This document shows positions 1-64,000 of a DNA stretch of 64,000 nucleotides, one piece after another. The stretch comes from a virus (taxonomy: Duplodnaviria; Heunggongvirae; Uroviricota; Caudoviricetes), in IMG/VR virus record IMGVR_UViG_2585427757_000006; one strand, written 5' to 3'. The notes under the pieces were generated by a model, which did no database searches, was not told where the DNA came from, and saw only the letters and a program-made list of their open reading frames with translations. Both the position numbers and the translations under genes were made by a program. Position 1 is the first letter of the stretch. Each line of letters begins with the position of its first letter.

Positions 1-1830
<1,830 letters not shown>

Positions 1831-2039
1831 TGACCAATAGCGGACATTAAAAATGGCGAAAAACGGCCAATAATCTTGGCGTTGACAGTGTTACGGGGGA
1901 TAAAATCAGGAGTTGAATAAATACGAAAAAGGAGGCGACACCCCTCCTTCCCTCCCCACTTATACATACCTGGCTTCTTCGCTATACATGTTGTGTTTTA
2001 TCTGTCTCAACCTCTCTATAGGCGTTAATGCTCACTCCT

Positions 2040-2760
2040 TCCAGAACGTTCTATACGGCGACTATTTCTGTTGGTGAATTGGGTGTGTTGTTCTCTCTGT
2101 CGGTGTATGTGGTTTCGTTCGTTTTGCGGTGGTTCTTCTATGGGGTGTTCTCGTCGTTTTGGTGATTGTTCTTCTCCGTGTATGGAGTAATGGCAGGGGG
2201 GCGATTCCTTTCGTTGTTGTGTTTGAGTTGTTTGTCTGGAGTGTGTGAAAGGCTTTTGCAGTTATTCGTGTATTGGGTAATGGCATTTCCCGTGATTGTT
2301 GTGTTTCGTGTCTTTTGGGATTGAGAGAAACCTTGCGGTTACAGGCTTCGTTGGGGTTTCAGTGATTCTGGTGTTCTTCGCTGTTTGGGGAATGGCGTGT
2401 CGTGGGTATCGCGCGTATGAATGTTTTCGGATTGCCTGTGAAAGTTAGGTTGGTTGTCCGGTAGCCTGGGGAGAAGAGGTGGGTCTTTTCGGTAGCCTGG
2501 GGAGAAGAGGTGGGTCTTTTCGGTAGCCTGCCATAAAGAGGTTGGTTGTTTTTGGAAATGGCATTTGTGTTATTTAGTTGTTTTGTTATGCCTGAAAATA
2601 AGTTGTTTATATGGTTGTGTAACGCAACGGGAGCGATTTTGAGCGTGTGTTTTTGTTGGTAGTGTGTTGGGTCGTCTGTGGTGAAAATTGGACGCTGTGG
2701 CGCTGTCTGCTGCGTAGAGTTACGGGTATAAGCAGTGATGTGTGAAAACGTCAATTTTTT
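2040..2760. repeat. GT-skewed degenerate repeat tract, non-coding
   Basis: Plus strand dominated by G and T, recurring units such as ggtaatggca; only low-complexity T/N/Q/P/K-rich ORFs. Confidence 0.5.
2459..2530. repeat. 31-bp direct tandem repeat, about 2.3 copies
   Basis: cggtagcctggggagaagaggtgggtctttt repeated exactly twice, then a partial third copy. Confidence 0.85.
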
Positions 2761-2963
2761 AGACCAAATCGGGTGAAAGCGTTGATGTTTCGTTGATCTG
2801 TTATTCAGTTGTTTTCTTGATTGTATAAACAACTATAGCTTATTGATATTTAAGGATGTGATTGCGGGTATGGAAGAAGAGTAGTGGCGATCAACGGATT
2901 CTTATAGAAAAGAATCAAATTGTGACCGCCATTATCAACTGATTGATTTGTTTACTTGTGTAG

Positions 2964-3362
2964 TCAGTTCTCGAAATGAATAGGGTCAACGTAATGCCGC
3001 TCACCGCTTTTACCATTACACAGCACTGTAACTTTCGCCTTTTCACTCCAGGCTGAGTATAGAAAGTTCCCATCAGGTTGAACATGGTAACGAGAGAAGT
3101 AAACATCGCCGACTGAGGCGTCGAACATGTTCCTATCTTTTTCACTTTGGGCAAGCGAGATGGATATCACCGAATTCCCATTTGGGGAAACGATTTTAAA
3201 TTTATTCCCTATATCCATAACAATATTGTAACCAGGTAATTGCTTGTGTGTTTCCGGATCTATTTTCATGCATCGTGGGTACACGATAGTGTTAGGCTCT
3301 TCAACTGGCGTGGCATTAGCAGAAAGCACAAAAAATATTAGTGCCAATGGTGCATATTTCAT
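2964..3362 (-). CDS. hypothetical secreted protein with N-terminal signal peptide
   Basis: 132-aa ORF, hydrophobic N-terminus MKYAPLALIFFVLSANA. Confidence 0.45.
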   Translation of the reverse strand: MKYAPLALIFFVLSANATPVEEPNTIVYPRCMKIDPETHKQLPGYNIVMDIGNKFKIVSPNGNSVISISLAQSEKDRNMFDASVGDVYFSRYHVQPDGNFLYSAWSEKAKVTVLCNGKSGERHYVDPIHFEN

Positions 3363-3656
3363 TTATCCCTCACAATTTCCAATTTTCCAGACCATCGTCT
3401 ATTTCAGCGTCAGGGTGGAATTGTACCGCATCAAATCCTACATCGAGCACCTTTCGAATGTTCTTGATGGTTTGCTATGTGACACCGTAATCACGCAGCT
3501 TTTCTTCCCTCCCCTGACTCCCCCATACTCCGTTTCTGTACCCAATTGAGTCCGAGATTGTATGGTGCTCGAAACAGATATTTGGTAGACACTCAGAGTC
3601 ATGCTGTGTAACGAGGGTAGGGCTACTAACTGTCGTCTTATACAATTTGGTGAGTT

Positions 3657-3905
3657 TCAGCATTTTACCACCCCGTTCGGAAACAACTCATTCGCCGTAG
3701 TTGATATAACCTCCCAATTAACGCCGACATCAGCGTTATGGCATTGTCTGATTTTTTGCATCACCTGTACGCATTGTTCATCAGTGAGATCTGTCCTTAC
3801 TTCAGCAATATCTTCTTTGTGCCACATAACCATGAGTAAGGGTTCGTCTTCTGGATAGTTTTTCAGTTTCTCGATGATTTCTTTTGCTGTTCCAAACATC
3901 TTCAT
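3657..3905 (-). CDS. hypothetical protein
   Basis: 82-aa ORF with SD ggag and the recurrent aaacaaNttgttttct motif directly upstream of its start. Confidence 0.5.
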   Translation of the reverse strand: MKMFGTAKEIIEKLKNYPEDEPLLMVMWHKEDIAEVRTDLTDEQCVQVMQKIRQCHNADVGVNWEVISTTANELFPNGVVKC

Positions 3906-4011
3906 CTCCTAAACAATTTGTTTTCTTATATGACTTATTATCTCAATCAACAAAAGGTAGAAAACAAATTGTTTTAGAGTTTGTTAAAGTCAGAAGGGGT
4001 TGTGTCTATAT

Positions 4012-4040
4012 GAAAATGCCCGGCGTGTTGCCGGGCATTG
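4012..4040 (-). terminator. rho-independent terminator downstream of metG
   Basis: GC hairpin gcccggc-loop-gccgggc followed by a T-run on the minus strand. Confidence 0.6.
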
Positions 4041-4058
4041 CGAAGAGAGGGTGTTTAA

Positions 4059-6092
4059 TTACTTAACCTGGTGGCCAGGTTTAGCACCAGCATCCGGGCT
4101 TAACAGGAAGATATCTTTCCCCCCGGGGCCAGCAGCCATTACCATGCCTTCGGAGATACCAAAGCGCATTTTACGCGGTGCCAGGTTGGCCACCATAATG
4201 GTGTGACGCCCGATCAGTGCCTGCGGATCTGGGTAGGCAGAACGAATACCGGAGAAGACATTGCGTTTTTCACCACCGAGATCCAGCGTCAGGCGAAGCA
4301 GTTTGTCAGAACCTTCTACAAACTCTGCGTTTTCAATCAGCGCCACGCGCAGGTCAACTTTGGCGAAGTCGTCAAAGGTGATAGTTTCCTGAATCGGGTC
4401 GTCAGCCAGTGGGCCAGTTACCGGTGCGGCTGTGGCTTTCACTTCTTCTTTGGATGCTTCCACCAGTGCTTCAACCTGCTTCATATCGATGCGGTTATAC
4501 AGTGCCTTGAACGGATTCACTTTATGGCCCAGCAGCGGTTGCTGGATACCATCCCAGGTCAGTTCTGTATTCAGGAATGCTTCTGCACGTTCAGTCAGTT
4601 TCGGCAGTACCGGTTTCAGGTACGTCATCAGCACGCGGAACAGGTTAATGCCCATAGAGCAAATCGCCTGCAGATCGGCATCGCGTCCTTCCTGCTTTGC
4701 CACCACCCACGGAGCCTGTTCATCAACATAGCGGTTAGCCAGGTCAGCCAGTGCCATGATTTCACGGATAGCTTTGCCAAATTCGCGGCTTTCCCATGCT
4801 TCGCCAATCACTTCAGCGGCATCAGTAAAGGTTTTGTACAGTTGCGGGTCAGCCAGTTCGCTTGCCAGCACGCCGTCAAAACGCTTGTTGATAAAGCCTG
4901 CATTACGGGAGGCCAGGTTAACCACTTTGTTAACGATATCGGCATTCACACGCTGAACGAAATCTTCCAGGTTGAGATCGATATCATCAATGCGCGAAGA
5001 GAGTTTCGCAGTGTAGTAGTAACGCAGGCTGTCGGCGTCAAAATGATTCAGCCAGGTGCTGGCTTTAATAAAGGTGCCGCGAGACTTGGACATCTTCGCG
5101 CCGTTCACCGTCACATAGCCGTGAACAAACAGGTTGGTCGGCTTGCGGAAGTTGCTGCCTTCCAGCATGGCAGGCCAGAACAGGCTGTGGAAGTAAACGA
5201 TATCTTTGCCGATGAAGTGGTACAGCTCGGCGGTGGAGTCTTTCTTCCAGTATTCGTCGAAGCTGGTAGTGTCGCCGCGTTTGTCGCACAGATTCTTGAA
5301 GGAACCCATGTAGCCAATCGGCGCGTCCAGCCAGACGTAGAAGTATTTGCCCGGTGCGTTCGGAATTTCAAAACCGAAGTAAGGTGCGTCACGGGAGATA
5401 TCCCACTGTTGCAGGCCAGATTCAAACCACTCCTGCATTTTGTTTGCCACCTGCTCCTGCAACGCACCGCTGCGGGTCCATGCCTGCAACATTTCGCTGA
5501 AAGAAGGCAGATCAAAGAAGAAGTGTTCGGAATCACGCATTACCGGTGTAGCGCCAGAAACCACTGATTTCGGCTCGATCAGTTCCGTCGGGCTGTATGT
5601 CGCGCCGCAGACTTCACAGTTATCGCCGTATTGATCCGGCGCTTTACATTTCGGGCATGTGCCTTTTACAAAACGGTCCGGCAGGAACATGCCTTTTTCC
5701 GGGTCGTACAGCTGAGAGATGGTGCGGTTTTTAATAAAACCGTTCTCTTTCAGGCGAGTATAGATAAGCTCGGACAACTGACGGTTCTCTTCGCTGTGCG
5801 TCGAGTGATAGTTGTCATAGCTGATGTTAAAGCCTGCGAAATCAGTCTGATGTTCCTGACTCATTTCGCCAATCATCTGTTCCGGTGTGATACCAAGCTG
5901 CTGTGCTTTCAGCATGATTGGCGTACCGTGGGCATCGTCGGCACAGATGAAATTAACCTCGTGGCCGCGCATTCGCTGGTAACGAACCCAGACATCAGCC
6001 TGGATGTGCTCCAGCATATGGCCGAGGTGGATTGAGCCGTTAGCGTACGGCAGCGCGCACGTCACCAGAATTTTCTTCGCGACTTGGGTCAT
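4059..6092 (-). CDS. metG: methionine--tRNA ligase
   Basis: 677-aa product from [40 protein letters not shown] motif, C-terminal tRNA-binding domain; start trimmed from track ORF to the conserved N-terminus. Confidence 0.95.
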
Positions 6093-6249
6093 AGTAGGCA
6101 TTACTTCTTTGTAGTGAAAAGGGGCTTGATAGTAACAAAATGGCCTTATGTCTGCCATGTGATAACAGCATTTCTCATAAATGATTAAATGTCGTAGCTG
6201 GAGTACACTACAAGGCGACAATTGCGCAAATTAAAATAAAGGAGACGGG

Positions 6250-7350
6250 ATGAGCGAGTCCAAATCGCCGGATGCCCTGAGAGCAATGGTAGCCGGTACG
6301 CTGGCTAATTTTCAGCACCCAACCCTGAAACACAACCTGACTACGCTTAAAGCGTTACACCATGTTGCGTTGATGGATGACACACTGCATGTCGAACTAA
6401 TCATGCCTTTCGTGTGGAATAAGCCTTTTGAAGACCTGAAAGAGCAATGTAGTGGTGATCTGCTCCGTATCACTGGCGCAAAGGCTATTGACTGGAAGCT
6501 GTCGTACAACATTGCCACGCTTAAGCGCGTCAAAAACCAACCAGGCATTAATGGCGTTAAGAACATTATCGCCGTCAGCTCAGGCAAGGGCGGCGTGGGT
6601 AAATCCTCCACGGCGGTAAACCTGGCACTGGCGTTGGCTGCTGAAGGTGCGAAAGTTGGTATTTTGGATGCCGATATCTATGGTCCATCAATTCCAACCA
6701 TGCTGGGCGCGGAAAACCAACGTCCAACCTCACCGGACGGTACTCACATGGCACCTATCATGTCTCATGGCCTGGCAACCAACTCTATTGGTTATCTGGT
6801 CACCGACGACAATGCAATGGTGTGGCGTGGACCGATGGCCAGCAAGGCGCTGATGCAGATGTTGCAGGAAACACTGTGGCCTGATCTGGACTATCTCGTT
6901 CTCGATATGCCACCGGGCACTGGTGATATTCAATTGACGCTGGCGCAGAACATTCCTGTAACTGGTGCGGTTGTGGTAACTACGCCGCAAGACATCGCGC
7001 TGATCGATGCGAAGAAAGGCATTGTGATGTTCGAAAAAGTCGAAGTGCCGGTACTGGGTATCGTTGAAAACATGAGTGTGCATATTTGCAGTAACTGCGG
7101 TCATCACGAGCCAATTTTTGGCACCGGTGGCGCACAGAAACTGGCCGAGAAATACAACACGCAGTTGTTAGGCCAAATGCCACTTCATATCTCTCTTCGT
7201 GAAGATCTGGATAACGGAACACCAACCGTTATTAGTCGTCCAGATAGTGAATTTACGGCTATTTATCGTGACCTCGCAGATCGCGTTGCTGCCCAAATGT
7301 ATTGGCAAGGTGAAGTAATACCTGGCGAAATCGCATTCCGCGCAGTGTGA
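6250..7350 (+). CDS. apbC: Fe-S cluster carrier ATPase ApbC/Mrp
   Basis: P-loop [16 protein letters not shown], CxxC motif CSNCGH, SD ggaga upstream; divergent from metG as in enterobacterial chromosomes. Confidence 0.93.
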
Positions 7351-7357
7351 TAAAAAG

Positions 7358-7486
7358 GTGGTGCTTTTGCCGTTACGCACCCCCCCGTCAGTAGCTGAAC
7401 AGGAGGGACAGCTGATAGAAACAGAAGCCACTGGAGCACCTCAAAAACACCATCATACACTAAATCAGTAAGTTGGCAGCATCACC
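7358..7486 (-). mobile_element. IS1 left-end remnant (inverted repeat plus first about 24 codons of insA), internally truncated
   Basis: Reverse complement reads ggtgatgctgccaacttactgatttagtgtatgatggtg, the IS1 terminal repeat; encoded [24 protein letters not shown] then breaks into apbC 3-prime flank. Confidence 0.8.
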
Positions 7487-7648
7487 GAGCGCCAGCGGCG
7501 AACATATGAGCTTCGGAAATACTAGACATTCTTAACTCCGTTGTTTTCTAGTTGTGGTTATTTTCACAAATAAGAAAAGATAGAAAACAATTTATTTAAG
7601 GCCACAACTTATGGCCTTTATTTATTCATGCCGAAGGATTTGTAGCGT

Positions 7649-8029
7649 CTAATTGCCGGATAAAATGGGGTGAGGTGCTTGCCAGTAGGCTCCACCGTTC
7701 CATGTGAACCCCATGCGAATAAGAGTGTTTATTGCGGCTTTGGTAGACTCCGATTCGACACTGGCTTTACGAAACTCTTGAACCTCTTTCGCCAACTTGT
7801 ATGTAATTGTGCAGGGGACGATTGCAGCCCAGCCTTTCTCATGACTGTTAATGACCATCTGGATGTGACCATCCAGAATAGGTTGATTAGGCATGTTATT
7901 GAAAATGTCTGCCTGTTTTTGAATGTGAAGAAAAAGCCTTGCCAGCGCCATTTGCTCACTACGAGACAAGGGATTATCAAGAGGGCTTTTTGCAAAAGCT
8001 GCTATACGCTGTGCATCAATGCCAAACAT
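7649..8029 (-). CDS. hypothetical protein
   Basis: 126-aa ORF; stop overlaps start region of upstream gene. Confidence 0.4.
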   Translation of the reverse strand: MFGIDAQRIAAFAKSPLDNPLSRSEQMALARLFLHIQKQADIFNNMPNQPILDGHIQMVINSHEKGWAAIVPCTITYKLAKEVQEFRKASVESESTKAAINTLIRMGFTWNGGAYWQAPHPILSGN

Positions 8030-8733
8030 CAGCGCACCTCACCATCTTTATGGCTGGAGTTAACTTCCGTCATTAAATGTCTGACGTAATCGACAAGAGA
8101 GCCGCCTGGTGGAATCTGGCATTCCTCAACTAACTGGAAGTAGATATCCGCTGCATTACGTGTATTGCTACCCGCGCATATTCTTTCTTCCCGAAGTGCA
8201 TGAAGCTCGTTGATCAAACGGTCACACTCTCCGTTACGCTGATCCACAACGGCCTCAAGCTCTGCGACGCGTTCACCTGGCGTCTTACCTTCTTTGCGTT
8301 GGATGGTAACGACGAAATCGCCAATTGCAGGGACGTTGTAATCCAGCTCAAGGTAGTTTTTGGCACCGCTGCGGACGAACTCACCCGCGAACATGGTGGC
8401 GAACATCGCAGAGGCCACTTCTCCGTTGAAAAGTGACTCCAGATCTAACGGAGTCCCGGCAGCAAGAGCCTCCTTTGCTGTATCCATTGCATCCATGAAC
8501 CGATCAAACTCACTAGCGCGCTTTTCCAGGTCTTTCCATTGCTCGCTCCAACGTTTGGCAACGAAGTCTATGAATGTTTTCGCGGATTCATCAAAATTCC
8601 CCTCAAACTTAACGATGCCTTTATCAATAATGATCTGGCCTACCGCATCCTCTGCATAACCTTTCAATGTAAACTTGAAAGGAAAATCGGAATGGCCTGT
8701 GACGTTAAAATGCTCTAACTGGAGGTTGCTCAT
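8029..8733 (-). CDS. hypothetical protein
   Basis: 234-aa ORF in compact operon. Confidence 0.45.
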   Translation of the reverse strand: MSNLQLEHFNVTGHSDFPFKFTLKGYAEDAVGQIIIDKGIVKFEGNFDESAKTFIDFVAKRWSEQWKDLEKRASEFDRFMDAMDTAKEALAAGTPLDLESLFNGEVASAMFATMFAGEFVRSGAKNYLELDYNVPAIGDFVVTIQRKEGKTPGERVAELEAVVDQRNGECDRLINELHALREERICAGSNTRNAADIYFQLVEECQIPPGGSLVDYVRHLMTEVNSSHKDGEVR

Positions 8734-8794
8734 GTGTTTTTCTCTTATCGTTTAGTAACTACATTCTTACATAAATTAAGTAAGCATTTACCTA

Positions 8795-10480
8795 TCATTT
8801 AACGCGTTTGAAAACGTATACGCTGACTGTGATCCCTGTGTCTTCAAACTCGTTGGTAAACGACTTCCCTCTGGCATAAACGTAATTATCCATCGTCATC
8901 CAGTCCAGTATTGGCGCAGTGCCCGGCAATACTGCTACAAGACGCCCGCCGACTTTCAGATGCCCCAGCGCAGCCAGCGTGTGCTCTCTATGACGACCAA
9001 GCGAGTACGGCGGGTTCATAACGATTTTGTCGAACTGATAACCTGCGTTGTCCTCAGACCACTTTATGAAGTCGCAGCAAATCGTGTTCGTATACCCTTT
9101 TCCACGCAGGATATCAGCGAAGAGAGGTGCGATTTCTATGCAGGTAACATCTTCCAGATCGGCGTCAATATAGGCCAGAAGATCCCCACGTCCGGCTTGA
9201 GGCTCCAACAGCTTCTCACCAGGCTTCAATTCAGTGGCTCTTGCAACGTACTCAGCAATCAAGCGTGGGGTAGGGTAGAACTGGTGTGATTTTGTATCCG
9301 GTATTAAACCGGTAGCCACAATCGTATTTAGCGTATGGCCGATGTCATACGGGAACTGCCAGTGCTTTTTCTCCTGCACGCCGCCAATGAAGCTCAGTGT
9401 GCGCTCAAGCTCTTCCACCTGCGACTTCTGGAGAGCTGAATCAGAGAAGTACCATACACCTTTGTCTTTGCTCAATCGCCCGTCACGAAGCGCAGTGCGA
9501 ACCGGCACGGAGATCGTCTTCTGGATTAAACCGAACTGCTTTGGTGCCCGTGTTTTTGGCGCAGTTCGGCATGGCGCGGGGATTGCAGCAGGCATACTGT
9601 AAGCCAGCACCTCATTCAACTTCCAGGCCACGTCAGGATGTATTTCAAAGTGAACGTTGCCGTTCTTGAACATCTTCACGCGCATCAGATTTCCATCGAC
9701 GTTCATCCAGTCACCGGTCTGGCAGTCGTTTGCCCGATACGCAGCTGATAGCACCTCAGCAGTGCGGTTGATGGTAATAAATTCTTTGTGCGCGAAGAAA
9801 TGAAGCAAGACACGCAGATCGTCGATGTAGTCCTCTTTGCGATAGTTCACGCTAACGCTGTCCCGCCAGAAATCAGAAATGCAGTCAGCGATTATCAGCC
9901 GCTCGCTGAAACCATTTGTCTTATTTGTCTTGTGCACAGGACTCAGCGCCTTAAACAAGCCATACACGCGCTCAGAGAGATATTTGTGCCTGTCATTCAG
10001 CAAATTAAGCATCGTGGGTATGACCGTTTCTGCTTTGAACTCCGGTACACCAACGAACTCTTTAACCTTCATCTGGTAGCCGGTTCTGTCAGTTTTGATG
10101 ACTTCCTGTTTGCCCTCTATAAACTGCTCGCGCCACTCATCTCGACGGGAAGCTGGCATGATCAGCAAAACGTTAGTCATGTCCGTGACCTTCCTCCAGT
10201 ACTCGGCCCAAATATTCTGTTTCACCCATTCCAGATCGACTTTATCCAACCAACCTCGATTTAAACGCGAGCGATCTTCATCTGGTCGATGGTTTAGTCT
10301 CAGCAGGCGATTAATCATGTTGTGGCGTTCGTCGCCATAAACGAAGTCGTGTACCTGATACATGAAGGCGATCTCTTTCTCGCACTCGGCCACAATTTCG
10401 TGGATAACGTTCATTTCCTGACGATAATCGATAGCAGTGTTTGAGCTGGCATCGTCGATGATGGAAAGGGCTGTATTCAT
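8795..10480 (-). CDS. putative SAM-dependent N6-adenine methyltransferase with large N-terminal domain of unknown function
   Basis: C-terminal FYPTP, LEPQAGRGDLL (motif I-like) and NPPY (motif IV) in 561-aa protein. Confidence 0.55.
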   Translation of the reverse strand: MNTALSIIDDASSNTAIDYRQEMNVIHEIVAECEKEIAFMYQVHDFVYGDERHNMINRLLRLNHRPDEDRSRLNRGWLDKVDLEWVKQNIWAEYWRKVTDMTNVLLIMPASRRDEWREQFIEGKQEVIKTDRTGYQMKVKEFVGVPEFKAETVIPTMLNLLNDRHKYLSERVYGLFKALSPVHKTNKTNGFSERLIIADCISDFWRDSVSVNYRKEDYIDDLRVLLHFFAHKEFITINRTAEVLSAAYRANDCQTGDWMNVDGNLMRVKMFKNGNVHFEIHPDVAWKLNEVLAYSMPAAIPAPCRTAPKTRAPKQFGLIQKTISVPVRTALRDGRLSKDKGVWYFSDSALQKSQVEELERTLSFIGGVQEKKHWQFPYDIGHTLNTIVATGLIPDTKSHQFYPTPRLIAEYVARATELKPGEKLLEPQAGRGDLLAYIDADLEDVTCIEIAPLFADILRGKGYTNTICCDFIKWSEDNAGYQFDKIVMNPPYSLGRHREHTLAALGHLKVGGRLVAVLPGTAPILDWMTMDNYVYARGKSFTNEFEDTGITVSVYVFKRVK

Positions 10481-10581
10481 AATTACACCATTAAATAATT
10501 TGTTTTCTGATTGGTGTAATTATCGCAAACTTGAAAAGGCATAAAAGCTGCATTCATAGGCGTTACAGCAGATTTAAGGCG

Positions 10582-10605
10582 TAAAAATGGGGGCTGTCGC
10601 CCCCT
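10582..10605 (-). terminator. rho-independent terminator
   Basis: gggggcgacagccccc hairpin followed by a T-run on the minus strand. Confidence 0.6.
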
Positions 10606-10621
10606 GTCGACTGGTGCTGTA

Positions 10622-11188
10622 TTAGAGTGCGTATTGCGTTTTGTGCGGCTGCTTATTCAAGTCATGGCGATGCGTGAGCTCCCGCATCATGTCTTCAAGG
10701 CGACTCTTTGTGTCGTCGAGCTGGTCGGCCATTGCACCTAAAAGCTGGCGAACGGCCATCGGATCGTCGCTGTTTAGTGATGGCATTTTAGAACCTGCTT
10801 TAGAAGACATAAGGTTGATTGCAGACATCAACATCGTTAGAGAGGATTTAAGCCCGGCAATTTCACGATCTTTGCTGGCAATAATCGTCTCACTTTTGTT
10901 ACCGTCATCAGTTTCTTGAGTCTCGCTCACCATATCCAAAGTCGCTTGCAACTTATCAGCTCTCTCTTTTTCAGCAAGGTAATGAACACCGAAATGGTGT
11001 GCCAAAGCTACAATCTGAGTTGGCTCTTCAAAGGTGGAATTAAAATTAAGTATTGTAAACAGTCTCTCAAATATGGAAACGTCTTCTATTCCTCGAAGAA
11101 TGGCTAACATTTTGACCAGTTCATTAGCATCCATTTCTTCGAATAAGGCGTTTTGTTCATCAGCTATTGCTTTGCATTTCTCGCACAT
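10622..11188 (-). CDS. hypothetical protein
   Basis: 188-aa ORF preceded by motif aaacaagttgttttcttat and an SD. Confidence 0.45.
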   Translation of the reverse strand: MCEKCKAIADEQNALFEEMDANELVKMLAILRGIEDVSIFERLFTILNFNSTFEEPTQIVALAHHFGVHYLAEKERADKLQATLDMVSETQETDDGNKSETIIASKDREIAGLKSSLTMLMSAINLMSSKAGSKMPSLNSDDPMAVRQLLGAMADQLDDTKSRLEDMMRELTHRHDLNKQPHKTQYAL

Positions 11189-11327
11189 GTGTTTTCCTTA
11201 ATGCTTAAACAAGTTGTTTTCTTATTGGTTTTATTGTGATGTGGCATAAAAGGGGAGCAAGCTAAACGTAAAGGTGCAAACTCTCTATTTCGGTCAACGA
11301 AACACAAGGGCCATTTGGCCCTTGTCA

Positions 11328-11486
11328 TTAACACTTTGCTTTACGAACTAACGGATAAGCGAAGTAGATCGCCAAACCAATGAGGACGCCATCAGAAATG
11401 ACAGACATCATCTTTCCCGTAAAATCCACCAACACCGCCATCACCAGAAGAGCAATGACGATCACAAGCCGGAATCTCTCAAGCAT
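11328..11486 (-). CDS. small hydrophobic membrane protein, 52 aa
   Basis: MLERFRLVIVIALLVMAVLV; start overlaps upstream stop in a TAATG arrangement; below the 60-aa track cutoff. Confidence 0.4.
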   Translation of the reverse strand: MLERFRLVIVIALLVMAVLVDFTGKMMSVISDGVLIGLAIYFAYPLVRKAKC

Positions 11487-11911
11487 TAGAGATAAGCATC
11501 CAGTGACAACTGAAGCGCCTGGGCGATCTTTTTCAGTGCCTGCTCTTCTTGTTCACCAATGCCGTCCTGATCGGCAATATCAAGGCACAGACACAGAACA
11601 TCGACCGCCTCTGGAGTACCCGCAATATCAGACAGCTCACGAATAGCCTGTGCATTAGCAGAACGAGGGGACGCTTCGTAACGAGCACGGATATTGGCGC
11701 TCATTTGGGCAATTTCACCAGCAAACGGAGAAAACGCAGGCAGAGCTGCAATTGTCTTCTCAAGAATGGCAATTTCTTTTGCGTCACATGTGCCGTCGGC
11801 ATAGGAGATCATGTACGCGCCCCACACGGTGGCCTCAACCGCATCACGGTTCTCCATTTTTTTGACTTCGATAACTGCTTTACGAGTTTTCTTTTTGAAG
11901 AAACCTAACAT
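11486..11911 (-). CDS. TerB-like domain protein
   Basis: Two DG-x-E repeats (YADGTCDAKEIAIL and IADQDGIGEQEEQALKKIA) resembling tellurite-resistance TerB. Confidence 0.45.
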   Translation of the reverse strand: MLGFFKKKTRKAVIEVKKMENRDAVEATVWGAYMISYADGTCDAKEIAILEKTIAALPAFSPFAGEIAQMSANIRARYEASPRSANAQAIRELSDIAGTPEAVDVLCLCLDIADQDGIGEQEEQALKKIAQALQLSLDAYL

Positions 11912-12004
11912 GTGTTTTCCTTTTGTTATTTGTCAAAACAAGTTGTTTTCTAGTTAAATAAATTGCTTACGCAAAGACGGTCAATGCATATGTACTAACA
12001 ACCG

Positions 12005-12193
12005 TCAGAAATAACCAAGTACCGAACCGACTGGAAAAATAAAAATCCCAACTACACGAGCCAAGGTCATGCCAGCCTGAAACTGGAGATCGCCAGAGCA
12101 AACAAGTTTTATAATGTTCGATACCCAACCGGCGGCCATGAGGGCAAGAATTGCCAGCCAAATTTTTCCAAAGTGATTTGAAAACCAGTTCAT
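12005..12193 (-). CDS. small membrane protein
   Basis: 62-aa ORF with two hydrophobic segments. Confidence 0.35.
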   Translation of the reverse strand: MNWFSNHFGKIWLAILALMAAGWVSNIIKLVCSGDLQFQAGMTLARVVGIFIFPVGSVLGYF

Positions 12194-12202
12194 ACAACCG
12201 CC

Positions 12203-12697
12203 TTAGTCACAGCATGATCCTGAGTAACTGGATGAACTTGAGGTATCGCATCCACCGCCATCCCATCCAGAGTGACAGGACGCTCCACTGGAGTGGTGGT
12301 AATTGTCGTCGACGAAGGTGTGGTGGTGGATGAATCCGGCATCAAAAGGCTCTGACCGGCTGGAACGGCTACCGTCGCCAGTGAAACTATAATGAGAACG
12401 TAGGCCATTGGTTTCAGCCTCTTTCTTTGAAAATTTTCCATTCGAACTGTCCTTGTTGTTTTTCTCCTTCACTAAAGGCCGTGCATTTTTCGCTTCGCGT
12501 GAAGAACCAGAGGCAACAATCGCCCCCATGTTCGCAACAACTGACGCTTGATTATCTAAACGTTCATTCAGCAACCGAACGGTAGTCTCTAGTTCATCAA
12601 GGCGTGACATAACACGACCGCTAAATAATTCGGCCAAAATTTGACGTAAAGAACGAGGACGTTTAGTTACAGAAGTGAAATAGGTTTGACGTGCCAT
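12203..12697 (-). CDS. hypothetical protein
   Basis: 164-aa ORF, Ser/Gly/Cys-rich C-terminus. Confidence 0.4.
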   Translation of the reverse strand: MARQTYFTSVTKRPRSLRQILAELFSGRVMSRLDELETTVRLLNERLDNQASVVANMGAIVASGSSREAKNARPLVKEKNNKDSSNGKFSKKEAETNGLRSHYSFTGDGSRSSRSEPFDAGFIHHHTFVDDNYHHSSGASCHSGWDGGGCDTSSSSSYSGSCCD

Positions 12698-12845
12698 GTG
12701 GACTCCATCCAGTGTCAGAAAGAGTTGCGGCTGGCGATTGCCAGCCGCTTTTCTCGTTCCATCCTGGAACTGTGTCTTACCGACACATTGTCATCCTGAC
12801 GCCGATAAGATACATGATTTAAAATGATAGGTAAACACTTACTTA

Positions 12846-13436
12846 CTATTTGTTATAAACAAAACCAATATCTTTCTTGTGAGGCATATCTGCTGCTGAA
12901 AAAGCTGCGATCTTCGCGAGTCGATCACATATTTCATTTTCACGATGCCCGGCGTGACCTTTAACCCACTTCCAGCGAACATTATGTCGACTTGCGGCCT
13001 CATCCAGACGCTTCCACAGATCAACATTCTTTACCGGTTTTTTGTCAGAAGTCATCCATCCATTGCGTTTCCACCATTTCATCCACTGTGTCATGCCGTT
13101 TTTCAGATACTGGCTATCAGAGTGCAAAATAACGTTGCATGGATATTTCAAACGCTCCAGCCCGATAAGTGCCCCCATCATCTCCATGCGGTTATTGGTG
13201 GTGCTATGAAAACCATCTGAGAACTCGCGTTCCTCACCACGATACTGGAGAACGATACCGTAACCGCCCGGGCCACCCGGATTTTTAAGGCAAGAGCCAT
13301 CACTAAAGATTTTCACGGTTTTAAGCTGGGGATTGAACTCTACGACAGGCGTTGTGGGATTGGTGCGGGGGGAATTTTTGTTTTTGGCTTTTTTGCGAGT
13401 TTTTGCTTGCGATCGGGCTGGTGTCTTCGTCGTCAT
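12846..13436 (-). CDS. rnhA: ribonuclease H (RnhA-like)
   Basis: [34 protein letters not shown] motifs; start set at MTTKT with SD aggag; basic N-terminal extension. Confidence 0.85.
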
Positions 13437-14018
13437 ATAAACTCCTGAATCAAGCGCCGCGCCGATTTTTCCTCGCGCGTGCGCACACGCGTGCGTGTTA
13501 ATAATTATTAAAATAAACAAATTACTTCCCAGAACAGGTTTTTATAAACCTGAACTGAACGAACGAAGTGAGTGAAGTTCACCTCGAACGAAGTGAGAGG
13601 TTGTCTTTTCAGGTAATACTCTCCCAGGGAGGTGAGTATAAAAATCTCTCACCAACCTGGTCGTTTCATAACCTGAAAAGTTATGGTCTAAGTCTACTGC
13701 CAGCTTAGACTTGGGAAGTTATGGATGACAGCACCCCAGAACCGAGATCTTCCCACACTTTATGAAGGGGAGTACTGGATTCAACCTCTCGAAACACCCC
13801 AGACTCGACAATCATAAAGTGACCCTTGTCTCTGCTCACTTTGGTTCCCCCTTCCCCGACACCTAAACGGCACCAGTTCTACGCTGGTAGTGAGCTTTTT
13901 TAAACCTGACGCCAGTGACGCTTACCCCCACCCATCAGGTCGAGTCTCCAGTCTACGACTGGAAACTATCAGATCTTAGCACTTACAATTCACTTTATGA
14001 ATAGTTTGTACTTATCTA

Positions 14019-14273
14019 TCATTGTGATTGATTATTTTCTCTACCATGTAGTTGAACATTCAAGGCAAACACCTCATTGATCAACTCACCTAAAAGCTGT
14101 TCAACAAGTTCGCGATGCTCGCCAAGATGCAAGCACTTAATTGCCCATTCGTACAAGTTGAAAGCCTGCTCACGATCTTTCATCATTTCACGAGCCTGGG
14201 CCAGAAAATCGCTCTCTACGAGCGCAACGACATTAGTCGGGTATGACATGTTGGTTTCCTTAAAGTGGTTCAT
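14019..14273 (-). CDS. hypothetical protein
   Basis: 84-aa ORF. Confidence 0.35.
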   Translation of the reverse strand: MNHFKETNMSYPTNVVALVESDFLAQAREMMKDREQAFNLYEWAIKCLHLGEHRELVEQLLGELINEVFALNVQLHGRENNQSQ

Positions 14274-14434
14274 AAAATCGATTTTAAAGCGTCTGCGAAG
14301 GGGTTCTAGTGGATTCTGTAGTTATGTTCAGGTCTGGAGTCTCTGATACAAAACAGCCTTCTTCCGTATATTAATAATTAATATGTAGTTATTTATATAT
14401 ACAGAAGCAGGCTAATTACAGACACCAGAACAAA

Positions 14435-15028
14435 CTAAGCAGCCTTCTTTGATGGTCTTTTTTTCCTGATCACATTCGCAGGATCATACCCTCCCAGACT
14501 TTTCATGACGTCCAAAGGGATCTTGCTTATAGAGTGCCCAGCGTCCTGACAGAATCCTCGAAAAACAACGAGCATACTGCCACCCGGGTTGATGTTTACT
14601 TCTACCTGACCCAGATTTACGTCAGGCTCGACAAACGCTACGCGGCCACCAGACAGAATAATCGTCTCATTCGCACACTCTGTTGCACGCTCATACCACT
14701 TTGTATCTAGGGATTGAGGAATTAGCATCACTGTTGTACCCCCGCGAGCCTGCTCACGTATAGCCGCATCAATCCAGGGGTAGATTTTGGAGTAGGGTGG
14801 ATTGAGGAAGGCAATTGTACCTGGCTGTCCCCATTCAGATTTCAAAGCATCACGCTCAACGCCTATGAAATTAGGCAGCTTTGCATTGTCCTTGTTGCAG
14901 GCAACGTCAACATCAAATGTCACTCCAAGATAACGTTGAATGGCAGAAAACAGCCAGTCAGGTGTTCTCCAGAGGTCACGAAGAGAGTTGTCACGCTTTC
15001 GCTGTTTGATTTTTTCGGCTGCAATCAT
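14435..15028 (-). CDS. phage-type N6-adenine DNA methyltransferase (Dam-like)
   Basis: WRTPDWLF and FLNPPYS motifs characteristic of the phage N6A methylase family. Confidence 0.75.
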   Translation of the reverse strand: MIAAEKIKQRKRDNSLRDLWRTPDWLFSAIQRYLGVTFDVDVACNKDNAKLPNFIGVERDALKSEWGQPGTIAFLNPPYSKIYPWIDAAIREQARGGTTVMLIPQSLDTKWYERATECANETIILSGGRVAFVEPDVNLGQVEVNINPGGSMLVVFRGFCQDAGHSISKIPLDVMKSLGGYDPANVIRKKRPSKKAA

Positions 15029-15211
15029 CTTCTTTCTCGATAGGTAAGTAAATACCTATTTTTGCATTTGATTTTATGTCTGGCAATCAAATAAAACGCG
15101 CCAGAAATGCAAACGAGAAGCTCTCTGGCGCGTTTTTGTGGTGCTGGGTATGTGATTGACTTACCCAGTACTATAAAGCTCTCTATGGGCTTTATTTTAA
15201 GTAGGGGAACG

Positions 15212-16021
15212 TCATCCAATAGTGTACTCCGCGACAAACTTCTTAACGATCGGTGATTCTTCGTTCAATGTTAGATTTCCACCGTCTCTAACGGCAATTC
15301 CTGTCGCTGGAAATACAGCCATCATTTGCCCAGCCTGAGTTGACGCAGTATTAAGCGGATACGGTTTTTCTGGATTGCTCATTAAAGCAATCTTAATACT
15401 ATTACTTGTAGCCTTCTTTTCTGTGAGAAGGTGTCTCATGGAAATTACCGTGTAAACACTAATATCTGGACCTCCGCTAAACCAATTAAGAAGGTTTAAT
15501 ATCTTATCCTTTGCTTTGACAGGCGCGTTATCGTAAGCGTCTAAGAAAATATCTTTTTCTAAGCCCGCTTTATTGAAAAACGAATCATCTTTATCACTTA
15601 AAGTAAAACGAGGACCTCTTGCAGTACGAGCTTTTTTATTTGTATTGCTATCATTTGACTGTTGAACTTTTAATTCATCATTAACCTCAACACACTCTTC
15701 AACCTCAATAAATCCCAATTGTTCTGGCTCGTTTTCGGCAGCTTCAACACTTTCAGCGTTAATTACGTTTATAGGCTCATGCGCTAACTCCAACTCATTT
15801 AAAGCAGAGCTGAAATCACCTGCTTTTTCTTCATTGAACAGTTCTTCGGCAACATCATCAGAACTCATGGCTACGCCAGCATCTAGGCCGAGCAGCAGAT
15901 CGTCAATATCATCAGTATTTTCAACCTGTGCAGCTTTTTTTACTGGTTCATCAAGTGATTGCAACATGGCTGTCAGCTCGTCCAGATCAGCATTTGTCAT
16001 TACATTTTCAACCGAACTCAT
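15212..16021 (-). CDS. hypothetical protein with highly acidic N-terminal half
   Basis: 269-aa ORF; D/E-rich first 120 residues. Confidence 0.45.
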   Translation of the reverse strand: MSSVENVMTNADLDELTAMLQSLDEPVKKAAQVENTDDIDDLLLGLDAGVAMSSDDVAEELFNEEKAGDFSSALNELELAHEPINVINAESVEAAENEPEQLGFIEVEECVEVNDELKVQQSNDSNTNKKARTARGPRFTLSDKDDSFFNKAGLEKDIFLDAYDNAPVKAKDKILNLLNWFSGGPDISVYTVISMRHLLTEKKATSNSIKIALMSNPEKPYPLNTASTQAGQMMAVFPATGIAVRDGGNLTLNEESPIVKKFVAEYTIG

Positions 16022-16179
16022 GTAAGTCTCCTTCTGTTTGGTTACATTTGCGTTTCGATGGCTGCATTTTGACTAAACCTATCAGGCGGAAAAGTATTAA
16101 ATACAGGCAGGAAATGATTGAAAGGCGACTGTTCTTTAAAAGAAAGCCTACTTTAAACTTTTTAAAGTAGGCTTTTGTT

Positions 16180-16737
16180 TTACACAATTTCAGAGGGTAA
16201 TTTAAAAAATCCGTACTTATTACGTGCCTTAAAGAAGCATTGCATCATTAAGTTTGTGTCATATAAGGCACTATGTGCTTTGGCATGATCGTATATAAAG
16301 CCAAGAGAGAAGGCCAACTCTTCAAGGCGGGGACGTTTACCGTCTTCTGTGGCCCACAATCCCGATAACATAGTATCTATAACAGGAACTTCTGGCAGTC
16401 TTACTCCATACCCTGAAAACTCGTGTCGAATAAATGGTATATCAAATGCTTCGCCGTTATGAGCAACCCACACACTACATGCCCCCATATAAGCGCCAAT
16501 TTCGCTGGCATGATTTGACAACAAAGGTTCAGCTGCGAGCTGTTCCAATGAAATGCCATGAACGGCTTGAGCTTTCGGATCTATGTTTCTGCGAGGGTTA
16601 AAACGCATCTCCAGACTATCAATATGTCTCTGTGTCTCCAGTTCATAGCGGGTAATTGCGATTTCAATAATTTTATGACCAGCAAGGAAATCCAGTCCCG
16701 TAGACTCGATATCGATGCCTGCAACAATCGTTGTCAT
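16180..16737 (-). CDS. DEDDh-type 3-prime to 5-prime exonuclease
   Basis: GIDIESTGLD, HNGEAFD, HSALYD motifs (DnaQ-like fold). Confidence 0.75.
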   Translation of the reverse strand: MTTIVAGIDIESTGLDFLAGHKIIEIAITRYELETQRHIDSLEMRFNPRRNIDPKAQAVHGISLEQLAAEPLLSNHASEIGAYMGACSVWVAHNGEAFDIPFIRHEFSGYGVRLPEVPVIDTMLSGLWATEDGKRPRLEELAFSLGFIYDHAKAHSALYDTNLMMQCFFKARNKYGFFKLPSEIV

Positions 16738-16746
16738 CAGAACTCC

Positions 16747-17166
16747 TTACAACTTCTTAGCGCCCTTAAGTAGTGCGCTACGTACAAATTGAGCCGCTTT
16801 TTTCAAAGTTTCTTCACTGGTTTCACAGACAATCGGATCTTTCCACTTACCTGACACAGTGTTGAGAATATTGATTTGGTTGCTATCCAGACAAACAGAG
16901 ATATAAAGCACCGTGCCACCAGCCAGCATCAAATGCATAGGAAACAGAGGCTTTTTACTGCCTTCACTGAACTGAGACATGGCGATGTTAATGGCTTCAC
17001 CCACTTGTGTACCAACAAGCCCCTGCGCAGTTTCGAATATGGCACGAATAGCCAGACGAGCCTCTCGATCGCTCATAAGCGACCGGGAATGTTCGTCCGC
17101 TACACGAATCAAAGCCTCTGTTGTTTTCCGATCCAGTTCATCTTCAAGCAACATTTCACTAAACAT
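16747..17166 (-). CDS. hypothetical protein
   Basis: 139-aa ORF. Confidence 0.4.
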   Translation of the reverse strand: MFSEMLLEDELDRKTTEALIRVADEHSRSLMSDREARLAIRAIFETAQGLVGTQVGEAINIAMSQFSEGSKKPLFPMHLMLAGGTVLYISVCLDSNQINILNTVSGKWKDPIVCETSEETLKKAAQFVRSALLKGAKKL

Positions 17167-17227
17167 TTTTTATCCTTAACCCATTTTGAGAGTTTTATTG
17201 TCGCAATGTCGAAGAGGCGAACAATTT

Positions 17228-17872
17228 CTAATGAACGGTCACTCGGCCACAGAACCGGTTTTCTATCTTTTCTACAGCGTTATCTAGCATTCTCATCACT
17301 GATCTGGCTCTTGCTTCAACTGTGCGATACCGGTTGGAAACGACGAAGGTTTGCAGATCTCCCCTTTGCGGATGCAGGTGAATTTTTGTCAGTTCCCCGC
17401 ACATCAACGCATCAATACGAGCGACATACAGACGGTCTAATGATGCTCGTTGTAACCGCAAGTAATCTCGCTCTGAGAGAGCGACCCCCGGGCGTAGGCC
17501 AGCAATGGCGTTAAAGTTTGAAATAGCAGTTTTGTGGCAAAACTTTTCGATATCGAGGGCTAACTCAATACACCGATCTTCATTTGTATGGCCGACCAAA
17601 TCCAACGTGTAGGCCATAACATCAGCAGGTGTGCGATCGATAACAAAGCCTTCAGCACCACGCGTAAGTAGCTCTATATGCTTTGCGATTTCCATTTGAA
17701 TCTGAAGCCGCTCATATAGAGGCATAGAATCACCTACTCGAACACCGAGGCGGCTCATCAAACTTCCGACACCAGCATCCACGTAAGGGATTCCGTAATG
17801 TTTGTCGATATATTTAGCCAGGGTTGTTTTCCCACTGCCCTGAGCACCAGTGATCCCAATCCGGTAATCCAT
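17228..17872 (-). CDS. P-loop nucleotide kinase (deoxynucleoside monophosphate kinase-like)
   Basis: Walker A GITGAQGSGKTT at N-terminus; located in nucleotide-metabolism block. Confidence 0.5.
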   Translation of the reverse strand: MDYRIGITGAQGSGKTTLAKYIDKHYGIPYVDAGVGSLMSRLGVRVGDSMPLYERLQIQMEIAKHIELLTRGAEGFVIDRTPADVMAYTLDLVGHTNEDRCIELALDIEKFCHKTAISNFNAIAGLRPGVALSERDYLRLQRASLDRLYVARIDALMCGELTKIHLHPQRGDLQTFVVSNRYRTVEARARSVMRMLDNAVEKIENRFCGRVTVH

Positions 17873-18348
17873 TACGACCTTCTGTATACGATCTGCGAAA
17901 AGCCAGGCTCTTCCTCGCTGGCTCGTTGGGTATAAGCTGTTTCAACAGGCACAAAGCCTAAATTACGCATCATGCTTGCCGGGAAGAATGCATCGGCGTT
18001 TGGCACATCAACGCCGATGTGGGAGAGCCAAATCTCTTCAACATGCGGCATGAATAGCGAGTAAATTTGTTCCCCGCCAATCACCCACACAGGCTCTGGT
18101 AATCGCAACACATCATCCACACCAGCAGGGTAGAATCCATTTGGTACAAAGCCATGAGAGCGCGTCAAAACGAGGTTATGACGCTCTGGAAGAGGGCGTT
18201 TGAGACTTTCCATCGTTTTACGCCCCATAACGACAGTGGCGTTTTTGGTGAGTCTCTTAAATAGCTTCAGATCGGTAGAACAACGCCAGGGCAGTTCGTT
18301 CGCTATGCCGATTTCATAGTTACGGCCAACAGCAGCTATCATCTTCAT
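17872..18348 (-). CDS. folA: dihydrofolate reductase
   Basis: MIAAVGRNYEIG, LPWRCSTDLKLFK, VVMGRKTMESL, VIGGEQIY resemble DHFR. Confidence 0.85.
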   Translation of the reverse strand: MKMIAAVGRNYEIGIANELPWRCSTDLKLFKRLTKNATVVMGRKTMESLKRPLPERHNLVLTRSHGFVPNGFYPAGVDDVLRLPEPVWVIGGEQIYSLFMPHVEEIWLSHIGVDVPNADAFFPASMMRNLGFVPVETAYTQRASEEEPGFSQIVYRRS

Positions 18349-18758
18349 TTGCTCACCTCATAGATGACCGGTCTATGATGAGAGTCAGCTAAAGCGGCAC
18401 GGAGTCGAGGATCGTGCACCAGCGCAGCGATAAGCAGATCGCCTTTATGCTCCGCTAATGTGCGCTTAATATGCTTCTCATAACTAGTGCTATTCGGTAC
18501 GAGGTGAAGCCAGTCGTAATCAACACCAAAATCTTTCAGCCATCGTTTAGTGGGCGCTTCAAGAGTTTCAGAGCGGCTACTGATAAGCACCACTTCAGCC
18601 CCTGAGCGAGCAAAACCACGCAACATACGGCTGGTGGGGAAAATGAGTTCATCACCGGCAATGAATTGGCCTGCATCCGAGTCAGATACAGATTTACGAT
18701 GGCTGGTATTTGCCAGCACACCTTCAATTTCGCATAAGACATACATACCTCTTGCCAT
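18345..18758 (-). CDS. HAD/5-prime-nucleotidase-like protein with atypical motif I
   Basis: VLCEIEGVLAN aligns to nucleotidase DMDGVLAD scaffold but with C-x-E in place of D-x-D; start set at MARGM, one nucleotide after thyA stop. Confidence 0.35.
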   Translation of the reverse strand: MARGMYVLCEIEGVLANTSHRKSVSDSDAGQFIAGDELIFPTSRMLRGFARSGAEVVLISSRSETLEAPTKRWLKDFGVDYDWLHLVPNSTSYEKHIKRTLAEHKGDLLIAALVHDPRLRAALADSHHRPVIYEVSK

Positions 18759-18759
18759 A

Positions 18760-19890
18760 TCACACCGCCACTGGAACCTTGATCCACGGTAGAGGGGCAT
18801 AGCCAAGAATAAGAATCTCGTCCCATTTGAAATCATCCAGCTCAGACCATTCATTAGGGAATATAACGACCGGATCTGAATGCTCTGGAGCCTGTCGTTG
18901 CATTAGCTCACACACACCTTCCATGTGGTTGTTGTACAAATGCACGTCAAAGCCAAAATGCACAAATGCACCGGCCATGTGACCCGTAATCTTCGCGAGA
19001 AAATGAGTGAGAATGCCATAGCCAGCAATATTGAATGGCATACCAACAAAAGTGTCTACGCTACGCTGTACGAGGCAGGAGTTGAGGATGCGTTTGGGGA
19101 TTCCAAGTTCATCCAGTTCAGCTTCAGTAACACTGCCGTCTATCTCCAGATCGTATAGCATCTTGGTGTAGATAGACTCGTAACCGAGGCGACTGTGTTG
19201 AAGACCAATGTCAGTTGCCATCGTTAAACGGGTTTCAAAATCCAGCTCACGACTCCACAAAGAGAAGACAAAGTGGCAAGGTGGCAGTTTCATATCCTCA
19301 AGCTCGCCTACGTTCCATGCGTTAAGCATGATGCGACGATCGGTAGGGTTCGTGCGCAGTGTATCGACAATACGCTGTAGCTGATCGATTTCACGGGACA
19401 GCACTACGCGATCTTCACTGATACCCAGGTATCCCTCGACTTTGTACCCGCGTTCACGGAAAGTAGCGATCTTGCTCAGATATTCACTATGGCTCACGAT
19501 GCGGGTATCTTCCCATCGACGCCACTGCTTACCGTAAACCGGCCCCAAATCGCCATTCTCATCGGCCCATGCATCCCAAATCTTAACGCCGTTATCCTTG
19601 AGAAATTGGATGTTGCCCGTGCCTTTCAGATACCACTCAAGTTCGACAAGCAGTGGCTTAAGATTTACCGCCTTTCCAGAAATAAGCGGCACAGTCCCAC
19701 CAGTAAGCATGTAGTAAGAGGGAACGTAGCAGGTGCTTAAAGTACCAGTGCCTGTGCGATCATCAGCCTGCACGCCGCTTTTAAGCACCGTCTCAATAAC
19801 TTTTGCATACGATGCGTTTGTTACCTGACCGTTCGTATGCTCACGATTCAAAAGGAGTGACACAAAAACCTCACAAAGATAAGTAACCAC
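18760..19890 (-). CDS. thyA: thymidylate synthase with two internal insertions; start codon uncertain
   Basis: DRTGTGTLS, WADENGDLGPVYGKQWR, RRIMLNAWNVGE, PPCH, MPFNIAGY, C-terminal PLPWIKVPVAV; track ORF begins at a GTG. Confidence 0.85.
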   Translation of the reverse strand: MVTYLCEVFVSLLLNREHTNGQVTNASYAKVIETVLKSGVQADDRTGTGTLSTCYVPSYYMLTGGTVPLISGKAVNLKPLLVELEWYLKGTGNIQFLKDNGVKIWDAWADENGDLGPVYGKQWRRWEDTRIVSHSEYLSKIATFRERGYKVEGYLGISEDRVVLSREIDQLQRIVDTLRTNPTDRRIMLNAWNVGELEDMKLPPCHFVFSLWSRELDFETRLTMATDIGLQHSRLGYESIYTKMLYDLEIDGSVTEAELDELGIPKRILNSCLVQRSVDTFVGMPFNIAGYGILTHFLAKITGHMAGAFVHFGFDVHLYNNHMEGVCELMQRQAPEHSDPVVIFPNEWSELDDFKWDEILILGYAPLPWIKVPVAV

Positions 19891-19927
19891 TTATTCATTG
19901 CGTGAGTTTACATTTATTGAGAGAACA

Positions 19928-19955
19928 AGACCAGACAGATAAAAAAATGGTGGCC
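19928..19955 (-). terminator. rho-independent terminator
   Basis: tggtggcc-loop-ggccacca hairpin followed by seven T on the minus strand. Confidence 0.6.
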
Positions 19956-20034
19956 ATAGGCCACCAAAAACGAATAGTTGTTTCAGAAATTTAACGCGCC
20001 AGCGCAATATACACAGATAGATAACTACCTACAA

Positions 20035-20904
20035 TTATTTTTTGATCATTCCGTACATTGCTGAGGCTTTAGCTTGCTCAACAAAGGAGGATAAATCGAC
20101 ATCACTATAGGTTGGAGACTTCAGAATCTTTCCATCGGAAATTCGAAAACCGATCATCTTATCGGTGCCATCAGCATGGCGAAATCCCAGGTCAGAAGAG
20201 TCGTATTTGCAGTTGGCCACAGCATGGCGACGCTCTTCGGCATCTGCAGGCCATAATTTTGTCATGTTGGACCGATGAATTTCGCCAACCAGCTCGACGA
20301 CATTGATACCGAGAAAATCAGCCAGTCGATAAGTCATCATGCACGCCACATAGATTTTGTTCATTACACGGCGCAGTTCCTGAATCAGCTCAGAATCCTT
20401 AACAGTCTTCTTCTCAAGTTTATCTGCCAGCTCTTCGAGCATACATGACGCCTCACGAGCTTCCTGAAATGGCATTGCCATATCATCGAAAACAGTGTTA
20501 CCAGGCACAAAAATTGTCTGCATAAAGCGATCAATGCTCTGTTCCTGCGTGTAATAAGTCATGCCGGTAGAAATACCACCTTTGATGGCGACCATCGTAC
20601 CAACACCAACGTATAAAAAGTCGGCCATTGCATCCAGCAGTTGCTCAATATCCCCATTCATTGCGGCTGGAATACCTTCCACTACAGCTTCTTCATGAAT
20701 CAGGCTTGCACGGAGACGAAGCAGCTCTGGTGTCGGCATAACGCGTCTCGGATGCTGGAAGAGTTCATGAAACTGATCGACCATCTTGTAAATACTTTCA
20801 GTGGCTACACCATGGCCTTCATGCAACTCATATGGTTCTGGCTTAAATCCAATGAGTCGATCGGTGGCAAGTTTCAGGTGGTCAGTCAGTTTGGTAAAGT
20901 TCAT
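20035..20904 (-). CDS. hypothetical protein, possibly MazG/HisE-like nucleotide pyrophosphohydrolase
   Basis: 289-aa ORF between thyA and nrdB; acidic helical EE-x-D pattern only weakly suggestive. Confidence 0.3.
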   Translation of the reverse strand: MNFTKLTDHLKLATDRLIGFKPEPYELHEGHGVATESIYKMVDQFHELFQHPRRVMPTPELLRLRASLIHEEAVVEGIPAAMNGDIEQLLDAMADFLYVGVGTMVAIKGGISTGMTYYTQEQSIDRFMQTIFVPGNTVFDDMAMPFQEAREASCMLEELADKLEKKTVKDSELIQELRRVMNKIYVACMMTYRLADFLGINVVELVGEIHRSNMTKLWPADAEERRHAVANCKYDSSDLGFRHADGTDKMIGFRISDGKILKSPTYSDVDLSSFVEQAKASAMYGMIKK

Positions 20905-20981
20905 GCTAGTTTTGCTCCTTCTTAATTCTTGTGATCCATTGTGGCCCAGCGTTGCCAGGCCACATAATGCTTTGTATCGGT

Positions 20982-22124
20982 TTACAGGTCTGCAAACTGG
21001 CTTAGAGAAGCCTTATCCACGGTAGAATCGATCTGACCTACCAGATATGTGCTTTGCTCTGCCTCTTGTGGTGCAATTTGCAGTGTGTCGGTTAACAACC
21101 ACTTGTTCATCCAGACCAGCGGATCAGTGGTAACTTCTGGAAATAAAGCCTTCAGGCCAAGACGATTCATAGCCAGATTGGTGCGGTATTTTACATAGGT
21201 TTTGAGAATATCCGCGTTTAAACCAATCATCGAACCGTCTTTGAAGAGATAGTCTGCCCAGTTCATTTCTTGTTCGGCGACTGATTTCATGGTGTCGTAA
21301 ATGACGTTTTCTTCATCAGCAGCAATCTCTTTCCACAATAAACCTTCGCGACCGGTACGCATGAAGCGGATCATGCGTTCAGTTCCTTCGCAATGCAGAG
21401 CTTCATCACGGGCAATAAAGCGCATAATTTTGGTGTTACCCTCAAGCAACTTCCGTTCACCAAAGGCAAACGTACATGCAAAACTTACGTAGAAACGGAT
21501 CGCCTCAAGCGCATTAATGGACACCAACGTGCGGAAAAGCTGACGATGCAAAGGGTATGGCTCCCAGCCATATTCATTTACGTACAGACGCTCAAATTCC
21601 TTCTCACCTAACGACTGGCGCTCGCAGGTCATCCCATAAAGCCTGTCATATTCAGCAGAGATACTGATCGCTCGGTTGATGATTTCTTCATCCGTAACAA
21701 TGCCGTCAAAAACAATGCTCGGATCGTCCACCATGCCACGAATAATGTGGGTGTAGCTGCGGCTATGGATAGTCTCAGAGAAAGACCACGTTTCAACCCA
21801 CGTTTCCAGTTCAGGAATAGAGATAAGCGGCAGCAGCGTTGCATTTGGACTACGTCCCTGAACTGAATCGAGTAACGTTTGATAACGGAGATTGCTCAGA
21901 AAAATGTGACGTTCGTGGTCCCGCAGCTTCGTGTTGAAGTCGATACGATCGCTCGAAATATCAACTTCTTCCGGCCGCCAGAAGAAAGACAATTGACGTT
22001 CAATCAACTTTTCAAAATCACGGTATTTTTGCTGATCGTAACGTGCCACGTTGACAGATTGTCCGAGGAACATAGGCTCTTTGGTTGCATCATTAGCACC
22101 CAAACGGAACGTTGAATATGACAT
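20982..22124 (-). CDS. nrdB: ribonucleotide reductase class Ia beta subunit
   Basis: Diiron ligand pattern incl. EAIRFYVSF and ARDEALH; C-terminal tail; 380 aa. Confidence 0.9.
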
Positions 22125-22189
22125 GTGTTTTTCCTTTTTCTTTTTTGGTGCGTTTAAACAAGTTGTTATCTTATGTGTTTAAACAAGGC

Positions 22190-22225
22190 TTACAAATCAA
22201 AGAGAAGGTGGGGATATCCCCCACC
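22190..22225 (-). terminator. rho-independent terminator between nrdA and nrdB
   Basis: ggtggggatatcccccacc hairpin followed by a T-rich run on the minus strand. Confidence 0.55.
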
Positions 22226-22230
22226 ATATG

Positions 22231-24546
22231 TCAGATTTTGCAGGCTCCGTCGCACTCATCTTCTGGCTCGACGGCTACAGCTTGCGCCAGTGGATTCTGC
22301 GGTTCGTCGTCATCACGCTTTCCTGCACCATCTCTGGTGTTGTGGTAGTAAAGCGTTTTAACTCCCATCTTGTAGGCGAGAAGCAAATCTGACAGTAGCG
22401 TCATCATTGGGACTTTATCGCCTTCAAAGCGAGAAGGGTCATAGTTGGTATTGGCTGAAATAGCCTGGTCAAAGAACTTCTGGATGATCGCCACCTTTGT
22501 CAGATAGCCGCGGTTGTCCGGCATATCCCACAGGTATTCATACTGTTCCTTCAGTTTTTCAAACTCAGGCACGACCATCTTAACGATGCCGTCCTTAGAA
22601 GATTTCACCGACACCGGGCCACGAGGCGGTTCGATGCCGTTGGTGGAATTAGTGATCTGGCTGGAAGTCTCGCATGGCATTTGTGCCGTCAGTGTGGAGT
22701 TGCGAAGGCCGTATTTTGCAATACGTTCACGCAGTTCTTCCCACGGCATCTTTAACTCAAAGTTGGTTTCGCCACTTTCGTCTAATGAAGAACGGTAATG
22801 GTCGATCGGCAACTGACCAATTGCGTATTTGGTCTGCTCAAACCAGTCACACTCACCTTTTGCTTCAGCAAGTCGGCAGCTGGCATCAAGAAGGTAATAC
22901 TGGATAGCTTCGAATGTTTCATGCACCAGTTTATTGCCAGCGGTATCAGAATAACGAACGCCATTCTTTGCCAGGTAATAAGCAAAGTTGGTTACACCAA
23001 TTCCCAAGCTACGACGAGCTTTGGCAGGCACTTCGGCTGCCTCCATCGGATAGTCTTGATAATCCAGTAACGAATCCAGTGCAGCAACGGCATAGAACGC
23101 CACCTCTTTAAGAGACTCCAGTGAACGGATGGCTCCGAGGTTAAAAGCGGATAAAGTGCATAGCGCGATCTCACCGTTCGGGTCGTCGGTAAATGCCAGT
23201 GGACGGGTGGGTAGGGTGATCTCCATACACAGGTTTGACTGGCGGACAGGTGCAAGAGCAGGAATGAAAGCGCCATGCTCATTAATATGATCGACGTTCG
23301 CAATATAAATTCGGCCCGTGGACGCTCGTTCCTGCATCAGAGATGAGAACAGCTCAATGGCAGGTACTGACTTCTTGCGAATTGAATCATCGGCTTCGTA
23401 TTTATGGTACAGCTTTTCAAACAGCTCCTGGTCTGTGAAGAAGGCTTCGTACATATCAGGCACATCATGCGGGCTGAACAGAGTGATGTTCTCGCTTCTG
23501 ACGAGTCGACGGTACATTAGACGGTTACTCATGACGCCGTAATCAAGATGGCGAACGCGGTTTTCATCAATACCACGGTTATTTTTCACCACCAGCAGAC
23601 TTTCAACTTCAAGATGCCAGATCGGGTAAAACGCTGTTGCTGCGCCACCACGAACACCACCTTGCGAACAAGATTTAACAGCCGTCTGGAAATGCTTCAG
23701 GAATGGAATAACTCCGGTATGGGTGGCTTCACCATTGCGGATCTCGCTGCCCAGCGCACGGATACGGCCAAAACCAATACCAATTCCAGCACGACGTGAA
23801 ACGTAGTCGATAATTGCGGCTGAAGCTGCACTAATCCCTTTCAGACTATCGCCAGACTCAATCAGCACACAACTGGAGAACTGACGGGTTGGAGTACGGA
23901 CGCCGGCCATGATTGGTGTGGGCAGAGACAGTTTGAACGTACTTGTAACGTCATAGAAACCTTTGACCATCTCCATACGTGTTTTGCCAGCGCAGTCGTC
24001 TTCCCAATTCTGGAACAGACACATGCCTACCAGCATATAGATATGTTGCGGCCCCTCATGAATCTCACCAGTAACACGGTTTTGAACGAGGTATTTGCTT
24101 TGCAACTGCACCGTAGCTGCATAGCCAAAAAGATCGTCACGTTTCGGCTTAATGTAATTGCCGAGTTCTTCGATCTCTTCAAACGAATAATGTGTCAGCA
24201 AATCCTTGTCATAAACGCCCTTGTTAACGTTCTTGACAATGTGTTGGTAGAAGTTCGGATAGTCGTAACGACCGAAGGCATCTTTGCGGATTTTAAAAAT
24301 GTTCAGGCGGGCAGCCACCTGTGAGTAATTTGGTGCTTCTGGTGAGATCAAATCAGCGGCAGATTTAACCAAAGCCTCATGCAACTGGCTGGTGGTCATC
24401 CCATCAAAAATGCTGGCCGCAGCTCCCATTGCTACAGCGGATGCGCTTACACCACGAATGCCTTCTACGCCATACATTACGACGCGGTTGTATTTTTCTT
24501 CGGATAACGGCTCTGTTTGGCCGTTACGTTTTACGATGCTTATCAT
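22231..24546 (-). CDS. nrdA: ribonucleotide reductase class Ia alpha subunit
   Basis: 771 aa; N-terminal ATP-cone MISIVKRNGQTEPL, catalytic NLCMEI and C-terminal CxxC tail. Confidence 0.9.
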   Translation of the reverse strand: MISIVKRNGQTEPLSEEKYNRVVMYGVEGIRGVSASAVAMGAAASIFDGMTTSQLHEALVKSAADLISPEAPNYSQVAARLNIFKIRKDAFGRYDYPNFYQHIVKNVNKGVYDKDLLTHYSFEEIEELGNYIKPKRDDLFGYAATVQLQSKYLVQNRVTGEIHEGPQHIYMLVGMCLFQNWEDDCAGKTRMEMVKGFYDVTSTFKLSLPTPIMAGVRTPTRQFSSCVLIESGDSLKGISAASAAIIDYVSRRAGIGIGFGRIRALGSEIRNGEATHTGVIPFLKHFQTAVKSCSQGGVRGGAATAFYPIWHLEVESLLVVKNNRGIDENRVRHLDYGVMSNRLMYRRLVRSENITLFSPHDVPDMYEAFFTDQELFEKLYHKYEADDSIRKKSVPAIELFSSLMQERASTGRIYIANVDHINEHGAFIPALAPVRQSNLCMEITLPTRPLAFTDDPNGEIALCTLSAFNLGAIRSLESLKEVAFYAVAALDSLLDYQDYPMEAAEVPAKARRSLGIGVTNFAYYLAKNGVRYSDTAGNKLVHETFEAIQYYLLDASCRLAEAKGECDWFEQTKYAIGQLPIDHYRSSLDESGETNFELKMPWEELRERIAKYGLRNSTLTAQMPCETSSQITNSTNGIEPPRGPVSVKSSKDGIVKMVVPEFEKLKEQYEYLWDMPDNRGYLTKVAIIQKFFDQAISANTNYDPSRFEGDKVPMMTLLSDLLLAYKMGVKTLYYHNTRDGAGKRDDDEPQNPLAQAVAVEPEDECDGACKI

Positions 24547-24619
24547 GTATCACCAAATAAAGAGGGCCACTAAATATAGTGGCCCATGTTAATAGATAAG
24601 CACTTACCTATCAATGAAA

Positions 24620-25189
24620 TCAAATGAGAGACTTAAGAACATCGCGCACCTGGCGGAACTGATCTGTTTGCATACCGGTATGGATGACAGCCACCGCATC
24701 AGCCAAATGTTCGTTTTTGTTCACGAGAACATCCTGTCCAGATTGCTTACGACGCAGCCACGGTTCTTTAGGGTGTTTTTTCGTAGCCCACTGGATAATC
24801 TCTTCTTTCGATGTAGTAAGTTTATTGCCGACAAAATGCTTGATTTCGTTTGGAGTAACCTGGATCAATGGCTTATCCACACACGCAAGTACACCGATAC
24901 AAATACCGTAAGACGTCTGCGAACGAGAGTTTTGGCTCCCAACCGGTAGCTCACAAAAAACCATATTTGCCTTATCAATGATTGGCTTCGCAACACGCCA
25001 TATTTCACTGGCTCGGCGCAGATCGTCACTGTTCACACGAACGGTCTTTTTGTTACTCCCCGCTTTAGTCTCAACAAGAGTAAGGCCGTGAATCTCAAGT
25101 TCGTCCGTCTCAAGGTCTAAAGTGCCCACAGCAAGCCCAAAGTTGCTCATTGAGGGATCAACACCAACTACGCTGATTTTTTTACTCAT
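24620..25189 (-). CDS. RuvC-like Holliday junction resolvase
   Basis: VVGVDPS, FCELP, EHLADAVAVIHTG spacing resembles the RuvC catalytic acidic residues. Confidence 0.55.
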   Translation of the reverse strand: MSKKISVVGVDPSMSNFGLAVGTLDLETDELEIHGLTLVETKAGSNKKTVRVNSDDLRRASEIWRVAKPIIDKANMVFCELPVGSQNSRSQTSYGICIGVLACVDKPLIQVTPNEIKHFVGNKLTTSKEEIIQWATKKHPKEPWLRRKQSGQDVLVNKNEHLADAVAVIHTGMQTDQFRQVRDVLKSLI

Positions 25190-25198
25190 ATAGTCTCC

Positions 25199-25942
25199 TT
25201 ACCATGTTCCCCATATAGGGTTTTCCAATAATCTCGCCTCCAACGAATTGGCTACTATTGCCGTTTGCAACGTTGGTTGGGGATAGTTTGCAAAGTCTGA
25301 ATACTCATTTTCCTGCGTGACACGTTTATCTGCGGTATGTTTAACACCACTTGCTATGAAATGACGCATGATGCCCAACAGCCTCCGACTGTCTGCACTA
25401 TCGTTTGCTAAAACATGAGGGAGCTGAAGTTCGATTTCTACCATTTCTCCATACTTACCAACAAACTGTAGTTTGTCCGCACTGTACTTTTTATCCCTCC
25501 TTTGGATAAGGAAACCAGTAAAAGCATCACCTGGCGATGCCAAACTATCCACCCGCTTATTGGCAAGTCGAATAAGGTTCGTGAAAGCCATACAGTGATG
25601 CGCACCCATTCCCCCAAAGAACCCTTCGCTATTAATGTTAAGATCTTCAGTTTCATGGGATGCAATAAACCCAGGCCCGACGTTGGGAAGATATCCCCCC
25701 TCAACAAAAGGATTAATCAGGATCGGCGCAATACATCCAGGTGGTAGTGATTTCAAACTTTGCATCAATGGTGTCTCGGATATTAGACCAAGCAACGCGG
25801 CGAATTGTACTCCGTCAATATTGTTGCTGCCCCATAGAATACGTGGAGCCGCACCATTGGAAGTATGCCCATTGATCAGTTTTATCGACTGCATCACTGC
25901 AAATACCTGCAAAAACTGCGAGCGGCTTAATTTAAACGACAT
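25199..25942 (-). CDS. hypothetical protein
   Basis: 247-aa ORF overlapping sbcC-like stop. Confidence 0.4.
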   Translation of the reverse strand: MSFKLSRSQFLQVFAVMQSIKLINGHTSNGAAPRILWGSNNIDGVQFAALLGLISETPLMQSLKSLPPGCIAPILINPFVEGGYLPNVGPGFIASHETEDLNINSEGFFGGMGAHHCMAFTNLIRLANKRVDSLASPGDAFTGFLIQRRDKKYSADKLQFVGKYGEMVEIELQLPHVLANDSADSRRLLGIMRHFIASGVKHTADKRVTQENEYSDFANYPQPTLQTAIVANSLEARLLENPIWGTW

Positions 25943-27848
25943 AGCTGCGCCCCTCTTTAACTTCCAGCGTAATAGTTTCCCGGAACCATGACTTCATCTC
26001 TTTATGGGAGATAATCAGCACAGTACCTCGCTCGCGAGCTTTGGACTCCAGAATACCCATGAGGCGTTCAAGACCGGCTGTATCGAGTGCATCGTCAATT
26101 TCGTCGCCGATAAACAAATCGATGTTTTTACTCGCCCGGTTACTAACCAGATCCTGCAATGCCAAAGAACACGCAATGCGAACCTTCCGCTTCTCACCAC
26201 CAGAGAGGGTTTGGAACGACTTACTTGAACCTTTCTTCTGCACACTAATGTTGAATTTGTCGCGATACTCACCTTTTTTAGTGACATCCATCGTCGACCA
26301 CTCAGCAGTAATATTCCCGTCAGACAACGTATTGAGATACTCGGCAGTGCGTGTATTCAGGAAAGGCGTAACAGACGTCAAAATATGAGAACGCACCCCG
26401 GCAGGAGAGTAGACCTGACGAGCTTTTTCCAATAGCAACGTTTGTTCCTGAATAGCCTTCAACTCATCTTTTAAGGACTTGAAGGTAGACTTACTGGATA
26501 CCAGGTTATCTTCGTGTCTGGCGATAAGAGCAATAAACGGATTAATCTCTTTTGATATACGATCGACCTCAGTACGAGCACGAGTCACAAGAGACTCAAT
26601 AGCAACAACCTCCTTCTCACGATGACGCAAAGATGAGAGTTGTTTCGTAAGCTCTTCAATCCGGGCAATGATAGCCGTTACATCAGGTGTCGTTTTAACA
26701 AGGGCAGACTCAATGCTTAACGCTTTCTCAAGATTCGTTTTGTGTTTAGCCATTGCCTCTGCAAGTGTCTTCGCCTGACCAATTTCCTGACGTGCTTGTT
26801 CAATGAAATTCTCCTTCACCGTTGATAGATCTTCTTCGCAGTAGGCTTTGCCACAAGTAGGGCATGGTGATCCCACTTTAGTACCAACCTCTTCTGCTTT
26901 GGTCTTAAAATTACGCGCGCGGCTCATTGCATCAGCCTGACTATTTTCTGTAGCTTTGATGCTTGCCCGAATATCAGTTATCGCACCACGAACTTTGAGC
27001 AACTTGGCGTCATGTTCTTCTTTTGAGGCTAACTTTTTGCGCTCACTTTCGATTGCCTTCTCGGTATCACGGATCTGTTCGGGAAGAGTGCGGATCTCAA
27101 GTTCAACTTCCGTTAACTCAACTTCGGCACTGGCCAGCCCAGCCAGGGCATCGTCATAACGTTTAGAACGCTCTTGCTCCCATGATTCAGAGGAGGCTTT
27201 CGCTGACTCAATTTCTGACTGTGTTGCCTCAATGGTCGAGATTGTCGACTCCAATTTGGTTTTAACCACATCCATACGTGCGGCAGCTGCATTAGCTCGC
27301 TCACGAGCAATAGCGTAGGCGCGTGTCAGTCTGTCAACGCCAGCGGCTTCTTCTACGATGGTTTTGAGGTTTTTGTCGGACATTCCAGGTAAATCTGGCA
27401 TAGCTTCTTGGCTCGCATAGATGGAAGCCATGAAAACCTCTTTAGATGCACCGATCAGACGCTCGACGAACTCTTGCGTCAGCGCATCTTTGCCTTTCGT
27501 CATATCGCCGTCTTCACCACGAACGATAAGCCGATTTTTGAACTCTTTGTGTTTACGGTGACGAATGATCGCATATCTCTTGCCTTCATCCTCGATGGTT
27601 ACTGCAACACGACAGTTCTTTTCATGGTCGGTAGACAACACATCGTCCCCCTTCACACCATGAGCTGTTTCGCCATAAAGACACCACATCAGGCTATTCA
27701 TTAGCGTTGACTTTCCAGAGCCATTACTTGATGCGGAACTATCATCACTATTAACACCCTGAATGAGCACTAAACCACGCTGATCTAACTCGACCTCCGC
27801 GCTGGCGATAGCCATAAAATTCTCAACCTGGAGCTTTAAAAACTTCAT
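25932..27848 (-). CDS. SbcC/Rad50-like recombination ATPase
   Basis: Walker A NGSGKST, long coiled-coil with CPTCG zinc hook, signature LSGGEKRKV, Walker B LFIGDEIDD. Confidence 0.8.
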   Translation of the reverse strand: MKFLKLQVENFMAIASAEVELDQRGLVLIQGVNSDDSSASSNGSGKSTLMNSLMWCLYGETAHGVKGDDVLSTDHEKNCRVAVTIEDEGKRYAIIRHRKHKEFKNRLIVRGEDGDMTKGKDALTQEFVERLIGASKEVFMASIYASQEAMPDLPGMSDKNLKTIVEEAAGVDRLTRAYAIARERANAAAARMDVVKTKLESTISTIEATQSEIESAKASSESWEQERSKRYDDALAGLASAEVELTEVELEIRTLPEQIRDTEKAIESERKKLASKEEHDAKLLKVRGAITDIRASIKATENSQADAMSRARNFKTKAEEVGTKVGSPCPTCGKAYCEEDLSTVKENFIEQARQEIGQAKTLAEAMAKHKTNLEKALSIESALVKTTPDVTAIIARIEELTKQLSSLRHREKEVVAIESLVTRARTEVDRISKEINPFIALIARHEDNLVSSKSTFKSLKDELKAIQEQTLLLEKARQVYSPAGVRSHILTSVTPFLNTRTAEYLNTLSDGNITAEWSTMDVTKKGEYRDKFNISVQKKGSSKSFQTLSGGEKRKVRIACSLALQDLVSNRASKNIDLFIGDEIDDALDTAGLERLMGILESKARERGTVLIISHKEMKSWFRETITLEVKEGRSYVV

Positions 27849-28077
27849 ATAACACCTTTGATACCGTGTGTTAGCTTTTGACCTTCTTTCAATCTGAACT
27901 CCGTATGCGCCGGGAAGGATCTGCGCCTCAATACGCCTTTTCTGGTTAACCTTCCAAGATAAAACGCTACGGGATTTCCTTGTGGCGGGTAGGGCTTGTG
28001 AAACATCACCGTCTGGCCTCGTTCAAGTCTTTTCATCGTGATGGCAAAGTCTCGAAAGCTCCCATAACGACTTTGCC

Positions 28078-29163
28078 TCACACAGCCTCCGAACTCTCCG
28101 CTTCGGTGAGGATTTCCTGACACAAAATATCCAACTTGCTCAGATCAAATCCGCCGTCAGTATCGTGGACAATCTTGCAATAAGCAGATACCGACTCTCC
28201 CAGGCTATCGATTTTGCTGGTTTCCGTTGTGCTTGCTGTCCCTTCCATCATTGATGACTTACGGATGAAGTTGCACACGACACCTTTTGCACCCATTGTT
28301 TTGAGGATGTTCTGGTACTTAATGCCTTCTTCATCGTTCTCAATTACGGCGCGGAAACGCACGTAGTTGCCGCGAATTTGGTCATCGGCAACATAATCTT
28401 CCAGGTTAATGAATTTAGGCGCACTGGTTTCGTAGTGACTGAAACTGCCGTCCGGGTTTACGATCATGTAACCAGCCAGAGATCCAACATCTCCCCAATT
28501 TTGATGGGTCAGCGCACCGACACTGATAACTCCAGGAATGACCTCTTTGTGGTTGTGGTAATGCCCACTAAGCACGAGACGAAAGCCGATATCCTTTAAC
28601 TCCTGCGCATCGATACCGACGTCAGGCATTGTTGGAATGGCTTTGTTAATGGATGTATGGATAACAACGTCATGGTTATCACCTTCTACGCTCTTACGTA
28701 ATGCTTTCAGATCGCTGATAAGCTCCGCATGATTGTTACGCCAGCTAATCAGGTGGACAGTCACATCACCAATTTTTATTGAGTGTGGGCGCTTGCCACA
28801 TACGATTACCACGCCGATAGAACTCAGCGATGCTGCTGCGTTGGCGCTATATACTGAATCGTTGGTTTCAAGATCGTGATTACCGGCCAGCATTACTACT
28901 GTCAGATCAAGCTCGTTGATAATCCACTTGTACGTTTCAGTTACGTAATGCAAAACAGAAGGGGACACAGTTCCTCGGACGTGAAATGTATCACCGGCAA
29001 CCAACATGTACTTACAACCGGCCTTCTTCATGGCGATGGCTGCTTCTTTCGTTGCTTCCAACTGTATTTCAAGTCTGGAGTTAAGCCCCTCTGCGTTCGT
29101 CGTGGAGAACGCATCCCATTTGTGGTAGTGGCAGTCAGAAATGACGCCGTATGGCAAAGTCAT
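28078..29163 (-). CDS. SbcD/Mre11-like nuclease
   Basis: Calcineurin-like phosphoesterase motifs DCHYH, GDTFH, GNHD, GHYH. Confidence 0.8.
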   Translation of the reverse strand: MTLPYGVISDCHYHKWDAFSTTNAEGLNSRLEIQLEATKEAAIAMKKAGCKYMLVAGDTFHVRGTVSPSVLHYVTETYKWIINELDLTVVMLAGNHDLETNDSVYSANAAASLSSIGVVIVCGKRPHSIKIGDVTVHLISWRNNHAELISDLKALRKSVEGDNHDVVIHTSINKAIPTMPDVGIDAQELKDIGFRLVLSGHYHNHKEVIPGVISVGALTHQNWGDVGSLAGYMIVNPDGSFSHYETSAPKFINLEDYVADDQIRGNYVRFRAVIENDEEGIKYQNILKTMGAKGVVCNFIRKSSMMEGTASTTETSKIDSLGESVSAYCKIVHDTDGGFDLSKLDILCQEILTEAESSEAV

Positions 29164-29417
29164 GTGTTTTTCCTTTGTGGTTATTTTGATACAAATTTTA
29201 AGAGCAATGAGAAGGTAAACAACTATGCATAACGGTATGTTAGGAATGAAACGAGCGTCTTAATATACAAAACTTATAAGTAAGTATATACCTATTTATT
29301 GTGGCGCAACTTTGCTTGTCTGTATGACTAAAAATAAGACAGGATCACTGTAGAACGCTATGAGAGCTATTTTGAGGAGGCGTAGATTCTATCTACGCCA
29401 ATATACGATCTGGAGGG

Positions 29418-30062
29418 TTACAGCGCGTCAGTGGGCTTTTTACGCGCTGCGTTTATGCTTATGACGCCAGCTTTTGGACGTGGGTCAACAAGGTTAAGCT
29501 CTTCTTCGCTGTGGTATTCGAGGTCGAACTCACGTTTTACATGTCTGATGTAGATTGCGGTGAGCAGGCTATCTTTGGTCAGAAAGTGTCCGTAGGATTT
29601 GCGGATCACTTCTTCTACCTTCTCGATTTTCTCACCACCCATACAGAGATGATTAAACCGGCTGTGTTTCCGCAACATTTCGTCTACTGGGCCTGAGTAA
29701 ACCTTGTCTACTTTCCCAAAACGGATGATTTTCCCTGTGTCTGCGGATACGAGGCAAATCAGCTTGTCTGGTGATAAACGATCTCGCCACGTCACACCTG
29801 AACGGAGTGTGTTGAAGTAGGGAGCATCCAATCCGATGATCGGTTTACGAAATGCGAGTAATGGAACGTACCTGATGCAACTGTTTAAATGAAAATTCAC
29901 ACCAGCCTTATCAAGTTTAATTCTGGTTTCGTAGATCGGGCACTTCGCCGCTATACCGCAGATGTCACAAAGCAACTTCTGCTTATTCAGGTTGGAATTT
30001 GATTCGATAGTGTAGGAGCCGTCTTCAAGACGACGAACCCAGCGCGTGCGTTTTAGATCCAT
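29418..30062 (-). CDS. hypothetical protein
   Basis: 214-aa ORF. Confidence 0.4.
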   Translation of the reverse strand: MDLKRTRWVRRLEDGSYTIESNSNLNKQKLLCDICGIAAKCPIYETRIKLDKAGVNFHLNSCIRYVPLLAFRKPIIGLDAPYFNTLRSGVTWRDRLSPDKLICLVSADTGKIIRFGKVDKVYSGPVDEMLRKHSRFNHLCMGGEKIEKVEEVIRKSYGHFLTKDSLLTAIYIRHVKREFDLEYHSEEELNLVDPRPKAGVISINAARKKPTDAL

Positions 30063-30140
30063 ATGTCATTTTTCTGTGATTGTTAGCCGAGGCAACGATA
30101 ACCCACCAGGTGCGCCGAAGGTAGTAAATGCCTGTTTTAA

Positions 30141-30365
30141 TTATTCACATATCCACAGGATAGATCCTAATAAAGAGATCCATAGATAGATCCTTATATA
30201 GATCAAATAAGATCCCCGATCGCTGTAAGCCGCGCCACGACTGGTCTGAAGTCATGTTCATGTATGCTGTCAGCGGTAATTGATAGTCTGTCAGCGGTTC
30301 ACCGTATGCTGCCAACTGTTTTTGGTATTCTGTCAGCGGCAAATCAAGTATGCTGTCAGCGGTTG
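30141..30365 (+). promoter_or_regulatory. plasmid replication origin (oriR-like): DnaA-box-like 9-mers, GATC cluster, five iterons
   Basis: ttattcaca and atatccaca 9-mers; six GATC within 30160-30222 in agatcc heptamers; five copies of atgctgtcagcggt-like iteron up to the repA SD. Confidence 0.75.
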
Positions 30366-30383
30366 AATGACAAAGGTGTCCAC

Positions 30384-31478
30384 ATGTCCACAAAAAATAA
30401 AAAAGGTAAAAATAACAAAGAAGTAGAAGATAACATCGACAACTTTGAAGAAGGTTCCCTTGAATTGTACACAGGGGAACTTGTCCCTAATAGCAACAAT
30501 ACAGTCCAACCAATTGCGTTGATGCGACTGGGGTTGTTCGTCCCCACGCTTAAGGGAACAAAATACAGTAAACGTAACAAGCCAAATGAGATCGATGCTT
30601 CAAAGGAGCTTGTCCAGCTCGAAGTAGCCCGTTCTGAAGGCTATTCCGATATCAAGATAACCGGTCCTCGTCTCGACATGGATCATGATTTCAAAACGTG
30701 GGTGGGCGTTGTGCGTTCGCTGGCAGAATACGGCGAACCTAACGGTCGTGTCGAGTTAAGCATCACGAAATTTGCGAAGTTTTGTGGCTATCCATCGTCA
30801 CAGATCCGCAAAACACTCCGCGACCGGCTTACAAACAGTCTTTTGAAGATCATGCGTACAACTCTGTCTTTCCAGAGAACGTATGAAGAAAAGAACGTCG
30901 ACGGCTCTAACAAGATCTCGCTTCTGATGGTGCACCTCATCAATAGCGTGGACTACAACGAGCAGAAAGATACGGTGGTGTTCTATGCAGAACCGAAGCT
31001 GGCCGAACTATATCGCTTTGACCATAAGGTTCTTTTGCAGTTAAAGGTTATCAATAAGCTACCACGCAAAGAAACAGCACAGGCTCTGTACACCTTCATC
31101 GAAAGTCTTCCAACCAAGCCTGCGCCGGTATCGCTTGCTCGATTGCGTGCGCGACTCAATTTGAGTAGCAGGAATGTCAGCTCGCAGAATCAGACTATAC
31201 GTAACGGCTTAAAAGCTCTCCAAGATTTGGGCTATCTCGAATACAGCGAGATTAAGCGTGGGCGGTCGATCTATATCCAGATTCACAGCCGCAATCCAAA
31301 ACTCAAAGTCGCACCGCCAAAACCTGAAGACATCGAACCCAAAAAACCAGATGAGAAAGCCGGGGAAATTGATGCCAAACAGAACATTATCAATAAGATA
31401 ACCGAACTTTCGCAGAATTTGACGCCTGAAAATATCAAGATGATTGAGATCCTTTCCAATAGTCTCAAACTGCTTTGA
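30384..31478 (+). CDS. repA: iteron-binding replication initiator RepA (P1/RepFIB-like)
   Basis: NSNNTVQPIALMRLGLFVP, GYSDIKITGPRLDMDHDFKTW, YTFIESLP, HSRNPKLK resemble P1-type RepA; start set at MSTKN with SD aggtg; track ORF 5-prime part is read-through of iterons. Confidence 0.85.
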   Translation: MSTKNKKGKNNKEVEDNIDNFEEGSLELYTGELVPNSNNTVQPIALMRLGLFVPTLKGTKYSKRNKPNEIDASKELVQLEVARSEGYSDIKITGPRLDMDHDFKTWVGVVRSLAEYGEPNGRVELSITKFAKFCGYPSSQIRKTLRDRLTNSLLKIMRTTLSFQRTYEEKNVDGSNKISLLMVHLINSVDYNEQKDTVVFYAEPKLAELYRFDHKVLLQLKVINKLPRKETAQALYTFIESLPTKPAPVSLARLRARLNLSSRNVSSQNQTIRNGLKALQDLGYLEYSEIKRGRSIYIQIHSRNPKLKVAPPKPEDIEPKKPDEKAGEIDAKQNIINKITELSQNLTPENIKMIEILSNSLKLL

Positions 31479-32010
31479 TATGCTGTCAGCGGTGAAATGT
31501 ATGCTATCAGCGGCTATTTTTCTGAAAAGTATGCTGTGAACGGTTAAAGATATGCTACCAGCGGTATAGTGAGATGAACGTATGCTGTGAGCGGTAAATC
31601 ATCTATCACCACTCAATGCTCTGCCATACCTCCCCAGTGGTTACTAACCTCGAAGAGTGCATTCCATATAGGTTTGCGCTCACTAACATTCTATTGCTAT
31701 TGCGCTGATTGCTTGTAGTGAAAGGCATTTATTGCCTGCTACTCCCTGATAGAATGTATGCTGTCAGCGGTGTTTTATTGAGGAATTTTTGTTTGGATAT
31801 GCTATCAGCGGTAATTAATGGTATATGTCAGACCTTCGTATGCTGCCAGCGGTAATTTTGTTCTGGTTATACCCATACCGGGACACATTATTCATGCAAT
31901 GTCTTAAGTATGCTGTCAGCGGTAAAAAATCGAGTAAAGTATGCTGTGAGCGGTGAGATAGACTCTCGATATGCTATCAGCGGTAGTTGATTGTGTATGC
32001 TGTCAGCGGT
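31478..32010 (+). repeat. incA-like iteron array downstream of repA, about 12 copies in two clusters
   Basis: Repeated tatgctgtcagcggt and variants (gctatcagcgg, gctgtgagcgg, gctgccagcgg) with a 150-bp spacer. Confidence 0.85.
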
Positions 32011-32057
32011 GACGACTATGAAATATGACTGCGGAACGTGCCGCAGTCAGTTTGCAT

Positions 32058-32270
32058 TTAGTGTATTTTCTTTAACAGACCCCAAAGTGTTCCGGCTTTT
32101 GTAGTCAGTTTTCCTGTTTCTGGATCGTACATACGCCATTCACGCCGCTGGTGGACGATATACCCATCTTCACGTTCCAGACGCTCAAGAATGCCAGGCT
32201 GCTTGAAACCCTTAGCACGCCAGTAGCCGCTTGTTTTCTCGATTTCCAGACCTGCCAGTGTTAATGCCAT
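32058..32270 (-). CDS. hypothetical protein
   Basis: 70-aa ORF; start overlaps upstream stop. Confidence 0.35.
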   Translation of the reverse strand: MALTLAGLEIEKTSGYWRAKGFKQPGILERLEREDGYIVHQRREWRMYDPETGKLTTKAGTLWGLLKKIH

Positions 32271-32605
32271 TACCCAACCTCCTTGCAGTCATCGAAAAGG
32301 TAGCTGTCGTTCTTCGCGTGAACGCCGTATACATCACCCGATTTGTTGTAAACGAACCTATCTTTACCTACGCCAGATAGTTCGCCGTTACGTTTAGTGA
32401 GAAACGGGGAAGACAGGACGCGATCATCGCGTACCACATAAAACTGTTCGCCACGGTCCACAACCATCGCGCCGTAATTAGCTTTAACGGCGTTGCGGAT
32501 CAGGCCGTTTTTCGCTTCGACCACAAACATTTCGCACTCATAGACATGTGTGTCCGCAAAGACGGGGAGAGTGAGCAGCGCCAGTACCAGGGCTGTTTTC
32601 TTCAT
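32270..32605 (-). CDS. hypothetical secreted protein
   Basis: Signal peptide MKKTALVLALLTLPVFA; 111 aa. Confidence 0.45.
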   Translation of the reverse strand: MKKTALVLALLTLPVFADTHVYECEMFVVEAKNGLIRNAVKANYGAMVVDRGEQFYVVRDDRVLSSPFLTKRNGELSGVGKDRFVYNKSGDVYGVHAKNDSYLFDDCKEVG

Positions 32606-32781
32606 GCCACGACTCCTTTGAAAACGCCTAATGCTGAGTCGAAGACCAGTACTACGGCCAGCGCATTGATCATCACATCATTAACAGGCGCCAGCGCTTT
32701 ACGGATTGCCCCTGTGAAGATGCAGTCGAGCACAAAGGCTATCGAGATAATAAGTAACGTGATATCTAATAAAATTTTCAC
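32602..32781 (-). CDS. small hydrophobic protein, 59 aa, non-ATG start
   Basis: Hydrophobic ORF whose stop overlaps the next start (ATGA); no clear SD. Confidence 0.3.
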   Translation of the reverse strand: MKILLDITLLIISIAFVLDCIFTGAIRKALAPVNDVMINALAVVLVFDSALGVFKGVVA

Positions 32782-32820
32782 GATAGGTAAATGCTAACTT
32801 ATATATTTTTGCTGTAAATA

Positions 32821-33098
32821 TCACTCAAAAGTGCTGATACCCAAAATGCGCTCAAGATGGGCCGCGTCTTCATCGCTTACCAGCATTGTGTCGTCTACGT
32901 ACCAGCAGCTACCGTTGTGCCAACAAACACCGTCATCATCGATATAAATAGAATCCGCATCCATTCCTGTGTATTCAACTAGATTGCGTTCAATTGCCGC
33001 TTGAATTTCTTCATCGTTCAGCCCGTCGCACTTGATCATGAACAACGGGTAAACGTCATAGTCGGTACTAGATGAAATGCGAACCAAAGTCTTCATGT
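32821..33098 (-). CDS. hypothetical protein
   Basis: Start set at MKTLVR with SD aaggag; recurrent tacttatctatc motif just upstream. Confidence 0.4.
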
Positions 33099-33159
33099 GT
33101 TTTCTCCTTGTTGGTAAGTACTTATCTATCTTAATGGACGCTATAAGGCGCACAATCAT

Positions 33160-36994
<3,835 letters not shown>

Positions 36995-37008
36995 AATTGT
37001 AAATTCCC

Positions 37009-38172
37009 TTAATCAAAATTCTTCTGTTTCATTGCCTCAGCCGCTTTTTGCAGCGGTCCTTTCAAGGCTTTTTCTAACTTTGTCATCTGCTCTAAGTGCC
37101 ACGCAACCGCTTGGGGCCACGTCTCTTTATTAAACCCATCAGCTTTGGTCGAAAACTGAATACGGCAAGATTTCTTCTCATCCAGCCTCATCCACTCAAG
37201 TTCTGCACCAAAAGCATGTTCAATGTCCTGTTTGGACTGACTCAACAAGTCAAAAAGGTATTTATTCTCTTCGGTAACCCCACGGCTGATCCAAAGCTCT
37301 ACTCGAAGCTCTTTTTGCAGAAATATCAGGTTATACGGACACCCACTTAACCCTGAGCCTGCTGATAACCAGTGATCTTTGCTTGGGCTAATGTTGTTAT
37401 AGAGTTGGCAAACGCTTTTCTGAAACGCCTCTAAGGCACGCTCCCAGTACTCGCGACGCACCGTATGGCGGTTTTTAAGGACCACTTCGGTGGTTTTTTC
37501 TTCCGCTTCCTTGGCATTAATGCCGATCATCAACTCTTTCGCTTCTGGCGTTGGAATGATCTGGTCAATATTAATCAGTAGCTGTTCACCCAGTGAATAA
37601 GGCGTGATTTTGAAGCAGGCAATGCTAATGCCTTGACCCAATAACCACAGCGCGGTGCTGGTCACTTCTTTGCGAAAGTTTGCCGCAACTAGCATAATAC
37701 GCTGGCTGTTACCCAGGTTGAGCTTTAACTCATCCAGATCGGGCGCATCCAAAAATTCACATATTCTCGCCGAAGCACTTGCAGGGGCATTTAACAGGTC
37801 AACCTCTGCTGTTACAGGCTCATAGCGATCTAAGTACTGCTGGTAAATGTCAACTATTTGTGCTTTGGTTAAACTGGCACAGTAAGAGGCATATTTAAGG
37901 GCCTGCCACACCACATCTCGGCCACTGTCGTCCAGCTTATTTTCAATAATGACCAAGTTGCCATCTTTATCCAGTGCCAGTAAATCTAATCGTTCACGGG
38001 TGTCATCAAAGCCATCGAACTCTTTTTGAATAATCAACAACTCTTCACCCAATGCGGAAGGTTCGTGTGCCAACCACTCCTGAAGATGCTTGCGCTCAGT
38101 AAAGCCCAACTCACTGAACTTCTTTGTCCTAACAGGACTAATCCTGTTAGTTTGATGATTTACCGTGAACAT
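37009..38172 (-). CDS. PD-(D/E)xK nuclease-fold protein of unknown function embedded in type I R-M operon
   Basis: N-terminal D-x(n)-E-x-K pattern LDLLALDKDGNLVIIENKLD; 387 aa; tightly packed between hsdS and hsdR. Confidence 0.45.
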   Translation of the reverse strand: MFTVNHQTNRISPVRTKKFSELGFTERKHLQEWLAHEPSALGEELLIIQKEFDGFDDTRERLDLLALDKDGNLVIIENKLDDSGRDVVWQALKYASYCASLTKAQIVDIYQQYLDRYEPVTAEVDLLNAPASASARICEFLDAPDLDELKLNLGNSQRIMLVAANFRKEVTSTALWLLGQGISIACFKITPYSLGEQLLINIDQIIPTPEAKELMIGINAKEAEEKTTEVVLKNRHTVRREYWERALEAFQKSVCQLYNNISPSKDHWLSAGSGLSGCPYNLIFLQKELRVELWISRGVTEENKYLFDLLSQSKQDIEHAFGAELEWMRLDEKKSCRIQFSTKADGFNKETWPQAVAWHLEQMTKLEKALKGPLQKAAEAMKQKNFD

Positions 38173-38181
38173 ATTCGCGTC

Positions 38182-39462
38182 CTATTGCTCAACCATTTCT
38201 GGGGTGATTTTTATTTTTCCTGTCACGGCGCTGTTGATCAGGGTGGTTTTGTATTCTTTAAGCTTTTCAATCTGCGACTTTTGGATATCAATCGTGCGAT
38301 TCAGATCTGGCTCAATTCCTTCAATGAACGAAATTATTTCTTGAATTTCATCTTTTGGTGGCACTGGAACCAATACACTTGCAAGACGATCCCTTGTTAA
38401 TTTTGGCTGTGCCGCACCAGAAATATATACCGTATAGTCCAATCCGCTTAATAATTCGGCCCAGTATTTAAAACCATGAAATTTTGGCTTAATAATATGT
38501 GCATGGTTATTCACCCAATACTTTCCAGTTGCAACAAAAGCCAATGGTGTTGACTTGCTTAGCAAATTCGCGCCATCTTCAGCGATCAAGATTAAATCTT
38601 CATCAAAGATGTAGTCATCAACATAATCGATAACACCACTTGCTCCGTAATACGGATATACGCCCTGTCTCGACTCTCTCTCAACTGCGCTTATTGGAAC
38701 TCTTCTACTGTTAAGAAACTCAAACGCATATCTCAATGACATTAAGTTCCAATGCGCTGGAATCTTACCAATCCAATCCACACCGGAGTCTTTCATTGGC
38801 ACATTGGGATCAAGCCCTTGGGTCACCGCCTGTTGGATGATGATCTGCTTACGCTCTTTCAGCAGGCTAATTTGCTGCTCTTTGATCGAAATCGCTTCGT
38901 CGATTAGAGCGGTTTTCTTGTCGAGAAAATTTGCAATTAGGGACTGCTCTTCTTCTGAAGGCAGAACAAAAGGAATCACCTTCATCCGTGCTTTTGAAAG
39001 GTCCCACTGACCAATCCTTACACCATCTGATGCACTACCAAAAAACGATACATATAACTTACTGCGTATCGCCCAATTGAAAAACTCAGGATTTATTGCC
39101 TTTGTAAAATCAAAAATAAAATACGCAGGACTTACAATTCCAGTGAACTTTGATACACCGTAAGAACCCTGCCACGCTTTCATTTTATTCATTCCAAATT
39201 GACCTTTCTCAAGCTTTTTATAGCCGCTAAGATCATCTGGTATAAAATTGTGATTTGACTCTTGATTATCCACGTCTCTCTCGATAACACCTTGTTCGCG
39301 TGTTATCGAAAGTAGTGGCAATTCAGGGCAGTTTTTGACCGACACCGGAGATAGGCACGAGCCTAACTTAACCAAGTCCCAATGCTCTGGAATCTCGCCA
39401 ATCCACTCATAACCAGAGTCACTATATTGATCATACTTTAGCGTTGAGGTAATGCTTTCCAT
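38182..39462 (-). CDS. hsdS: type I restriction-modification specificity subunit
   Basis: 426 aa, two-repeat architecture with conserved central and C-terminal helical spacers; 1-nt overlap with hsdM stop. Confidence 0.8.
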   Translation of the reverse strand: MESITSTLKYDQYSDSGYEWIGEIPEHWDLVKLGSCLSPVSVKNCPELPLLSITREQGVIERDVDNQESNHNFIPDDLSGYKKLEKGQFGMNKMKAWQGSYGVSKFTGIVSPAYFIFDFTKAINPEFFNWAIRSKLYVSFFGSASDGVRIGQWDLSKARMKVIPFVLPSEEEQSLIANFLDKKTALIDEAISIKEQQISLLKERKQIIIQQAVTQGLDPNVPMKDSGVDWIGKIPAHWNLMSLRYAFEFLNSRRVPISAVERESRQGVYPYYGASGVIDYVDDYIFDEDLILIAEDGANLLSKSTPLAFVATGKYWVNNHAHIIKPKFHGFKYWAELLSGLDYTVYISGAAQPKLTRDRLASVLVPVPPKDEIQEIISFIEGIEPDLNRTIDIQKSQIEKLKEYKTTLINSAVTGKIKITPEMVEQ

Positions 39463-41891
39463 TAGGCTTCTCCCTGAACTTCCGCCACTTTCACGCCTAA
39501 TATTTGTGCAATCAAACCATCAGCCTTCTGCTCTAGATTGATAATGTCAGTTGCTACTTCTTCAAGACTACGTAATGGCTTATGCAGATAGAAATACTTA
39601 TTGAAGCTGATTTCATAGCCAATTTTTACCGTATCTAGGTTTATCCATGCTTCATCGACATGAGGCTTCACTTCATCTAGGAAGTACTGGTAAATGCTTT
39701 GCTTTAATGGAACAGATTCTGTATCTCGCAGGTCTGAATTGGTCTCGTAAGTGATATACTCGCCTTTTTTACCGCCTTCTGCTGAAGGAACGGGGTAATA
39801 ACCAAAATCTGGCAAGTCAGCGACTTCACACTCATAGCGCTCCAGCAGGTCGTTTAATTTATCACCCGTTAATTTAACTACCTTTTTAACCACTTTCTTG
39901 GCGGTTTCGTCATACCAGCTCACCGCGTGAAGAATGGCATTTTTCTCAGGTGCTGAAAGCTTAATAGCATGGGCTTTTAGCGATTTATCAACTTGGGTTT
40001 TAAAGCTATTGAAGTCATCAAATTCAATGCTACCGATGTCAGCCATCAGCGTTTGTGCAGTTTCAAGCAATGCTTTTAGCGCCAGCCAGTGTTTCACATC
40101 AAGCAGTTTGGCCTTAGCCTTAGCATTGAGACTGATGTCGTTATCTTCACACCAAGAAAGAATGTCTTTCTCGATGGATTTTAAGAAGCTCTTTTTCTGA
40201 TCTGACCCGTAGCCAGTTTTTTCGTAAACACGTTCGCCGTGCTCTGCGTACACGTACTCCATCACTTCACTAAGTTGCTTATCAAAACGCAGTGGGGCTA
40301 TGGCATCTTGAGTAAACTTGGCTTTGCGGCGATCTGGGCGCTCGATAGTGACTTTGTAGTAGCCAAAATCGTCATTGCTGAATACCTTACTGGCGATGCC
40401 AACAGGATCATTGTTTGCATCCAGTGCTCTTTCAACATCCTTACACGCGAGGTAAGTATCGGTAATTTCCGTGATGTGCTCAGGCGCAAATTCGCAGTTT
40501 TTGTTACCTAAGTTCTTGCGCAACTTACGGTAGAGCAAGCTGGCATCAATTAATTGCACCTTACCTTTACGCGCCTCAGGTTTATTGTTGCTCAACACCC
40601 AAATGTAAGTGGTAATGCCAGTGTTATAGAACAGGTTATTAGGTAACTGAACGATGGCATCTAGCATGTCGTTTTCAATGATGAAGCGACGAATATTACT
40701 TTCACCACCGCCCGCATCTCCGGTAAAGAGCGATGAGCCGTTATGAACAGAGGCAATCCGGCTGCCTAATGGACTTACGCTCGGATCTTTCATCTTGTTG
40801 ACCATCTCCATTAAGAAAAGCAGCTGGCCATCACTCGAACGTGGCGTGGCATCCACCACTTCGAGATTTCCCCAATAGTCTTTCAGGCTAACCTTAAAAC
40901 GCGGGTCAATCACATCACTGCCGTCTTTAATGTACTTCTGTTCAGACGCCCAACTCTTACCGTATGGCGGGGTAGACAACATAAAGTCAAAGCGTGAAGC
41001 CGCAAACTCGTCGGTAGACAAGGTTGAGCCTACCTTGATGTTCTCAGGGTTGTTACCTTTGATCATCATGTCCGATTTACAAATCGCGTAGGTCTCGTCA
41101 TTGATCTCTTTGCCGTAAAGGTAAATATCTCGGCTGTCGTTCGGGTATTTCTCTTCAATGAAGTTTTGAGATTCAGTGAGCATACCACCGCTACCACACG
41201 CAGGGTCGTAAACGGTCATGGTCAATGGTAGCTGCTCTTTCACTGGGTCAAAAACCAAGTGTGTCATCAGCTCAATCACTTCCCTAGGTGTAAAGTGCTC
41301 ACCGGCTTCTTCGTTATTCTCCTCGTTGAACTTACGGATCAACTCTTCGAACACGTACCCCATACCCAGGTTAGTAAGGGCTGGCATCTTGTTGCCATCT
41401 GGGTCTTCGATCGTTTCATGAGTTAAGTTGATGTAAGGGGAAACAAACTTTTCGACGACATCAAGAAGGACTTGCTTTGAGGCCATGTGACGAATTTGCG
41501 ACTTGAGGTTAAAGCATTCAATGATTTCTTTAACATTATCGCTAAAGCTAAGCAGGTACTCTTCAAAGTTGGCGAGTAATATCTGTTGGTTATTCGTTGC
41601 GGTGTTGAACAGGGATTTCAGGGTCCATTTAGATGTATTGTAAAAAACATAACCACTAGCCGCCTTCAATGGTTCATCATCAAGCTCCGTGGCTTGCATC
41701 TCTTCTTTTTGGAACTTGACCTCTTCAAGCACGGCTTCTTTGGTGGGTTCAAGTAACGTATCTAAACGTCGTAATACCACCATAGGTAAAATCACATCGC
41801 GGTACTTACCGCGAACGTACACATCACGTAAACAGTCGTCGGCAATGTTCCATATAAATGAGATGAGCTTGTTATGTACACTATGATCCAT
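39462..41891 (-). CDS. hsdM: type I restriction-modification N6-adenine DNA methyltransferase
   Basis: N-terminal FIWNIADD, motif I PACGSGGML, motif IV LSTPPYG; start set at MDHSVHN. Confidence 0.85.
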   Translation of the reverse strand: MDHSVHNKLISFIWNIADDCLRDVYVRGKYRDVILPMVVLRRLDTLLEPTKEAVLEEVKFQKEEMQATELDDEPLKAASGYVFYNTSKWTLKSLFNTATNNQQILLANFEEYLLSFSDNVKEIIECFNLKSQIRHMASKQVLLDVVEKFVSPYINLTHETIEDPDGNKMPALTNLGMGYVFEELIRKFNEENNEEAGEHFTPREVIELMTHLVFDPVKEQLPLTMTVYDPACGSGGMLTESQNFIEEKYPNDSRDIYLYGKEINDETYAICKSDMMIKGNNPENIKVGSTLSTDEFAASRFDFMLSTPPYGKSWASEQKYIKDGSDVIDPRFKVSLKDYWGNLEVVDATPRSSDGQLLFLMEMVNKMKDPSVSPLGSRIASVHNGSSLFTGDAGGGESNIRRFIIENDMLDAIVQLPNNLFYNTGITTYIWVLSNNKPEARKGKVQLIDASLLYRKLRKNLGNKNCEFAPEHITEITDTYLACKDVERALDANNDPVGIASKVFSNDDFGYYKVTIERPDRRKAKFTQDAIAPLRFDKQLSEVMEYVYAEHGERVYEKTGYGSDQKKSFLKSIEKDILSWCEDNDISLNAKAKAKLLDVKHWLALKALLETAQTLMADIGSIEFDDFNSFKTQVDKSLKAHAIKLSAPEKNAILHAVSWYDETAKKVVKKVVKLTGDKLNDLLERYECEVADLPDFGYYPVPSAEGGKKGEYITYETNSDLRDTESVPLKQSIYQYFLDEVKPHVDEAWINLDTVKIGYEISFNKYFYLHKPLRSLEEVATDIINLEQKADGLIAQILGVKVAEVQGEA

Positions 41892-42123
41892 TTTCTTTTC
41901 CTGTTCAGTGTTGGTTGCACCCCACAAAGTTGCTGCAACGGCTTCACTATAAATTTAAAATTCTGTTCTTTCTGTAACGCCTAAATGGCCTCTACATCGT
42001 TCGATTAACTTGTTCTACCCGGCGCTAGATTTAAGTTTATGACACCATAAAGTGAATCGCCACAGGTTTAATAGACTGAATCGCCACAGGTTTAACAGAC
42101 ACCTCAGAGTCATTTAAGATGAC

Positions 42124-42315
42124 TTAAAGAGAGGTGTACAGCTCGGTATTCAGACCAGTCCACTGACGGCCAACGCCGACAACTTCACCGATACCTTTGT
42201 CTTCACCCAATTTGTTTACTTTGATGCCAACGTACCCAGGCTCAACACGATCGCAGCCTGTAAGACCCATTGTGCAAACAGCAGCCACGATCACTGCCAG
42301 TAAACCTTTCTTCAT
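42124..42315 (-). CDS. small lipoprotein
   Basis: Lipobox MGLTGC after a signal peptide; 63 aa. Confidence 0.45.
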   Translation of the reverse strand: MKKGLLAVIVAAVCTMGLTGCDRVEPGYVGIKVNKLGEDKGIGEVVGVGRQWTGLNTELYTSL

Positions 42316-42318
42316 TAC

Positions 42319-42519
42319 TTACTTCCCCTTCGAATTAATTAGTGACTTCAGAAAGTTACGACCAACATTAAAGCCGATAACAGGAGCGCCAAAAGCAACA
42401 ATGATTCCAAGCATTACGGCAATATCGCTTTTAGCCGAGATCAGCGACGGAACCAGCAAACAGTAGATGAAAACTACAGATATACCTGTAGCCACTGCCA
42501 TCAGATAGAGTTTGATCAT
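42319..42519 (-). CDS. small two-helix membrane protein
   Basis: 66-aa hydrophobic ORF. Confidence 0.4.
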   Translation of the reverse strand: MIKLYLMAVATGISVVFIYCLLVPSLISAKSDIAVMLGIIVAFGAPVIGFNVGRNFLKSLINSKGK

Positions 42520-42609
42520 GTGTTTTCCTATGTGGCTATTGTGTGTAGATGGTGAGTAAGTGTTTATATATTTTCAAGGTATAAAGGCGTCCATTCGGAC
42601 GCCTGAAAA

Positions 42610-43683
42610 TTAATCTTCTAATTCATCTGTCGGTGATGTCTTCTCGCGCCTGTCATCTATTGCCTGTAACGCAGCAATGATTTCAGCTAATGGCTTCTCC
42701 CGGTACATCTCGACGATCTGTGATTTGGTGTATTTCTTCTCGCCAATTTCCACACGCCCGCTGGCGCTCTTGGGCAGGTATCCTTCCTCCAGCATGTATT
42801 CAACCAGAGACTCGACGACGTCCAGCCCGCGAGTCGGGTCGAAGTAGAATTTCCATGAGCATTTGCCAAACGGAGGCGCGACTTTGTTTTTAATGCACTC
42901 GGCGCCAACGTCCTGTCCGATCTTCTCTTTGCCATCCTTCATGACGGATGCACCCAGACGGATGCGCACCGACGCGTAGAACTTCGGAGAGTCGCCACCC
43001 GGAGACGTAGTCGGATCGCCAAACATCACACCAATTTTGGTACGCACCTGGTTCAAGAAGATGATGCACGCGTTGTACTTACGCGCCCAAAGCGCCAGAG
43101 TAGGGAAGTTCGCACTTGTCGCGCGCGCCAGCGCCGTGTTGTCGTTCATGTTCAGCTGATCTTTGTCTTTCGCAGTGCCTTCTGCCATCTTGTCGAACTT
43201 CTCAGCCTTCGAGTTCGGAACCATCGACGCCAGAGAGTCGGCTACGATGCAGATAGGGGCTGTTTCCGGAATAAGCTCTTCGTCGCGCACCAGCTTGAGG
43301 ATTGTGCCGATCAGCTCTACGGAGTCTTCGAAGGTATCCGGCTGTTTGTAGACCCACTGACCGTCATCCTCATCTGCGTTCAGGCCATTGGCTACAGCCA
43401 GGCCAACGTCAAAACTGTTTTCATGATCGAGGAATACCGCCAGACCATCTTGTTTTTGAGCGGAGATCATCGCTGCTGTTGCAAGGAACGTTTTCCCTGC
43501 ACTTGGAGGACCGAATACTTCGACGATACGACCACATGGGAAGCCGCCATCGTAACGACCAGAAATAGCTTTGTTTAACGGTGGAAAGCCTGTATCAATC
43601 CAATGAGTTACTTTCTGAATTTCGTCGTTGCTACCGATTTTCTTTTTCAGAGCAAGTGCCAGTGCGGATTTTCCTTTTGCCAT
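42610..43683 (-). CDS. RecA/UvsX-like recombinase
   Basis: Walker A GPPSAGKT, RecA-like core, acidic C-terminal tail. Confidence 0.7.
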   Translation of the reverse strand: MAKGKSALALALKKKIGSNDEIQKVTHWIDTGFPPLNKAISGRYDGGFPCGRIVEVFGPPSAGKTFLATAAMISAQKQDGLAVFLDHENSFDVGLAVANGLNADEDDGQWVYKQPDTFEDSVELIGTILKLVRDEELIPETAPICIVADSLASMVPNSKAEKFDKMAEGTAKDKDQLNMNDNTALARATSANFPTLALWARKYNACIIFLNQVRTKIGVMFGDPTTSPGGDSPKFYASVRIRLGASVMKDGKEKIGQDVGAECIKNKVAPPFGKCSWKFYFDPTRGLDVVESLVEYMLEEGYLPKSASGRVEIGEKKYTKSQIVEMYREKPLAEIIAALQAIDDRREKTSPTDELED

Positions 43684-43685
43684 GA

Positions 43686-43958
43686 TCAGGCTCCTTTTGT
43701 TTCGTTGATTCGTTTTAAAGCGGCGGATTCGTCGAATACAATCGCATCGTGGTTAAGGAGTCTGGATACACGAGCGAGGATTTTTACGACCTGCTCGCTG
43801 ACTAATCCAAACTCGCGATCTGTCGCTTTCATTCCGGCAGCGCCTAGAATTGACGGCAGTGCGATGACAGCGTACTCACCGTGATAAAAGACAATCTCTT
43901 TTGCCAGTTGGGCAGGGGTGGTTGTAGCGCCATTGATAATCGATTTAAGCATTAGCAA
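43686..43958 (-). CDS. hypothetical protein
   Basis: 90-aa ORF in operon. Confidence 0.35.
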   Translation of the reverse strand: MLMLKSIINGATTTPAQLAKEIVFYHGEYAVIALPSILGAAGMKATDREFGLVSEQVVKILARVSRLLNHDAIVFDESAALKRINETKGA

Positions 43959-44947
43959 TACCTTTCGAATGGAAGAACAAACACTTCAAGGTCTTCAAGG
44001 AACGAACGGAAATTCAGCTCGTAGCACAGTTGCTCGAATGCTTTCACGTCACGATTGCCTTTGATTGTTTCGATTTCGGTAGGCGGAAACTTCGTCTCAA
44101 TCAGGTTCATTAGCGTGATGTTTCTCTTGAACGCTTCGAGCATTCGACAGCCTGTTTTCTCGTTGAAGGCATTCTTCGCTAGTTTGTTGAAGGCGGTCTT
44201 ATGGCGTCCTTTGTCAACCACGATTGAGCCGTCGTTGATGCCGCGTACCATCGTTGCGACACTTCCCCATTCATGCAGCAGCTCTTTCGCACCGCCAGCA
44301 CCAATGCCACCAACACCGCTAATGTTGTCCGATTTATCGCCTTGTAATGCTTTTGCTTCCAAAAATGCGCGAGGAGTAGCGAATCCTGTCAGCTCCGCAA
44401 ATTGCTCAAAATTAACCTGCTTGTTTTTGGCGTCTTCGCGCAGGCTTACCCAGCTTACGTTTTCGCGAACTAACTGAAGCCAGTCGCTATCGCCTGTTAA
44501 CAGATAGATGTGTTCAACGATTGGCTGCGGTGCAATGCTGGCTACCAGCAGCCCGGCCAGATCATCCGCTTCTGCATCTTTTGCAATGAGTTGGGTAACT
44601 CCAAGCGCGGTCATCATTTTGAGGATGTATGGCTTCTGGATAGCAAAGCCTTCCTTCATCTTTTTCATATCAGGATCGTCGTCGCGATTTGCTTTGTAGT
44701 CCGGGTAAAAGTCGCGACGCTTGTCACTAAATCCATCCCAAAGAATCATAGGTCGGGCATGGAGGATGGAGGCATAACGACGGACGTTCTTAACAAAGCC
44801 GAAAGCAGCCTGTACTTCCATTTCGCCGTTGTGCAATTTGTCAGATTGTTGGTGGTAATAACCCAGGCTATTGCCATCTACGAAGAGATAATTCACCGGT
44901 ACATTCCTTCCAAAAAGTAAGGCGTCCGTAGACGCCTTACTGGTCAC
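43952..44947 (-). CDS. 5-prime to 3-prime exonuclease / flap endonuclease
   Basis: Acidic clusters VDGNSLGY, AEADDL, LTGDSDW and helix-hairpin-helix LQGDKSDNISGVGGIG. Confidence 0.8.
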   Translation of the reverse strand: MTSKASTDALLFGRNVPVNYLFVDGNSLGYYHQQSDKLHNGEMEVQAAFGFVKNVRRYASILHARPMILWDGFSDKRRDFYPDYKANRDDDPDMKKMKEGFAIQKPYILKMMTALGVTQLIAKDAEADDLAGLLVASIAPQPIVEHIYLLTGDSDWLQLVRENVSWVSLREDAKNKQVNFEQFAELTGFATPRAFLEAKALQGDKSDNISGVGGIGAGGAKELLHEWGSVATMVRGINDGSIVVDKGRHKTAFNKLAKNAFNEKTGCRMLEAFKRNITLMNLIETKFPPTEIETIKGNRDVKAFEQLCYELNFRSFLEDLEVFVLPFERYC

Positions 44948-44956
44948 GTAATGGGA

Positions 44957-45985
44957 TTACAGAGAGTCCAGCTCTCTCAGTAGGTCATCCAGACCTTCAT
45001 CTTCCGTCGCAGATGCGGCTGCTACAGATGTCGCTGCGACTGCTTCAGACTCTTTGACTGATACTGCAACGGCAGCGGGACTTGCTTCTGGTTTAAATTC
45101 AGTTTCAACGGCACGGAGGATTTCTTCATCAACCAGACTGGTTGGTTCAGAAGCTGGGGTATGAGCGGTAGCTACAGCAGTCGCACCCTCCGTATGACCA
45201 GTGACAGAGCCAAATCCAGGTAGTGCCGCAGCCGATGTTTTCGCGGTTGAGGAAATTGCTGGTGCAGATGCTGCGGCAGTTGGTGCAGCGATGCCAATCA
45301 GACGACCCATAGTGCGAACTGTCGACAGAAGACGAGTTTCATCAGCCTGATTTGCGTATGCGATCAGATCATGCTGGGTGTTCCAGAATTTATCTTCGAT
45401 ATCGCCTTTGTAGACTTTACGCTTAGGCGAGACGTCATATTTGGTATCGCGACCAGAGCCAGTACGTTTAATCAGGAATGCGTAGCCTTCCTCTTTGCTC
45501 AGTGGATTGCCGATATCATCAGCGATGTCTTCGGTGATTGCTTTGCAGATATCATCGAATACAGTAGACGGCAGCTCGATTAACTGGCATTTCTCAGCAT
45601 CTGCGAAATCCTCACGAGCAGAAAGAATGCCGTTGACCAGGTAGCGAGGAGTGGCACGCATTTGACCGATGCGTTCTTCCATTGCTTTGTTACCCTTGTG
45701 ACGAGCGCGACCTTCCATCACCATTTCGCATAGCTGACAAGCGCGACCGTGAGTATGTTGCTCACAAATATAAGCGTTGGTTGCTTCTTTACCTTCCTCG
45801 TTCTGATACTTAACGTAGTGCATACCGAAAGTCTGGAAGAACTTACCGTTTGGGTCGTCTTTATTCGGGAAGATGCGGATATAGTTGACGCCGTCTTTTA
45901 AGCGAGTCAGATCAACGTTGTTACCACGTTTGGCGGCAATGTCTTCACGAGTTTTGTTAAGCAAATCAAGTAATGTCTTAGACAT
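44957..45985 (-). CDS. putative single-stranded DNA-binding protein with zinc motif and acidic tail
   Basis: CEQHTHGRACQLC zinc-like motif, A/S/T-rich linker, acidic C-terminus EDEGLDDLLRELDSL. Confidence 0.5.
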   Translation of the reverse strand: MSKTLLDLLNKTREDIAAKRGNNVDLTRLKDGVNYIRIFPNKDDPNGKFFQTFGMHYVKYQNEEGKEATNAYICEQHTHGRACQLCEMVMEGRARHKGNKAMEERIGQMRATPRYLVNGILSAREDFADAEKCQLIELPSTVFDDICKAITEDIADDIGNPLSKEEGYAFLIKRTGSGRDTKYDVSPKRKVYKGDIEDKFWNTQHDLIAYANQADETRLLSTVRTMGRLIGIAAPTAAASAPAISSTAKTSAAALPGFGSVTGHTEGATAVATAHTPASEPTSLVDEEILRAVETEFKPEASPAAVAVSVKESEAVAATSVAAASATEDEGLDDLLRELDSL

Positions 45986-46102
45986 GTGTTTCTCCTTGTT
46001 GTGATTTGGCCGATGGCGCTATGCGCGTTGGGCTTTCGTTCATTCGTGGCTCTTTCGAGCTGTTAAATGATAGATCAGTACTTACTTATTATCTATCAAA
46101 AA

Positions 46103-46558
46103 TCAACGGGGAGTAATAAAGCGTTCAGAGCCTAATCGCTCTAATTCAACGATGGCCATCTTTGACGCCTGAACGATCATGTCTCGGCGATGCGAAAAGG
46201 CGGCGACAGCATGTTTGTATATGTCTGCGATGTGCCGTGCTTCATCCAACTTCTGCCTTTTAGACAGATACTGTGGGTTTGTTTTAACCTTAGCGTCCAG
46301 TACAGATTCGTTGAACTTAATGCCGTTCATACTCAAGTTCTTACGCTCTGTGTCGTATAGCTTTGCTTCAACAGCTTCAAGGTTAAGTTTTGCCTCTGCG
46401 ACACTTCTTTCTGCATGAGCGAGTTTTGAGCCATACTCCATTAAAAGGCGGGGTTGTCTACGCCAGACTTCCTCCAGATTGTCTCGGTCAAACTCGAGAT
46501 CAGACATTATTTTCTCGTAAATATCGGCGATCATGCACATTTCCTTATCACTTATCAT
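46103..46558 (-). CDS. hypothetical protein, possibly UvsY-like recombination mediator
   Basis: 151-aa coiled-coil protein adjacent to the SSB-like and RecA-like genes; similarity only suggestive. Confidence 0.3.
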   Translation of the reverse strand: MISDKEMCMIADIYEKIMSDLEFDRDNLEEVWRRQPRLLMEYGSKLAHAERSVAEAKLNLEAVEAKLYDTERKNLSMNGIKFNESVLDAKVKTNPQYLSKRQKLDEARHIADIYKHAVAAFSHRRDMIVQASKMAIVELERLGSERFITPR

Positions 46559-46660
46559 TTTGTATTGATTATATCATTGTAATGATGAGGCAATGAGCTT
46601 GAAGATAGGGGGGGTGAGGGGATAAGGGAAAACATGGCCTTTATGGCCATGTTTATTGGA

Positions 46661-47830
46661 TCACGTCTTAATAGTTTCTGCTACGTCGGCTAATATCGCT
46701 TCTAGTCGTTCTCCCTCTTCAGGTCTGAAGTAAAGAATGTTGGGGTTAAACCCGTAAAAGACAGTAACGTCAAGGTCTGGAAGATACTCCTTCCTGCCGA
46801 CCAAATCGGATGGCTTGTTTTTGTTGTTAAACAATGAAGTTGCCCGGCTGCCACACGTCAGCACATAGGTCGGACGCACCAGATTGATCTCTTCACGCAT
46901 AAAGTCGGTGAACTGGCCGATCTCGTCTTTGGTGTAGTCTTTTTCTTTGTCTTTAACCTTCTTGCAAACACCTGTGACATAGAGATCGCCCATGCGTAAA
47001 TCTCCAGCCGTCAATAGCTTGGCCTTAAAGTCGTCGTATCCGTTCTCCATAAAGTAACCGGTTCGAGCATCATTGCCGTTCGCATTGTCCAGAATGATCA
47101 TGATTTTCGGCTTAATACCAATGCTGGGGCGGATTAGTTCATCACCTAAGCCCATTTCAGCCGCCATCCGCGTCATGAGTACGTTAATTTCAGCCGAACG
47201 TTTGGGGTTCATCTCAAACGGACGTGAGGCTTTAACTGCGTCTATGACAAGGTTTCCCATCAATTCAGCCTGGTCGCGTAGGCGCTCTGGATCAGTTGCT
47301 GGCAGACTGCCTGGCTCGATGGATGCAAACGCCCCTACTTTTTGCAGCGATTCGCGCACTCGACTATTACAGGCACGTTTCTCGACAGCTTCTTCGAATT
47401 GCGCCAGTGACTCGAATTTGCCGCCAACTTTTTCTCGCGCTCTCATGATGGCTTGGCAGCCATTCTCAGAACACCCCTTCACAGCAGAGAAGGGCGCATA
47501 CAGCACCTGGCTGCCATCTTCAAGCGTGCGGATCTCGATTCGGTTAGATGACACGTTAACGTCTGGTGGCAATACGCGAATGCCATAGGTCAGCGCATCT
47601 TTAACCAGCCCCTGGTGTTTATCTTCGCCAAGAATAGTGAGAGCAGCAGCGAAAAACTCTGCGGGATAATGAGTTTTCAACCACATAGATTGATAACTGA
47701 TTAAGGAGTAAGCAACAGAGTGTGATTTGTTGAAGGCATACGCGCCGGATTTCTCAAACATATTCCAGATTTCTTCGGCTCGTTCGTGCGTCAGGCCATT
47801 GCTCTCTTCGACAACACCGGTAATTTTCAT
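46661..47830 (-). CDS. dnaE: DNA polymerase III alpha (DnaE-like) C-terminal fragment
   Basis: AYAFNKSHSVAYSLISYQSMWLKTHYPAEFFAAAL matches the DnaE finger region; own start codon overlapping the HNH gene stop. Confidence 0.75.
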   Translation of the reverse strand: MKITGVVEESNGLTHERAEEIWNMFEKSGAYAFNKSHSVAYSLISYQSMWLKTHYPAEFFAAALTILGEDKHQGLVKDALTYGIRVLPPDVNVSSNRIEIRTLEDGSQVLYAPFSAVKGCSENGCQAIMRAREKVGGKFESLAQFEEAVEKRACNSRVRESLQKVGAFASIEPGSLPATDPERLRDQAELMGNLVIDAVKASRPFEMNPKRSAEINVLMTRMAAEMGLGDELIRPSIGIKPKIMIILDNANGNDARTGYFMENGYDDFKAKLLTAGDLRMGDLYVTGVCKKVKDKEKDYTKDEIGQFTDFMREEINLVRPTYVLTCGSRATSLFNNKNKPSDLVGRKEYLPDLDVTVFYGFNPNILYFRPEEGERLEAILADVAETIKT

Positions 47831-48561
47831 GCAGTCACCTCATCAATCTTCACGAACTCATCCCCATTGGAGGCCAGCCAGTTCCGTTGGCGCTCCCAGC
47901 TCCATATCTCTTCACGCATTTCACTATGCAGGCGAATGTGGGCGTCTTCTGGAAGTGCTACAAGATTCCCAGGGGCGTTATCTATCGTATCGCGGTTAAT
48001 ATGGTGGACATGTTCATCGTCACGTAGCTCCCGACCGAGACGTTCTTTCGCTATCAATCGATGAACGTATTCGTATTGCGAAACGCCATTGTTACCAACC
48101 AGCTGCATCATGTAGCCGTTGGTTTTTACGATGATGCCACCTTTGTAGTTGTTCGCTTCTTCTCCGATCTTTCCGCGTTTGGCAGCCGCCAGCTTTTCCT
48201 TCGTCTCCGCGCGGATTGTTCTGCCGGTTAGCTTTTTCGAAACGGTGGCCACTCGCTCATCGATATCAGCACGCAGACCGGCATTCCACGAGGTTTTCCC
48301 ATACATAGGGTTGCCAGTGCCAGTCCGGGCTTCGGAGAGACGCTTCATACGTTCGTCATTATTTTTGTTTTTGCCACGATTCCAGGCTGGGGTAGCGGAG
48401 ATCCGCGCGCTTCCGCGCCTGATCCCCCATTTGGCTAATAAGCGGTCAATATTTGCCTTGCTGCAACCAGCTTCGGCGGCAATGTCTTCTTTTCTCATCA
48501 GGTCAACCATGTAACGCTGACGTAACCATTCTTCTGTGATTTTGTACTTCGTACTCGGCAT
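47827..48561 (-). CDS. HNH homing endonuclease with NUMOD-like repeats
   Basis: EHVHHINRDTIDNAPGNLVALPEDAHIRLH HNH motif; NPMYGKTSWNAG repeats; own promoter-proximal motif. Confidence 0.8.
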   Translation of the reverse strand: MPSTKYKITEEWLRQRYMVDLMRKEDIAAEAGCSKANIDRLLAKWGIRRGSARISATPAWNRGKNKNNDERMKRLSEARTGTGNPMYGKTSWNAGLRADIDERVATVSKKLTGRTIRAETKEKLAAAKRGKIGEEANNYKGGIIVKTNGYMMQLVGNNGVSQYEYVHRLIAKERLGRELRDDEHVHHINRDTIDNAPGNLVALPEDAHIRLHSEMREEIWSWERQRNWLASNGDEFVKIDEVTA

Positions 48562-48609
48562 TTCTAAGACTCACTAAACAAATTGTTTTCTTATCTTATA
48601 AATTAATTC

Positions 48610-50973
48610 TCAAATATCGAAGCTCGTTATGTCGGCATTTATTGCCATTGCTTCGGCATAAGTGCGACGCTCACCATCAGCACAAAGTAGGCGTGCTGCT
48701 TTATGGATTTTTCTCGTAGAACCATCATCCAGTGACACTGTCACCCAGCCTTCCTCCGCTCGCTTAATGAAGTCGCCGCCAATGGATTTCATTTTCTCCA
48801 TATCTTTTTTCCCGATCGCTTTCCTGACCGAGTCTGCTTCCGCCATTGAGAACCCCGCCAAGATTCGCGTAGCAGCCATGATCTGTTCCTGATAAATCAG
48901 AACTCCGTTTGTGTCGCGAGAGATGTCGTCCAGCATTGGGTGTAAGGAATGTGGGGCCATGAAGCCTTTGGCCACGGACACATAATCGTCCAACATGCCG
49001 GATTGAATCGGGCCAGGTCGGAAGAGCGCAGTTGTAGCGACGACCGTTTTAAAGCTCATTGGCTCAATTCCACCACCTAAATCTTTAAGCAGCTTGCGCA
49101 TTGGGCCTGATTCAAGCTGGAATACGCCCTGTGTATACCCTGCAGCAAAACCATCCAGCACCTTGCGATCTTCAAGAGAAATGGCATCAAGATTGATATC
49201 TTCACCTGTGTTCTCTTTTATGTAGCGTTTTGCACTATCGAGCAAATCGAGAGTTGCCAGGCCAAGCACGTCCAGCTTAATTAGGCCCATAGCCTCGCAG
49301 TAACGCTTGTCAAATGCGATACAACGCGCGTCACCACGGCGTTCAACCGGTGTACGTTCTGTCAGAGGAACACCTGCTACGATCATCCCTGCCGCATGTC
49401 TACCAAAGCCACGCATAAGGCTTTGTAACTTGCAGGCTGCATTGAATGCATCAGGATATTTTGTTGCGTATTTGTCGAGACTTGCCAGTTGTTCGCGCAG
49501 CTCTTCCAATGGAAGGCTATCATCCTCGACGTTCTTCAGTTCTTTTGATACCGCCATATCTGCGGACTCCACACCATAAATACGAGCGGTGTCACGTAGT
49601 GCAGAGGCTGCGCCCAGGTAGGTGAAGTTCGGAATGCCTGCAACGTAATCTTCGCCGTAGCGTTCATTCAGATACTCGATCACCTCATGGCGACGTGCCT
49701 GGCTGAAGTCCAAGTCCGCATCCGGCAAGTCGAGACGCTCAGGGTTGATGAAACGCTCAAACAGAAGACCGTGACGGATTGGGTCGACGTTGGTTATGCC
49801 TATGCACCACGCCACCAGAGAACCGGCAGAGGAACCACGACCAGGCCCAACGGGAATGCCAGTTTCACGACTATGATTCATCAGATCGCGCACCATCAGG
49901 AAGTAACCACAGAATCCCAGGCGAGTCAGCGTGTCCATTTCGTACTTTAGCCGCTCAACATAAACCCTGTTCTCAGAAGCAGGTGGTGTGTATCCAAACT
50001 CTTTTGTGGTAAGACGTTTACGCAGCCCTGCAACAGCCAGTTTCATCAGCGTTGCAGGTTCGTCGTCTGCCATCTTGGGCAGTGCTGGTGGCAATTCATG
50101 CCAGCGCCATGTGCAGGCATCGATAATGGAGTCCTGCGTTGTTGAGGCCATTGCAGCTGTTACCGGCACATCCATGCGAACGGAGAAGGCTTTAAGCGCC
50201 TCAAGGAGATGGCGACGACCATTGATGGCGTTATCTCGCTGGTGGGGGATACGCAGACGATGCGGCTGGTCGATTTTTATGTTGTTCGTAACCATGTGCG
50301 CAATGTCTTTAATGTCTGCATCGTCGATCGATTCGTAATAAGCGGGATAGAACGCCACTGGCTCTATTTTCAATGCGCTGGCGACTTTCATCGCCCGGAC
50401 GTTAATCTGGTCGTAGAATGGGGTAGGGTGCGGATAAACCACACTATAGAAGTTGTCTTTTCCACCCGCTGTAATCAGTGTGCTTATGATTTTTGCAAAA
50501 TCGTTGCGTTGGAACACGCTACCGATGTCGGAAGTAAGCAGGATGATGTTGCCTTTGGCATATGTAGAAACCAACTGTTCGAGCGAGAGACGCGGCACAA
50601 AGTAGAACTGTTCTCGTGTGTTGGCCACCGTCATTAGTTCGCAGATGTCGCGATATCCTTGCTCATTTTTAATTAGAGCGGTAAACGAGTAGTTACGTCC
50701 CCGCTCTAATGATTCCATACATCTCATAGATTCTTTAGCAAGTTTAGCCCGGTGCTCGTATGTGGGATCATCAACAATGTTTAGTTTCACACCACAAATA
50801 ACCGCCATGTCGTCACCAGCGGCACGTTGTAGTGGAATAACGCTCGCAATATTCATGCTATCTGCTGAAATTACAGCGGTGTAGCCAGCTTCTCTGGCAA
50901 TCTTCACCGCGTTTTCAGCTTTTAGAGCCGACTCCCCAAGTGAGAAGTCAGTTCGAACCATCAGTGCCTTCAT
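48610..50973 (-). CDS. dnaE: DNA polymerase III alpha (DnaE-like) N-terminal fragment (PHP and polymerase core)
   Basis: GIPVGPGRGSSAGSLVAWCIGIT, DADLDF, KLDVLGLATLD, ALFRPGP; homology ends 44 codons before the stop. Confidence 0.8.
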   Translation of the reverse strand: MKALMVRTDFSLGESALKAENAVKIAREAGYTAVISADSMNIASVIPLQRAAGDDMAVICGVKLNIVDDPTYEHRAKLAKESMRCMESLERGRNYSFTALIKNEQGYRDICELMTVANTREQFYFVPRLSLEQLVSTYAKGNIILLTSDIGSVFQRNDFAKIISTLITAGGKDNFYSVVYPHPTPFYDQINVRAMKVASALKIEPVAFYPAYYESIDDADIKDIAHMVTNNIKIDQPHRLRIPHQRDNAINGRRHLLEALKAFSVRMDVPVTAAMASTTQDSIIDACTWRWHELPPALPKMADDEPATLMKLAVAGLRKRLTTKEFGYTPPASENRVYVERLKYEMDTLTRLGFCGYFLMVRDLMNHSRETGIPVGPGRGSSAGSLVAWCIGITNVDPIRHGLLFERFINPERLDLPDADLDFSQARRHEVIEYLNERYGEDYVAGIPNFTYLGAASALRDTARIYGVESADMAVSKELKNVEDDSLPLEELREQLASLDKYATKYPDAFNAACKLQSLMRGFGRHAAGMIVAGVPLTERTPVERRGDARCIAFDKRYCEAMGLIKLDVLGLATLDLLDSAKRYIKENTGEDINLDAISLEDRKVLDGFAAGYTQGVFQLESGPMRKLLKDLGGGIEPMSFKTVVATTALFRPGPIQSGMLDDYVSVAKGFMAPHSLHPMLDDISRDTNGVLIYQEQIMAATRILAGFSMAEADSVRKAIGKKDMEKMKSIGGDFIKRAEEGWVTVSLDDGSTRKIHKAARLLCADGERRTYAEAMAINADITSFDI

Positions 50974-51151
50974 GTGTTTTTACCTTTCTGGTTTTTTTGA
51001 TTTTGTCATTGGGGAAGCCTACGAACTTCCCATGCATCGAAATCGCAACTTCTTTTGCTGATTGGTGACAATCGGGCTTGTCTGGACACACCAGACAAGC
51101 CTTACCAGTTTCAGAAGCAGCGATAAGAGAGCCGAAACATCCTTTACGCAC
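50948..51151 (-). CDS. small cysteine-containing protein
   Basis: 67-aa ORF with CLVCPDKPDC. Confidence 0.3.
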   Translation of the reverse strand: MRKGCFGSLIAASETGKACLVCPDKPDCHQSAKEVAISMHGKFVGFPNDKIKKTRKVKTHEGTDGSN

Positions 51152-51153
51152 GA

Positions 51154-52389
51154 TTAACCAAATATTTTTTGAACAACTTCACGAGCCGCTTGTGCAGAAG
51201 CTGAAGGGAGTTTGTTAATGAAAGAACGCTCAATACCTGTCACAAAGTCGCCTCGCATCATTCCAATCTTGGCCGACAACAAAAGTTCACGAGGGCCAAT
51301 TGGCTGACTAATAAGGTGTTCTTCGTATCCATCGCGAACGATACCGGCAAACTTAACCATCTTTTCAGCGTATTCATCCACGATGCCTGCATTTGTCAAC
51401 ATGTTGATCTCTGCGTCTTTGCTCATGTATTTCACATTCGAAACGATGCCAAAACGCGAAAAGTTCGCGGCGTTCTGGATGTTTGTACCCTGGTACAAGC
51501 CGGTTTCATCACCAGATCCGTTCGTGTTGCCAGTGCCAATGAAAGCAAACCGTTCATGCGGAGTAATGCGACGCCATTCTGGAGTTGCCTCTTTGATGAC
51601 CAACGCTTCACCTTCCAGCACTGGCTGATACACGCCAAGAATTTGTGGAAACGCAAAGTCGTATTCATCCGCGAGGTAAACCCAGCCATGCTTCATTGCG
51701 AGCGCAAGCAAGCCAGGTTCGAAATACGTAGAGCCATCACGCGCCAGAATTTGCCCCGTAACATGTGCCTCTTCCATTGATGCTGTATGTTGGGCACGGA
51801 TCAACGGACGATTGAGCAAAGCACATAGCTGTGTAGGCAATGACGATTTGCCTGTTCCTGCATGACCCCACAAATAGCCAGGTATGCCAAGTTCAAGCAT
51901 CATGAAAATATCTTTGATCAGTTCGAAGTCGCCATATACGTAGCCTTTCTTCACTTCGGGAACGAACTCTGGATACGGCGTATTGACGTTGACGCTAACC
52001 ATGAGCGGCGTCCCACGTTTTGTTCCGAGTTCTTCCACCGTTACGTTTAGCAGTTCGTGAGCTGCGACCAGATCTGTCTTGTACTCAACTGTGCCTGTGT
52101 AGCCAGGGCTACTGGTCAAGCCAGAAGATTTGGCCATTTCGCTTTTTTGCTCGGCACGTTTAGCTTGAATTGCATCAAGTGCCTTTTTCGATAGCGTTGG
52201 TTCATCTGGAAACTGCGTTGTGTACATTTTCAGTACGGTGTCAGGATCGGCATCTTTTACTGACTCAGGAATGCCCTCGCAATTACCATTGGCTACATGG
52301 GACTTAAAATAGTGAAATGATTTGCCGCACCACTTGCAAACAAGGTAATCAGAAGGATTTTTTTCATTTTGCAGTGCAGTAGTCGTCAT
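51154..52389 (-). CDS. AAA+ ATPase, CobS/MoxR-like, with N-terminal zinc-finger-like motif
   Basis: CKWCGKSFHY, Walker A LWGHAGTGKSS, Walker B YLADEYD. Confidence 0.65.
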   Translation of the reverse strand: MTTTALQNEKNPSDYLVCKWCGKSFHYFKSHVANGNCEGIPESVKDADPDTVLKMYTTQFPDEPTLSKKALDAIQAKRAEQKSEMAKSSGLTSSPGYTGTVEYKTDLVAAHELLNVTVEELGTKRGTPLMVSVNVNTPYPEFVPEVKKGYVYGDFELIKDIFMMLELGIPGYLWGHAGTGKSSLPTQLCALLNRPLIRAQHTASMEEAHVTGQILARDGSTYFEPGLLALAMKHGWVYLADEYDFAFPQILGVYQPVLEGEALVIKEATPEWRRITPHERFAFIGTGNTNGSGDETGLYQGTNIQNAANFSRFGIVSNVKYMSKDAEINMLTNAGIVDEYAEKMVKFAGIVRDGYEEHLISQPIGPRELLLSAKIGMMRGDFVTGIERSFINKLPSASAQAAREVVQKIFG

Positions 52390-52484
52390 GCGTTTTTCCT
52401 TTGTTCTCTAATGAGCGTTCAACTTCTTATATAAATATATCATCATCTATCGTAAGTAGTTACTTATCGTTAAGGCTGTTTTGT

Positions 52485-54593
52485 TCACTTTAAAATGATA
52501 CGAGATAGTTCAGTAACTACAGATGAACCAAGACTATCAACGCTCGTTACCAGGGCATGATTTGAGTAAAATCTCTCCGGTGCGTCAGTCATGATGCCAA
52601 TTGCCATCAAATCAATATCAGTCTGCGTTTCAATTTGCTTCGCAACTGAACGCAAATGAGCGTCAAAACCTCTCCCAACAGCCCACGGCGCGCCATCACT
52701 CAGAACAAGCATGATCTTCCTGTCCTCCATGCGACCGGAAAATAACGATGCAAGGCTGGCTATGCTTTCACCATCCACGTTATTAAGAAGTGGGAATGTG
52801 TAGCCTACGCACCCCATACGTGAGCGAACTTCGCGAGAATTTACCTTTTCATTCCAATTTTTGATGATAGGTAGCATTAAAGATTCAAAGCGAGAGAACT
52901 CATACTTGACAGCCTTAAGTTCTCCTGCCGCCATATGACTACCAAATGTAGTGAAGCCGGTGATAATGTTGGGAACATTTATTCGATCAAGGGCATCGGC
53001 GATGGTATATGCACTTGCAAGAGCCAGTTTAATCGTTATACCACTCATTGAACCTGATAAATCAATCACTTGTTGAACACAGGCGTTAACGGCTTTAGAT
53101 TCTTCTTTTTTACGAAACACGCGAGCATCATTCATTGCTAATCTGTAGATACTAGAACCATGAATGCGCCCCCGACGCTGGCCCGGTATAAACTGAACTC
53201 TGTTTCTGCTTGCTATTGCTCGCTCCAGGTCTTTTGCCAGCGTCGACGAAACACCTGACGAAAGATGCTTTTCAATATATTTGTCGAAGAGCTGGTTGCC
53301 TTCAGGAACGATGCGATAGCGGCTGATTGGATATCCTCCCAAATCAATATCGGAGAATGTTTTAATAAGCCGTTTGATATGGGCTTCTGCCTGATCAATG
53401 GAGCCGATGAAGTCGTATGAGCGATTGTATGGCCTGTATTCGCTTTTCGAGCTTTCTGTTAACTCGCTTTTAATCGTTTCGGATAGCGCATCTTCTGTCA
53501 TGCCTCCGACTTCATCTTCCATGCTATCCAACTCCTCTAAAGCCTCTTCCAGACTCATTTTTGACGGAGTTGGGATATCTGAAGAGCCGTCTTCTGTCGT
53601 TTTTCTTTTTTCGTGGTCAGCGGTTAATGATTCTGACGCCGCGTTATCAGAAGCATCAGAATCTGATACCTCTTTATCATTTTCTGTATCATCGAATATT
53701 GTTTCTGATGATTCAGAATTATCTGAATCATCACTGTCGTTATTATCATGTTTGTGCTTACTATGTGATTCTGATTTGATAGATTTGTGGTTATCTAACA
53801 CTGAGGGTGTCTCATGATCTTCGTTGTCTTCACTGTTTTCTCCAGAGGCATCCGTCTGGTCAGCGTCTGAAGGATCGGAAGTTTTTCCCGGAGCTGACTC
53901 CTTACCTTTGCTTTCACTTTCAGTGTCTTTGAGGATCTTAGCTATGGTCGCAGCCACCTTTACACAATCCTCGGTGCAAGACATGTTACGCACGGCCACA
54001 TCGATACCATGTTCTTTTAATAATGAAATTGGTTTCTCAATGACAGGCCAATATTCATCCATGAAATCTACGAACGGTGCTTGGCCATCCCAGGCTCTTA
54101 CAACCGGACAGAGAAAGAAGTTTAGAAAAAGCGCGCGCTGATCTTTGCCACAATAAGCAATAGCCTCTGAAGCCTTTGGTTTAAAGACTTTTTCGATTAT
54201 AAGGCGCTGAGTTGCCATCAGATTACGTCTTGTTCCGTTAAAGACCTGACCCATTTTTCGCTCGATGAACACGTCTTCTAAGGCATTCCATAGCGACCAG
54301 GAAGGAACGCGTCCTTTTTCTCTCATTTTGTTGGACACACGAATATCGGTAAACAAAATGTGAGCAACCTCATGATCGAGAAATCCGCGCACAGCATTCA
54401 TCAATGCCGGTGTTGCGTTATCCGGGATTGATGGGATGTTTACGAGAATTGGCTCTCCATCATCGTTATAGCGTACATAAGCGTCGTCCCCTCGTTCTGC
54501 AACAGGGATGTTTTTACCTGAAAGGAGAGCGACTACTCGTTTTACACTGTCACGGAAGTCCTGAACCTCTTTGATGGAACGTTTTTTAGACAT
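52485..54593 (-). CDS. von Willebrand factor A domain protein (CobT-like partner of the AAA+ ATPase)
   Basis: MIDAS motif VIDLSGSMSG; long acidic Ser/Asp-rich low-complexity linker. Confidence 0.65.
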   Translation of the reverse strand: MSKKRSIKEVQDFRDSVKRVVALLSGKNIPVAERGDDAYVRYNDDGEPILVNIPSIPDNATPALMNAVRGFLDHEVAHILFTDIRVSNKMREKGRVPSWSLWNALEDVFIERKMGQVFNGTRRNLMATQRLIIEKVFKPKASEAIAYCGKDQRALFLNFFLCPVVRAWDGQAPFVDFMDEYWPVIEKPISLLKEHGIDVAVRNMSCTEDCVKVAATIAKILKDTESESKGKESAPGKTSDPSDADQTDASGENSEDNEDHETPSVLDNHKSIKSESHSKHKHDNNDSDDSDNSESSETIFDDTENDKEVSDSDASDNAASESLTADHEKRKTTEDGSSDIPTPSKMSLEEALEELDSMEDEVGGMTEDALSETIKSELTESSKSEYRPYNRSYDFIGSIDQAEAHIKRLIKTFSDIDLGGYPISRYRIVPEGNQLFDKYIEKHLSSGVSSTLAKDLERAIASRNRVQFIPGQRRGRIHGSSIYRLAMNDARVFRKKEESKAVNACVQQVIDLSGSMSGITIKLALASAYTIADALDRINVPNIITGFTTFGSHMAAGELKAVKYEFSRFESLMLPIIKNWNEKVNSREVRSRMGCVGYTFPLLNNVDGESIASLASLFSGRMEDRKIMLVLSDGAPWAVGRGFDAHLRSVAKQIETQTDIDLMAIGIMTDAPERFYSNHALVTSVDSLGSSVVTELSRIILK

Positions 54594-54691
54594 GGCTAAT
54601 CCTTTGTTATGAAAACAAATTATTTACTAGTGTGTTTAATGTAGCACTGCGCGAACAGGGAACTAAGCCATTCGCGCAGGGAGAAGAGGGG

Positions 54692-54904
54692 TTAACAGAT
54701 TCTGACGGCTAAAGACCCGGAGCCGATATTGAGAAGCGTGAAGCGTTTGTTGTTAAGTTCGAATATAAAGCCAGTTGTGTCATTCACACCAACCTGAATC
54801 TGCTCATTCGGTAGATCGGTGAGGATGTCAGCTACACACTCATCAGCTAATTTCTGTACGTGTCCGATCTCAAGAGCGATTAGGCTGGAAATAGTGGTGT
54901 TCAT
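54692..54904 (-). CDS. hypothetical protein
   Basis: 70-aa ORF. Confidence 0.3.
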   Translation of the reverse strand: MNTTISSLIALEIGHVQKLADECVADILTDLPNEQIQVGVNDTTGFIFELNNKRFTLLNIGSGSLAVRIC

Positions 54905-55154
54905 TCAATCAATCCATTCTAACTTATACTATGGTAAGGAATACTACTAAAATTTATATCAATACTGAATACATTCATATCATATGCAAGTTAATTTTCT
55001 TACCTGTTTTGGGCTAATTTTTCTCCGTGCAATGGCCTTTAACCGGTCTTTTAAGTGTCTATCGAAAAAATGATAATAGCTTTACAACCCTAACCTTTGA
55101 TGTAATATCGGTAAGCACTTACCAGAGAGAATTGAACGCGCAAAGGTTGTAACA

Positions 55155-55541
55155 ATGTCTGACAACAAGATTGAATTTATAGAAAGTCGCTATGCTGCTT
55201 TTATCGCAGGGCTGATTGAATCCTCACCTATGAGTCAGGCCCAAATAGCCAGACTTATTGGTTATAAAAATGCCAACAACCTTTCTTTAATTAAAAGTGG
55301 CAAAATTCCTTTGCCTATCGATAAGGTTCGTCCGTTGGCGCTGGCGCTGGGTATTGAGCCAAGTCGTCTTATGATGATGGTGCTGGAAGAACGCCAACCT
55401 GAACTCGCAGCATTTTTATACAAAGAAGGCACCGCTCCTCTTAACGAGGACGAAAAACAGGTTCTTGCTGCATATAACGAGCGATTCGGTAAAGAGAAAG
55501 GCGCATCACAAAAGGTTGTTGAGGCTATAAAGTCTCTATGA
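55155..55541 (+). CDS. helix-turn-helix transcriptional regulator (XRE-like)
   Basis: MSQAQIARLIGYKNANNLSLIKSGK HTH; one of few plus-strand genes, convergent with the recombinase. Confidence 0.6.
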   Translation: MSDNKIEFIESRYAAFIAGLIESSPMSQAQIARLIGYKNANNLSLIKSGKIPLPIDKVRPLALALGIEPSRLMMMVLEERQPELAAFLYKEGTAPLNEDEKQVLAAYNERFGKEKGASQKVVEAIKSL

Positions 55542-56639
55542 AAAATTTACACGAATAAGCTCTGTTGATAGACGATCTCCCTTAAATTTGTGGTCAATTT
55601 CGTCTAAATCCGGTTGCTCTACGATTGATGCGATGTACGTCGAGAAACTTTCTAAGGCGTCTCGCATCTCGTCCATATAATCGTGCCGGTCGTAGACCCG
55701 ATCTATCCCCTCAAGACTGTGGTTCATGATTTTACGTGATACCTCCTGGCTTATGCCTAATGCTGGGAAGTAACTACGCGCAGTACGGCGCAAATCTCGG
55801 GGTGTAAATGGCTCAAGCTCCATCAGTTCTGGTCGTTCCAGAATACGACGTAATGCCTGGGCTATTGCCACTTTAGACATAGGAAGGTCTTTCCCGATTT
55901 TTTTATTCGAAGGCACGAGCCACTGGCTGTCTTTACCATATTCGAACAACTCTTCAATACAAGTGCGCATTAATGAGCTTAAAGGCAGAGAATGCTCACG
56001 GGCAGATTTGTTCCTCTTGCCTTGATTCCAAACCCCACGCTTAAGATTGAACTCACTTTTTTTAGCCCGCAGTACTTCGTCAGGTCGTCTTGCGGATACA
56101 AGACATAGCCTGGCCGCCCATTTTGTACCAGCACACACATTGAAGTAGTCCCATATATTCCAGAACACCCATACCTCTGCGTCGGTCAGCTTCCGCTCGC
56201 GAGGTGTGGGCTTTGCGCCACCGGCAACTTTGTTTAGTGACATATCGTTTAACGGTGACACGTCTATCATCCCCTGGAAGGCGCACCAGCTAAGGAACTG
56301 CTTCATCAGAGAGAAAACGCGGCGGCCCATAACAATTTTGCCATCCAGTATTAGTGGGTTGACCAGTTGGTTCACCATGAACCTATTAATGTCACTTACT
56401 TTTACATCGGCAATGTGCGGCAAAACATGTATCAAAATACAATGAACAGCGATCTCTGGCCGACGTCTGGTTATCAGCAGAGATAAGCGAGTGAATAACA
56501 TGAATGCGTCCGAGAATCTCATGTCATTGCTGACCTGGGAGATCATAACGGCCTGCATTTGAGATGCTCTTTCGAGATACTCTATCGCCTCTTTTGAGGT
56601 GTTCTCCGCAGCGCGTGCTCTGTCAAAGCTATTTTTCAT
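55536..56639 (-). CDS. tyrosine site-specific recombinase
   Basis: C-terminal R...H-x-x-R...Y pattern: LRRTARSYF, HSLEGIDRVYDRHDY. Confidence 0.75.
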   Translation of the reverse strand: MKNSFDRARAAENTSKEAIEYLERASQMQAVMISQVSNDMRFSDAFMLFTRLSLLITRRRPEIAVHCILIHVLPHIADVKVSDINRFMVNQLVNPLILDGKIVMGRRVFSLMKQFLSWCAFQGMIDVSPLNDMSLNKVAGGAKPTPRERKLTDAEVWVFWNIWDYFNVCAGTKWAARLCLVSARRPDEVLRAKKSEFNLKRGVWNQGKRNKSAREHSLPLSSLMRTCIEELFEYGKDSQWLVPSNKKIGKDLPMSKVAIAQALRRILERPELMELEPFTPRDLRRTARSYFPALGISQEVSRKIMNHSLEGIDRVYDRHDYMDEMRDALESFSTYIASIVEQPDLDEIDHKFKGDRLSTELIRVNFS

Positions 56640-56737
56640 ATGACAATCACCGAGTTACGCCGATTCACTGTATAAGTAAACAGTATATTAGGCATAGATT
56701 CTTATAGGATCAAGAGTAAAAGTAACTCATTTTCAGT

Positions 56738-56770
56738 AATGATTCCATACATAGTAGGTATGGAATCATT
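56738..56770. other. lox/dif-like recombination site candidate: perfect 13-bp inverted repeats around a 7-bp spacer
   Basis: aatgattccatac-atagtag-gtatggaatcatt, 100 bp upstream of the tyrosine recombinase start. Confidence 0.5.
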
Positions 56771-56889
56771 GTGGGCCTTTTTTATAAAATCTGTGATTCT
56801 TCTCAGGATAAATTATCTAAACTAAAAATTGTGTTTTGTGTTGGCATCTGCTTGAATAGACGCATGTTTATTCAGATATGGAATAATCA

Positions 56890-57426
56890 GTGAACAACCA
56901 AATTCATTGGGACTACCCATTCTCAGAAGAATTCGGCAGTGGGATGGTACACAGACAATTCACTGTGGGAAGCACTATTTATGCCGTTGGGTTTGAACAA
57001 ATATTGACGATGGATGATTTCACACGTAAGGGAGTTGATATCCTAAATGTACATCCAACATTCCGGTTTCCTCTGAGTGGTGTATGGGGAGTGATTTTTG
57101 ACGAAATTGACCCTGTAGAAATGGATTTCAAAGGATTTCGGCATATCCAACATCAAGGCTTGGCAGGTGGTCAAGTGCTTTTGAATGTTGCAAGTATAAT
57201 CTTTGACCATTATACTGTTTGTAACGCAGGAGCTTATGTCTTCTCCGCCGCAGACGACCATCAGCATTTACGCAGAACTGACTTGGTTGACATTTACTGT
57301 AAGATACTAGGTCTAAATGGAAAACGTAAAAGTAGATTGTTCGCCAATGGTTTTCCTGGATGGGAGGCATACTGTGATGTACCAACAGGAGGAAGAGGCT
57401 ATGTCGTCACGACTGAAAGTTATTAA
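56890..57426 (+). CDS. hypothetical protein, GTG start
   Basis: 178-aa ORF; no clear SD. Confidence 0.35.
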   Translation: MNNQIHWDYPFSEEFGSGMVHRQFTVGSTIYAVGFEQILTMDDFTRKGVDILNVHPTFRFPLSGVWGVIFDEIDPVEMDFKGFRHIQHQGLAGGQVLLNVASIIFDHYTVCNAGAYVFSAADDHQHLRRTDLVDIYCKILGLNGKRKSRLFANGFPGWEAYCDVPTGGRGYVVTTESY

Positions 57427-57628
57427 TTATTACCCCACCTCTGCAGAACGTTTGAGCCTTGAAATGGGCGAAAGACTACAGAAAGCTGCTGGTCAGGATT
57501 TAAAGAACAAGTTGGGTTCAGGGGAAATTAAACTGATTAACGGTAAATATGTAGGTGAAAGCCTGAAAGTTAATAGCACCTCTATGCTAAAAGCGCGGTT
57601 GCGTAAAGCGTATATCCCCGCTAAATGA
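57401..57628 (+). CDS. hypothetical small protein
   Basis: 75-aa ORF starting MSSRLKV with SD aggagg; overlaps previous ORF in another frame. Confidence 0.4.
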   Translation: MSSRLKVINYYPTSAERLSLEMGERLQKAAGQDLKNKLGSGEIKLINGKYVGESLKVNSTSMLKARLRKAYIPAK

Positions 57629-57630
57629 AA

Positions 57631-57656
57631 AGGCCTATATGGGCCTTTTCATTTTT
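57631..57656. terminator. bidirectional rho-independent terminator between convergent genes
   Basis: aggcc-tatat-ggcct hairpin flanked by A-run and T-run. Confidence 0.6.
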
Positions 57657-57900
57657 ATAGTGTACTCACCAGCGCCGCAAATTCCGTATACCCCCCAATA
57701 TGCTCTCCATGTATGAATATCTGAGGTATGGTATCCACTGGTTTACCAACCAGGTTGCTCAACGTTTCTTTGTTGATCCCCGCAGATGTAATATCTATAT
57801 ACTCATAATCACCGTAGCCATGTCCCTTTAGTTGCTTCGCCAACTCGACCGCACGTTTGCAGTATGAGCAGTTATCTCGTCCGTAGATAGTGATCGTCAT
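57655..57900 (-). CDS. glutaredoxin (NrdH/NrdC-like redoxin)
   Basis: CSYC active site, TIPQIFI, GG motif; 81 aa. Confidence 0.8.
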   Translation of the reverse strand: MTITIYGRDNCSYCKRAVELAKQLKGHGYGDYEYIDITSAGINKETLSNLVGKPVDTIPQIFIHGEHIGGYTEFAALVSTL

Positions 57901-58073
57901 AACTTAACAAATACCTTTATAAATATTGATTCGAACATATCAGACTATACTACAAACAGATTTTTTTGATAAGTATGTAGTAACTTATTGATTGACTAGT
58001 AAACAATTGAAGTGATTACGACAATAGATTACAGTAAGGATTGCCTTGAAATGTACATTTTATAGAGGTTTTA

Positions 58074-58982
58074 ATGATTGGTAAGTTGTCTGATTCTTTG
58101 ATTGAAAATAAATACAACGAATTTAGAGAAGAAATATCTTTACTTTTTGACTATTTAAATCAGATAAATGATACAACAAAGAAAAATATAAAACGTCTTC
58201 TTAAAGAAGTGGAGTATGCACAAAATCCAGATACTATTATTAATATTAATGAAACTATTAAGATTAAGTGTGGCACAACGTTAGCTCGCCATTTATGTTC
58301 AAACCCATATACAGGTTCAACATTAGAGATAGGTAACAGCGCCATTGATTTAGAAGAAAAGATAAGATTGTGTAATACTTTGAAAAATAAACAATATCAG
58401 TGGGTTATTACTGAAGCCTATGAGTTACTGGAAGACTATATTGAGGCAATATATGTCTATACTGTATGTGTTCGAAATGATTTATGGTCCTCAAGTGATT
58501 TTGGTAAGGTTGAAGATGATGAAATTGGGAAAAGGGAAGTTTATTACAGATTATTAAAAGCAAAAAGTAACCCATCGAAAAAAATAACTAAAATTTTCAG
58601 AAATAAAATACCTGGCTTCAAAGAGATAGAAACAAACAACAAGATTGGCAAAAACTATCGCTTTAACATCAAGCTAATTGAACTACTAAGACATACAATA
58701 GTACACAATAGTGGACGATTCAATGATACAGAAAAATTTATAAATAAGGTTTTAGATGAATCTGAAATAAACGGTAAGAAAAGAGTTATTGGAGAAAGAG
58801 CTGTTAGAAGTTACATTACTAAAGTGCAAGAAGATGATATTGTGATGCTCTTAGAAAGACCATCTGAAATTTTAGGTTCTTTTGGTGGGTATTTTAACAG
58901 AGCAAAATTTTTACTAAGTGATATTTTAGAATACTCACTAATCATTAAAGAAGAACTAAAATCATATCTAGGCAATCATTAA
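58074..58982 (+). CDS. AT-rich hypothetical protein with HEPN-like R-x4-H motif; candidate abortive-infection protein
   Basis: 302-aa ORF visibly AT-rich versus its neighbours; LLRHTIVHNSG; strong terminator downstream. Confidence 0.45.
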   Translation: MIGKLSDSLIENKYNEFREEISLLFDYLNQINDTTKKNIKRLLKEVEYAQNPDTIININETIKIKCGTTLARHLCSNPYTGSTLEIGNSAIDLEEKIRLCNTLKNKQYQWVITEAYELLEDYIEAIYVYTVCVRNDLWSSSDFGKVEDDEIGKREVYYRLLKAKSNPSKKITKIFRNKIPGFKEIETNNKIGKNYRFNIKLIELLRHTIVHNSGRFNDTEKFINKVLDESEINGKKRVIGERAVRSYITKVQEDDIVMLLERPSEILGSFGGYFNRAKFLLSDILEYSLIIKEELKSYLGNH

Positions 58983-58987
58983 CAAAA

Positions 58988-59013
58988 AAGGGGCCGAAGC
59001 CCCTTTGGATTTT
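58988..59013. terminator. bidirectional rho-independent terminator
   Basis: aggggc-cgaa-gcccct hairpin flanked by A6 and T-rich runs; sits between the plus-strand gene and the minus-strand tRNA cluster. Confidence 0.7.
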
Positions 59014-59160
59014 GCGCTTAAAAAAGTGTTGCTAGGATGTTAGCAAGCTATGGTTAAGAACGTCTGCCGTAATTGTCTATCACAGCGTTGAGCGGTCTGG
59101 TTTATGTTAGCGGAGTCTTAATCTGGGTGATTAAAAGGCCAAACCGCTCAACGCTGTGTC

Positions 59161-59247
59161 TGGCGGAGAGTAATGGAATCGAACCATCATCGCTTGCGCA
59201 ATGGGACGGTTTTCAAGACCGCTTGAGCACCATGCTCCCTACTCTCC
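59161..59247 (-). tRNA. tRNA-Ser(UGA), type II with long variable arm, CCA encoded
   Basis: Acceptor ggagagt/actctcc, anticodon loop cttgaaa, T-loop ttcgatt; D-loop unusually short. Confidence 0.6.
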
Positions 59248-59471
59248 GGCCGTTGTGGTGGCCGGTACTGAATCTCCGGCATACGGTGCAGCCAATTAGG
59301 ACTACGGACGATCACCGCTCGCGAAAGGGAAGATTTGCGGCCGCATTTCCCTAACATCCAAGAAAGCTATCGCATCAGTCTGCGAATCCACCACAACGGT
59401 AAGATCACTACCTTTCGACCAGTCATTGTGCACATGAACGACGATTAACCGTAATGATCTTATCGTTGTAT

Positions 59472-59547
59472 TGGTGCCGGTTAGCGGACTCGAACCGCTG
59501 ACATCCTGCTTACAAGGCAGGCGCTCTACCAACTGAGCTAAACCGGC
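59472..59547 (-). tRNA. tRNA-Thr(UGU), CCA encoded
   Basis: gccggtttagctcagttggtagagc D-arm, anticodon loop cttgtaa, T-loop ttcgagt. Confidence 0.75.
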
Positions 59548-59551
59548 AATT

Positions 59552-59638
59552 TGGTGGGGAGTGATGGAGTCGAACCACCCGAGTCGCAATGACAGTAGAT
59601 TTACAGTCTACCCCGCTGCCCCTACGGACTAACTCCCC
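59552..59638 (-). tRNA. tRNA-Tyr(GUA), long variable arm, CCA encoded
   Basis: Acceptor ggggagt/actcccc, anticodon stem gtaga/tctac with loop ctgtaaa, T-loop ttcgact. Confidence 0.65.
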
Positions 59639-59643
59639 TAAAT

Positions 59644-59718
59644 TGGCGATGGTGGGTGGATTCGAACCACCGACCAGTTGGTTAACAGCCAACTGCTCTA
59701 CCGCTGAGCTACACCATC
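59644..59718 (-). tRNA. tRNA-Asn(GUU), CCA encoded
   Basis: Acceptor gatggtg/caccatc, D-arm gctcagcggtagagc, anticodon loop ctgttaa, T-loop ttcgaat. Confidence 0.75.
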
Positions 59719-60470
59719 AATTCAGCACTGCCAGTATTTATTACTCAACAGTGCCAATCGCGACGGTTTAGTTTCTGCCAGGAAACGCACCGCTACTTGC
59801 ACTTTTCGTTTGTGCCAGACGCTTTCGACTTCGCTCAATAGTAGAAGGCAAAATCTTTAAGTAGATGATGTTTCTGAGGACAGCACCTACTTTGTAATTT
59901 ATACAATGTGATGTATGGAATCATTTGTTGTGAAAACAGGCACCAATGGCAACAGTGGTTAAACCTACACAACAATCCTGTCTTCACAACGTTGAGGCCA
60001 CTACTCCGATTGAATGTTTGCCCAACATGTTACATATCAACGCTCGCCGGTATCTCTGTGAATAGAACCTTAGAATTGATAAAAATGTAATGGCCTCAAC
60101 GTTGTGTGCTGGCTAACCATACCAGCCGGGCTACGTCGCCGCTTTTTAACCCAGTATAAACGACATAATTGAACAAAATGACGTAACAGGATGGGCGGTC
60201 AGTGGCTAAGAATCCGGGAGTCATATGGAGTTGAAAATATACCAACCGCCCATTCTGTTCCCTCCTGCGTTCTGCAATCACACTCGCTCAGTGTGTCCCA
60301 TTTCGGTAACGAGGCTGGAAACTGACCTCGCTGGTGTTTGGCTTATTAGGCTACTGCCAGATAGACTTCTTCGTTTGCACTTGTATTTAAGTTCAAACAG
60401 TCGCGTCTCAACGAAAACAAAGTCATCTTATACATAAAAGATAAGTAAGTAAATACTTATCAATATGTTT

Positions 60471-60761
60471 TTATTCGGTTGTGACTTTTTTGATCAAGGC
60501 CACTCTACGACTAGGTGTTCTTGTAATGGTGGCAGTGAATCGTTTCGCTTGGATAGTAATGGTTTCGTTCTCCTTAAGTTGCCCGTAGCGAGTTTCCACC
60601 AGGGTGCCAAGACGCCACAGACCATCATCGATACGTTTATGACTAGCAAATTTAATCAGCAACAGTTTTACGACTAACTGACCTACGTAAAAGGCGAATG
60701 CGACTCCGGCCGCTAAGAAATAGGTGGCCAACCACCATTCCCAAGAAGTTAAATTGCTCAT
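60471..60761 (-). CDS. membrane protein, N-terminal transmembrane helix
   Basis: 96-aa ORF; WWLATYFLAAGVAFAFYVG. Confidence 0.4.
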   Translation of the reverse strand: MSNLTSWEWWLATYFLAAGVAFAFYVGQLVVKLLLIKFASHKRIDDGLWRLGTLVETRYGQLKENETITIQAKRFTATITRTPSRRVALIKKVTTE

Positions 60762-60910
60762 TTTTTCACCTTTGTTTCATGAACTACCCGATACACACGC
60801 TTTCCGATGCACAGTGTTTTGGTTTTAAGTTCCTGCTTAATTAAATCACGACAGATGCCGAAGCCGATAAGGAAGCCACCCATAAAAGCTAATGAGATGT
60901 ATGGAATCAT
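60758..60910 (-). CDS. small membrane protein, 50 aa
   Basis: MIPYISLAFMGGFLIGFGIC; SD aggag; stop overlaps next start (ATGA); below track cutoff. Confidence 0.4.
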   Translation of the reverse strand: MIPYISLAFMGGFLIGFGICRDLIKQELKTKTLCIGKRVYRVVHETKVKK

Positions 60911-61122
60911 TTTAACACTCCTGATTCTACTAATTGCTGTAGCAATACTTTCCCTTTATCAGTTAACTGGTAGTTGGCCGAACACCACGTTTCAGAAACG
61001 TTTGCAACCAACCCTAAACGCTCTAACTTAGCTCGCGTTTTAGGCTTCCAGTACTCAGGGAACTCCGGCCACTTACTGATTTCATGAAGCGTTTCCTTCT
61101 CCCGTTTACTTAATACGATCAT
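60907..61122 (-). CDS. hypothetical protein
   Basis: 71-aa ORF, overlapping starts and stops with neighbours. Confidence 0.4.
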   Translation of the reverse strand: MIVLSKREKETLHEISKWPEFPEYWKPKTRAKLERLGLVANVSETWCSANYQLTDKGKVLLQQLVESGVLK

Positions 61123-61285
61123 CCTTAATCTCCTTCAGGGTGTTGGTTATTTCTACAATGCGATAAATACGACCGCGTCTTTCTATAACACCGCTTTTAA
61201 TGTAGTCATTGATGCAACTGGACATCACCACAATACCTATGAAAAAACCAACTGCTAAAAATGCAATCATCCAGCCGAGCATCAT
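61106..61285 (-). CDS. small membrane protein, 59 aa
   Basis: MMLGWMIAFLAVGFFIGIVVM; start overlaps ligase stop; below track cutoff. Confidence 0.35.
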   Translation of the reverse strand: MMLGWMIAFLAVGFFIGIVVMSSCINDYIKSGVIERRGRIYRIVEITNTLKEIKDDRIK

Positions 61286-62604
61286 TCTTTATCTCCGATT
61301 CGATCTTCTGTATCGCGTAAGCAACGCGGCCATTTCAGTCGGGGGTGGCGTAAGCTGCCATCCGGTGTTTTCTCGTGACAATGAACCTCAACAATACGAC
61401 CACGGTACTTCTCTTTGTTGTTCCAGATCTCGTCCAGATATTTATGCTTAATACCGCTCGCACGAACGATGACGCCGTTTTCAAGACGAATAACAATTTT
61501 TCCAAGTGTGTTGGCAAAACCAGAGTCCGGGTCGCCCGGCTCAAAGTCGATAATTTCACCATCTTCTGAATCTTCGTCTTTTAACTTCCACCAGCTGCGG
61601 GTACGTTTAAACTCGTAAACAGAGTTCGGATCTTTGCCCATCTCCCCTTCTTCGTTATCGTCCAGGCGTTTCATGAAGCGTTCGATGAAGTCTTCGTGGC
61701 TATGGATGATATAGAACGGATGCAGGTGAATATCTTGTGTGTAGCCTTCACTGCGATCGTTTTTGAACAACGCCACCAGCATAGCCAGGCGCTCTTTCAG
61801 CTTCATACCTGTCTTTGCATACTCTTTGGATTTAGCCTGTGCTCGCCATTCCGGTAGGAAGAAGTCGAAAACATGATAAATAGCGCCAATTGCCTGCACG
61901 TTCTTTTTGCGCAATGCAGATACGGACTGGTTAAATGAACCGGCAGTTCCTTCACCATCGAAGAAGATGTGTTTGTGGCCTGAAAGTTTGCCTAATTCGA
62001 GCATGGCTGGCTTTAGGTGATCGAGAGACGTGATTGGATTACCAGTACGAGAAAGGAAGTTAACCTCTTCCTCGTCAACAATAACCTCGCAAATTACTCG
62101 CAAACCATCGAGCTTAAGACTGCCAATCATTGGCCATTTTGCTTTAGGATTTGGCTTGAAGGGGTATTTGTCGCCTTTTTCTTTATACGGTGACGCCAGC
62201 TGCACCTCGAATTTCGGAATGGGATTTTCAAAAACCTTGTTGCATAGGCTAATCCCAACGCCAGCTTTCGGGTCTTTTAAGAGGAAACGACGGAACACGT
62301 CCTGCCCATCGGCGCACATTGACGCCACGATAGACTCAACAGCTGCTATTGCTGCGTTCCCCGTTAGCTCGCGAGAGGCCAGCTTGTTCAGTACATCAAT
62401 GGCTTTTTCGTCACTTGGGATGGACTCACTAAGCGGCTCTGCCACTTTGTATTTCTTTACCCCAAAACGGATGAAAGGGTTGAGCATCAATGAAACCATG
62501 CTTTGCTCGAAGTCATCCATGTTGGCCAATGCCTCTTTTTTTGCATTGGTTCCCATAGCTTTCATTTCGTCCAGCTTATGCTTAAGTGCGATCAACTTTT
62601 TCAT
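61282..62604 (-). CDS. ATP-dependent DNA ligase
   Basis: Adenylation lysine motif KLDGLR; 440 aa; OB-fold-like C-terminus. Confidence 0.75.
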   Translation of the reverse strand: MKKLIALKHKLDEMKAMGTNAKKEALANMDDFEQSMVSLMLNPFIRFGVKKYKVAEPLSESIPSDEKAIDVLNKLASRELTGNAAIAAVESIVASMCADGQDVFRRFLLKDPKAGVGISLCNKVFENPIPKFEVQLASPYKEKGDKYPFKPNPKAKWPMIGSLKLDGLRVICEVIVDEEEVNFLSRTGNPITSLDHLKPAMLELGKLSGHKHIFFDGEGTAGSFNQSVSALRKKNVQAIGAIYHVFDFFLPEWRAQAKSKEYAKTGMKLKERLAMLVALFKNDRSEGYTQDIHLHPFYIIHSHEDFIERFMKRLDDNEEGEMGKDPNSVYEFKRTRSWWKLKDEDSEDGEIIDFEPGDPDSGFANTLGKIVIRLENGVIVRASGIKHKYLDEIWNNKEKYRGRIVEVHCHEKTPDGSLRHPRLKWPRCLRDTEDRIGDKE

Positions 62605-63083
62605 TGTTGTTTTACCTCCATATGTTGATCGATTTGCTCATGTGTTTCTTTTGTTGTTTCTTCAAGCAACGCCGCATACACGTCAGTGATCGCTGTTTGT
62701 GATGTGGTGCTCTTCTTAACCATGCTATTAATCGTTACACTGTCACGTTTTCGTTTTAAAGTTCTGGCTTGTTTATTCCGTTCTTCAACCTCCTTAATGA
62801 GCGCGGTCATATCTTCGAAATACAGAGATTCTCCTTTACGAATCTCTTCAACCATCATTTTTAACGCCTTGCATTTGCCTGCTTTGATAGCGGTTGCGCA
62901 CGACTGGAATGAAGTTCGAGGAAGACGGTTTTCTTTGAAGGCAAGAATGGTGTGCTGGCAAACGGAGTAGCTGCAATATGCCGACTCACCGTTTATCTTT
63001 ACTTCCTCACAACGAAGTGAATAACCATTATTTCCTGAAATAGAGGGGATTTTTGACAAATCAGCTTTCACAATTACCGCCAA
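62601..63083 (-). CDS. hypothetical protein with N-terminal Cys/His cluster
   Basis: 160-aa ORF; ATGA overlap with ligase start. Confidence 0.4.
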   Translation of the reverse strand: MAVIVKADLSKIPSISGNNGYSLRCEEVKINGESAYCSYSVCQHTILAFKENRLPRTSFQSCATAIKAGKCKALKMMVEEIRKGESLYFEDMTALIKEVEERNKQARTLKRKRDSVTINSMVKKSTTSQTAITDVYAALLEETTKETHEQIDQHMEVKQQ

Positions 63084-63138
63084 AAATAATCTTGTGCTTA
63101 CCTATCATTATTTGCGTAAAAAACGACACACTGAGAGC

Positions 63139-63915
63139 TTACCAACTTCCCCAGCTAATCATCTTGCGCTGATCGCTTTCTAAGCGATAGGGGACAAGAA
63201 GCTCTGTGACATGATTGGTGGCGTATGATTTAGCCTCTTGCTCTATCATCGGTAATTCGTTAGCAATCCTGACCATCTTCCCAGCAAACTCCGCCATTAC
63301 GCCATCACATGCCTTCCCAGCATCAATAACGATATGCACCAGATCCAACTGGCTTTTGCACATGTCGCAAAGAGACGCATACTCACTCTCTCTGATTACA
63401 TTTACGGCATCATTGGCCCCTTTATTAAGCAAGACTTCCAACAGGTTTGTCGGGGTAACGAAATCTGCTTTCAGAGATAATGTCTTTTCACCACTTATCG
63501 AACGCAAGTACTCTTCGTAGTTATTCTTCATCAAACCGCTGCTGCGCATTGCTAGAACTGCTTCTTGAATGGCCGCTTCAATAGTTTCGTCGTTTGAAAG
63601 ACAAAAAACGGTATTTGTGTAGATCACTCTGCCATCAAGCCATGCTCCAACCTGCACTTTAAGACTGAGCGGGTTTTCTTTGCTAATAAAAACAACTAAT
63701 GCAGAACGCCGTGCACAAGAAGGTTCGCCCCATACGTGTAACTCAACTTTCAGATAAGGCAACCCTGGTAGCGGGATCTCGTCCATACGAGCAGCGATAT
63801 GATTCATTGCTGTATTGACGGCCTTTCCAATGATGTCTAGTCGACTGCCCTCGCTGATTTCTAAACCTGTTTTATCAATGATGTCACAGGCCAATTTCTG
63901 AATTTCGTCTTTCAT
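63139..63915 (-). CDS. hypothetical protein
   Basis: 258-aa ORF with SD upstream. Confidence 0.45.
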   Translation of the reverse strand: MKDEIQKLACDIIDKTGLEISEGSRLDIIGKAVNTAMNHIAARMDEIPLPGLPYLKVELHVWGEPSCARRSALVVFISKENPLSLKVQVGAWLDGRVIYTNTVFCLSNDETIEAAIQEAVLAMRSSGLMKNNYEEYLRSISGEKTLSLKADFVTPTNLLEVLLNKGANDAVNVIRESEYASLCDMCKSQLDLVHIVIDAGKACDGVMAEFAGKMVRIANELPMIEQEAKSYATNHVTELLVPYRLESDQRKMISWGSW

Positions 63916-64000
63916 ACCAACTCCTAGCTAACAGATGAAAGTATTCTTACAAAAAACTAAGTATGTATCTACTTATCATTTTAGGCGCAATAGTTCCCTA

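Follow-up and report, generated by a model that had tools for sequence, protein, structure and literature searches.

Do the two candidate adenine-methylase genes of this viral element encode distinct DNA methyltransferases, and what might the element gain from carrying both? The window (the whole stretch of DNA that was analysed, 64,000 nucleotides) is part of a known E. coli phage-plasmid of the SSU5/pHCM2 type; it shares 99.8% identity with 113-kb E. coli plasmids of this group. The element was typed as a non-mobilizable phage-plasmid. Both open reading frames of an earlier note on this DNA were recovered exactly as described, on the minus strand and with ATG start codons: one of 561 codons at 8795..10480 (hereafter the large protein) and one of 197 codons at 14435..15028 (the small protein).

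Two methylase genes in a phage-plasmid family

The genes are orthologues of SSU5_095 (large) and SSU5_088 (small) of Salmonella phage SSU5, where they lie in the same order and are each annotated as a DNA methyltransferase; the large protein is 92% identical to its SSU5 counterpart and also corresponds to the protein named "YdiA" in S. Typhi pHCM2. Plasmid pM160133_p3 shares gene order and 99.8% DNA identity with the window, and there the large gene is annotated as a "DUF4942 domain-containing protein". SSU5 and the window have further gene order and neighbours in common (RNase HI, a 3'-5' exonuclease and DHFR), whereas SSU5 has an Ant gene at the place occupied in the E. coli element by TerB and DUF3927 genes. 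At a threshold of at least 60% identity, the large methylase is carried by 846 plasmids and the small one by 720, so that most relatives have both genes. Annotations of both already exist for the type phage SSU5 and for hundreds of plasmids in RefSeq; they represent ordinary biology, and the finding itself is of little weight. The large gene is dispensable for plasmid maintenance, since K. pneumoniae p187-1 retains only a 71-amino-acid remnant keeping the first 62 residues, with a Type I restriction-modification system filling the rest of the locus.

The window has a Type I locus of its own, and the hsdM that had been called resident is genuine (39462..41927, minus strand; Pfam N6_Mtase and HsdM_N, PADLOC). 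It is accompanied by hsdS (38182-39462), a DUF4268/PDC-S11 gene (37009-38172) and hsdR (33977-36994), all assigned with Pfam and PADLOC, and is adjoined by an ORF with an IS integrase core (33276-33962). Its residency, however, did not hold: the locus is at least 80% covered in only 27 plasmids, as against the 846 and 720 that carry the large and small methylases, and like metG-apbC it is mostly absent from SSU5-type relatives. The Type I system is accessory cargo, not a standing feature of the family, and its hsdM serves to protect from the hsdR of the same locus.

The large and small genes had also been placed in the same operon series. They do lie in a co-directional gene array, but between them are seven ORFs and several terminator-like hairpins, and they are probably separate transcription units with their own promoters. 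Just upstream of the large gene, scanning and sequence reading revealed a terminator-like hairpin, GGGGGCGACAGCCCCC followed by ATTTTT (10589..10604, minus strand), after which comes a putative extended -10-like element, TGCGATAAT, recognised by consensus match only (10519-10527, minus strand). Upstream of the small gene, a combined feature spans 15058..15132 on the minus strand. It comprises a putative terminator-like hairpin read from the sequence (CGCGCCAGA ... TCTGGCGCG then TTTTATTT; 15089-15132) and, between hairpin and gene, a putative promoter-like site found by scanning (TTGCCA-17-AAAAAT with TG; 15086-15058). We infer the role of these hairpins and promoter-like sites from their sequence and position.

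A phage Dam-family methylase and a P1-like origin

The description of the small protein as a compact phage-type Dam-like methylase was borne out by curated models. It matches Pfam PF05869 (Dam; E 3e-38, 131.7 bits against a threshold of 28.1), the NCBIfam equivalog TIGR01712 phage_N6A_met (114.8 bits against a cutoff of 97.05) and PHROG 111, which places it firmly in the phage Dam family of N6-adenine DNA methyltransferases. Its motifs are WRTP at residue 20, FDVDVA at residue 38 and NPPY at residues 76-79 (nucleotides 14792-14803; NPPYS at 76-80). In an alignment with VT2-Sakai orf32 (39% identity) and T1 Dam (25% identity) the WRTP, FDVDVA and NPPYS positions are invariant, and WxTP, DxDxA, NPPYS and GRxxF are common to all three proteins. 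The corresponding enzymes, M.EcoVT2Dam of phage VT2-Sakai and M.EcoT1Dam of phage T1, methylate GATC (PMC6602927, PMC4996451). Because of its identity to these two enzymes, the small protein is predicted to have GATC as its likely target. Like them it is compact and lacks a separate recognition domain, and its gene is an orphan located in a phage early region; it differs in having a 20-residue basic C-terminal tail that VT2 orf32 lacks, and in residing on a phage-plasmid rather than on an integrating or virulent phage. E. coli itself has Dam, so a GATC enzyme would be redundant in this host.

The GATC-rich origin to which methylation had been linked is real: six GATC sites fall within 60 bp (30163-30221), and of 5000 random placements 9 were at least as dense. 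Across the window as a whole there is otherwise no enrichment of GATC (observed/expected 1.11). The cluster forms part of a P1-like origin at 30141..30368 (plus strand), in which two DnaA-box-like sites (30141 and 30149) are followed by the six GATC sites, five of them within AGATC(C/A) repeats, and then by five iterons GTATGCTGTCAGCGG (30262-30368). About ten further iterons lie at 31478-32015, beyond the end of repA (Rep_3) at 31478. The order of elements is that of P1 oriR (DnaA boxes, GATC heptamers, incC iterons, repA, incA iterons), and the layout is of the P1 type, with clustered GATC repeats beside DnaA boxes and iterons flanking repA. Unlike in P1, RepA of the window matches Rep_3 only weakly (E 5e-9). 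In P1, both oriR and pac depend on GATC methylation.

The large protein ends in a gamma-type methyltransferase core

The large protein has a fixed two-part architecture, consisting of an N-terminal module joined to a C-terminal core, and PHROG 6263 ("DNA methyltransferase") matches it over its full length. The C-terminal NPPY methylase domain of the earlier note is present as a minimal gamma-type N6-amino-methyltransferase core (residues 396-561; 8798..9295, minus strand), in which NPPY (residues 489-492; nucleotides 9005-9016) is preceded by FYPTP at residue 401 and LEPQAGRGD at residue 425. Motifs X, I and IV (NPPY) occur in gamma order on a Rossmann fold and align to M.TaqI, and across 138 distant homologues the catalytic residues do not vary. 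The core, comprising the last ~165 residues, is closest to the DNA m6A enzymes M.TaqI, M.BseCI and CamA. While the small protein passes curated family thresholds, the large one combines all amino-methyltransferase motifs with a fold most like that of DNA m6A enzymes, which upholds the view of two distinct adenine-methylase candidates. Pfam N6_Mtase falls just below threshold on the large protein (18.4 bits against 20.4), and Eco57I is also below (12.2 against 25.3).

What sets the large protein apart from gamma-class DNA m6A methyltransferases such as M.TaqI, M.BseCI, CamA and HsdM is that it has no C-terminal target-recognition domain, the chain ending at residue 561 on the last strand of the core, and that it carries instead a 390-residue N-terminal module with no recognised fold.

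Two known types of enzyme were considered and set aside. A Type IIG single-chain restriction-modification enzyme was rejected because the large protein shows no nuclease-family match and has no C-terminal domain; a weak match to REase_MTase_IIG (E 0.0012) is confined to the methylase core. M.EcoGIX and M.BceJIII are orphan m6A methylases of plasmid leading regions, specific for single strands and thought to protect entering DNA, M.EcoGIX being a beta-class enzyme with DPPY (PMC7736820). The large protein is likewise a predicted orphan m6A-type methylase borne by a mobile element, and its core has its nearest stand-alone relative in a leading region as well, that of IncF plasmids, between an antirestriction gene and ssb/psiB. 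An M.EcoGIX-type assignment was nevertheless rejected: the large protein shows a gamma order of motifs with NPPY, a non-mobilizable phage-plasmid carries it, and no sequence relationship to M.EcoGIX or M.BceJIII was found.

A conserved N-terminal module of the DUF4942 family

The 380-residue N-terminal domain had been left unassigned. Pfam in fact places DUF4942 (PF13708) on residues 140-295 (E 6e-20, 72.2 bits against a gathering threshold of 25), although that family is itself one of the domains of unknown function, and solved structures contain no detectable relative of the N-terminal ~390 residues. A profile search with the module returned 1,611 cluster representatives, with the module fused to the same core in ~1,600 protein clusters; among the top 150 matches nearly all proteins are 510-580 residues long, with the module at residues 1-390.

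AF2 models, column entropy and identity profiles divide the module into three parts. Residues 1-90 (10211..10480, minus strand) form a variable helical segment of high column entropy, with long helices at 20-62 and low pLDDT at 1-18 and 72-77. The conserved DUF4942 core follows at residues 91-305 (9566..10210, minus strand). The third part, a small alpha/beta sub-domain at residues 306-395 (9296..9565, minus strand), is the most variable, with 22-36% identity against ~50% in the flanking parts. In two homologues of mosaic structure (P0044 and P0045) the lineage changes near residue 305, and this sub-domain recombines along with the catalytic core; its variability makes it a candidate target-recognition element. 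No similarity was detected between the module and the recognition domains of the window's HsdS (hhalign probability 0.3%).

Within the DUF4942 core the polar residues S180, H183, T185, N186, D221, H277 and N289 are fully invariant, a pattern more suggestive of an active or ligand site than of a variable recognition domain. Widespread as the module is, DUF4942 is mentioned in just four papers, each time in passing, and no activity is reported for any DUF4942 protein.

Homologues of the large protein occur in early regions of phages and prophages and on plasmids, often beside other orphan methylases. Examples are the nin region of Aeromonas phage 2_D05, two lambdoid prophages in which N6_N4 and C5 methylases adjoin the homologue, and an IncHI2 plasmid with a Dam-family methylase 1.8 kb away. 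No nuclease-family gene was seen adjoining the homologues in the gene tables, in which many neighbours are without a family assignment.

Possible roles of the two enzymes

We consider it likely, with some reserve, that the element carries two independent orphan (restriction-less) DNA N6-adenine methyltransferases with the following roles. Both lie in a long leftward array of DNA-metabolism genes. The small enzyme, lacking a target-recognition domain, would most likely make G(m6A)TC and keep GATC sites on the element methylated irrespective of how much Dam the host has, including the P1-like cluster beside the DnaA boxes of oriR; the same mark would also block GATC-sensitive restriction. In the large enzyme, the N-module (helical arm, DUF4942 core and variable small sub-domain) would replace the missing recognition domain, most likely holding and selecting the DNA substrate, and the enzyme would add a further m6A mark, distinct from the first, to protect the element from host restriction as it enters a cell or replicates. 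The use of several orphan methylases per element is a familiar anti-restriction strategy of phages and plasmids. We infer that the large enzyme acts on DNA, and likewise both specificities and the anti-restriction and origin-control roles; the latter two are plausible. Points that tell against this account are the below-threshold N6_Mtase score of the core, the invariant polar set of the DUF4942 core, the redundancy of a GATC enzyme beside host Dam, and the loss of most of the large gene in p187-1.

Three other readings were weighed. That the large protein methylates RNA or protein, in the manner of METTL5, KsgA/Erm or HemK, is very improbable: its best-scoring sequence models are DNA methylases (PADLOC mad2, 2e-15; Type II MTase, 3e-10; PHROG), among structural matches its sequence identity is greatest to DNA enzymes (CamA 27%, M.TaqI 25%), and its homologues sit in phage, prophage and plasmid settings beside DNA methylases and anti-restriction genes. 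The earlier note had named a HemK-like enzyme as the outcome that would overturn its proposal, and no PrmC/HemK model of NCBIfam or Pfam matched at E ≤0.01, the sole hit of this kind being PRK14968, which scored 18.3 bits where its cutoff is 243. Somewhat less remote, though still unlikely, is a bifunctional protein in which the DUF4942 core, instead of recognising DNA, serves as a second catalytic domain, such as a metal-dependent nuclease (making a single-chain restriction-modification enzyme) or another DNA-modifying activity. This reading draws on the invariant polar set, which together with D262 is kept in homologues only 28-35% identical to the query, on a strand-turn-strand-helix element at residues 266-295 that bears H277, E279, H281 and N289 (AF2 and alignment), and on a homologue labelled "RE endonuclease" in the record of phage Dolphis.

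We give a similarly low probability to the proposal that the methylases chiefly regulate the element's own life cycle on the model of P1, through origin firing or sequestration, use of a packaging site or gene expression, rather than countering restriction. The P1-like origin with its clustered GATC sites, DnaA boxes and iterons favours this proposal, as does the retention of both genes in most relatives; against it, GATC is close to expectation elsewhere in the window, host Dam already supplies GATC methylation, and the large enzyme would be left without a role. Such regulation is compatible with two orphan methyltransferases that counter restriction and does not exclude them.

A broader proposal is possible but rather doubtful, namely that DUF4942-methyltransferases constitute a class of mobile-element DNA methylase whose architecture is new to description, a widespread anti-restriction device with an N-module of novel fold. 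In that class, the module with its invariant His/Asp/Asn/Ser/Thr site would stand in for the usual recognition domain. Methylation of entering DNA might then, for example, be relaxed or specific for structure or strand, or the module might supply a second catalytic activity. If true, this would concern ~1,600 protein clusters, found in phages and phage-plasmids, on IncHI2 plasmids and in genomic islands. The family of the DUF4942 module is large, well conserved and easy to clone, and has no recognised fold or activity.

The residual value of the two genes is practical, as the methylation marks of SSU5/pHCM2-type phage-plasmids will influence which hosts these elements can enter. We note that clinical E. 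coli, Salmonella and Klebsiella commonly carry phage-plasmids of this type.

Two methylases of a known phage-plasmid lineage

The 1,686-bp open reading frame of the large, 561-aa methylase (8795-10480, minus strand) shares 99.8% DNA identity with a gene on the 113-kb E. coli plasmid pM160133_p3, and it matched 251 complete E. coli genomes, in nearly all of which it is plasmid-borne. The annotated neighbourhood of pM160133_p3 agrees with the window gene for gene, in the shared order metG, apbC, DUF4942 protein, TerB-like, RNase HI, phage N6-adenine methyltransferase, 3'-5' exonuclease, DfrA51, thymidylate synthase and NrdAB. The same block is present in Salmonella phage SSU5, where SSU5_088 and SSU5_095, the orthologues of the small and large methylases, are both annotated 'DNA methyltransferase'. 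Together these correspondences assign the window, by gene content, to an SSU5/pHCM2-type phage-plasmid. The earlier note had described two distinct adenine methylases that might serve protection against host restriction and possibly control of a GATC-rich origin; the observation was correct, including the coordinates and lengths of both reading frames, and the general interpretation was sensible. The two-methylase finding itself is ordinary and already annotated.

The small methylase and the GATC-rich origin

The 197-aa small methylase (14435-15028, minus strand) is indeed a compact phage-type Dam-like protein, passing the curated cutoffs of both Pfam Dam (PF05869, E 3e-38) and the NCBIfam equivalog phage_N6A_met. 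Its identity is 39% with VT2-Sakai orf32 and 25% with T1 Dam, and in a three-way alignment the motifs WxTP, DxDxA, NPPYS and GRxxF are invariant. GATC is the reported methylation target of M.EcoVT2Dam and M.EcoT1Dam, and a third family member, 35% identical to T1 Dam, also targets GATC with some off-target activity (PMC6602927, PMC4996451). Because the two characterised members share GATC although they diverge from one another as much as either does from the small methylase, this site is the economical prediction for its target. The non-specific enzymes Hia5 and Hin1523 were considered as members of the same family and ruled out: these enzymes, 281 aa long and with DPPY, are relatives of EcoKDam (PMC3299994) and therefore uninformative on the specificity of the small methylase. 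About 720 plasmids carry this protein at an identity of at least 60%; 766 of all 783 matching records are typed non-mobilizable, and the plasmids among the matches listed are mostly 105-115 kb.

The GATC cluster at the origin is real and lies directly upstream of repA. Within 30141-32015 are two DnaA-box-like sites, six GATC sites within 60 bp (five of which form AGATC(C/A) repeats), five iterons, repA and approximately ten further iterons. The origin's GATC density was matched by 9 of 5000 random placements, and GATC was not enriched across the whole window (observed/expected 1.11). The replicon has the same layout of elements as P1 oriR, an origin that requires GATC methylation to function. 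That the small methylase may act at the origin is a reasonable proposal; host Dam would normally be sufficient for GATC methylation there. Since the mechanically called repA reading frame (30264-31478) begins among the iterons of the first block, translation probably starts downstream of 30264.

The catalytic core of the large methylase

The NPPY motif noticed in the C-terminal part of the large methylase lies at aa 489-492 and is preceded by FYPTP and LEPQAGRGD. A phmmer search aligned aa 403-494 with M.TaqI over motifs X, I and IV, and the best Pfam match of the catalytic core (aa ~396-561) was N6_Mtase, slightly below threshold (18.4 vs 20.4 bits). PADLOC matches (mad2, 2e-15; Type II methylases, 3e-10) were confined to the core, leaving the N-terminal module (aa 1-~390) without a match. 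PHROG 6263, 'DNA methyltransferase', matched the protein end to end, and several giant phage proteins among the PHROGs also have segments that match the core. A HemK-like enzyme had been named as the alternative; HemK/PrmC family models gave no match to the large methylase and the sequence models favour DNA enzymes, which argues for a DNA methylase. An AlphaFold2 model built from 28 homologues had a mean pLDDT of 82.

Two further kinships were considered. M.EcoGIX, a single-strand-specific methylase of the leading region, was ruled out as a relative, being a beta-class enzyme with DPPY (PMC7736820). As to a P1 DarB-like relationship, a tblastn search showed no close P1-family match, all four matching Escherichia phage records (95-99%) being SSU5-like elements; in PHROGs, the core was shared only by unnamed giant phage proteins. 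Among stand-alone proteins, a 187-aa methylase from an IncF leading region, with an antirestriction gene on one side and ssb/psiB on the other, comes closest to the core.

The DUF4942 module

More interesting than the specificity of either enzyme is the DUF4942 module. The earlier note had left the N-terminal domain unassigned, which does not hold for aa 140-295, covered by Pfam DUF4942. Profile searches with the N-terminal module gave no match among PDB sequences or to the window's own HsdS, and retrieved 1,611 cluster representatives, 420 of them at E<1e-30. Nearly all of the best 150 representatives have a length of 510-580 aa, of which residues 1-390 are the module, so its fusion to the ~165-aa core is a fixed architecture. 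Among 138 representatives (28-35% identical to the query), the invariant residues are W95, L179, S180, H183, T185, N186, I196, D221, W258, H277, N289 and L292 in the module and Q400, E426, G430, N489, P491, H500 and P519 in the core. DUF4942 had only four mentions in the literature, all incidental, and titles and abstracts on methyltransferases of SSU5 phage-plasmids or pHCM2 yielded nothing relevant. The module thus represents a large, conserved, mobile-element-borne family for which we could find no structural or experimental precedent in PDB sequences or the literature.

Conservation along the protein is uneven, being strong over aa 91-305, with aa 1-90 and 306-395 variable; identity in region 306-395 is 22-36%, while its flanks are near 50%. 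Two homologues (P0044 and P0045) are natural mosaics, in which an E. coli-type segment 1-305 (about 90% identity) is joined to a Klebsiella-type segment 306-561 (about 50% identity to the E. coli type), which suggests that recombination occurred where the DUF4942 core meets the variable sub-domain. We infer that the variable sub-domain 306-395 and the catalytic core may together form the specificity-bearing unit, and that the conserved DUF4942 core would serve a role common to the whole family. Candidates for this role are DNA clamping, base handling and partner contact, and a second catalytic activity of the DUF4942 core is also conceivable.

Proposed methylase clusters and turnover at the locus

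Proximity of a DUF4942-methylase to another orphan methylase is a recurrent pairing, not peculiar to the window, because it is also seen on an IncHI2 plasmid, at 1.8 kb from a Dam-family methylase (locus L002, 3560-7844), and in two prophages (L009, 8001-10936; L011, 4948-12320). An N6_N4 methylase directly adjoins the DUF4942-methylase in a Variovorax prophage, and in an Enterobacterales prophage N6_N4 and C5 methylases flank it, past the cI/cro/replication genes. Aeromonas phage 2_D05 carries its DUF4942-methylase gene between Ant and NinG, the classical site of lambdoid orphan methylases. The gene tables placed no nuclease-family gene next to the examined homologues, many of whose neighbours have no family assignment. 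These arrangements suggest recurrent 'methylase clusters' on mobile elements, with N6_N4, C5 and Dam-family enzymes beside DUF4942-methylases, and the pairing fits a role in simultaneous evasion of several restriction specificities.

The earlier note also counted a resident Type I hsdM among the element's methylases. The hsdM, hsdS and hsdR genes are real, but the locus is accessory cargo that few related elements carry, since only 27 plasmids cover at least 80% of it, as against 846 with the large methylase at an identity of at least 60% and 720 with the small one. An IS integrase-core reading frame borders the locus, in which hsdM acts for the accompanying hsdR. A DUF4268 gene between hsdS and hsdR (37009-38172) matches the PADLOC candidate defence family PDC-S11 (E 1e-182).

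At the orthologous locus of K. pneumoniae plasmid p187-1 (NZ_CP025467.1; L007), only the first 71 codons of the DUF4942-methylase gene are left (5001-5216), mis-annotated as 'restriction endonuclease subunit M', and a Type I restriction-modification system (hsdR, hsdS, hsdM) fills the remaining locus. Plasmid maintenance can therefore do without the large methylase gene, whose locus is a site of defence/anti-defence turnover. Similar short N-terminal matches occur on other Klebsiella plasmids and phage vB_KpnS_p4727. The idea that the first 62 aa form a portable module was ruled out in p187-1, the one plasmid examined, where the match is a gene remnant.

Transcription and neighbouring genes

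The two methylase genes had been placed in the same operon series. They do share a strand, but 4 kb and seven reading frames separate them, and consensus matches place terminator-like hairpins on the methylase-gene strand at 12748-12727, 11325-11304 and 10604-10589. The hairpin at 10604-10589 directly precedes the large methylase gene, with an extended -10-like match, TGCGATAAT, after it; upstream of the small methylase gene, a GC-rich hairpin with a T-run precedes a consensus match, TTGCCA-17-AAAAAT. As consensus matches, the terminator-like hairpins and promoter-like sites argue for separate transcription units, not one operon.

The phage-plasmid also carries, within 4059-7431, a full methionyl-tRNA synthetase gene, metG (minus strand), and apbC/mrp (6250-7350, plus strand), which look like captured chromosomal housekeeping genes; in the near-identical pM160133_p3 they are followed by an IS1 transposase fragment. 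A nucleotide-metabolism block spans 17872-24546, annotated on the matching plasmid as trimethoprim-resistant DHFR DfrA51, thymidylate synthase, NrdB and NrdA, and a cluster of four tRNAs (Ser-TGA, Thr-TGT, Tyr-GTA and Asn-GTT) lies on the minus strand at 59161-59718.

Follow-up and report, generated by a model that had tools for sequence, protein, structure and literature searches.

The window analysed here, a 64-kb stretch of an E. coli SSU5/pHCM2-like phage-plasmid, contains a 582-bp gap (13437-14018) between the start of an RNase H gene and the end of the next minus-strand gene at 14019. A preliminary description had drawn attention to a long ORF-free region at this position; the region is real and slightly larger than was claimed, and holds no conserved ORF. 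The RNase H start codon is the ATG at 13436, and the ORF extension to 13520 is a TTG artefact of the ORF listing. The gap is the widest intergenic space in the 12.7-kb annotated neighbourhood, where all others measure 185 bp or less, and the surrounding module is one of nucleotide metabolism and replication, encoding an exonuclease, Dam, DHFR, ThyA, RNR and a Pol III alpha-type protein. The features of the locus, given in minus-strand order, are as follows.

14019-14249, minus strand: gene for a 76-aa all-helical protein (phrog_5343), always immediately upstream of the RNA
13996-14001, minus strand: candidate -35 element TTCATA (TTTAcN in other clades), from the upstream segments of nine loci representing the clades
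13973-13981, minus strand: candidate extended -10 element TGcTAAGAT, 17 nt from the -35, in invariant alignment columns
13521-13967, minus strand: predicted ncRNA gene of ~445 nt, from conservation, alignments, RNAalifold and pair counts, strand tests and CYRAN_81 RNA-seq
13945-13966, minus strand: P1, 5'-terminal hairpin from the alignments and the MFE fold; its sequence is wholly different between clades, and the hairpin is always there
13904-13940, minus strand: P2, long hairpin with the invariant GAUGGGUGG.GG; double changes in 4 of 13 pairs, all cells (100%) paired
13835-13894, minus strand: P3 (13890-13894 with 13835-13839); 3 of 5 pairs with double changes; encloses P4 and the invariant purine tract GGGGAAGGGGGAACCAAAG
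13856-13876, minus strand: P4, inside P3; G-U/G-C/A-U alternation
13756-13821, minus strand: P5 (13813-13821 with 13756-13764), from pair counts; encloses P6 and the nearly invariant GAGAGGUUG
~13796-13805 with 13774-13782, minus strand: P6, inside P5; CUGG/CCAG swapped to CCAG/CUGG in the JZ38 clade
13712-13755, minus strand: P7 (13749-13755 with 13712-13718), enclosing P8 (13732-13736 with 13723-13727); 100% paired, 4 double-change pairs
13667-13710, minus strand: block of P9 (13701-13710 with 13686-13696; 5 of 10 pairs with double changes) and P10 (13679-13685 with 13667-13673; from pair counts)
13624-13660, minus strand: P11, hairpin whose loop varies; 2 of 10 pairs with double changes
13551-13600, minus strand: block of P12 (13597-13600 with 13582-13585; invariant) and the adjoining P13 (13576-13581 with 13551-13556; 3 of 6 pairs with double changes)
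13535-13552, minus strand: P14, 3'-proximal hairpin caggttt/aaacctg, from the MFE fold; mixed strand signal
13474-13493, no strand assigned: GC-rich palindrome CGCGTG-cgca-CACGCG behind an AT-rich spacer, at the border to a variable cargo slot
12846-13436, minus strand: RNase HI gene, the commonest downstream neighbour, replaceable

The 76-aa protein belongs to a tiny family, with only 29 protein clusters among 5.8 billion, all at least 61% identical. Searches of Pfam, PDB sequences and Foldseek returned no relatives, no Rop-like match and no recognisable RNA-binding fold, and its gene is poorly expressed in the lysogen. On the other side, the left edge of the RNA is a hot spot at which RNase H is replaced by DUF262, BetT or proteins without an assigned function, and at two loci (L212 and L215) the downstream gene lies on the opposite strand. 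Loci in which RNase H is replaced retain the GC-rich palindrome, and the BetT variants carry a truncated form of it; on neither strand does it make a canonical terminator.

Across Escherichia, Salmonella, Klebsiella, Enterobacter, Citrobacter and Cronobacter, a core at ~13524-13966 shows 91-99% conservation. Column identity is 0.91-0.99 over 13551-13850 compared with ~0.5-0.8 in rnhA, the small gene and the Dam gene, and identity between loci is 76-80% over 2.3 kb compared with 88-95% for the gap alone, making the RNA core the most conserved sequence of its neighbourhood, above the adjoining protein genes. The most divergent type, that of the JZ38 clade, is 57% identical to the main type (43% divergence) and is represented by six sequences in the alignment. 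The element is confined to SSU5-like phage-plasmids of the Enterobacteriaceae; PLSDB has 687 plasmids that carry it, and among 5,426 complete E. coli genomes it is present in 232 (~4%). The S. Typhi plasmid pHCM2 and numerous clinical plasmids from Klebsiella and Enterobacter have it as well. Each phage-plasmid carries a single copy, and searching the window with a covariance model (R1) built on the central domain gave no second one. None of the records examined has an RNA feature annotated over the element; the only annotated features that overlap it are a 44-aa ORF in phage Cyrano and, in some records, RNase H calls that extend too far.

One scan of genome contigs added two Kluyvera loci, and tracing the clusters of the 76-aa protein yielded five further variants of the RNA and, in one case, a non-homologous sequence occupying the slot. 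Queries with a second conserved block and with a neighbour-protein alignment for distant homologues returned the same contigs only. The divergent relative L185 has another structured sequence in this slot, one that folds equally well and is followed by RNase H genes. This sequence did not match the R1 covariance model; a 17-mer scan for its relatives gave chance matches only, PLSDB gave none, and Rfam at E up to 1 gave nothing relevant. One further locus, L187, was discarded as a C-to-T converted (bisulfite-like) assembly. The hairpin motif TCGAACGNAGTGAGAGGTTG also occurs in two unrelated viral contigs (L035 and L062), where it was judged a chance match because it lies inside a 442-aa ORF.

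Covariation was assessed from an RNAalifold consensus and pair counts on 42 non-redundant sequences. The minus-strand consensus has an energy of -98.45 kcal/mol and 95 pairs, 31 of them with double changes, while controls with slid partners gave 3-7. Paired cells reached 99.3% against 31-49% in these controls, the covariation score was 0.242 against at most 0.062, and none of 500 shuffles attained the observed values. Most compensatory changes stem from a single deep split, that of the JZ38 clade with its six sequences, and the independent events are therefore far fewer than the cells. Further independent compensatory changes were found in L184 and Buttiauxella, including one more in P2 in Buttiauxella, and in P6 in L184 and L212. 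P14 varies as CAGGG/CCCTG in C. sakazakii, and its G.T pairs fall on different strands, plus in Klebsiella and minus in L041. A long-range pairing of 13782-13790 with 13596-13604 is a candidate addition to the fold. The preliminary description had asked for folding and covariation across relatives, and the covariation found is strong.

The same data bear on the strand. Folded singly, the minus strand has an MFE of -167.7 kcal/mol (z = -4.8) and the plus strand -140.1 kcal/mol (z = -4.2), and the plus-strand consensus reaches -60.2 kcal/mol with 77 pairs, 21 covarying against 33 on the minus strand by the same count. Read as minus-strand RNA the same helices are 99.3% canonical, read as plus-strand RNA 86.9%, and G-U/Watson-Crick alternation is seen at 32 pairs on the minus strand and 4 on the plus. 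These tests favour the minus strand, the direction of transcription that had been guessed from the start.

The smaller motifs named at the outset can be placed within this fold. The direct repeat GAACGAAGTGAG is present in two copies (13561-13572 and 13586-13597), which, read on the other strand, are the UCAC..UUCGUUC loops of P12 and P13; at up to 1 mismatch there are 3 matches in the 64-kb window against 1.37 expected, the third, with 1 mismatch, being at chance level. The inverted repeat caggttt (13535-13541)/aaacctg (13546-13552) is the stem of P14, and ctacgctggtag was located at 13879-13890. Long stretches are invariant, namely GAUGGGUGG, GGGGAAGGGGGAAC, GAUCU.G.UUCUGGGG and the twin loops; their conservation beyond what pairing needs suggests recognition surfaces. 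No reading frame is common to all clades on either strand, and indels shift the frames. It had been proposed that homologues with a disrupted protein gene would speak against an RNA; relatives were checked for this, and the RNA structure is kept through their frameshifting indels. As judged by sequence comparison, these patterns show a region constrained as RNA structure rather than as protein.

A sigma-70 promoter candidate of the RNA's own is supported upstream of P1, from which minus-strand transcription would run in the direction of 13967. All clades inspected, the 57%-identical one among them, preserve the arrangement of a -35 element, 17 nt and TGnTAnnAT, and T1, A2, A5 and T6 of the -10 hexamer are invariant in 42 of 42 aligned sequences. 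A regular-expression scan of 52 distinct upstream segments, blind to the Klebsiella clade and with a spacing window that missed the L010 and JZ38 types, found a plausible -35/-10 pair at 16-17 nt in 40 segments and only an implausible -10 hexamer in two more. In a consensus promoter scan, the pair fell below threshold. An operator-like inverted repeat adjoins the promoter. The motif tacttatctatc, earlier singled out as the promoter, is present at 14009-14020, 2 nt from where it had been placed; the conserved promoter lies instead at 13973-14001.

Given this promoter, the 5' end would lie near 13967, and the 3' end may fall where sequence conservation stops, at ~13521-13524. A scan of both strands of the gap found no intrinsic terminator (GC-rich hairpin and U-run), including after the conserved core, and a U-rich 3' tail occurs in some clades only. 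A Rho-independent sRNA was accordingly rejected. A plus-strand hairpin followed by a T-run had also been reported: a T6 run exists at 13896-13901, the scan called no terminator there, and on the favoured minus strand the run is an A-rich linker.

Transcription of the locus is supported by published RNA-seq of Cyrano, a 97.6% identical phage-plasmid in which CYRAN_81 is a 135-nt feature inside the gap. CYRAN_81 has log2 FPKM values of 6.8-10.35 over five conditions, in counts whose strand is not stated, compared with 3.1-5.8 for the upstream gene and 2.6-5.0 for RNase H (PMC9928086). The signal is 3-7 log2 units above both neighbours in these unstranded counts; in LB it is 12-fold above the phage-plasmid median (PMC9928086), and inside macrophages it rises ~10-fold in one data set. 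In lysogeny the RNA locus ranks with the more strongly expressed parts of the phage-plasmid, and the data support strong, independent transcription in the plasmid-prophage state of this near-identical relative.

Taken together, the gap very probably represents a separate minus-strand gene, in the same sense as its flanking genes, that has its own sigma-70 promoter and encodes a structured ncRNA of ~445 nt. The original suggestion of a candidate ncRNA is thus borne out by the lack of a conserved ORF, constraint greater than that of the neighbouring genes, a covarying fold and strong transcription in a near-identical phage-plasmid. Transcription would proceed from the -35 TTCATA (14001-13996) across a 17-nt spacer and the extended -10 TGcTAAGAT (13981-13973) to a start near 13967, and the transcript would open with the 5' hairpin and fold into ~14 helices (P1-P14). 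As to its role, we tentatively suggest, at rather less than an even chance, that the RNA is stable and trans-acting and that its folded shape lets it bind or sequester one or more proteins. The always-adjacent 76-aa helical protein would be a candidate partner, and the RNA may be part of the maintenance or early-replication programme of SSU5-like phage-plasmids.

A broader proposal, which we consider speculative and unlikely as it stands, is a conserved three-part module of the 76-aa helical protein, the ~450-nt RNA and usually RNase H, in which the RNA would be the working part of an undescribed mechanism and would come in exchangeable, non-homologous specificity types. The mechanism may be an R-loop or primer-type lytic origin, or a ribonucleoprotein for copy number or the lysis-lysogeny decision, and the types may be the main one, the 57%-identical JZ38 type and the unrelated sequence of L185 in the same slot.

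The main rival to a shape-based, protein-binding RNA is a replication primer or R-loop origin RNA like ColE1 RNA II, an unlikely reading. A persistent RNA-DNA hybrid would form in the AT-rich 3' stretch, the neighbour's or the host's RNase H would make the primer, and this would feed the phage-plasmid's own replication machinery at a lytic or auxiliary origin. Consistent with such a role, in 62 of 82 distinct genuine contexts the RNase HI gene follows directly in the same orientation, RNase H genes again come next to the different structured sequence of L185, the locus sits within the nucleotide-metabolism and replication module, and conserved G-rich tracts are followed by an AT-rich segment and the GC palindrome. 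RNA-based origins are also known in extrachromosomal mycobacteriophage prophages (PMC7157519). The GC skew argues otherwise: it is steady at about -0.08 from 8 to 21 kb, with no turn at the RNA locus as an origin signature, and changes sign at ~7 kb and ~29-31 kb, the latter beside the Rep3-type RepA replicon 16 kb from the RNA. Moreover, the RNA has no RNase H gene beside it throughout the JZ38 clade and in plasmids with swapped cargo, an RNA I-like antisense regulator has not been demonstrated, and constraint extends over all 445 nt rather than being focused at the 3' hybrid-forming end.

A functional or second transcript on the plus strand, for example an antisense partner of ~90 nt running from ~13522 to a hairpin and U-rich tract at 13582-13612, is improbable. 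The plus strand also folds well, as its z-score and 77 consensus pairs indicate, a -10-like hexamer TAAAAT lies at 13509-13514, and the twin loops read GAACGNAGUGA on this strand, which could form tandem G.A pairs under a GNA triloop with N as the sole variable position. Because two short hairpins (13535-52 and 13872-88) carry plus-strand G.T pairs in some clades, a plus-strand transcript may cover part of the region. Overall energy and pair statistics nevertheless favour the minus strand, no conserved plus-strand -35/-10 pair was seen, and the sequence that lies upstream on that strand is not conserved.

Less probable again is a cis-acting part of an mRNA, either a long 3' UTR of the 76-aa gene or a 5' leader or attenuator of RNase H or cargo genes. 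The orientation is that of both neighbours, there is no clear terminator toward either, and CAACCUCUC can pair with GAGAGGUUG or with a local GAGG in mutually exclusive fashion, the long-range option being backed by one compensatory change in L184. Set against this are expression 10-30 times that of either neighbour, the conserved promoter and a downstream gene that is of unrelated function among loci and in L212 and L215 is encoded on the opposite strand, which is evidence against a leader role. A riboswitch or cis leader was rejected on this variation of the downstream gene.

That the region acts at the DNA level we regard as quite improbable, whether as iterons or repeats bound by protein, as a site for packaging or recombination, or as a homology anchor for cargo exchange at the left border. 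The two exact 12-bp direct repeats 25 bp apart, the cargo replacement hot spot at the left edge, the very high DNA identity and the palindrome at the border would all fit, but compensatory changes keep 14 helices through 43% divergence, which double-stranded binding sites do not need. The strong asymmetry of G-U over A.C is a signature of single-stranded RNA, and the locus is transcribed far above its neighbours, with a conserved promoter pointing into it. One or more small proteins are scarcely credible: the 44-aa ORF at 13705-13839 on the minus strand is annotated in one phage record as CYRAN_81 and has RNA-seq reads mapped to it, but it starts with GTG, is split in Klebsiella, truncated in the S. 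Concord-type and absent from the JZ38 clade, there is no ORF, on either strand, that all clades possess, Pfam gave no matches, and substitutions track base-pairing rather than codon position.

The RNA belongs to no described RNA family in Rfam 15. A search of the whole window with its 4,227 models at gathering score, of the kind called for in the preliminary description, matched no family at the locus and gave only three tRNA matches, at 59.5 kb; with E up to 10 on 13300-14300, the best match was an HCV stem-loop (21.5 bits against a threshold of 56) on the GC palindrome. No earlier description of such an RNA in SSU5/pHCM2 phage-plasmids was found in the literature. ARAGORN found no tRNA or tmRNA in the gap, and only four tRNAs at 59.2-59.7 kb. 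A tRNA-like element at 13834-13896, with a T-loop-like TTCTACG, was rejected, having no ARAGORN match and a helix with A.C mismatches on the plus strand. ToxI-like antitoxin RNAs consist of tandem repeats of ~36 nt followed by a toxin gene; a type III toxin-antitoxin RNA was rejected here, where there are only two 12-nt repeats, both hairpin loops, and no conserved downstream gene.

Heavily structured ncRNAs of more than 400 nt are rare in bacteria, and several cases that were followed up proved to have unusual biology. The Enterobacteriaceae are the group best mined for RNAs, and this element is essentially unannotated despite its presence there. It offers structural work a new RNA family that is well defined and can be tested. 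Its role could reveal how a widespread phage-plasmid family is maintained or induced, one whose members carry resistance and defence cargo directly beside the RNA.

Several known systems offer points of comparison. ColE1 RNA II and the mycobacteriophage RNA origins (PMC7157519) are likewise structured transcripts of ~0.5 kb from extrachromosomal elements, with a link to RNase H, an AT-rich 3' side and expression in the plasmid state. The RNA described here differs from both in that a RepA-type replicon lies elsewhere, there is no skew signal, RNase H is dispensable as a neighbour and there is no sequence similarity. The c4 RNA of P1/P7, the CB RNA of N15 and the CI RNA of P4 are also plasmid-prophage ncRNAs made during lysogeny, with clade-specific sequence types and an operator-like inverted repeat beside the promoter. 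These immunity RNAs are antisense effectors of 60-80 nt processed from mRNAs, whereas the present RNA has ~445 nt and 14 helices, and a search with its loop motif found no complementary partner within the window beyond chance. 6S RNA, CsrB/RsmZ and the phi29 pRNA are abundant and stable and work by shape or repeated motifs rather than by long antisense pairing, and the twin same-loop hairpins resemble such repeated protein-binding sites. The RNA differs from this group in having ~6 GGA motifs in 445 nt by manual count, about the chance number, no 6S-like central bubble and no Rfam match. From ROOL, GOLLD, OLE, HEARO and raiA it differs in having no sequence or structure match to them, in its fixed synteny with the 76-aa protein gene and in its limitation to SSU5-like phage-plasmids of the Enterobacteriaceae. 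It resembles these RNAs in its length of several hundred nt, its many covarying helices, its long invariant loop or single-stranded segments, its lack of coding capacity and, probably, its own transcription unit, and GOLLD and ROOL are, as is this RNA, carried by mobile or prophage DNA.

The gap at 13437-14018 (582 bp) is the largest within the annotated neighbourhood, where all genes lie on the minus strand in the order 269-aa protein, Dam-type methyltransferase, 76-aa protein, gap, RNase HI, and small proteins.

Genes flanking the gap and the plasmid initiator gene
14019-14249, minus strand: 76-aa protein gene
12846-13436, minus strand: RNase HI gene (rnhA)
30264-31478, plus strand: Rep3-type RepA, plasmid initiator, on the strand opposite to its neighbours

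We conclude that the gap holds a genuine, unannotated gene encoding a large structured RNA (~445 nt, 13521-13967, helices P1-P14), most probably on the minus strand. The large ORF-free gap reported in the preliminary description is real, and all of the motifs listed there were found in it, the last one 2 nt from its reported position. RNA annotation of the gap was absent from every record examined. Among 60 PLSDB records listed, only a few over-extended rnhA calls overlap the gap, and none of the 25 E. coli records listed has any feature over it. In the record of Salmonella phage SSU5 the RNase H ORF runs on into the gap, and the record of Cyrano, a phage-plasmid 97.6% identical to the window, carries a 44-aa ORF within it (CYRAN_81, window 13705-13839). 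This ORF begins with GTG; in Klebsiella it is split, the S. Concord type has a shortened form, and the divergent Cronobacter JZ38 clade lacks it. No ORF is common to all clades on either strand, and the small ORFs of the gap have no Pfam match. Indels of 1-2 nt are tolerated; the refuting condition of the preliminary description, a disrupted protein-coding gene in homologous elements, was not borne out, as relatives retain the RNA structure across frameshifting indels.

To profile conservation, an alignment of 14 diverse relatives spanning 2.3 kb was scored at each position for the fraction matching the window base. This fraction was 0.91-0.99 over 13551-13850 and ~0.84-0.85 on to 13950; it was 0.41-0.58 in rnhA and 0.61-0.88 in the genes for the 76-aa protein and the methyltransferase. 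A second deep clade, of the Cronobacter sp. JZ38 type (~57% identical), also retains the element. It was found in 687 PLSDB plasmids from Klebsiella, Escherichia, Enterobacter, Salmonella, Citrobacter, Cronobacter, Shigella, Kluyvera, and Raoultella, in Buttiauxella (one NCBI assembly), in 12 phage records, and on ~80 IMG/VR contigs. Of 5,426 complete E. coli genomes, 232 carry it, in every case as one full-length copy.

The RNAalifold consensus of 42 non-redundant sequences in the minus-strand orientation has 95 pairs at -98.45 kcal/mol, 31 of which stay paired through changes on both sides, although most double changes trace to one deep split and independent events are thus far fewer than cells. 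When partners were slid by 1-3 columns, double-change pairs fell to 3-7, standard pairs from 99.3% of 3,988 cells to 31-49%, and the covariation score from 0.242 to 0.062 or less; the observed pairing values were not reached in any of 500 shuffles. Folding with covariation analysis was a check named in the preliminary description, and with the lack of a common ORF its result supports the candidate ncRNA proposed there. Helices P2, P3, P5, P6, P7, P9, P11, and P13 each hold several compensatory pairs. Further sequences add independent events: U-A replacing G-C and a GAGUCUGG/GAGACUGG swap in the relative locus L184, and ACCGG/CCGGG in P2 with a rewritten P5 in Buttiauxella. The window sequence alone folds at -167.7 kcal/mol (z = -4.8). 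Two nearly invariant 9-mers at 13596-13604 and 13782-13790 (CAACCUCUC and GAGAGGUUG, RNA sense) are perfect complements across ~180 nt, with one compensatory change for their pairing (L184) and one mismatch against it (Buttiauxella). This pairing competes with the local P12 hairpin, and the two may form a conformational switch.

Read as minus-strand RNA, the consensus helices contain 503 G-U cells; read as plus-strand RNA they would contain only 9, so they are 99.3% canonical on the former strand and 86.9% on the latter. On the minus strand, 32 pairs alternate between G-U and Watson-Crick. The plus-strand MFE is less stable by 27.6 kcal/mol, an independently predicted plus-strand fold reaches only -60.2 kcal/mol with 77 pairs, and the same counting gives 21 covarying pairs on the plus strand versus 33 on the minus strand. 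In some clades two short hairpins, at 13535-52 and 13872-88, have G.T pairs on the plus strand, which leaves room for a partial plus-strand transcript.

In each clade inspected, the minus strand upstream of the RNA carries a -35-like hexamer (TTCATA, TTTAAA, TTTACG, or TTTACC by clade), a 17-nt spacer, and (CAG)TGnTAnnAT, in which positions T1, A2, A5, and T6 of the -10 hexamer never vary among the 42 sequences.

Predicted promoter elements
14001-13996, minus strand: -35 element, from clade comparison upstream of the RNA
13981-13973, minus strand: extended -10, from clade comparison and invariant columns

These positions place the probable transcript start near 13967. The predicted transcript would open with a hairpin that differs wholly in sequence between clades and is kept in structure. 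Directly upstream of the -35 element, in the window (~14003-14022) and in loci L003 and L212, is a clade-specific inverted repeat, perfect (GGTAAGTACTTACC) in SSU5 and Buttiauxella and degenerate in the window, that resembles an operator; its sequence overlaps the 76-aa gene's stop codon. A second, imperfect inverted repeat of ~67 nt (14357-14423) occupies the AT-rich spacer between the 76-aa and Dam methyltransferase genes and gives a reverse-strand self-match in several relatives. The plus-strand T-run of the preliminary description corresponds to an A-rich linker in the RNA, and no canonical terminator was found 3' of the conserved core on either strand.

In Cyrano, CYRAN_81 was reported at log2 FPKM 6.8/6.9 (LB), 9.3/9.0 (B1), 6.9/6.9 (B6), 9.0/8.2 (MB1), and 10.35/10.3 (MB6), under the sample codes of the source, whose methods leave the strand-specificity of counting unstated (PMC9928086). 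The upstream gene was at 3.1-5.8 and RNase H at 2.6-5.0 (PMC9928086). CYRAN_81 was thus ~10-fold higher in MB6 than in LB overnight culture (log2 10.3 vs 6.9; PMC9928086, S1 table). The labels MB1 and MB6 probably denote the 1-h and 6-h samples of bacteria from infected macrophages.

Where the left neighbour has been replaced by DUF262, BetT, or genes of other kinds, the conserved block persists, so the left (3') border of the RNA is a hot spot of cargo exchange. Across the border at 13437-13530, RNase H is swapped for DUF262, BetT, unknown, or opposite-strand genes in loci L011, L012, L015, L016, L017, L212, and L215, with the junction on or within the conserved GC-rich palindrome of 13474-13493.

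We favour a role in which the RNA would act in trans through its shape, binding a protein in the plasmid-prophage state. The 76-aa protein, predicted to be all-helical with moderate confidence (pLDDT 72.5) and with no recognisable relative found, co-occurs one-to-one with the RNA. The main rival is an RNase-H-linked replication primer or R-loop RNA, kept alive by the 62 of 82 distinct genuine contexts that have RNase H as the next gene downstream. It also draws on the divergent relative L185, whose small protein is 70% identical and where a 712-nt sequence (L185 2726-3437; also in L186) fills the same slot, here bounded by the gene for the small protein and a pair of RNase H genes. That sequence has no detectable homology to the RNA by nhmmer or covariance model and no match in PLSDB or Rfam, and folds at -171.7 kcal/mol on the sense strand, a stronger signal than that of the window RNA (z = -6.2 vs -4.8; antisense z = -2.2). 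A further locus, L187 (Logan SRR8137545), was set aside as an artefact of the public assembly: almost every C appears as T, a bisulfite-like conversion, and translating its called gene does not give the protein looked up. Against a primer or R-loop, the composition of the locus is not origin-like and the RepA replicon lies elsewhere, 16 kb away; a brief sign change in GC skew at 29-31 kb, near RepA, is consistent with a plasmid origin there. A cis-acting leader was rejected since two relatives have the downstream gene in the opposite orientation.

The Rfam scan proposed in the preliminary description matched no Rfam 15 family, ARAGORN detected nothing in the gap, and the literature searched held no previous account of this RNA. 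Elsewhere in the window are unusual cargo genes, a full-length methionyl-tRNA synthetase (4059-6221, minus strand) and a type I restriction-modification system (HsdR and HsdM domains; 33977-41927, minus strand), and a minus-strand cluster of four tRNA genes (59161-59718; Ser-TGA, Thr-TGT, Tyr-GTA, Asn-GTT), three of which are reported by the Rfam gathering search. The 701 bp around the gap are 100% identical to ~110-kb non-mobilisable E. coli plasmids and 82-86% identical to SSU5 and Klebsiella phage-plasmids, and the gap is 90% identical in pHCM2 of S. Typhi. These identities make the window part of an SSU5/pHCM2-type phage-plasmid.

Follow-up and report, generated by a model that had tools for sequence, protein, structure and literature searches.

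The stretch of viral DNA analyzed here (Caudoviricetes; IMG/VR record IMGVR_UViG_2585427757_000006), which we call the window, is 64,000 nucleotides long and resembles SSU5-like phage-plasmids by sequence match. On its minus strand lies a set of genes for nucleotide metabolism that includes thyA, a dihydrofolate reductase (DHFR) gene, and, between them, a short open reading frame whose product we refer to as the HAD-like protein (Table 1). Translation of this frame starts MARGMYVLCEIEGVLAN. The junctions between thyA, the HAD-like gene, the DHFR gene, and the following P-loop gene measure +1, -4, and -1 nt. One nucleotide (18759) separates the thyA stop codon (TGA, 18762-18760) from the HAD-like ATG at 18758; the HAD-like stop (TGA) and the DHFR start (ATG) overlap as ATGA at 18348-18345; and the DHFR stop (TAA) overlaps the start of the P-loop gene as TAATG. 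The junction sequence thus confirms the original prediction that the gene is tightly coupled within a DHFR-thyA operon and begins one nucleotide past the thyA stop, and the spacing of all three junctions suggests that the four genes are translationally coupled.

Table 1. Position of the HAD-like gene, its operon neighbors, and its sequence motifs in the window.
Feature	Position	Strand	Remarks
MazG-like nucleotide pyrophosphohydrolase	20035..20904	minus	Upstream of thyA in every syntenic locus
thyA, ThyA-family thymidylate synthase with two insertions	18760..19863	minus	PF00303, 2.6e-78; ThyA matches in the PDB
HAD-like ORF, 137 aa plus stop	18345..18758	minus	Predicted PNKP-type phosphatase fold with degenerate catalytic motifs
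Motif I region, V7-L-C-E-I-E-G-V-L-A16	18711..18740	minus	Glu10 in place of the nucleophilic Asp
His20-Arg21	18696..18701	minus	Common to canonical HAD_PNKP proteins (Arg in 120/124, His in 92/124)
Thr42-Ser43-Arg44-Met45...Gly48	18615..18635	minus	N-terminal part of predicted helix 40-51
Motif II equivalent, Ser60-Ser61-Arg62	18573..18581	minus	Aligned to S-G-R of canonical enzymes
Motif IV equivalent, His115-Asp116	18411..18416	minus	Aligned to D-D of Pnkp1
C-terminal H-x-x-P...Y, His127 to Tyr133	18360..18380	minus	Pro130 invariant
Dihydrofolate reductase (DHFR)	17872..18348	minus	PF00186, 1.6e-34; 91% aa identity to SSU5 DHFR
P-loop protein, nucleoside/nucleotide-kinase fold (AAA_28)	17228..17872	minus	Start overlaps the DHFR stop

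By its sequence, the thyA product is a bona fide ThyA-family enzyme, in which every catalytic residue of the E. coli protein is invariant and to which two shared insertions have been added. The P-loop protein, with invariant P-loop, D-R-T, and R-x-x-R motifs, weakly matches thymidylate, deoxyguanosine, and adenylate kinases. The presence of MazG-like, ThyA, DHFR, and nucleotide-kinase-like genes indicates that the operon encodes steps of dTTP synthesis. Adjacency of the ThyA and HAD-like genes is conserved in eight loci, and wider scans of viral, metagenome, and genome contigs yielded only one, one, and two loci, respectively. In every recovered locus, a MazG-like pyrophosphohydrolase and a long ThyA precede the HAD-like gene, while an AAA_28 P-loop protein, an unknown protein of 135-153 aa, and an RNase T-like exonuclease lie downstream of it; ribonucleotide reductase is found further upstream in recovered loci. 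Locus L008 encodes an unrelated, canonical HAD of an actinophage. The HAD-like protein was nowhere seen naturally fused to ThyA, to DHFR, or to the kinase.

The HAD-like gene is 100% identical to the copy on an E. coli O169:H41 plasmid and occurs in 686 PLSDB plasmid records, of which 310 are from Klebsiella, 194 from Escherichia, 88 from Enterobacter, 49 from Salmonella, and the rest from other hosts; its ORF is intact in 685 of these 686 matches (coverage of at least 80%). Comparison with the SSU5 copy gave a dN of 0.099, a dS of 1.41, and a dN/dS of 0.070, with dN/dS values of 0.056 for DHFR and 0.022 for thyA in the same comparison. Given its conservation in SSU5-like phage-plasmids and a dN/dS similar to that of DHFR, the gene is under purifying selection and is not a chance ORF. 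We found no account of it in the papers searched. Its label is "hypothetical protein" in 25 of 25 PLSDB records among the matches listed; two phage records name it "polynucleotide kinase" or "polynucleotide kinase/phosphatase," and the annotators of Cyrano called the ortholog a "T4 Pnkp homolog."

An AlphaFold2 model of the protein, built on the family alignment, reached a pLDDT of 89.8 and a pTM of 0.86, with predicted strands at residues 5-10, 55-63, 83-87, 108-114, and 131-134. Foldseek matched this model to many HAD phosphatases at a probability of 1.0, including the phosphatase domain of Pnkp1 (4xru; TMq 0.82, E 1.6e-8) and the T4 Pnkp phosphatase (5uj0; TMq 0.81, TMt 0.78). After these came acid phosphatases of classes B/C, a vegetative storage protein from a plant, and LNS2 of Nir2, a domain that was crystallized with phosphatidic acid. 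The viral structural neighbors are PNKP or "phosphatase" proteins. Structure prediction thus bears out the HAD fold that had been proposed for this gene and confirms, at the level of the model, the Rossmannoid alpha/beta layout of the superfamily, in which motif I closes strand beta1, a flap comes next, and motifs II to IV sit where later strands end.

To place the protein within the superfamily, we compared profile matches. The best Pfam match is PF25109 (HAD_PNKP; E 8.1e-5), at a score of 23.2 bits that falls below the Pfam gathering threshold of 27.6 bits; the same family is the top match for 6 of 13 clade members, with a best E value of 1.9e-13. There is also a weak match to PF24694. Among PHROGs, the protein falls first to phrog_5387, a family of unknown function (2.9e-89), and then to "polynucleotide kinase" families, with phrog_415 at 1.4e-8. 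A clade profile built from 15 family members found a single significant protein in the PDB, namely, Pnkp1 of the Pnkp1/Rnl/Hen1 RNA-repair complex (4xrp, E 1.9e-5). The profile match to Pnkp1 and the structure support homology to PNKP phosphatases despite the subthreshold PF25109 score, and the closest subfamily is the HAD domain of polynucleotide kinase-phosphatases (PF25109), not the 5'(3')-deoxyribonucleotidases to which the original prediction had assigned the protein. Neither the HAD-like protein nor any of the 13 clade members has a Pfam match to NT5C (PF06941) at an E value of 10 or less, and NT5C structures are absent from both the PDB sequence matches and the best 50 Foldseek PDB matches. 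A profile search might also have placed the protein outside the HAD superfamily altogether; the best family is itself a HAD family.

The fold and family are known, and the similarity to Pnkp had been noticed by some annotators. The protein is a single domain of 137 aa without a P-loop and hence not a bifunctional kinase-phosphatase of the T4 Pnkp type, and the labels "polynucleotide kinase" and "polynucleotide kinase/phosphatase" probably overstate its capability. A split Pnkp, made up of the HAD-like protein and the downstream P-loop protein, was considered and rejected, since the P-loop protein matches AAA_28 and nucleoside/nucleotide kinase models, not the Pnk kinase.

Three alignments (the profile alignment to Pnkp1 4xrp, an HMM alignment of 124 canonical homologs, and a MAFFT alignment) agree on a single register for motif I. 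In this register, Glu10 (codon GAA, 18731-18729) is aligned to the nucleophilic Asp, Glu12 (codon GAA, 18725-18723) is aligned to the acid/base Asp at +2, and Cys9 (codon 18734-18732) occupies the hydrophobic position that precedes the nucleophile. The 4xrp alignment pairs VLCEIDDVLA with VICDLDGTLS, and in the family HMM alignment, the columns of residues 10 and 12 hold Asp in 124 of 124 canonical homologs. Consistent with this register, Glu10 is the final residue of predicted strand beta1, the usual site of HAD nucleophiles. The window protein therefore has E10-I-E12 instead of the D-x-D of HAD catalysis, and its orthologs have E-x-D (in many cases), T-x-D, A-x-D, or G-x-T.

This register bears directly on the earlier suggestion that the D-x-D is replaced by C-x-E. 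Motif I is indeed degenerate, but that reading was shifted by one residue: the window protein has E-x-E, and Glu, not Cys, stands at the nucleophilic position. The GVLA pairing offered in that prediction also sets E-I-E under D-M-D. A 5'(3')-deoxyribonucleotidase-like enzyme with a Cys nucleophile, and with it the unusual chemistry proposed for that Cys, is barely credible to us. NT5C belongs to the same superfamily, has a similar-looking D-x-D-G-V-L-A motif that the G-V-L-A after motif I recalls, and, like the HAD-like protein, works in a nucleotide-metabolism context (here, a deoxynucleotide-metabolism operon), yet neither profiles nor structure show any preference for it. Moreover, Cys9 lies one residue before the nucleophile; its column in the 124 canonical D-x-D homologs holds Cys in 54 (the commonest residue), Phe in 39, and Val in 21, so Cys is common there in normal enzymes, and the position is Val or Ile in orthologs.

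Decay extends to the remaining catalytic motifs. At motif II, Ser60 aligns to the Ser of S-G-R, so the window protein retains a Ser/Thr here; across orthologs, the residue is S, T, C, D, or E, with Asp or Glu found in the T/A/G lineage. The canonical GDxRxD...K loop of motif III is shortened by 7 to 11 residues in the lineage with Glu at the nucleophile position (the E-lineage), and Lys95 and Lys98, the possible equivalents of the motif III Lys in the window protein, are both unconserved across the clade. At motif IV, His115-Asp116 offers one Asp in place of an acidic pair, and orthologs have CS, AS, RT, TT, RS, or SS. Within the E-lineage, H-D is confined to the closest group; other pairs appear at 42 to 55% identity, and the Asp is gone in most members.

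The search of 1.84 billion representative proteins returned 358 relatives, 18 of them with an E value below 1e-10. From the MAFFT alignment of close relatives, the nucleophile position could be read lineage by lineage. It is Asp in four metagenomic proteins (P0045, P0191, P0193, and P0068), in which S-G-R and the Lys of motif III are also intact; Glu in the phage-plasmid lineage of Escherichia, Salmonella, and Klebsiella and in P0040; Thr in P0044 of Moellerella and in P0190; Ala in P0043; and Gly in P0047. Common to all close relatives are the genomic position and an H-P-H-x-P motif at the C terminus. Different lineages encode Glu10 by GAA and GAG, and Thr by ACC and ACG, so each of these states persists across diverged lineages. 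As far as our searches show, two aspects appear not to have been described before: the catalytic degeneracy of this widespread group of phage-plasmid orthologs and a nucleophile position that spans D, E, T, A, and G among syntenic orthologs.

The gene directly downstream also differs between lineages. DHFR occupies this position in all five E, T, or A lineages sampled and is absent from it in both of the D-x-D lineages sampled; this correlation, one of two lineages versus five, may represent a single event. We considered whether the operon descends from a thymine-replacement module (5-hmdU, SPO1-type) of MazG-like, ThyA-like, active HAD, and kinase proteins, in which the phosphatase would have died once a true thymidylate synthase and DHFR arose. 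The ThyA proteins of the D-x-D and non-D groups have identical catalytic residues and the same insertions, which lends no support to a hydroxymethylase, and the idea was rejected.

Lineage-specific decay of catalytic residues is also what one might see in a functionless gene that is decaying and retained as a spacer for translational coupling. We regard this as very improbable, since the dN/dS of 0.07 is comparable to that of DHFR at a dS of ~1.4, 24 columns are invariant across HAD-like sequences down to 42% identity, and the ORF is intact in all but one of the plasmids.

Among characterized proteins, the phosphatase domain of Pnkp1 (4xrp, 4xru) is the best match by both sequence and structure. 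The two share the order of motifs I to IV, the Cys before the nucleophile, T-x-x-[WF]-L, Y-D, and the position of S-G-R. Pnkp1, however, has D-L-D in place of E-I-E and D-D-R in place of H-D-P. It also carries the motif III Lys loop and a fused kinase domain, whereas the HAD-like protein is shortened in the motif III region and lacks the kinase. The C-terminal 3'-phosphatase domain of T4 Pnkp (1ltq, 2ia5, 5uj0) shares the fold (TMq 0.79-0.81; for the isolated domain, TMt 0.78) at a sequence identity of just 12 to 14%. In T4 Pnkp, catalysis proceeds by way of a phosphate joined covalently to Asp165; Asp167 serves as acid/base, the phosphate is contacted by Ser211 and Lys258, and Asp165 and Asp278 bind Mg (PMC3592404). 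Asp165 and Asp167 both correspond to Glu in the HAD-like protein, and the equivalents of Ser211, Lys258, and Asp278 are poorly conserved in the clade.

Stand-alone HAD_PNKP proteins of phages, such as those of Escherichia phages Golestan and Jk06, belong to the same family and match the HAD-like protein in size (~140-165 aa) and in consisting of a single domain. They are annotated as "acid phosphatase" or "polynucleotide kinase." Unlike the HAD-like protein, they keep [CFV]-D-[ILV]-D-G-T-L-A, [ST]-G-R, GDxRxD...K, and [DE]-D-R, and none of those inspected lies within a ThyA-DHFR operon.

Every catalytic position of the window protein is still occupied by a chemically similar residue (Glu10, Glu12, Ser60, Lys95/98, and Asp116), which makes residual or altered activity possible. 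The protein might thus be a still-active phosphatase in which Glu10 serves as nucleophile or Mg ligand and Glu12 as acid/base, perhaps with changed activity or specificity (for example, for a 3'-phosphate end or a dNMP). Across the E-lineage, down to ~42% identity, Glu10 never changes, and its codon varies synonymously; the carboxylate therefore seems to matter, which would not be predicted for a purely structural relic. An acid at +2 is retained almost everywhere, the window protein keeps Ser60, Arg62, His20-Arg21, Lys98, and Asp116, and P0045 and P0193 have an intact D-x-D, S-G-R, and motif III Lys at the same genomic position. Yet orthologs at this very position have replaced the carboxylate by Thr, Ala, or Gly, the motif III loop is deleted in the E-lineage, and the motif IV Asp is missing in relatives of 42 to 55% identity. 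Hydrolysis of dNMPs would also oppose the adjoining dTMP-forming and kinase steps. Moreover, changing the nucleophilic Asp of a HAD enzyme to Glu inactivates characterized enzymes, as in the D8E variant of beta-phosphoglucomutase. On balance, we consider an active phosphatase, the strongest of the alternatives, unlikely, though with a real chance of being right.

A more radical version is that Glu10 is a working residue and that the E-lineage protein is a HAD enzyme whose catalysis relies on a glutamyl carboxylate together with Glu/Asp12. Such an enzyme could form a glutamyl-phosphate intermediate or carry out a new reaction on a metabolite of the thymidylate pathway. The retention of Ser60, Lys98, and Asp116 leaves room for this in the window protein, but it is a long shot in view of the Thr, Ala, and Gly orthologs and of close relatives that have lost motifs III and IV. 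If true, it would add to the HAD superfamily a chemistry that is not known there.

The kinship with end-healing phosphatase domains, the closest relatives of the protein, raises the question as to whether it could bind, without catalysis, a nucleotide or the 3'-phosphate ends of nucleic acids and act in DNA/RNA repair or counter-defense, not in dTMP synthesis. In keeping with such a role, the protein retains Arg62 and the His-Arg that follows motif I, both of them features of canonical HAD_PNKP proteins. The conserved neighbors, however, are all nucleotide-metabolic (ribonucleotide reductase, MazG-like, ThyA, DHFR, and kinase-like), neither a ligase nor a Pnk-type kinase is found near the HAD-like gene, and PADLOC gave no match and no sign of membership in a defense system. 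The phosphate-contacting Ser and Lys are, in addition, not conserved across the clade. We therefore hold an end-binding role to be quite unlikely.

What has been conserved in the E-lineage falls into two sets. His20-Arg21, Asp36, Thr70/Trp73/Leu74, and Tyr81-Asp82 are common to the canonical enzymes, whereas Thr42, Arg44, Met45, Gly48, Phe49, Ser52, Gly53, and Pro130 are specific to the clade. The Thr42-Ser43-Arg44-Met45...Gly48 segment does not vary within the E-lineage but does so in canonical enzymes, which marks it as a candidate for a new functional surface. Likewise, the C-terminal H-x-x-P...Y motif occurs in the syntenic clade only and not in canonical HAD_PNKP proteins. Where these clade-specific residues would lie relative to the old active site is read only from the topology of the model.

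The HAD-like protein combines a phosphatase fold with a mutated catalytic motif, as is expected of a pseudo-phosphatase. Of the readings of degenerate motif I put forward at the outset, a pseudo-enzyme or regulator is the one favored by the evidence. With a confidence a little above even, we propose a pseudo-phosphatase kept by selection for a noncatalytic role in the thymidylate module of SSU5-like phage-plasmids. Under this proposal, a stand-alone HAD domain would have descended from the 3'-phosphatase domain of polynucleotide kinase-phosphatases and would then have lost its phospho-aspartyl apparatus, the nucleophilic Asp becoming Glu10 and the acid/base Asp becoming Glu12. The loop bearing the motif III Lys would have been shortened, and the Mg-binding motif IV cut to His-Asp and, in near relatives, lost altogether. 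Hydrolysis of phosphate esters would have ended with these changes, and we infer from the pattern of motif decay that phosphatase activity has probably been lost. The protein itself would have been kept in the dTMP/dTTP operon (MazG-like, ThyA, HAD-like, DHFR, and nucleotide-kinase-like).

Tight gene spacing, synteny, and the newly conserved residues at the putative surface suggest an adaptor or ligand-binding role. In that case, the pseudo-phosphatase would serve as an adaptor or binding subunit whose synthesis is coupled translationally to that of ThyA and DHFR, and the parts that do the work might be the conserved, clade-specific helix 40-51 and the H-x-x-P loop at the C terminus. Such reuse of the fold has parallels in principle. 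Tim50/TIMM50 has a HAD fold with degenerate catalytic motifs and a noncatalytic role (PMC13216928), and Tim50/TIMM50, Nir2 LNS2, and plant vegetative storage proteins all resemble the HAD-like protein in having a HAD fold whose catalytic motifs are degenerate or absent, put to binding or other noncatalytic uses. These proteins are, however, eukaryotic and belong to other HAD subfamilies, so the analogy does not extend to a common function.

For annotation of this gene, the NT5C nucleotidase idea should be dropped. With D, E, T, A, or G in place of the nucleophile, the syntenic orthologs provide a clean set of natural variants in which to study the passage from phosphatase to pseudo-enzyme. SSU5-like phage-plasmids are common in clinical Enterobacteriaceae, and the HAD-like gene is carried by plasmids of Klebsiella, Escherichia, Enterobacter, Salmonella, and others. 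The DHFR encoded next downstream falls within the dfrA50/dfrA51 group, for which trimethoprim resistance has been reported (PMC12217456). The working of that module could be influenced by a conserved protein produced alongside ThyA and DHFR.

The start of the HAD-like gene was examined together with its syntenic neighbors, whose coordinates are collected in the table. Translation from the upstream in-frame ATG would give a version of the gene that overlaps the end of thyA, and some gene callers have chosen similarly extended starts for relatives of the protein (P0008, 151 amino acids [aa]; P0184, 163 aa). The N-termini of the orthologues nevertheless align at M-A-[RK]-G-M, and this alignment supports position 18758, not 18854, as the start.

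Features surrounding the HAD-like gene in the window
Feature	Coordinates	Strand	Description
Conserved 139-aa protein	16747-17166	-	phrog_5373 (unknown function)
P-loop protein	17228-17872	-	AAA_28
DHFR	17872-18348	-	Directly downstream of HAD-like gene
Extended HAD-like ORF, 169 aa	18345-18854	-	In-frame upstream ATG at 18854
Thymidylate synthase	18760-19863	-	ThyA family, PF00303
Terminator-like hairpin	19948-19966	-	Between MazG-like gene and thyA

The thymidylate synthase keeps every E. coli catalytic residue and has two insertions (approximately residues 119 to 157 and 205 to 261) that are common to all syntenic orthologues. The "ThyX" label that this ThyA-family protein carries in the record of the related phage Cyrano is a mis-annotation. 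Existing labels of the P-loop protein also differ among records, being either "AAA family ATPase" or "ABC transporter ATP-binding protein." Its motifs GxxGxGKT, D-R-T, and R-x-x-R are invariant, and it weakly matches thymidylate kinase, deoxyguanosine kinase, and adenylate kinase. The protein probably acts as a kinase of (deoxy)nucleosides or nucleotides and completes the dTTP module. In syntenic loci, the P-loop gene is always followed by the phrog_5373 gene, which precedes an RNase T-like exonuclease gene and whose product in the window has no match in Pfam.

Upstream of thyA, the hairpin has an 8-bp stem with 6 GC pairs and is followed by a T run. Its presence suggests that the thyA, HAD-like, DHFR, and kinase-like genes may be transcribed as a separate unit or may depend on read-through for their expression. 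Promoter prediction gave no strong sigma-70-like candidate in the gap that separates the MazG-like gene from thyA.

The window DHFR shares 91% protein identity with that of the phage-plasmid SSU5, whose gene, dfrA51, has been reported to confer trimethoprim resistance upon expression in E. coli (PMC12217456). Among the loci compared, the presence of DHFR at this position correlates with the residue at the nucleophile position of the HAD-like protein. The two orthologues with an intact D-x-D (locus L005, 6001-6435; locus L010, 4001-4435) are immediately followed by the P-loop gene, without an intervening DHFR, whereas all five with a non-Asp residue (the window and loci L003, L007, L009, and L011) have DHFR inserted directly downstream. 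Because the comparison sets only 2 D-x-D lineages against 5 non-Asp lineages, this correlation may reflect one single event.

Beyond the syntenic clade, a search of representative proteins identified a HAD_PNKP relative, P0150, whose nucleophile position is likewise occupied by Glu (IFIEIDGIIS). The replacement of Asp by Glu may thus have more than one origin within the HAD_PNKP family.

Follow-up and report, generated by a model that had tools for sequence, protein, structure and literature searches.

A putative, catalytically conventional ThyA with two inserts encoded by an SSU5-like phage-plasmid of Escherichia coli

The thyA gene described here very probably encodes a catalytically conventional thymidylate synthase of the ThyA type that belongs to an SSU5-like phage-plasmid, an activity that we infer from the sequence of its product. 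Such an enzyme would convert dUMP and 5,10-methylene-tetrahydrofolate to dTMP and dihydrofolate. Relative to E. coli ThyA, the protein carries an N-terminal extension and two inserts, and the inserts would not determine its chemistry but would be structural or docking add-ons that, for example, stabilize the dimer or touch partner enzymes.

Identity of the element, start codon, and gene neighborhood

The window, i.e., the whole 64,000-nucleotide stretch of viral DNA that was analyzed, is an SSU5-like phage-plasmid of E. coli. Its thyA is 99.6% identical to that of Escherichia phage CMS-2020a. The same gene, with a length of 367 aa, both inserts, and the same neighbors, is present in Escherichia phage Cyrano (CYRAN_72; 98.8% DNA identity) and in Salmonella phage SSU5 (SSU5_081; 77.8% DNA identity), and the gene in pHCM2/SSU5-like plasmids shows no difference of substance. 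In the Cyrano record the gene is mislabeled ‘ThyX’; its product is of the ThyA type (PF00303). The annotation ‘thymidylate synthase’ is found in hundreds of Enterobacterales plasmids of ~100–115 kb, and 919 records of PLSDB matched, 895 of them with at least 80% protein coverage. In SSU5-like elements, then, thyA is an already known and correctly annotated thymidylate synthase gene.

All genes and features given below lie on the minus strand of the window. An open reading frame of 376 aa that begins at a GTG occupies positions 18760..19890. A first-pass annotation, made from the letters of the window, had considered the start codon of this frame uncertain and had placed its GTG 43 codons ahead of DRTGTG. 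The motif begins at codon 44 of the long frame and the count is therefore correct, and the doubt about the start proved justified. The coding sequence is best placed at 18760..19863 (367 aa, with the stop codon at 18760–18762), which shares its start with the Cyrano and SSU5 annotations. A Shine-Dalgarno-like GAGG, read from the sequence at 19869..19872, lies 5 bases upstream of the GTG at 19863, and a comparison of start codons revealed that GAGG or GGGG is kept at this position in relatives. The codon matching 19863 is the start in close relatives, being GTG here and TTG in SSU5 and one Klebsiella plasmid, and in-frame stops lie upstream of this conserved start in the SSU5 and Klebsiella relatives. 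Inspection of the sequence upstream of the GTG at 19890 revealed no Shine-Dalgarno sequence, and this codon was rejected as the start given this and the relatives’ stops located 5′ of the conserved start. The GTG at 19863, rather than that of the longest open reading frame, is thus most likely the start of thyA, and the nine surplus codons (19864..19890) are probably untranslated.

The order of the genes around thyA is kept in relatives down to 62% protein identity. On the upstream side are genes for a MazG-like nucleotide pyrophosphohydrolase (20035..20904; PF01503, E = 1.3e-8; phrog_671), the small subunit of ribonucleotide reductase (20982..22124; PF00268, E = 4.5e-46; nrdB in relatives), and, as judged only by synteny with the 2316-nt nrdA of Cyrano and SSU5 and by the length of its 771-aa open reading frame, the large subunit of that enzyme (22231..24546). 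Between the MazG-like gene and thyA is a terminator-like hairpin (19948..19966; an 8-bp stem with 6 G-C pairs, and seven T) that was identified as a match to a consensus pattern only. Downstream, a gene for a HAD / polynucleotide-kinase-phosphatase-like protein of 137 aa (18345..18758) starts one base past the thyA stop and is annotated in Cyrano and SSU5; the protein has a weak match to PF25109 (E = 1.5e-4, under the gathering score) and matches to phrog_5387 and phrog_415. The dihydrofolate reductase (DHFR) gene, two genes downstream of thyA (17872..18348; PF00186, E = 1.6e-34), encodes a protein 91% identical to the DHFR of SSU5, for which PMC12217456 introduced the name dfrA51 and demonstrated function. 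Next to it is a gene for a P-loop nucleotide-kinase-like protein (17228..17872; AAA_28, AAA_17, and AAA_18), a candidate dNMP kinase with a weak match to (d)CMP kinase and a match to phrog_2107 ‘thymidylate kinase’ (1.4e-9).

DHFR recycles the dihydrofolate that is produced by ThyA. Collectively, nrdA, nrdB, the MazG-like gene, thyA, the HAD-like gene, the DHFR gene, and the P-loop kinase-like gene form a nucleotide-supply block that would allow the element to synthesize dTTP itself as it replicates, tetrahydrofolate being restored by the adjacent DHFR.

Active site and inferred chemistry

The predicted protein matched the thymidylate synthase family of Pfam (PF00303; E = 2.9e-78, 263 bits versus a cut-off of 24.3), the NCBIfam equivalog TIGR03284 (219.2 bits versus a cut-off of 108.35), and phrog_160 ‘thymidylate synthase’ (1.8e-94). 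It is 44% identical to E. coli ThyA (EC 2.1.1.45; PDB 2TSC, 1TYS) over 264 alignable positions, and phmmer matches to E. coli ThyA chains (~3e-59) were always broken into three stretches by both inserts. The core fold of an AlphaFold model, built from a 98-sequence alignment (single-sequence input gave a pLDDT of 33), superposes on E. coli ThyA with a TM of 0.94.

The catalytic motifs had been read as intact in the first-pass annotation, and DDRTGTG, YGKQWRRW, LPPCHFVFSLW, and GMPFNIAGY were all found. A pairwise alignment covered 27 residues with roles in substrate binding, folate binding, or catalysis, and 25 of them are the same as in E. coli ThyA; this identical set comprises R21, K48, E58, I79, W80, D81, W83, Y94, R126, R127, L143, C146, H147, Q165, R166, S167, D169, G173, F176, N177, H207, Y209, and the P-V-A tail (E. 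coli numbering). The sole real change among the residues checked is that of E. coli H51 to N67 here. The replacement of L172 by V is conservative. The final residue is V rather than I264, and the end of the tail is unchanged in position.

The catalytic nucleophile within LPPCH, Cys196, is encoded at 19276..19278 and corresponds to C146 of E. coli ThyA in the alignment. Together with H197, E74, and Y110 (E. coli H147, E58, and Y94), it makes up the nucleophile and proton-transfer network. Across the 98 aligned homologs, the core residues of the active site, these four among them, do not vary. Thymidylate synthase is an obligate homodimer in which four Arg and a Ser bind the phosphate of dUMP, with two of the Arg coming from the partner subunit. 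These phosphate binders (R36, R176, R177, R267, and S268, equivalent to R21, R126, R127, R166, and S167) are conserved in the alignment, including the partner-subunit arginines. Residues for uracil recognition and cofactor activation (N278 and D270, equivalent to Asn177 and Asp169) and for folate binding (I95, W96, W99, L193, and F277, equivalent to I79, W80, W83, L143, and F176) are likewise retained, and the site-closing C-terminus reads ...KVPVAV here versus ...KAPVAI in E. coli.

Formally, the plasmid copy duplicates the chromosomal thyA of an E. coli host, which would fit a decayed or non-catalytic homolog kept for some other role. This reading is highly improbable, since all catalytic residues are intact, dN/dS in the core is ~0.05–0.1 where measurable, and the gene is intact in the hundreds of plasmids identified in PLSDB. 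Searches of the literature returned no enzyme assay or complementation for this protein or for any ThyA with the second insert.

The inserts had also been taken to hint at a changed use of substrate or cofactor, for example a dUMP or dCMP hydroxymethylase-like activity feeding DNA base modification. There is some basis for this suggestion in that ThyA homologs of phages include such enzymes, often annotated as ‘thymidylate synthase’ (SPO1 gp29 and ViI 060c), and in that MazG-like, kinase-like, and phosphatase-like genes are close by. Moreover, a published caution (PMC5977210) that applies here is that sequence alone may not readily distinguish hydroxymethyl-dUMP synthases from thymidylate synthases. 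The fold of the superfamily, the catalytic Cys, and the Arg-Ser and Asp of RS.D are shared by the protein with SPO1 gp29, ViI 060c, the enzyme of Bordetella phage CN2, and T4 gp42. The known and predicted dUMP hydroxymethylases among these (SPO1 gp29, ViI 060c, and CN2) have six departures from ThyA in common, namely the lack of DRTGTG, the lack of the IWDEW tryptophans, PCN, NRS(.D), G(A/I)N, and a long C-terminal helical extension. At all six sites the protein examined here is in the ThyA state (DRTGTG, IWDAW, PCH, QRS.D, PFN, and the PVAV end), and BLASTP returned 22–37 bits to the three hydroxymethylases versus 190 to E. coli ThyA. An SPO1-like hydroxymethylase was rejected as a candidate identity, given that its extra length is C-terminal and that its signatures differ from those found here.

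The dCMP hydroxymethylase of T4 has an Asp in place of Asn177. The equivalent Asn278 is kept here, and the modeled structure is not closer to dCMP hydroxymethylase than to ThyA. DHFR is needed after methyl transfer and not after hydroxymethyl transfer, as follows from the stoichiometry of the reactions, and the nearby DHFR gene would for this reason also count against a hydroxymethylase. In the annotated neighborhood of Cyrano and SSU5, no DNA-modification genes acting past 5-hmU were seen. The claim of altered chemistry was thus not upheld, given the retained uracil-site Asn, folate-binding Trp, and PVAV tail, the similarity scores, and the DHFR gene nearby, and we consider it very improbable that the inserts make this protein a dUMP or dCMP hydroxymethylase. 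Nothing in the predicted protein or its surroundings suggests a changed chemistry or the presence of a DNA-modification pathway. The other possibility raised at the outset, that this is simply a phage-type ThyA, is supported by the intact ligand-binding and catalytic residues, the ThyA core fold, and the recurrence of the inserts in many phages.

Structure, selection, and distribution of the inserts

The two insertions noted in the first-pass annotation are both real, although their lengths, estimated there as roughly 28 and 50 residues, are 34 and 51 when measured by alignment to E. coli ThyA, which lacks both as well as the 15-residue N-terminal extension (residues 3–17, at 19813..19857). 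The extension is the fastest-evolving region of the protein (dN of 0.28 versus SSU5), and the lowest confidence of the structural model is at residues 1–10 (pLDDT of 68).

Insert 1 (residues 122–155 in the 367-aa numbering, at 19399..19500) lies between YGKQWRRW and IDQL. It is modeled as a strand (117–124), two helices (125–130 and 132–137), and two further strands (141–146 and 152–159) with a pLDDT of 94–97, suggesting that it forms a small beta/alpha unit after the QWR motif. Insert 2 (residues 204–254, at 19102..19254) occupies the turn of the beta-hairpin beginning at the catalytic Cys and is predicted to form a helical module there, with three helices (209–225, 231–242, and 247–253) and a pLDDT of 93–98. 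The AlphaFold model folds the inserts at high confidence (pLDDT of 94.9). Where they would lie with respect to the active-site entrance and the dimer interface was reasoned from the known topology of ThyA. Neither insert alone matched PDB sequences at E ≤ 10, a search that also returned no solved counterpart of insert 2, and the inserts alone did not match Pfam. A profile of insert 2 only, built from 49 proteins and thus short and variable, returned 81 candidates from a collection of 5.8 billion proteins, none with E ≤ 1. No description of these inserts was found in the literature on SSU5, pHCM2, phiKZ, and jumbo-phage thymidylate synthases.

Both inserts are under purifying selection. Relative to SSU5, the core has a dN of 0.064. 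Insert 1, at 0.035, lies below the core, and insert 2, at 0.13–0.14, reaches about twice the core value, with dS at or near saturation. The edges of insert 2 are conserved as (S/T)RE(L/M)..ER and LD..(I/V)P.R.L and its middle is hypervariable in length and sequence. These edge motifs are found in enterobacterial phage-plasmids and as far away as phiKZ, and so is the pattern W.DTR..RG(Y/F)..R.IDQ of insert 1. An intein or intron origin was rejected given that 34 and 51 aa are too short for an intein or a group I intron, that the inserts are in-frame, and that selection acts on them at the protein level.

Homologs with both inserts were identified in SSU5-like plasmids of many Enterobacterales, Erwinia jumbo phage EarlPhillipIV, phiKZ, and jumbo-phage-like metagenome contigs. 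When the best 150 clusters at 50% identity were compared, both inserts were present in 53 of the 120 that were measurable; under strict classes, 23 had insert 1 only and 16 had insert 2 only. The inserts are consequently not a single obligate unit, as each is found without the other in many clusters. The family has three indel hot spots, namely the site of insert 1, that of insert 2, and the L. casei-type site, where 0 to ~270 extra residues occur in different clusters. It is these hot spots that lend some plausibility to the inserts being functionless, either as neutral, tolerated loop expansions or as scars of past mobile insertions at permissive sites. We regard this as unlikely, although not negligibly so. 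A dN for insert 1 below that of the core, a dN for insert 2 only about twice that of the core with saturated dS, the persistence of the motifs of both inserts as far as phiKZ, and the short length and in-frame position of the inserts argue against this reading.

With the same query, insert 2 was present in 80 of the 80 best viral contigs (match lengths of 246–318 nt), and the best 80 loci from cellular genomes all lacked it (150–180 nt), where each scan covered 600 non-random candidate stretches with slightly different patterns, and where the cellular scan is a sample only, with SSU5-like plasmids not among the matches listed. Given the samples examined, insert 2 might be used to recognize viral ThyA by a simple sequence feature.

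Comparison with other thymidylate synthases and implications

T4 and T5 Td, represented here by their VR26 and DT57C orthologs, are phage ThyA proteins encoded next to a phage DHFR gene, as is the protein examined here, to which they are ~27–28% identical. They have neither insert 1 nor insert 2, and their extra residues precede the W80 region and lie close to the C-terminus. The spacing from QWR to DQ is 5 in the VR26 and DT57C Td versus 44 here, and that from PCH to RS.D is 18–19 versus 69; these T4/T5 Td spacings are equal to or shorter than those of E. coli, and the insert pattern of T4 Td is not seen in our protein.

The chromosomal ThyA of Burkholderia thailandensis, which has been solved (3V8H), has a segment homologous to insert 1 and shares this insert alone. 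It is listed as a putative essential protein (PMC3561365). Our protein scored 137.2 bits against the Burkholderia-type ThyA model (NF010393 / PRK13821), for which the equivalog cut-off is 576. The thought that both inserts might be standard in characterized phage enzymes did not hold for T4- and T5-like Td, although insert 1 does have a counterpart in 3V8H. Homologous inserts 1 and 2 at the same positions were found in the enzymes of phiKZ (488 aa), 201phi2-1 (457 aa), and EarlPhillipIV (gp110; 342 aa), jumbo-phage enzymes that are 37–38% identical to the protein examined here. In the phiKZ type, the ‘small domain’ site of L. casei carries another insert of ~130 aa. Enzymes of the phiKZ, 201phi2-1, and EarlPhillipIV types gave the best structural coverage in the viral library (TM of 0.83–0.85, query-normalized). 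Collectively, these comparisons place the protein in a structural subclass of ThyA, common in phages, with two extra surface modules at known indel sites.

A normal thymidylate synthase in which the inserts, chiefly insert 2, form a functional docking or regulatory module is a serious possibility, if one that we would not put at even odds. Such a module could bring ThyA into a complex with phage DHFR, a kinase, or ribonucleotide reductase, or could strengthen or alter the dimer. This reading draws on the purifying selection on the confidently folded inserts, on the conservation of the boundary motifs of insert 2 in very divergent phages, and on the finding of insert 2 only in viral sequences within the samples examined. 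It is also in line with the proposal that the inserts of T4 Td mediate contacts in the dNTP-synthesizing complex. The hypervariable middle of insert 2 and the occurrence of each insert without the other weigh against it. A docking or regulatory module is a refinement of a catalytically conventional ThyA and is not opposed to it.

For annotation, the conventional ThyA reading has little consequence beyond the start at 19863. The cluster with the adjacent trimethoprim-insensitive DHFR (dfrA51-like) is relevant to the antifolate tolerance of strains that carry the plasmid. A bolder reading, which we hold to be rather doubtful, is that insert 2 is a dedicated interaction or regulatory module that defines a distinct ‘viral ThyA’ class of phage thymidylate synthases. 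If so, this class would span both phage-plasmids and jumbo phages (e.g., phiKZ), and the module might tether ThyA to phage DHFR, a kinase, or ribonucleotide reductase and thereby channel dTTP synthesis, or might shield the enzyme from a host factor. Insert 2, which the ThyA proteins of many phages have in common, be they enterobacterial phage-plasmids or phiKZ-like jumbo phages, provides a defined target for studies of nucleotide-metabolism complexes in phages.

The thyA gene and the element that carries it

The ORF at 18760..19890 on the minus strand (376 aa counted from its GTG) was present with all of the catalytic motifs quoted in the first-pass annotation. Its product matched Pfam Thymidylat_synt (E=2.9e-78) and the NCBIfam thymidylate synthase equivalog TIGR03284 (219 bits, cut-off 108). 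Top PDB sequence matches were bacterial ThyA chains (E ~1e-59 to 1e-63), each split in three, with long-ORF residues 128-165 and 213-270 uncovered.

The doubt already raised over this GTG start was justified. GTG 19863, which yields 367 aa, is the equivalent of the start annotated in Escherichia phage Cyrano and Salmonella phage SSU5 and has GAGG five bases 5' of it; no GAGG-like sequence was read before GTG 19890. The equivalent codon is TTG in SSU5 and one Klebsiella plasmid, a swap that is sensible for a start codon alone and thus supports this position, and the SSU5 and Klebsiella plasmid relatives have in-frame stops 5' of the conserved start codon. A more distant Klebsiella relative has an ATG start four codons further in, which leaves a few codons' uncertainty. 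On sequence grounds, thyA appears to start at GTG 19863, and the long ORF from GTG 19890 is not supported.

The thyA DNA is 99.6% identical to that of Escherichia phage CMS-2020a, 98.8% to Cyrano, and 77.8% to SSU5. The protein matches 919 plasmid records in PLSDB, mostly non-mobilizable and ~100-115 kb, from Escherichia, Klebsiella, Enterobacter, Salmonella, and Citrobacter, and these copies are annotated ‘thymidylate synthase’. Collectively, these matches indicate that the window is from an SSU5-like phage-plasmid and that the gene is an already known, correctly annotated thymidylate synthase. In the Cyrano record (L001, 6001-7104) it is labeled ‘ThyX Thymidylate synthase’, a mislabel, as its product is of the ThyA type (PF00303) and not a flavin-dependent ThyX.

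A putative dNTP-supply block

The gene order nrdA, nrdB, MazG-like, thyA, small HAD-like, DHFR, and P-loop ‘AAA family ATPase’ is shared with Cyrano, SSU5, and two Klebsiella plasmids (ThyA 77% and 62-64% identical). In the phage-plasmid, thyA is embedded in what would be a dNTP-supply block. All of the flanking features described here are on the minus strand. The MazG-like pyrophosphohydrolase (20035-20904; 289 aa) matches Pfam MazG/PRA-PH over residues 42-106 only, with the remaining ~180 residues lacking a family assignment. The gap between this gene and thyA holds a strong terminator-like hairpin (19948-19966; 8-bp stem with 6 G-C pairs, then seven T), which suggests that thyA and the HAD-like, DHFR, and kinase-like genes may form their own transcription unit; a consensus sigma-70 promoter was not found between the hairpin and the thyA start.

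The HAD or polynucleotide-kinase-phosphatase-like protein (18345-18758; 137 aa), encoded between thyA and DHFR, has its ATG one base past the thyA stop; a longer ORF (to 18854) that overlaps thyA is probably spurious. It carries E-I-E (VLCEIEGVL) at the position of the HAD phosphatase D-x-D nucleophile motif, and its relatives carry E-I-E or E-L-D. Because the first position is Glu in all four sequences compared, the protein may be inactive or of different chemistry.

The DHFR (17872-18348), two genes downstream of thyA, is 91% identical to that of SSU5, which, when expressed experimentally, bound trimethoprim weakly and conferred resistance, and has been named dfrA51 (PMC12217456). Given this identity, strains with the element may, by analogy, be less susceptible to trimethoprim. 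The next gene (17228-17872), which shares one base with the DHFR stop, encodes a P-loop nucleotide-kinase-like protein (AAA_28, AAA_17, AAA_18) with a weak (d)CMP kinase match and a phrog ‘thymidylate kinase’ match at 1.4e-9. Judged from these matches, it seems closer to a small nucleotide kinase than to its relatives' annotations (‘AAA family ATPase’ or ‘ABC transporter ATP-binding protein’), and as a candidate dTMP/dNMP kinase it would complete the dTTP route.

Active site and predicted chemistry

The first-pass annotation had suggested that two large insertions might alter activity, for example toward that of a dUMP or dCMP hydroxymethylase, or that the protein might simply be a phage-type ThyA. 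Pairwise alignment revealed 44% identity to E. coli ThyA over 264 alignable positions and identity at 25 of 27 residues with established roles in dUMP binding, folate binding, or catalysis in that enzyme. These include the nucleophile C146, H147, E58, and Y94; the four phosphate-binding arginines, S167, D169, and N177; and, for folate, I79, W80, W83, L143, and F176. H207, Y209, and tail residues P261, V262, and A263 are also identical. L172 is replaced by Val, as is the last residue, I264, with the tail ending at the same position; H51, replaced by Asn, is the only other difference among the residues checked. Core residues are invariant across 98 aligned homologs.

For comparison, we used SPO1 gp29, a characterized dUMP hydroxymethylase, and its tblastn relatives (ViI 060c, Bordetella phage CN2, and M6-like Pseudomonas phages). 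Unlike ThyA, this group lacks DRTGTG and IWDEW, has PCN for PCH, NRS for QRS, and GAN for PFN, and ends in a long C-terminal extension where ThyA has its PVAI tail. The extra length of gp29 is at its C-terminus rather than at the two insert sites. At each of the six separating sites the window protein agrees with ThyA, and its score is 190 bits against E. coli ThyA versus 22-37 bits against the hydroxymethylase group. Methyl transfer by ThyA yields dihydrofolate and hence requires DHFR, whereas hydroxymethyl transfer has no such need; from these known reactions we infer that the neighboring DHFR fits methyl transfer and argues against a hydroxymethylase. Hydroxymethyl-dUMP synthases can, however, be difficult to recognize by sequence (PMC5977210), and for this reason we hold our assignment of a conventional ThyA-type thymidylate synthase to be very likely rather than certain. 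Taken with the intact active site, the signature sites leave the plain phage-type ThyA standing and make it highly improbable that the inserts confer hydroxymethylase-like chemistry.

Structure, selection, and distribution of the inserts

Relative to E. coli ThyA, the aligned protein (minus strand, 367-aa numbering) has a 15-residue N-terminal extension, an insert 1 of 34 residues after YGKQWRRW (122-155; 19399-19500), and an insert 2 of 51 residues after LPPCHFVFSLW (204-254; 19102-19254). Both insertions reported earlier are therefore real; the earlier estimate of ~50 residues agrees with the second, and that of ~28 was too low for the first. From known ThyA topology, we take insert 1 to occupy a surface loop where eukaryotic enzymes too have a short insert, and insert 2 a hairpin turn distal to the active site. 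An AlphaFold model from the 98-sequence alignment (pLDDT 94.9, pTM 0.93; 93-98 across both inserts) predicts three strands and two short helices in the insert 1 region (residues 117-159) and three helices in insert 2 (209-225, 231-242, and 247-253), the latter borne on a lengthened hairpin of strands 197-206 (from the catalytic Cys) and 258-270 (to QRS.D). The edges of insert 2 are conserved, (S/T)RE(L/M)..ER first and LD..(I/V)P.R.L last, and its middle is hypervariable.

Relative to SSU5, dN was lower in insert 1 (0.035) than in the core (0.064) and higher in insert 2 (0.138), with dS at or past saturation. The fastest-evolving part is the N-terminal extension, at dN 0.28. Low dN with saturated synonymous sites indicates that both inserts are under purifying selection. 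This argues against neutral loop expansion, which we consider improbable and rank below a putative structural or docking role for the inserts, insert 2 foremost, itself only our tentatively preferred guess.

No solved ThyA covered both inserts (the Foldseek core match reached TM 0.94 when normalized to E. coli ThyA but only 0.68 when normalized to the query), and neither insert alone matched PDB sequences or Pfam. For insert 1 there is a cellular counterpart of solved structure, in Burkholderia thailandensis ThyA (PDB 3V8H), and this insert is thus compatible with ordinary ThyA function. In a viral structure library, phiKZ-like enzymes covered the query best (TM 0.83-0.85 relative to query).

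The classic characterized coliphage enzymes, T4-like and T5-like Td, have neither insert. Every SSU5-like relative down to ~46% identity carries both inserts, as do remoter proteins of 325-354 aa (36-42% identity) encoded on large contigs. Two of these contigs were directly inspected and look like jumbo phages, with many small ORFs on the same strand and genes for T4 RNA ligase, thymidylate kinase, and ribonucleotide reductase. Both inserts also occur in gp110 of Erwinia jumbo phage EarlPhillipIV and in the phiKZ enzyme, the latter with ~130 further residues at the ‘small domain’ site of L. casei; the Klebsiella phage N1M2 enzyme has insert 2 without insert 1. In EarlPhillipIV (L004), a MazG-like gene (gp118) follows the gene for this ThyA at a distance of a few kb downstream; another is upstream of the two-insert ThyA on L007, a metagenome contig of 356 kb.

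Of the top 150 matches in an exhaustive HMMER search across 1.84 billion cluster representatives, a sample biased towards the query, 120 were measurable via anchor motifs: 53 had both inserts, 23 insert 1 only, and 16 insert 2 only. Some representatives have 120-270 residues at the insert-1 site. Large extra segments are found in metagenomic ThyA P0132, P0139, P0147, P0161, P0164, P0174, P0175, P0190, P0238, and P0266. In some of these proteins they add 215-272 residues at the insert-1 site, and in others 60-200 at that of L. casei; the segments may be inteins, homing-endonuclease domains, or fused domains.

We then compared viral and cellular sequences using as the one query an alignment running from WNVGEL to PFNIAGY, which spans insert 2. 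The best 80 of at least 369 confirmed viral contigs all matched over 246-318 nt, indicating that insert 2 is present, whereas the best 80 of at least 480 confirmed cellular loci all matched over 150-180 nt, indicating that it is absent; the two scans used slightly different patterns, and the result is an indication, not a census.

The window protein is a member of a ThyA subclass, frequent among phages, that bears two add-on modules. Insert 2 appears to be undescribed, restricted to viral sequences in the samples examined, under selection, and confidently folded in the model. What interest remains centers on this insert, which might serve as a marker of viral ThyA and as an interaction module.

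Follow-up and report, generated by a model that had tools for sequence, protein, structure and literature searches.

The closest well described relative of the locus studied here is the oriR-repA-incA plasmid replicon of phage P1, in which tandem DnaA boxes, Dam sites and five direct iterons about 21 bp apart precede repA, and an array of control iterons begins at the repA stop codon. P1 is kept at about one to two copies per cell, and its repA promoter, PrepA, is a weak one. Related replicons, known as IncFIB or RepFIB, are found on conjugative F-type plasmids such as pCS0010A and pSLT, and on the phage-plasmids of the SSU5 supercommunity, which are likewise typed IncFIB (PMC7969092). Among the latter, pECOH89 and p09EL50 have identical RepA proteins, and the pECOH89 protein shows 48% similarity to RepA of pLF82 (PMC3999498). 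That this replicon family exists, that SSU5-like elements carry it and that it serves as a target for IncFIB typing is already established.

We have analyzed a 64,000-nucleotide stretch of viral DNA (the window), in which positions 30141-32049 almost certainly constitute the plasmid-maintenance replicon of an E. coli phage-plasmid of the SSU5/pHCM2 family (pECOH89/p09EL50/pSLy3 type); the replicon would be of the theta type, iteron-controlled, and homologous to both P1 oriR-repA-incA and IncFIB (RepFIB). The order of its parts over 30141-32010 is two DnaA-box-like 9-mers, six GATC sites, a GC-rich spacer, five iterons, repA and twelve more iterons. A previous reading made from the sequence alone had proposed a P1-family layout for this region: all the elements that it listed were found at their coordinates, and their order matches the curated annotation of P1 element by element. 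The replicon as such is of an ordinary, previously catalogued kind.

The predicted replication origin

At the left end of the origin two DnaA-box-like 9-mers, TTATTCACA (30141-30149) and ATATCCACA (30149-30157), lie in tandem on the plus strand with a one-base overlap; as the sequence-only reading had noticed, both are present, and each has one mismatch to TTATCCACA. They form the sole tandem pair of such 9-mers in the 64-kb window, at a position that aligns with the annotated tandem DnaA site of P1, while the Klebsiella relative has TTATCCACTTATCCACT in their place. Since the entire window has 17 DnaA-box-like 9-mers versus 15.1 expected, and hence no enrichment, the evidence for 30141-30157 as the predicted DnaA boxes of a P1 oriR-type origin comes from their occurrence in tandem and at the position homologous to that of the P1 site.

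The boxes are followed by an AT-rich region of GATC repeats (30159-30221; 71% A+T over 30159-30214) with five heptamer-type sites of the form AGATC(C/A) and one CGATCG. Its six GATC sites, at 30163, 30177, 30189, 30201, 30211 and 30218, make up the densest such cluster of the window (six within 59 bp, where the background is 4.3 per kb), and compare with the five Dam sites that are annotated in P1 oriR where the two sequences align. The earlier count of six was right, but not the assignment of all of them to agatcc heptamers, as there are four AGATCC, one AGATCA and one CGATCG. This is presumably the Dam-methylated opening region that is sequestered by SeqA. The element also carries, as had been pointed out, a gene for a Dam-family methylase on the minus strand at 14435-15028 (PF05869, E = 2.8e-38); that this enzyme controls the origin is no more than plausible, and in a dam+ host it would be dispensable for that purpose.

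The GC-rich spacer on the right of the GATC sites (30215-30258, 41% A+T) contains GCCGCGCCACG and is conserved in both P1 and the Klebsiella relative. Altogether, the 118 bp of this left half of the origin are 75-76% identical to P1 and to pPMK1-B; the alignment with P1 oriR reaches 75% nucleotide identity, whereas shuffled controls average 47% and never exceed 53%, and this half of the layout lends weight to the P1-type assignment.

Motif matching then identifies, on the plus strand at 30263-30364, the five direct, incC-like origin iterons that had been described upstream of repA. Their core is TATGCTGTCAGCGGT, as compared with GATGTGTGCTGGAGGGAAA in P1, and they start at 30264, 30285, 30306, 30327 and 30350, with start-to-start spacings of 21, 21, 21 and 23 bp (21, 21, 21 and 22 bp in P1). 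For the iteron core RTATGCTGTCAGCGGT, a search with the 14-mer ATGCTGTCAGCGGT that allowed at most 3 mismatches gives 22 matches in the window versus 4.9 ± 2.2 expected, a number attained in none of 100 shuffles, and 17 of the 22 matches, all on the plus strand, fall within 30264-32010.

By analogy with P1, the repA promoter is probably embedded in these iterons, with TTGGTA at 30322-30327 followed by AAGTAT near 30346-30351; this placement is one of position only, because PrepA of P1 is annotated between iterons 3-4 and 4-5, and a simple consensus scan for sigma-70 promoters over 30000-32150 returned none on the plus strand. Two further motifs with a weak resemblance to DnaA boxes, GTGTCCACA and ATGTCCACA, can be read on the plus strand at 30374-30392; they lie where the origin ends on the right and overlap the repA start codon. 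They are candidate right-end DnaA boxes: at this place GTATCCACA and ATGTCCACA are found in the Klebsiella relative, and P1 has a DnaA-like box, CTATCCACA, between the last iteron and repA.

RepA and its relatives

The repA gene (30384-31478, plus strand, ATG at 30384) encodes a predicted iteron-binding initiator of 364 amino acids. Its homologous core extends over residues ~30-310, and the last ~55 residues form a tail rich in proline and charged residues; this tail and a longer N-terminus distinguish it from P1 RepA, which has 286 amino acids. RefSeq places the start of RepA at 30264, 40 codons upstream of this ATG, an assignment that appears to be too early.

The comparison of RepA with P1, P7 and SSU5 that the sequence-only reading had recommended gave 46% identity to P1 RepA (BLASTP, P1 residues 20-284 of 286, E = 3e-86), 44% to P7 RepA (tblastn) and 48% to SSU5/pLF82 RepA. 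Identity is ~50% to the RepA of IncFIB-typed F-type plasmids (tblastn; over the core, with a C-terminal tail similar in character) and 85% to that of the Klebsiella pKPHS1-type phage-plasmid. Thus RepA clusters with the P1/P7, IncFIB and SSU5 proteins, and not with chromosomal or unrelated initiators. The Rep3_N (WH1) family of Pfam recognizes it with 37.5 bits (cut-off 22.4), and PHROG 775 with E = 5e-133. No match to Rep3_C (WH2) was reported, a domain for which P1 RepA itself is sub-threshold (20.5 versus 21.1), and the NCBIfam scan yielded no family at E ≤ 0.01. As a sequence search of the PDB returned nothing at E ≤ 1, membership at the level of the fold is based on the WH1 match and on the homology to P1 RepA. 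Near full-length similarity places the protein among the predicted Rep_3 initiators, in the P1 RepA/IncFIB subfamily.

The F-type RepFIB replicons share with the window the upstream GATC repeats and the presence of iterons on both sides of repA, but differ in the iteron sequence and in their downstream repeats, which in the example examined are mostly inverted with respect to the upstream ones; their host element is a conjugative plasmid, while that of the window is a phage-plasmid. The phage backbone of the window, that of an SSU5-like siphovirus, is unrelated to the P1-like myovirus. In the SSU5-supercommunity phage-plasmids (Klebsiella pKPHS1/pPMK1-B; SSU5/pLF82 (Cyrano)/pHCM2) the replicon occupies the same slot, between a 214-aa PHROG 2105 gene and a 70-aa PHROG 804 gene. 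The Klebsiella type, of which MOB-suite assigns pPMK1-B to IncFIB, has the iteron sequence and the origin layout of the window; SSU5, the member of the other type that was examined, differs in its iterons (of the CCACTGTAGAGAG type) and has its origin module in two tandem copies.

The downstream iteron array

Downstream of repA, where about twelve further iterons had been anticipated, there are exactly twelve (31479-32010), which with the five upstream completes the iteron count and alignment. All are direct and have the same core as the origin iterons. They are arranged in a block of five that begins one base after the repA stop codon (31479-31595, plus strand) and a block of seven (31757-32010, plus strand; spacings of 41, 41, 70, 31, 30 and 26 bp), separated by a 162-bp gap (31596-31756) in which motif searches found no iteron with up to 3 mismatches. 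A search on either strand of 31401-32100 for decayed or inverted iterons with 4-5 mismatches was also negative. With Rfam, the only matches in the entire window are tRNAs, none of them in the replicon or in the iteron-free spacer. The replicon ends on the right with a GC-rich hairpin that is terminator-like on both strands (32026-32049; 9-bp stem with 6 GC pairs, −19.3 kcal/mol, z-score −3.9) and faces a convergent gene on the minus strand (32058-32270).

By the identity of its iterons and by its position, the segment 31479-32010 would be a copy-control locus of the incA type, a class of loci that restrain copy number and cause incompatibility when provided in trans. It differs from that of P1, whose nine control iterons are contiguous, 3 direct and 6 inverted, and from the 9 control iterons (4 + 5) of the Klebsiella type. 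Since the downstream iterons are mixed or inverted in P1, SSU5 and F-type RepFIB, and all twelve are direct here, the geometry of handcuffing may also be different. For the related phage-plasmid Cyrano 5.5 copies per cell have been measured (PMC9928086), and copy control may therefore be looser than that of P1. The array is also polymorphic among close relatives: block 2 has four iterons in PhiR41_1 and eight in p4_0.2, for natural totals of 9 and 13 downstream iterons, respectively, against 12 here.

Distribution and proposed mode of maintenance and copy control

The 1.96-kb replicon occurs at 95-100% identity on ~120 circular E. coli plasmids of ~105-120 kb (pSLy3, p09EL50/pECOH89 type). Among 5,426 complete E. 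coli genomes it was found in 120, at 185 places that are all on plasmid records, with no chromosomal copy. Because it matches p09EL50 at 99.6% and the RepA of p09EL50 is identical to that of pECOH89 (PMC3999498), it probably corresponds to the H89-named replicon of PlasmidFinder, IncFIB(H89-PhagePlasmid). A complete set of siphovirus structural genes is present on the matching plasmids. For example, pSJC33-2, which apart from three short breaks is collinear with positions 1888-64000 of the window at 97-99.9% identity, is a 113-kb circular plasmid with terminase, portal, capsid, tape-measure and tail-fibre genes, and near-identical records (PhiR41_1, CMS-2020a) have been deposited as phages. 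MOB-suite classifies as non-mobilizable both of the matching E. coli records checked (2/2). The presence of capsid, portal, terminase and tail genes on the records that bear the replicon, together with its 185 of 185 placements on plasmid records, supports the suggestion that the element is a phage-plasmid rather than an integrated prophage.

We have considered whether the downstream array might serve in partition, as a centromere, or as a second origin, rather than as an incA-like copy-control locus, and so make good the missing adjacent parAB. P1 has a par operon next to its replicon, while here no parAB-parS directly follows; in its length, its division into two blocks and its uniformly direct repeats the array resembles certain arrays of centromeric repeats, and SSU5 itself has two tandem origin-like modules. 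The array repeats, however, share the sequence of the origin iterons, and should therefore bind RepA and not ParB; there are neither DnaA boxes nor a GATC cluster beside them, and they sit, from the repA stop codon onward, exactly where P1 has incA. Nor is the element devoid of partition genes: the window contains no ParAB genes, as had been stated, but ParA-like and ParB_N genes lie outside it on the same element, ~40-70 kb from the replicon. We consider such a role for the array very improbable.

It could also be argued that the whole replicon is an inactive relic, and that the element is kept or replicated through an unrecognised origin or through the phage-type genes for its DnaB-like helicase and primase, as it does encode a large phage-type module for replication and nucleotide metabolism. 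Against this stand an intact repA reading frame, origin elements that are all 95-100% identical across ~120 independent plasmids, and a full architecture that is kept in Klebsiella at 85% RepA identity. In pSLy3 the replicon is still 100% identical despite an IS91-family insertion 102 bp to the left of the DnaA boxes. Moreover, MOB-suite reports no replicon type other than the cluster rep_cluster_488 on the three matching E. coli plasmid records for which we read the typing. We give this explanation hardly any credence, and retain that of a plasmid-maintenance replicon of the P1/RepFIB kind.

Autonomous replication, binding of RepA to the iterons, dependence on Dam and DnaA, and copy control by the downstream array would then follow the precedent of P1 and RepFIB. 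By homology to P1, RepA monomers would bind the five origin iterons and host DnaA the flanking boxes, and the two proteins together would open the adjacent AT-rich GATC region, for which Dam methylation would be required and which SeqA would sequester while hemimethylated; after opening, host DnaB and Pol III would be loaded. Like other origins of the P1 oriR type, this one would be expected to depend on Dam methylation, on DnaA and on the chaperones DnaK, DnaJ and GrpE. RepA would also repress its own promoter embedded in the iterons, and the twelve downstream iterons would titrate RepA and handcuff the origin iterons, keeping the copy number low. For lytic growth the element would use its distinct set of phage-type replication genes, among them those for a DnaB-like helicase, a primase, a ligase and NrdAB.

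The replicon in itself raises no new biological question. Its value is one of annotation: the window can be recognized as part of an extrachromosomal phage-plasmid of the SSU5/pHCM2 type, a family that sometimes carries blaCTX-M-15, and the origin, iterons and control array, for which public records have no annotation, now have base-level coordinates. A more speculative idea, to which we attach a rather low likelihood, is that the all-direct, expanded and length-polymorphic array acts in this SSU5-type branch as a recombination-prone copy-number dial, with deletions and duplications from iteron to iteron resetting the copy number reversibly. A 2026 preprint is said to link heteroresistance to a phage-plasmid, repA and copy number. 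If the array were such a dial, the gain or loss of a unit would reset the dosage of cargo genes, for example that of blaCTX-M-15 on pECOH89-like elements.

Fine structure of the replicon

All of the features described in the sequence-only reading are seen in 29800-32500, and its coordinates for the replicon, 30141-32010, are exact. The left end of the origin is formed by two DnaA-box-like 9-mers, TTATTCACA (30141-30149) and ATATCCACA (30149-30157), read from the sequence as a head-to-tail tandem, each with one mismatch to TTATCCACA. Such 9-mers occur in the window at chance frequency (17 versus 15.1 expected), so the case for DnaA boxes comes from the tandem layout and the location of this pair rather than from abundance. 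They are directly followed by six GATC sites (30163, 30177, 30189, 30201, 30211, 30218), the densest cluster of the window (6 in 59 bp versus 4.3 per kb window-wide), in a stretch that is 71% A+T; the next 44 bp are GC-rich (41% A+T). All six sites had been placed in agatcc heptamers: the number stands, but only four are AGATCC, the others being AGATCA and CGATCG. This left half, 118 bp from the DnaA boxes to the spacer, is 75% identical between the window and P1 oriR, and 76% between the window and Klebsiella pPMK1-B; alignments with shuffled P1 sequence averaged 47% and never exceeded 53%.

A naturally occurring insertion offers a left boundary for the origin. In the E. coli plasmid pSLy3, an IS91-family element (4253-5935 of its locus, L001) sits at the equivalent of 30035-30039, which is 102 bp to the left of the first DnaA box and within the 5' end of a 214-aa PHROG 2105 gene; the replicon is otherwise 100% identical. 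This replicon is the sole one typed in pSLy3; provided that the plasmid depends on it, the sequence that the origin needs does not reach as far left as 30039, and the insertion lends some indirect support to function.

Matches to the 14-mer ATGCTGTCAGCGGT with at most 3 mismatches number 22 in the window versus 4.9 ± 2.2 expected (22 or more in 0 of 100 shuffles); 17 of these lie within 30264-32010, on the + strand throughout, and their information profile defines a 16-bp iteron core, RTATGCTGTCAGCGGT. As had been claimed, five iterons precede repA; their start-to-start distances are 21, 21, 21 and 23 bp. The "about twelve" noted downstream are exactly twelve: a block of five (31480-31595) and a block of seven (31758-32010), separated by an iteron-free gap of 162 bp in which an Rfam scan and a search for decayed or inverted iterons found no recognisable feature. 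The right boundary of the module is a stable hairpin (32026-32049) facing a convergent gene.

RepA and its start codon

The initiator encoded at 30384-31478 (364 aa) matches Pfam Rep3_N (WH1) above threshold and PHROG 775 with E 5e-133. It is 46% identical to P1 RepA (residues 20-284 of 286, E 3e-86), about 50% to the RepA of conjugative plasmids typed IncFIB (for example pCS0010A and pSLT), 47.9% to that of Cyrano/pLF82 and SSU5, and 85-88% to that of Klebsiella phage-plasmids, of which pPMK1-B is typed IncFIB by MOB-suite. The C-terminal tail of about 55 residues is not peculiar to this element, because in a multiple alignment SSU5 and F-type RepFIB RepA have a tail of the same kind; P1 RepA is the short exception that lacks it. 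In PHROG 775 and several RefSeq phage records, including that of P1 (NC_005856), P1-type RepA is labelled a replication helicase; we reject this label, as the protein belongs to the iteron-binding Rep_3 initiators and is not a helicase.

RefSeq gives RepA as 404 aa, starting at an ATG within iteron 1 (30264), so that its extra 40 codons (30264-30383) are the iterons themselves, read as in-frame 21-bp units with an ATG in each. We take ATG 30384 as the probable start, because homology begins only at about residue 30 of the 364-aa form, Klebsiella RepA aligns from residue 1 of that form (MSTKNKK), and many depositors place coordinate 1 there; the position of the P1 promoter likewise favours it.

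Comparison with P1 and variation of the control array

In P1 oriR an 18-bp tandem DnaA site, five Dam sites, a spacer and five incC iterons (spacing 21, 21, 21, 22 bp) are followed by repA and by incA, which starts at the repA stop codon. Against this curated annotation the window has identical parts in the same order and nearly identical spacing, as the oriR-repA-incA assignment had proposed. The P1 iteron, GATGTGTGCTGGAGGGAAA, differs from that of the window, as separate incompatibility specificity would be expected to predict. Two weak DnaA-like motifs, GTGTCCACA and ATGTCCACA, lie right of the origin iterons (30374-30392) and overlap the repA start codon; the matching interval contains GTATCCACA and ATGTCCACA in a Klebsiella relative, and CTATCCACA in P1. 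P1 PrepA is embedded between iterons 3-4 and 4-5, and at its position the window has TTGGTA, an 18-nt spacer and AAGTAT. Because this promoter match is weak and was not called in a consensus promoter scan, it is from position alone that repA autoregulation may be suggested.

The control array is longer than that of P1, and is split by the 162-bp spacer. Its twelve iterons are direct throughout; in P1, 3 are direct against 6 inverted, and in SSU5 and F-type RepFIB the orientation is mixed or mostly inverted. Beyond the array P1 has par genes, while no parAB follows here. Judging from unchanged match length, nearly all listed E. coli records have 12 control iterons. Phage PhiR41_1, recorded with MG1655 as its host, has 9, three units being lost by an 87-bp iteron-to-iteron deletion; plasmid p4_0.2 (NZ_CP023851) has 13, with one 26-bp unit gained; and pPMK1-B has 9 (4 + 5). 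The length differences among the near-identical relatives map to 31909-32010 of the window, and to 4061-4075 of locus L002 and 2197-2237 of locus L011. The differences from relatives are variations within a known kind, although an array of this sort, direct and variable in length, might influence copy number in nature. In SSU5 (JQ965645), two tandem origin-like modules lie upstream of repA (about 2760-2995 and 3140-3400), each with a DnaA-like box, GATC repeats, a spacer and five iterons; in the module nearer repA the GATC heptamers have decayed (GAACC, GACCC).

The element and the proposed working of its origin

The segment 30100-32060 (1,961 bp) is present with 100% identity in pSLy3, pSJC33-2 and NZ_CP041426, all E. 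coli plasmids, and with 99.6% in p09EL50 (O104:H4 strain 2009EL-2050). At least 80% of this query is covered in 121 plasmid records, nearly all non-mobilizable; matches of at least 99% are also seen in three phage records, namely PhiR41_1 and two CMS-2020a records. Positions 1888-64000 are collinear with pSJC33-2 (97-99.9% identity, three short breaks), a circular plasmid of 113 kb that encodes terminase, portal, major capsid, tape-measure and tail-fibre proteins as well as a DnaB-like helicase, primase and ligase. Among 5,426 RefSeq complete E. coli genomes the replicon is present in 120, at 185 places, all in plasmid records and none chromosomal. Together with the structural genes of pSJC33-2, this supports the interpretation as a phage-plasmid rather than an integrated prophage. 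The observation that ParAB is missing from the window is also borne out, the ParA-like ATPase and two ParB_N proteins of pSJC33-2 being encoded outside it. The replicon is the one whose PlasmidFinder entry we take to be IncFIB(H89-PhagePlasmid), a name routinely used in the literature. The family of pECOH89, p09EL50, pLF82, pHCM2 and SSU5 has been described as phage-like plasmids or phage-plasmids (PMC3999498; PMC4270462; PMC7969092); according to PMC3999498, pECOH89 and p09EL50 share an identical RepA, which has 48% similarity to the pLF82 protein, in agreement with our 47.9%.

Several other genes of the element were noted. At about 4060-7350, the pSJC33-2 equivalent is annotated with full-length metG (methionine-tRNA ligase) and apbC/mrp, housekeeping genes usually found on the chromosome. 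A type I restriction-modification system (about 33276-42000; hsdR at 33977-36994, a DUF4268 gene, hsdS, hsdM) adjoins an IS3-family transposase fragment (33276-33962); this island is missing from most relatives, which cover 64% of 20000-44999, and in pSLy3 it has an additional group II intron. For a 2.3-kb gene at about 42660-45000 (-), the pSJC33-2 annotation is LAGLIDADG homing endonuclease and that of PhiR41_1 "RecA-like protein", which suggests a RecA-family gene that contains an intein or homing endonuclease. Four tRNA genes (Ser-TGA, Thr-TGT, Tyr-GTA, Asn-GTT; three above the Rfam threshold) lie at 59161-59718 (-); two, Thr and Asn, were reported for pECOH89 (PMC3999498).

By analogy with how P1 and RepFIB replicons are known to behave (iteron control, SeqA, handcuffing), RepA monomers bound at the five iterons of the origin and DnaA on the flanking boxes would open the methylated AT-rich GATC region; after firing, the hemimethylated origin would be sequestered by SeqA. 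RepA on the origin iterons would repress its own promoter, and the downstream iterons would titrate RepA and handcuff the origin, keeping copy number low. The Dam-like methylase proposed at 14435-15028 (-) is indeed a Dam-family enzyme (PF05869, E 2.8e-38; PHROG 111), in a minus-strand block with dihydrofolate reductase, thymidylate synthase and nrdAB. Dam is already supplied by E. coli, so the origin needs no element-encoded enzyme; action of the element's Dam there is no more than a possibility.

Public databases and the literature already contain the sequence, the element and the replicon family, and we regard the detailed map and the proposed correction of the start codon as useful annotation rather than discovery.
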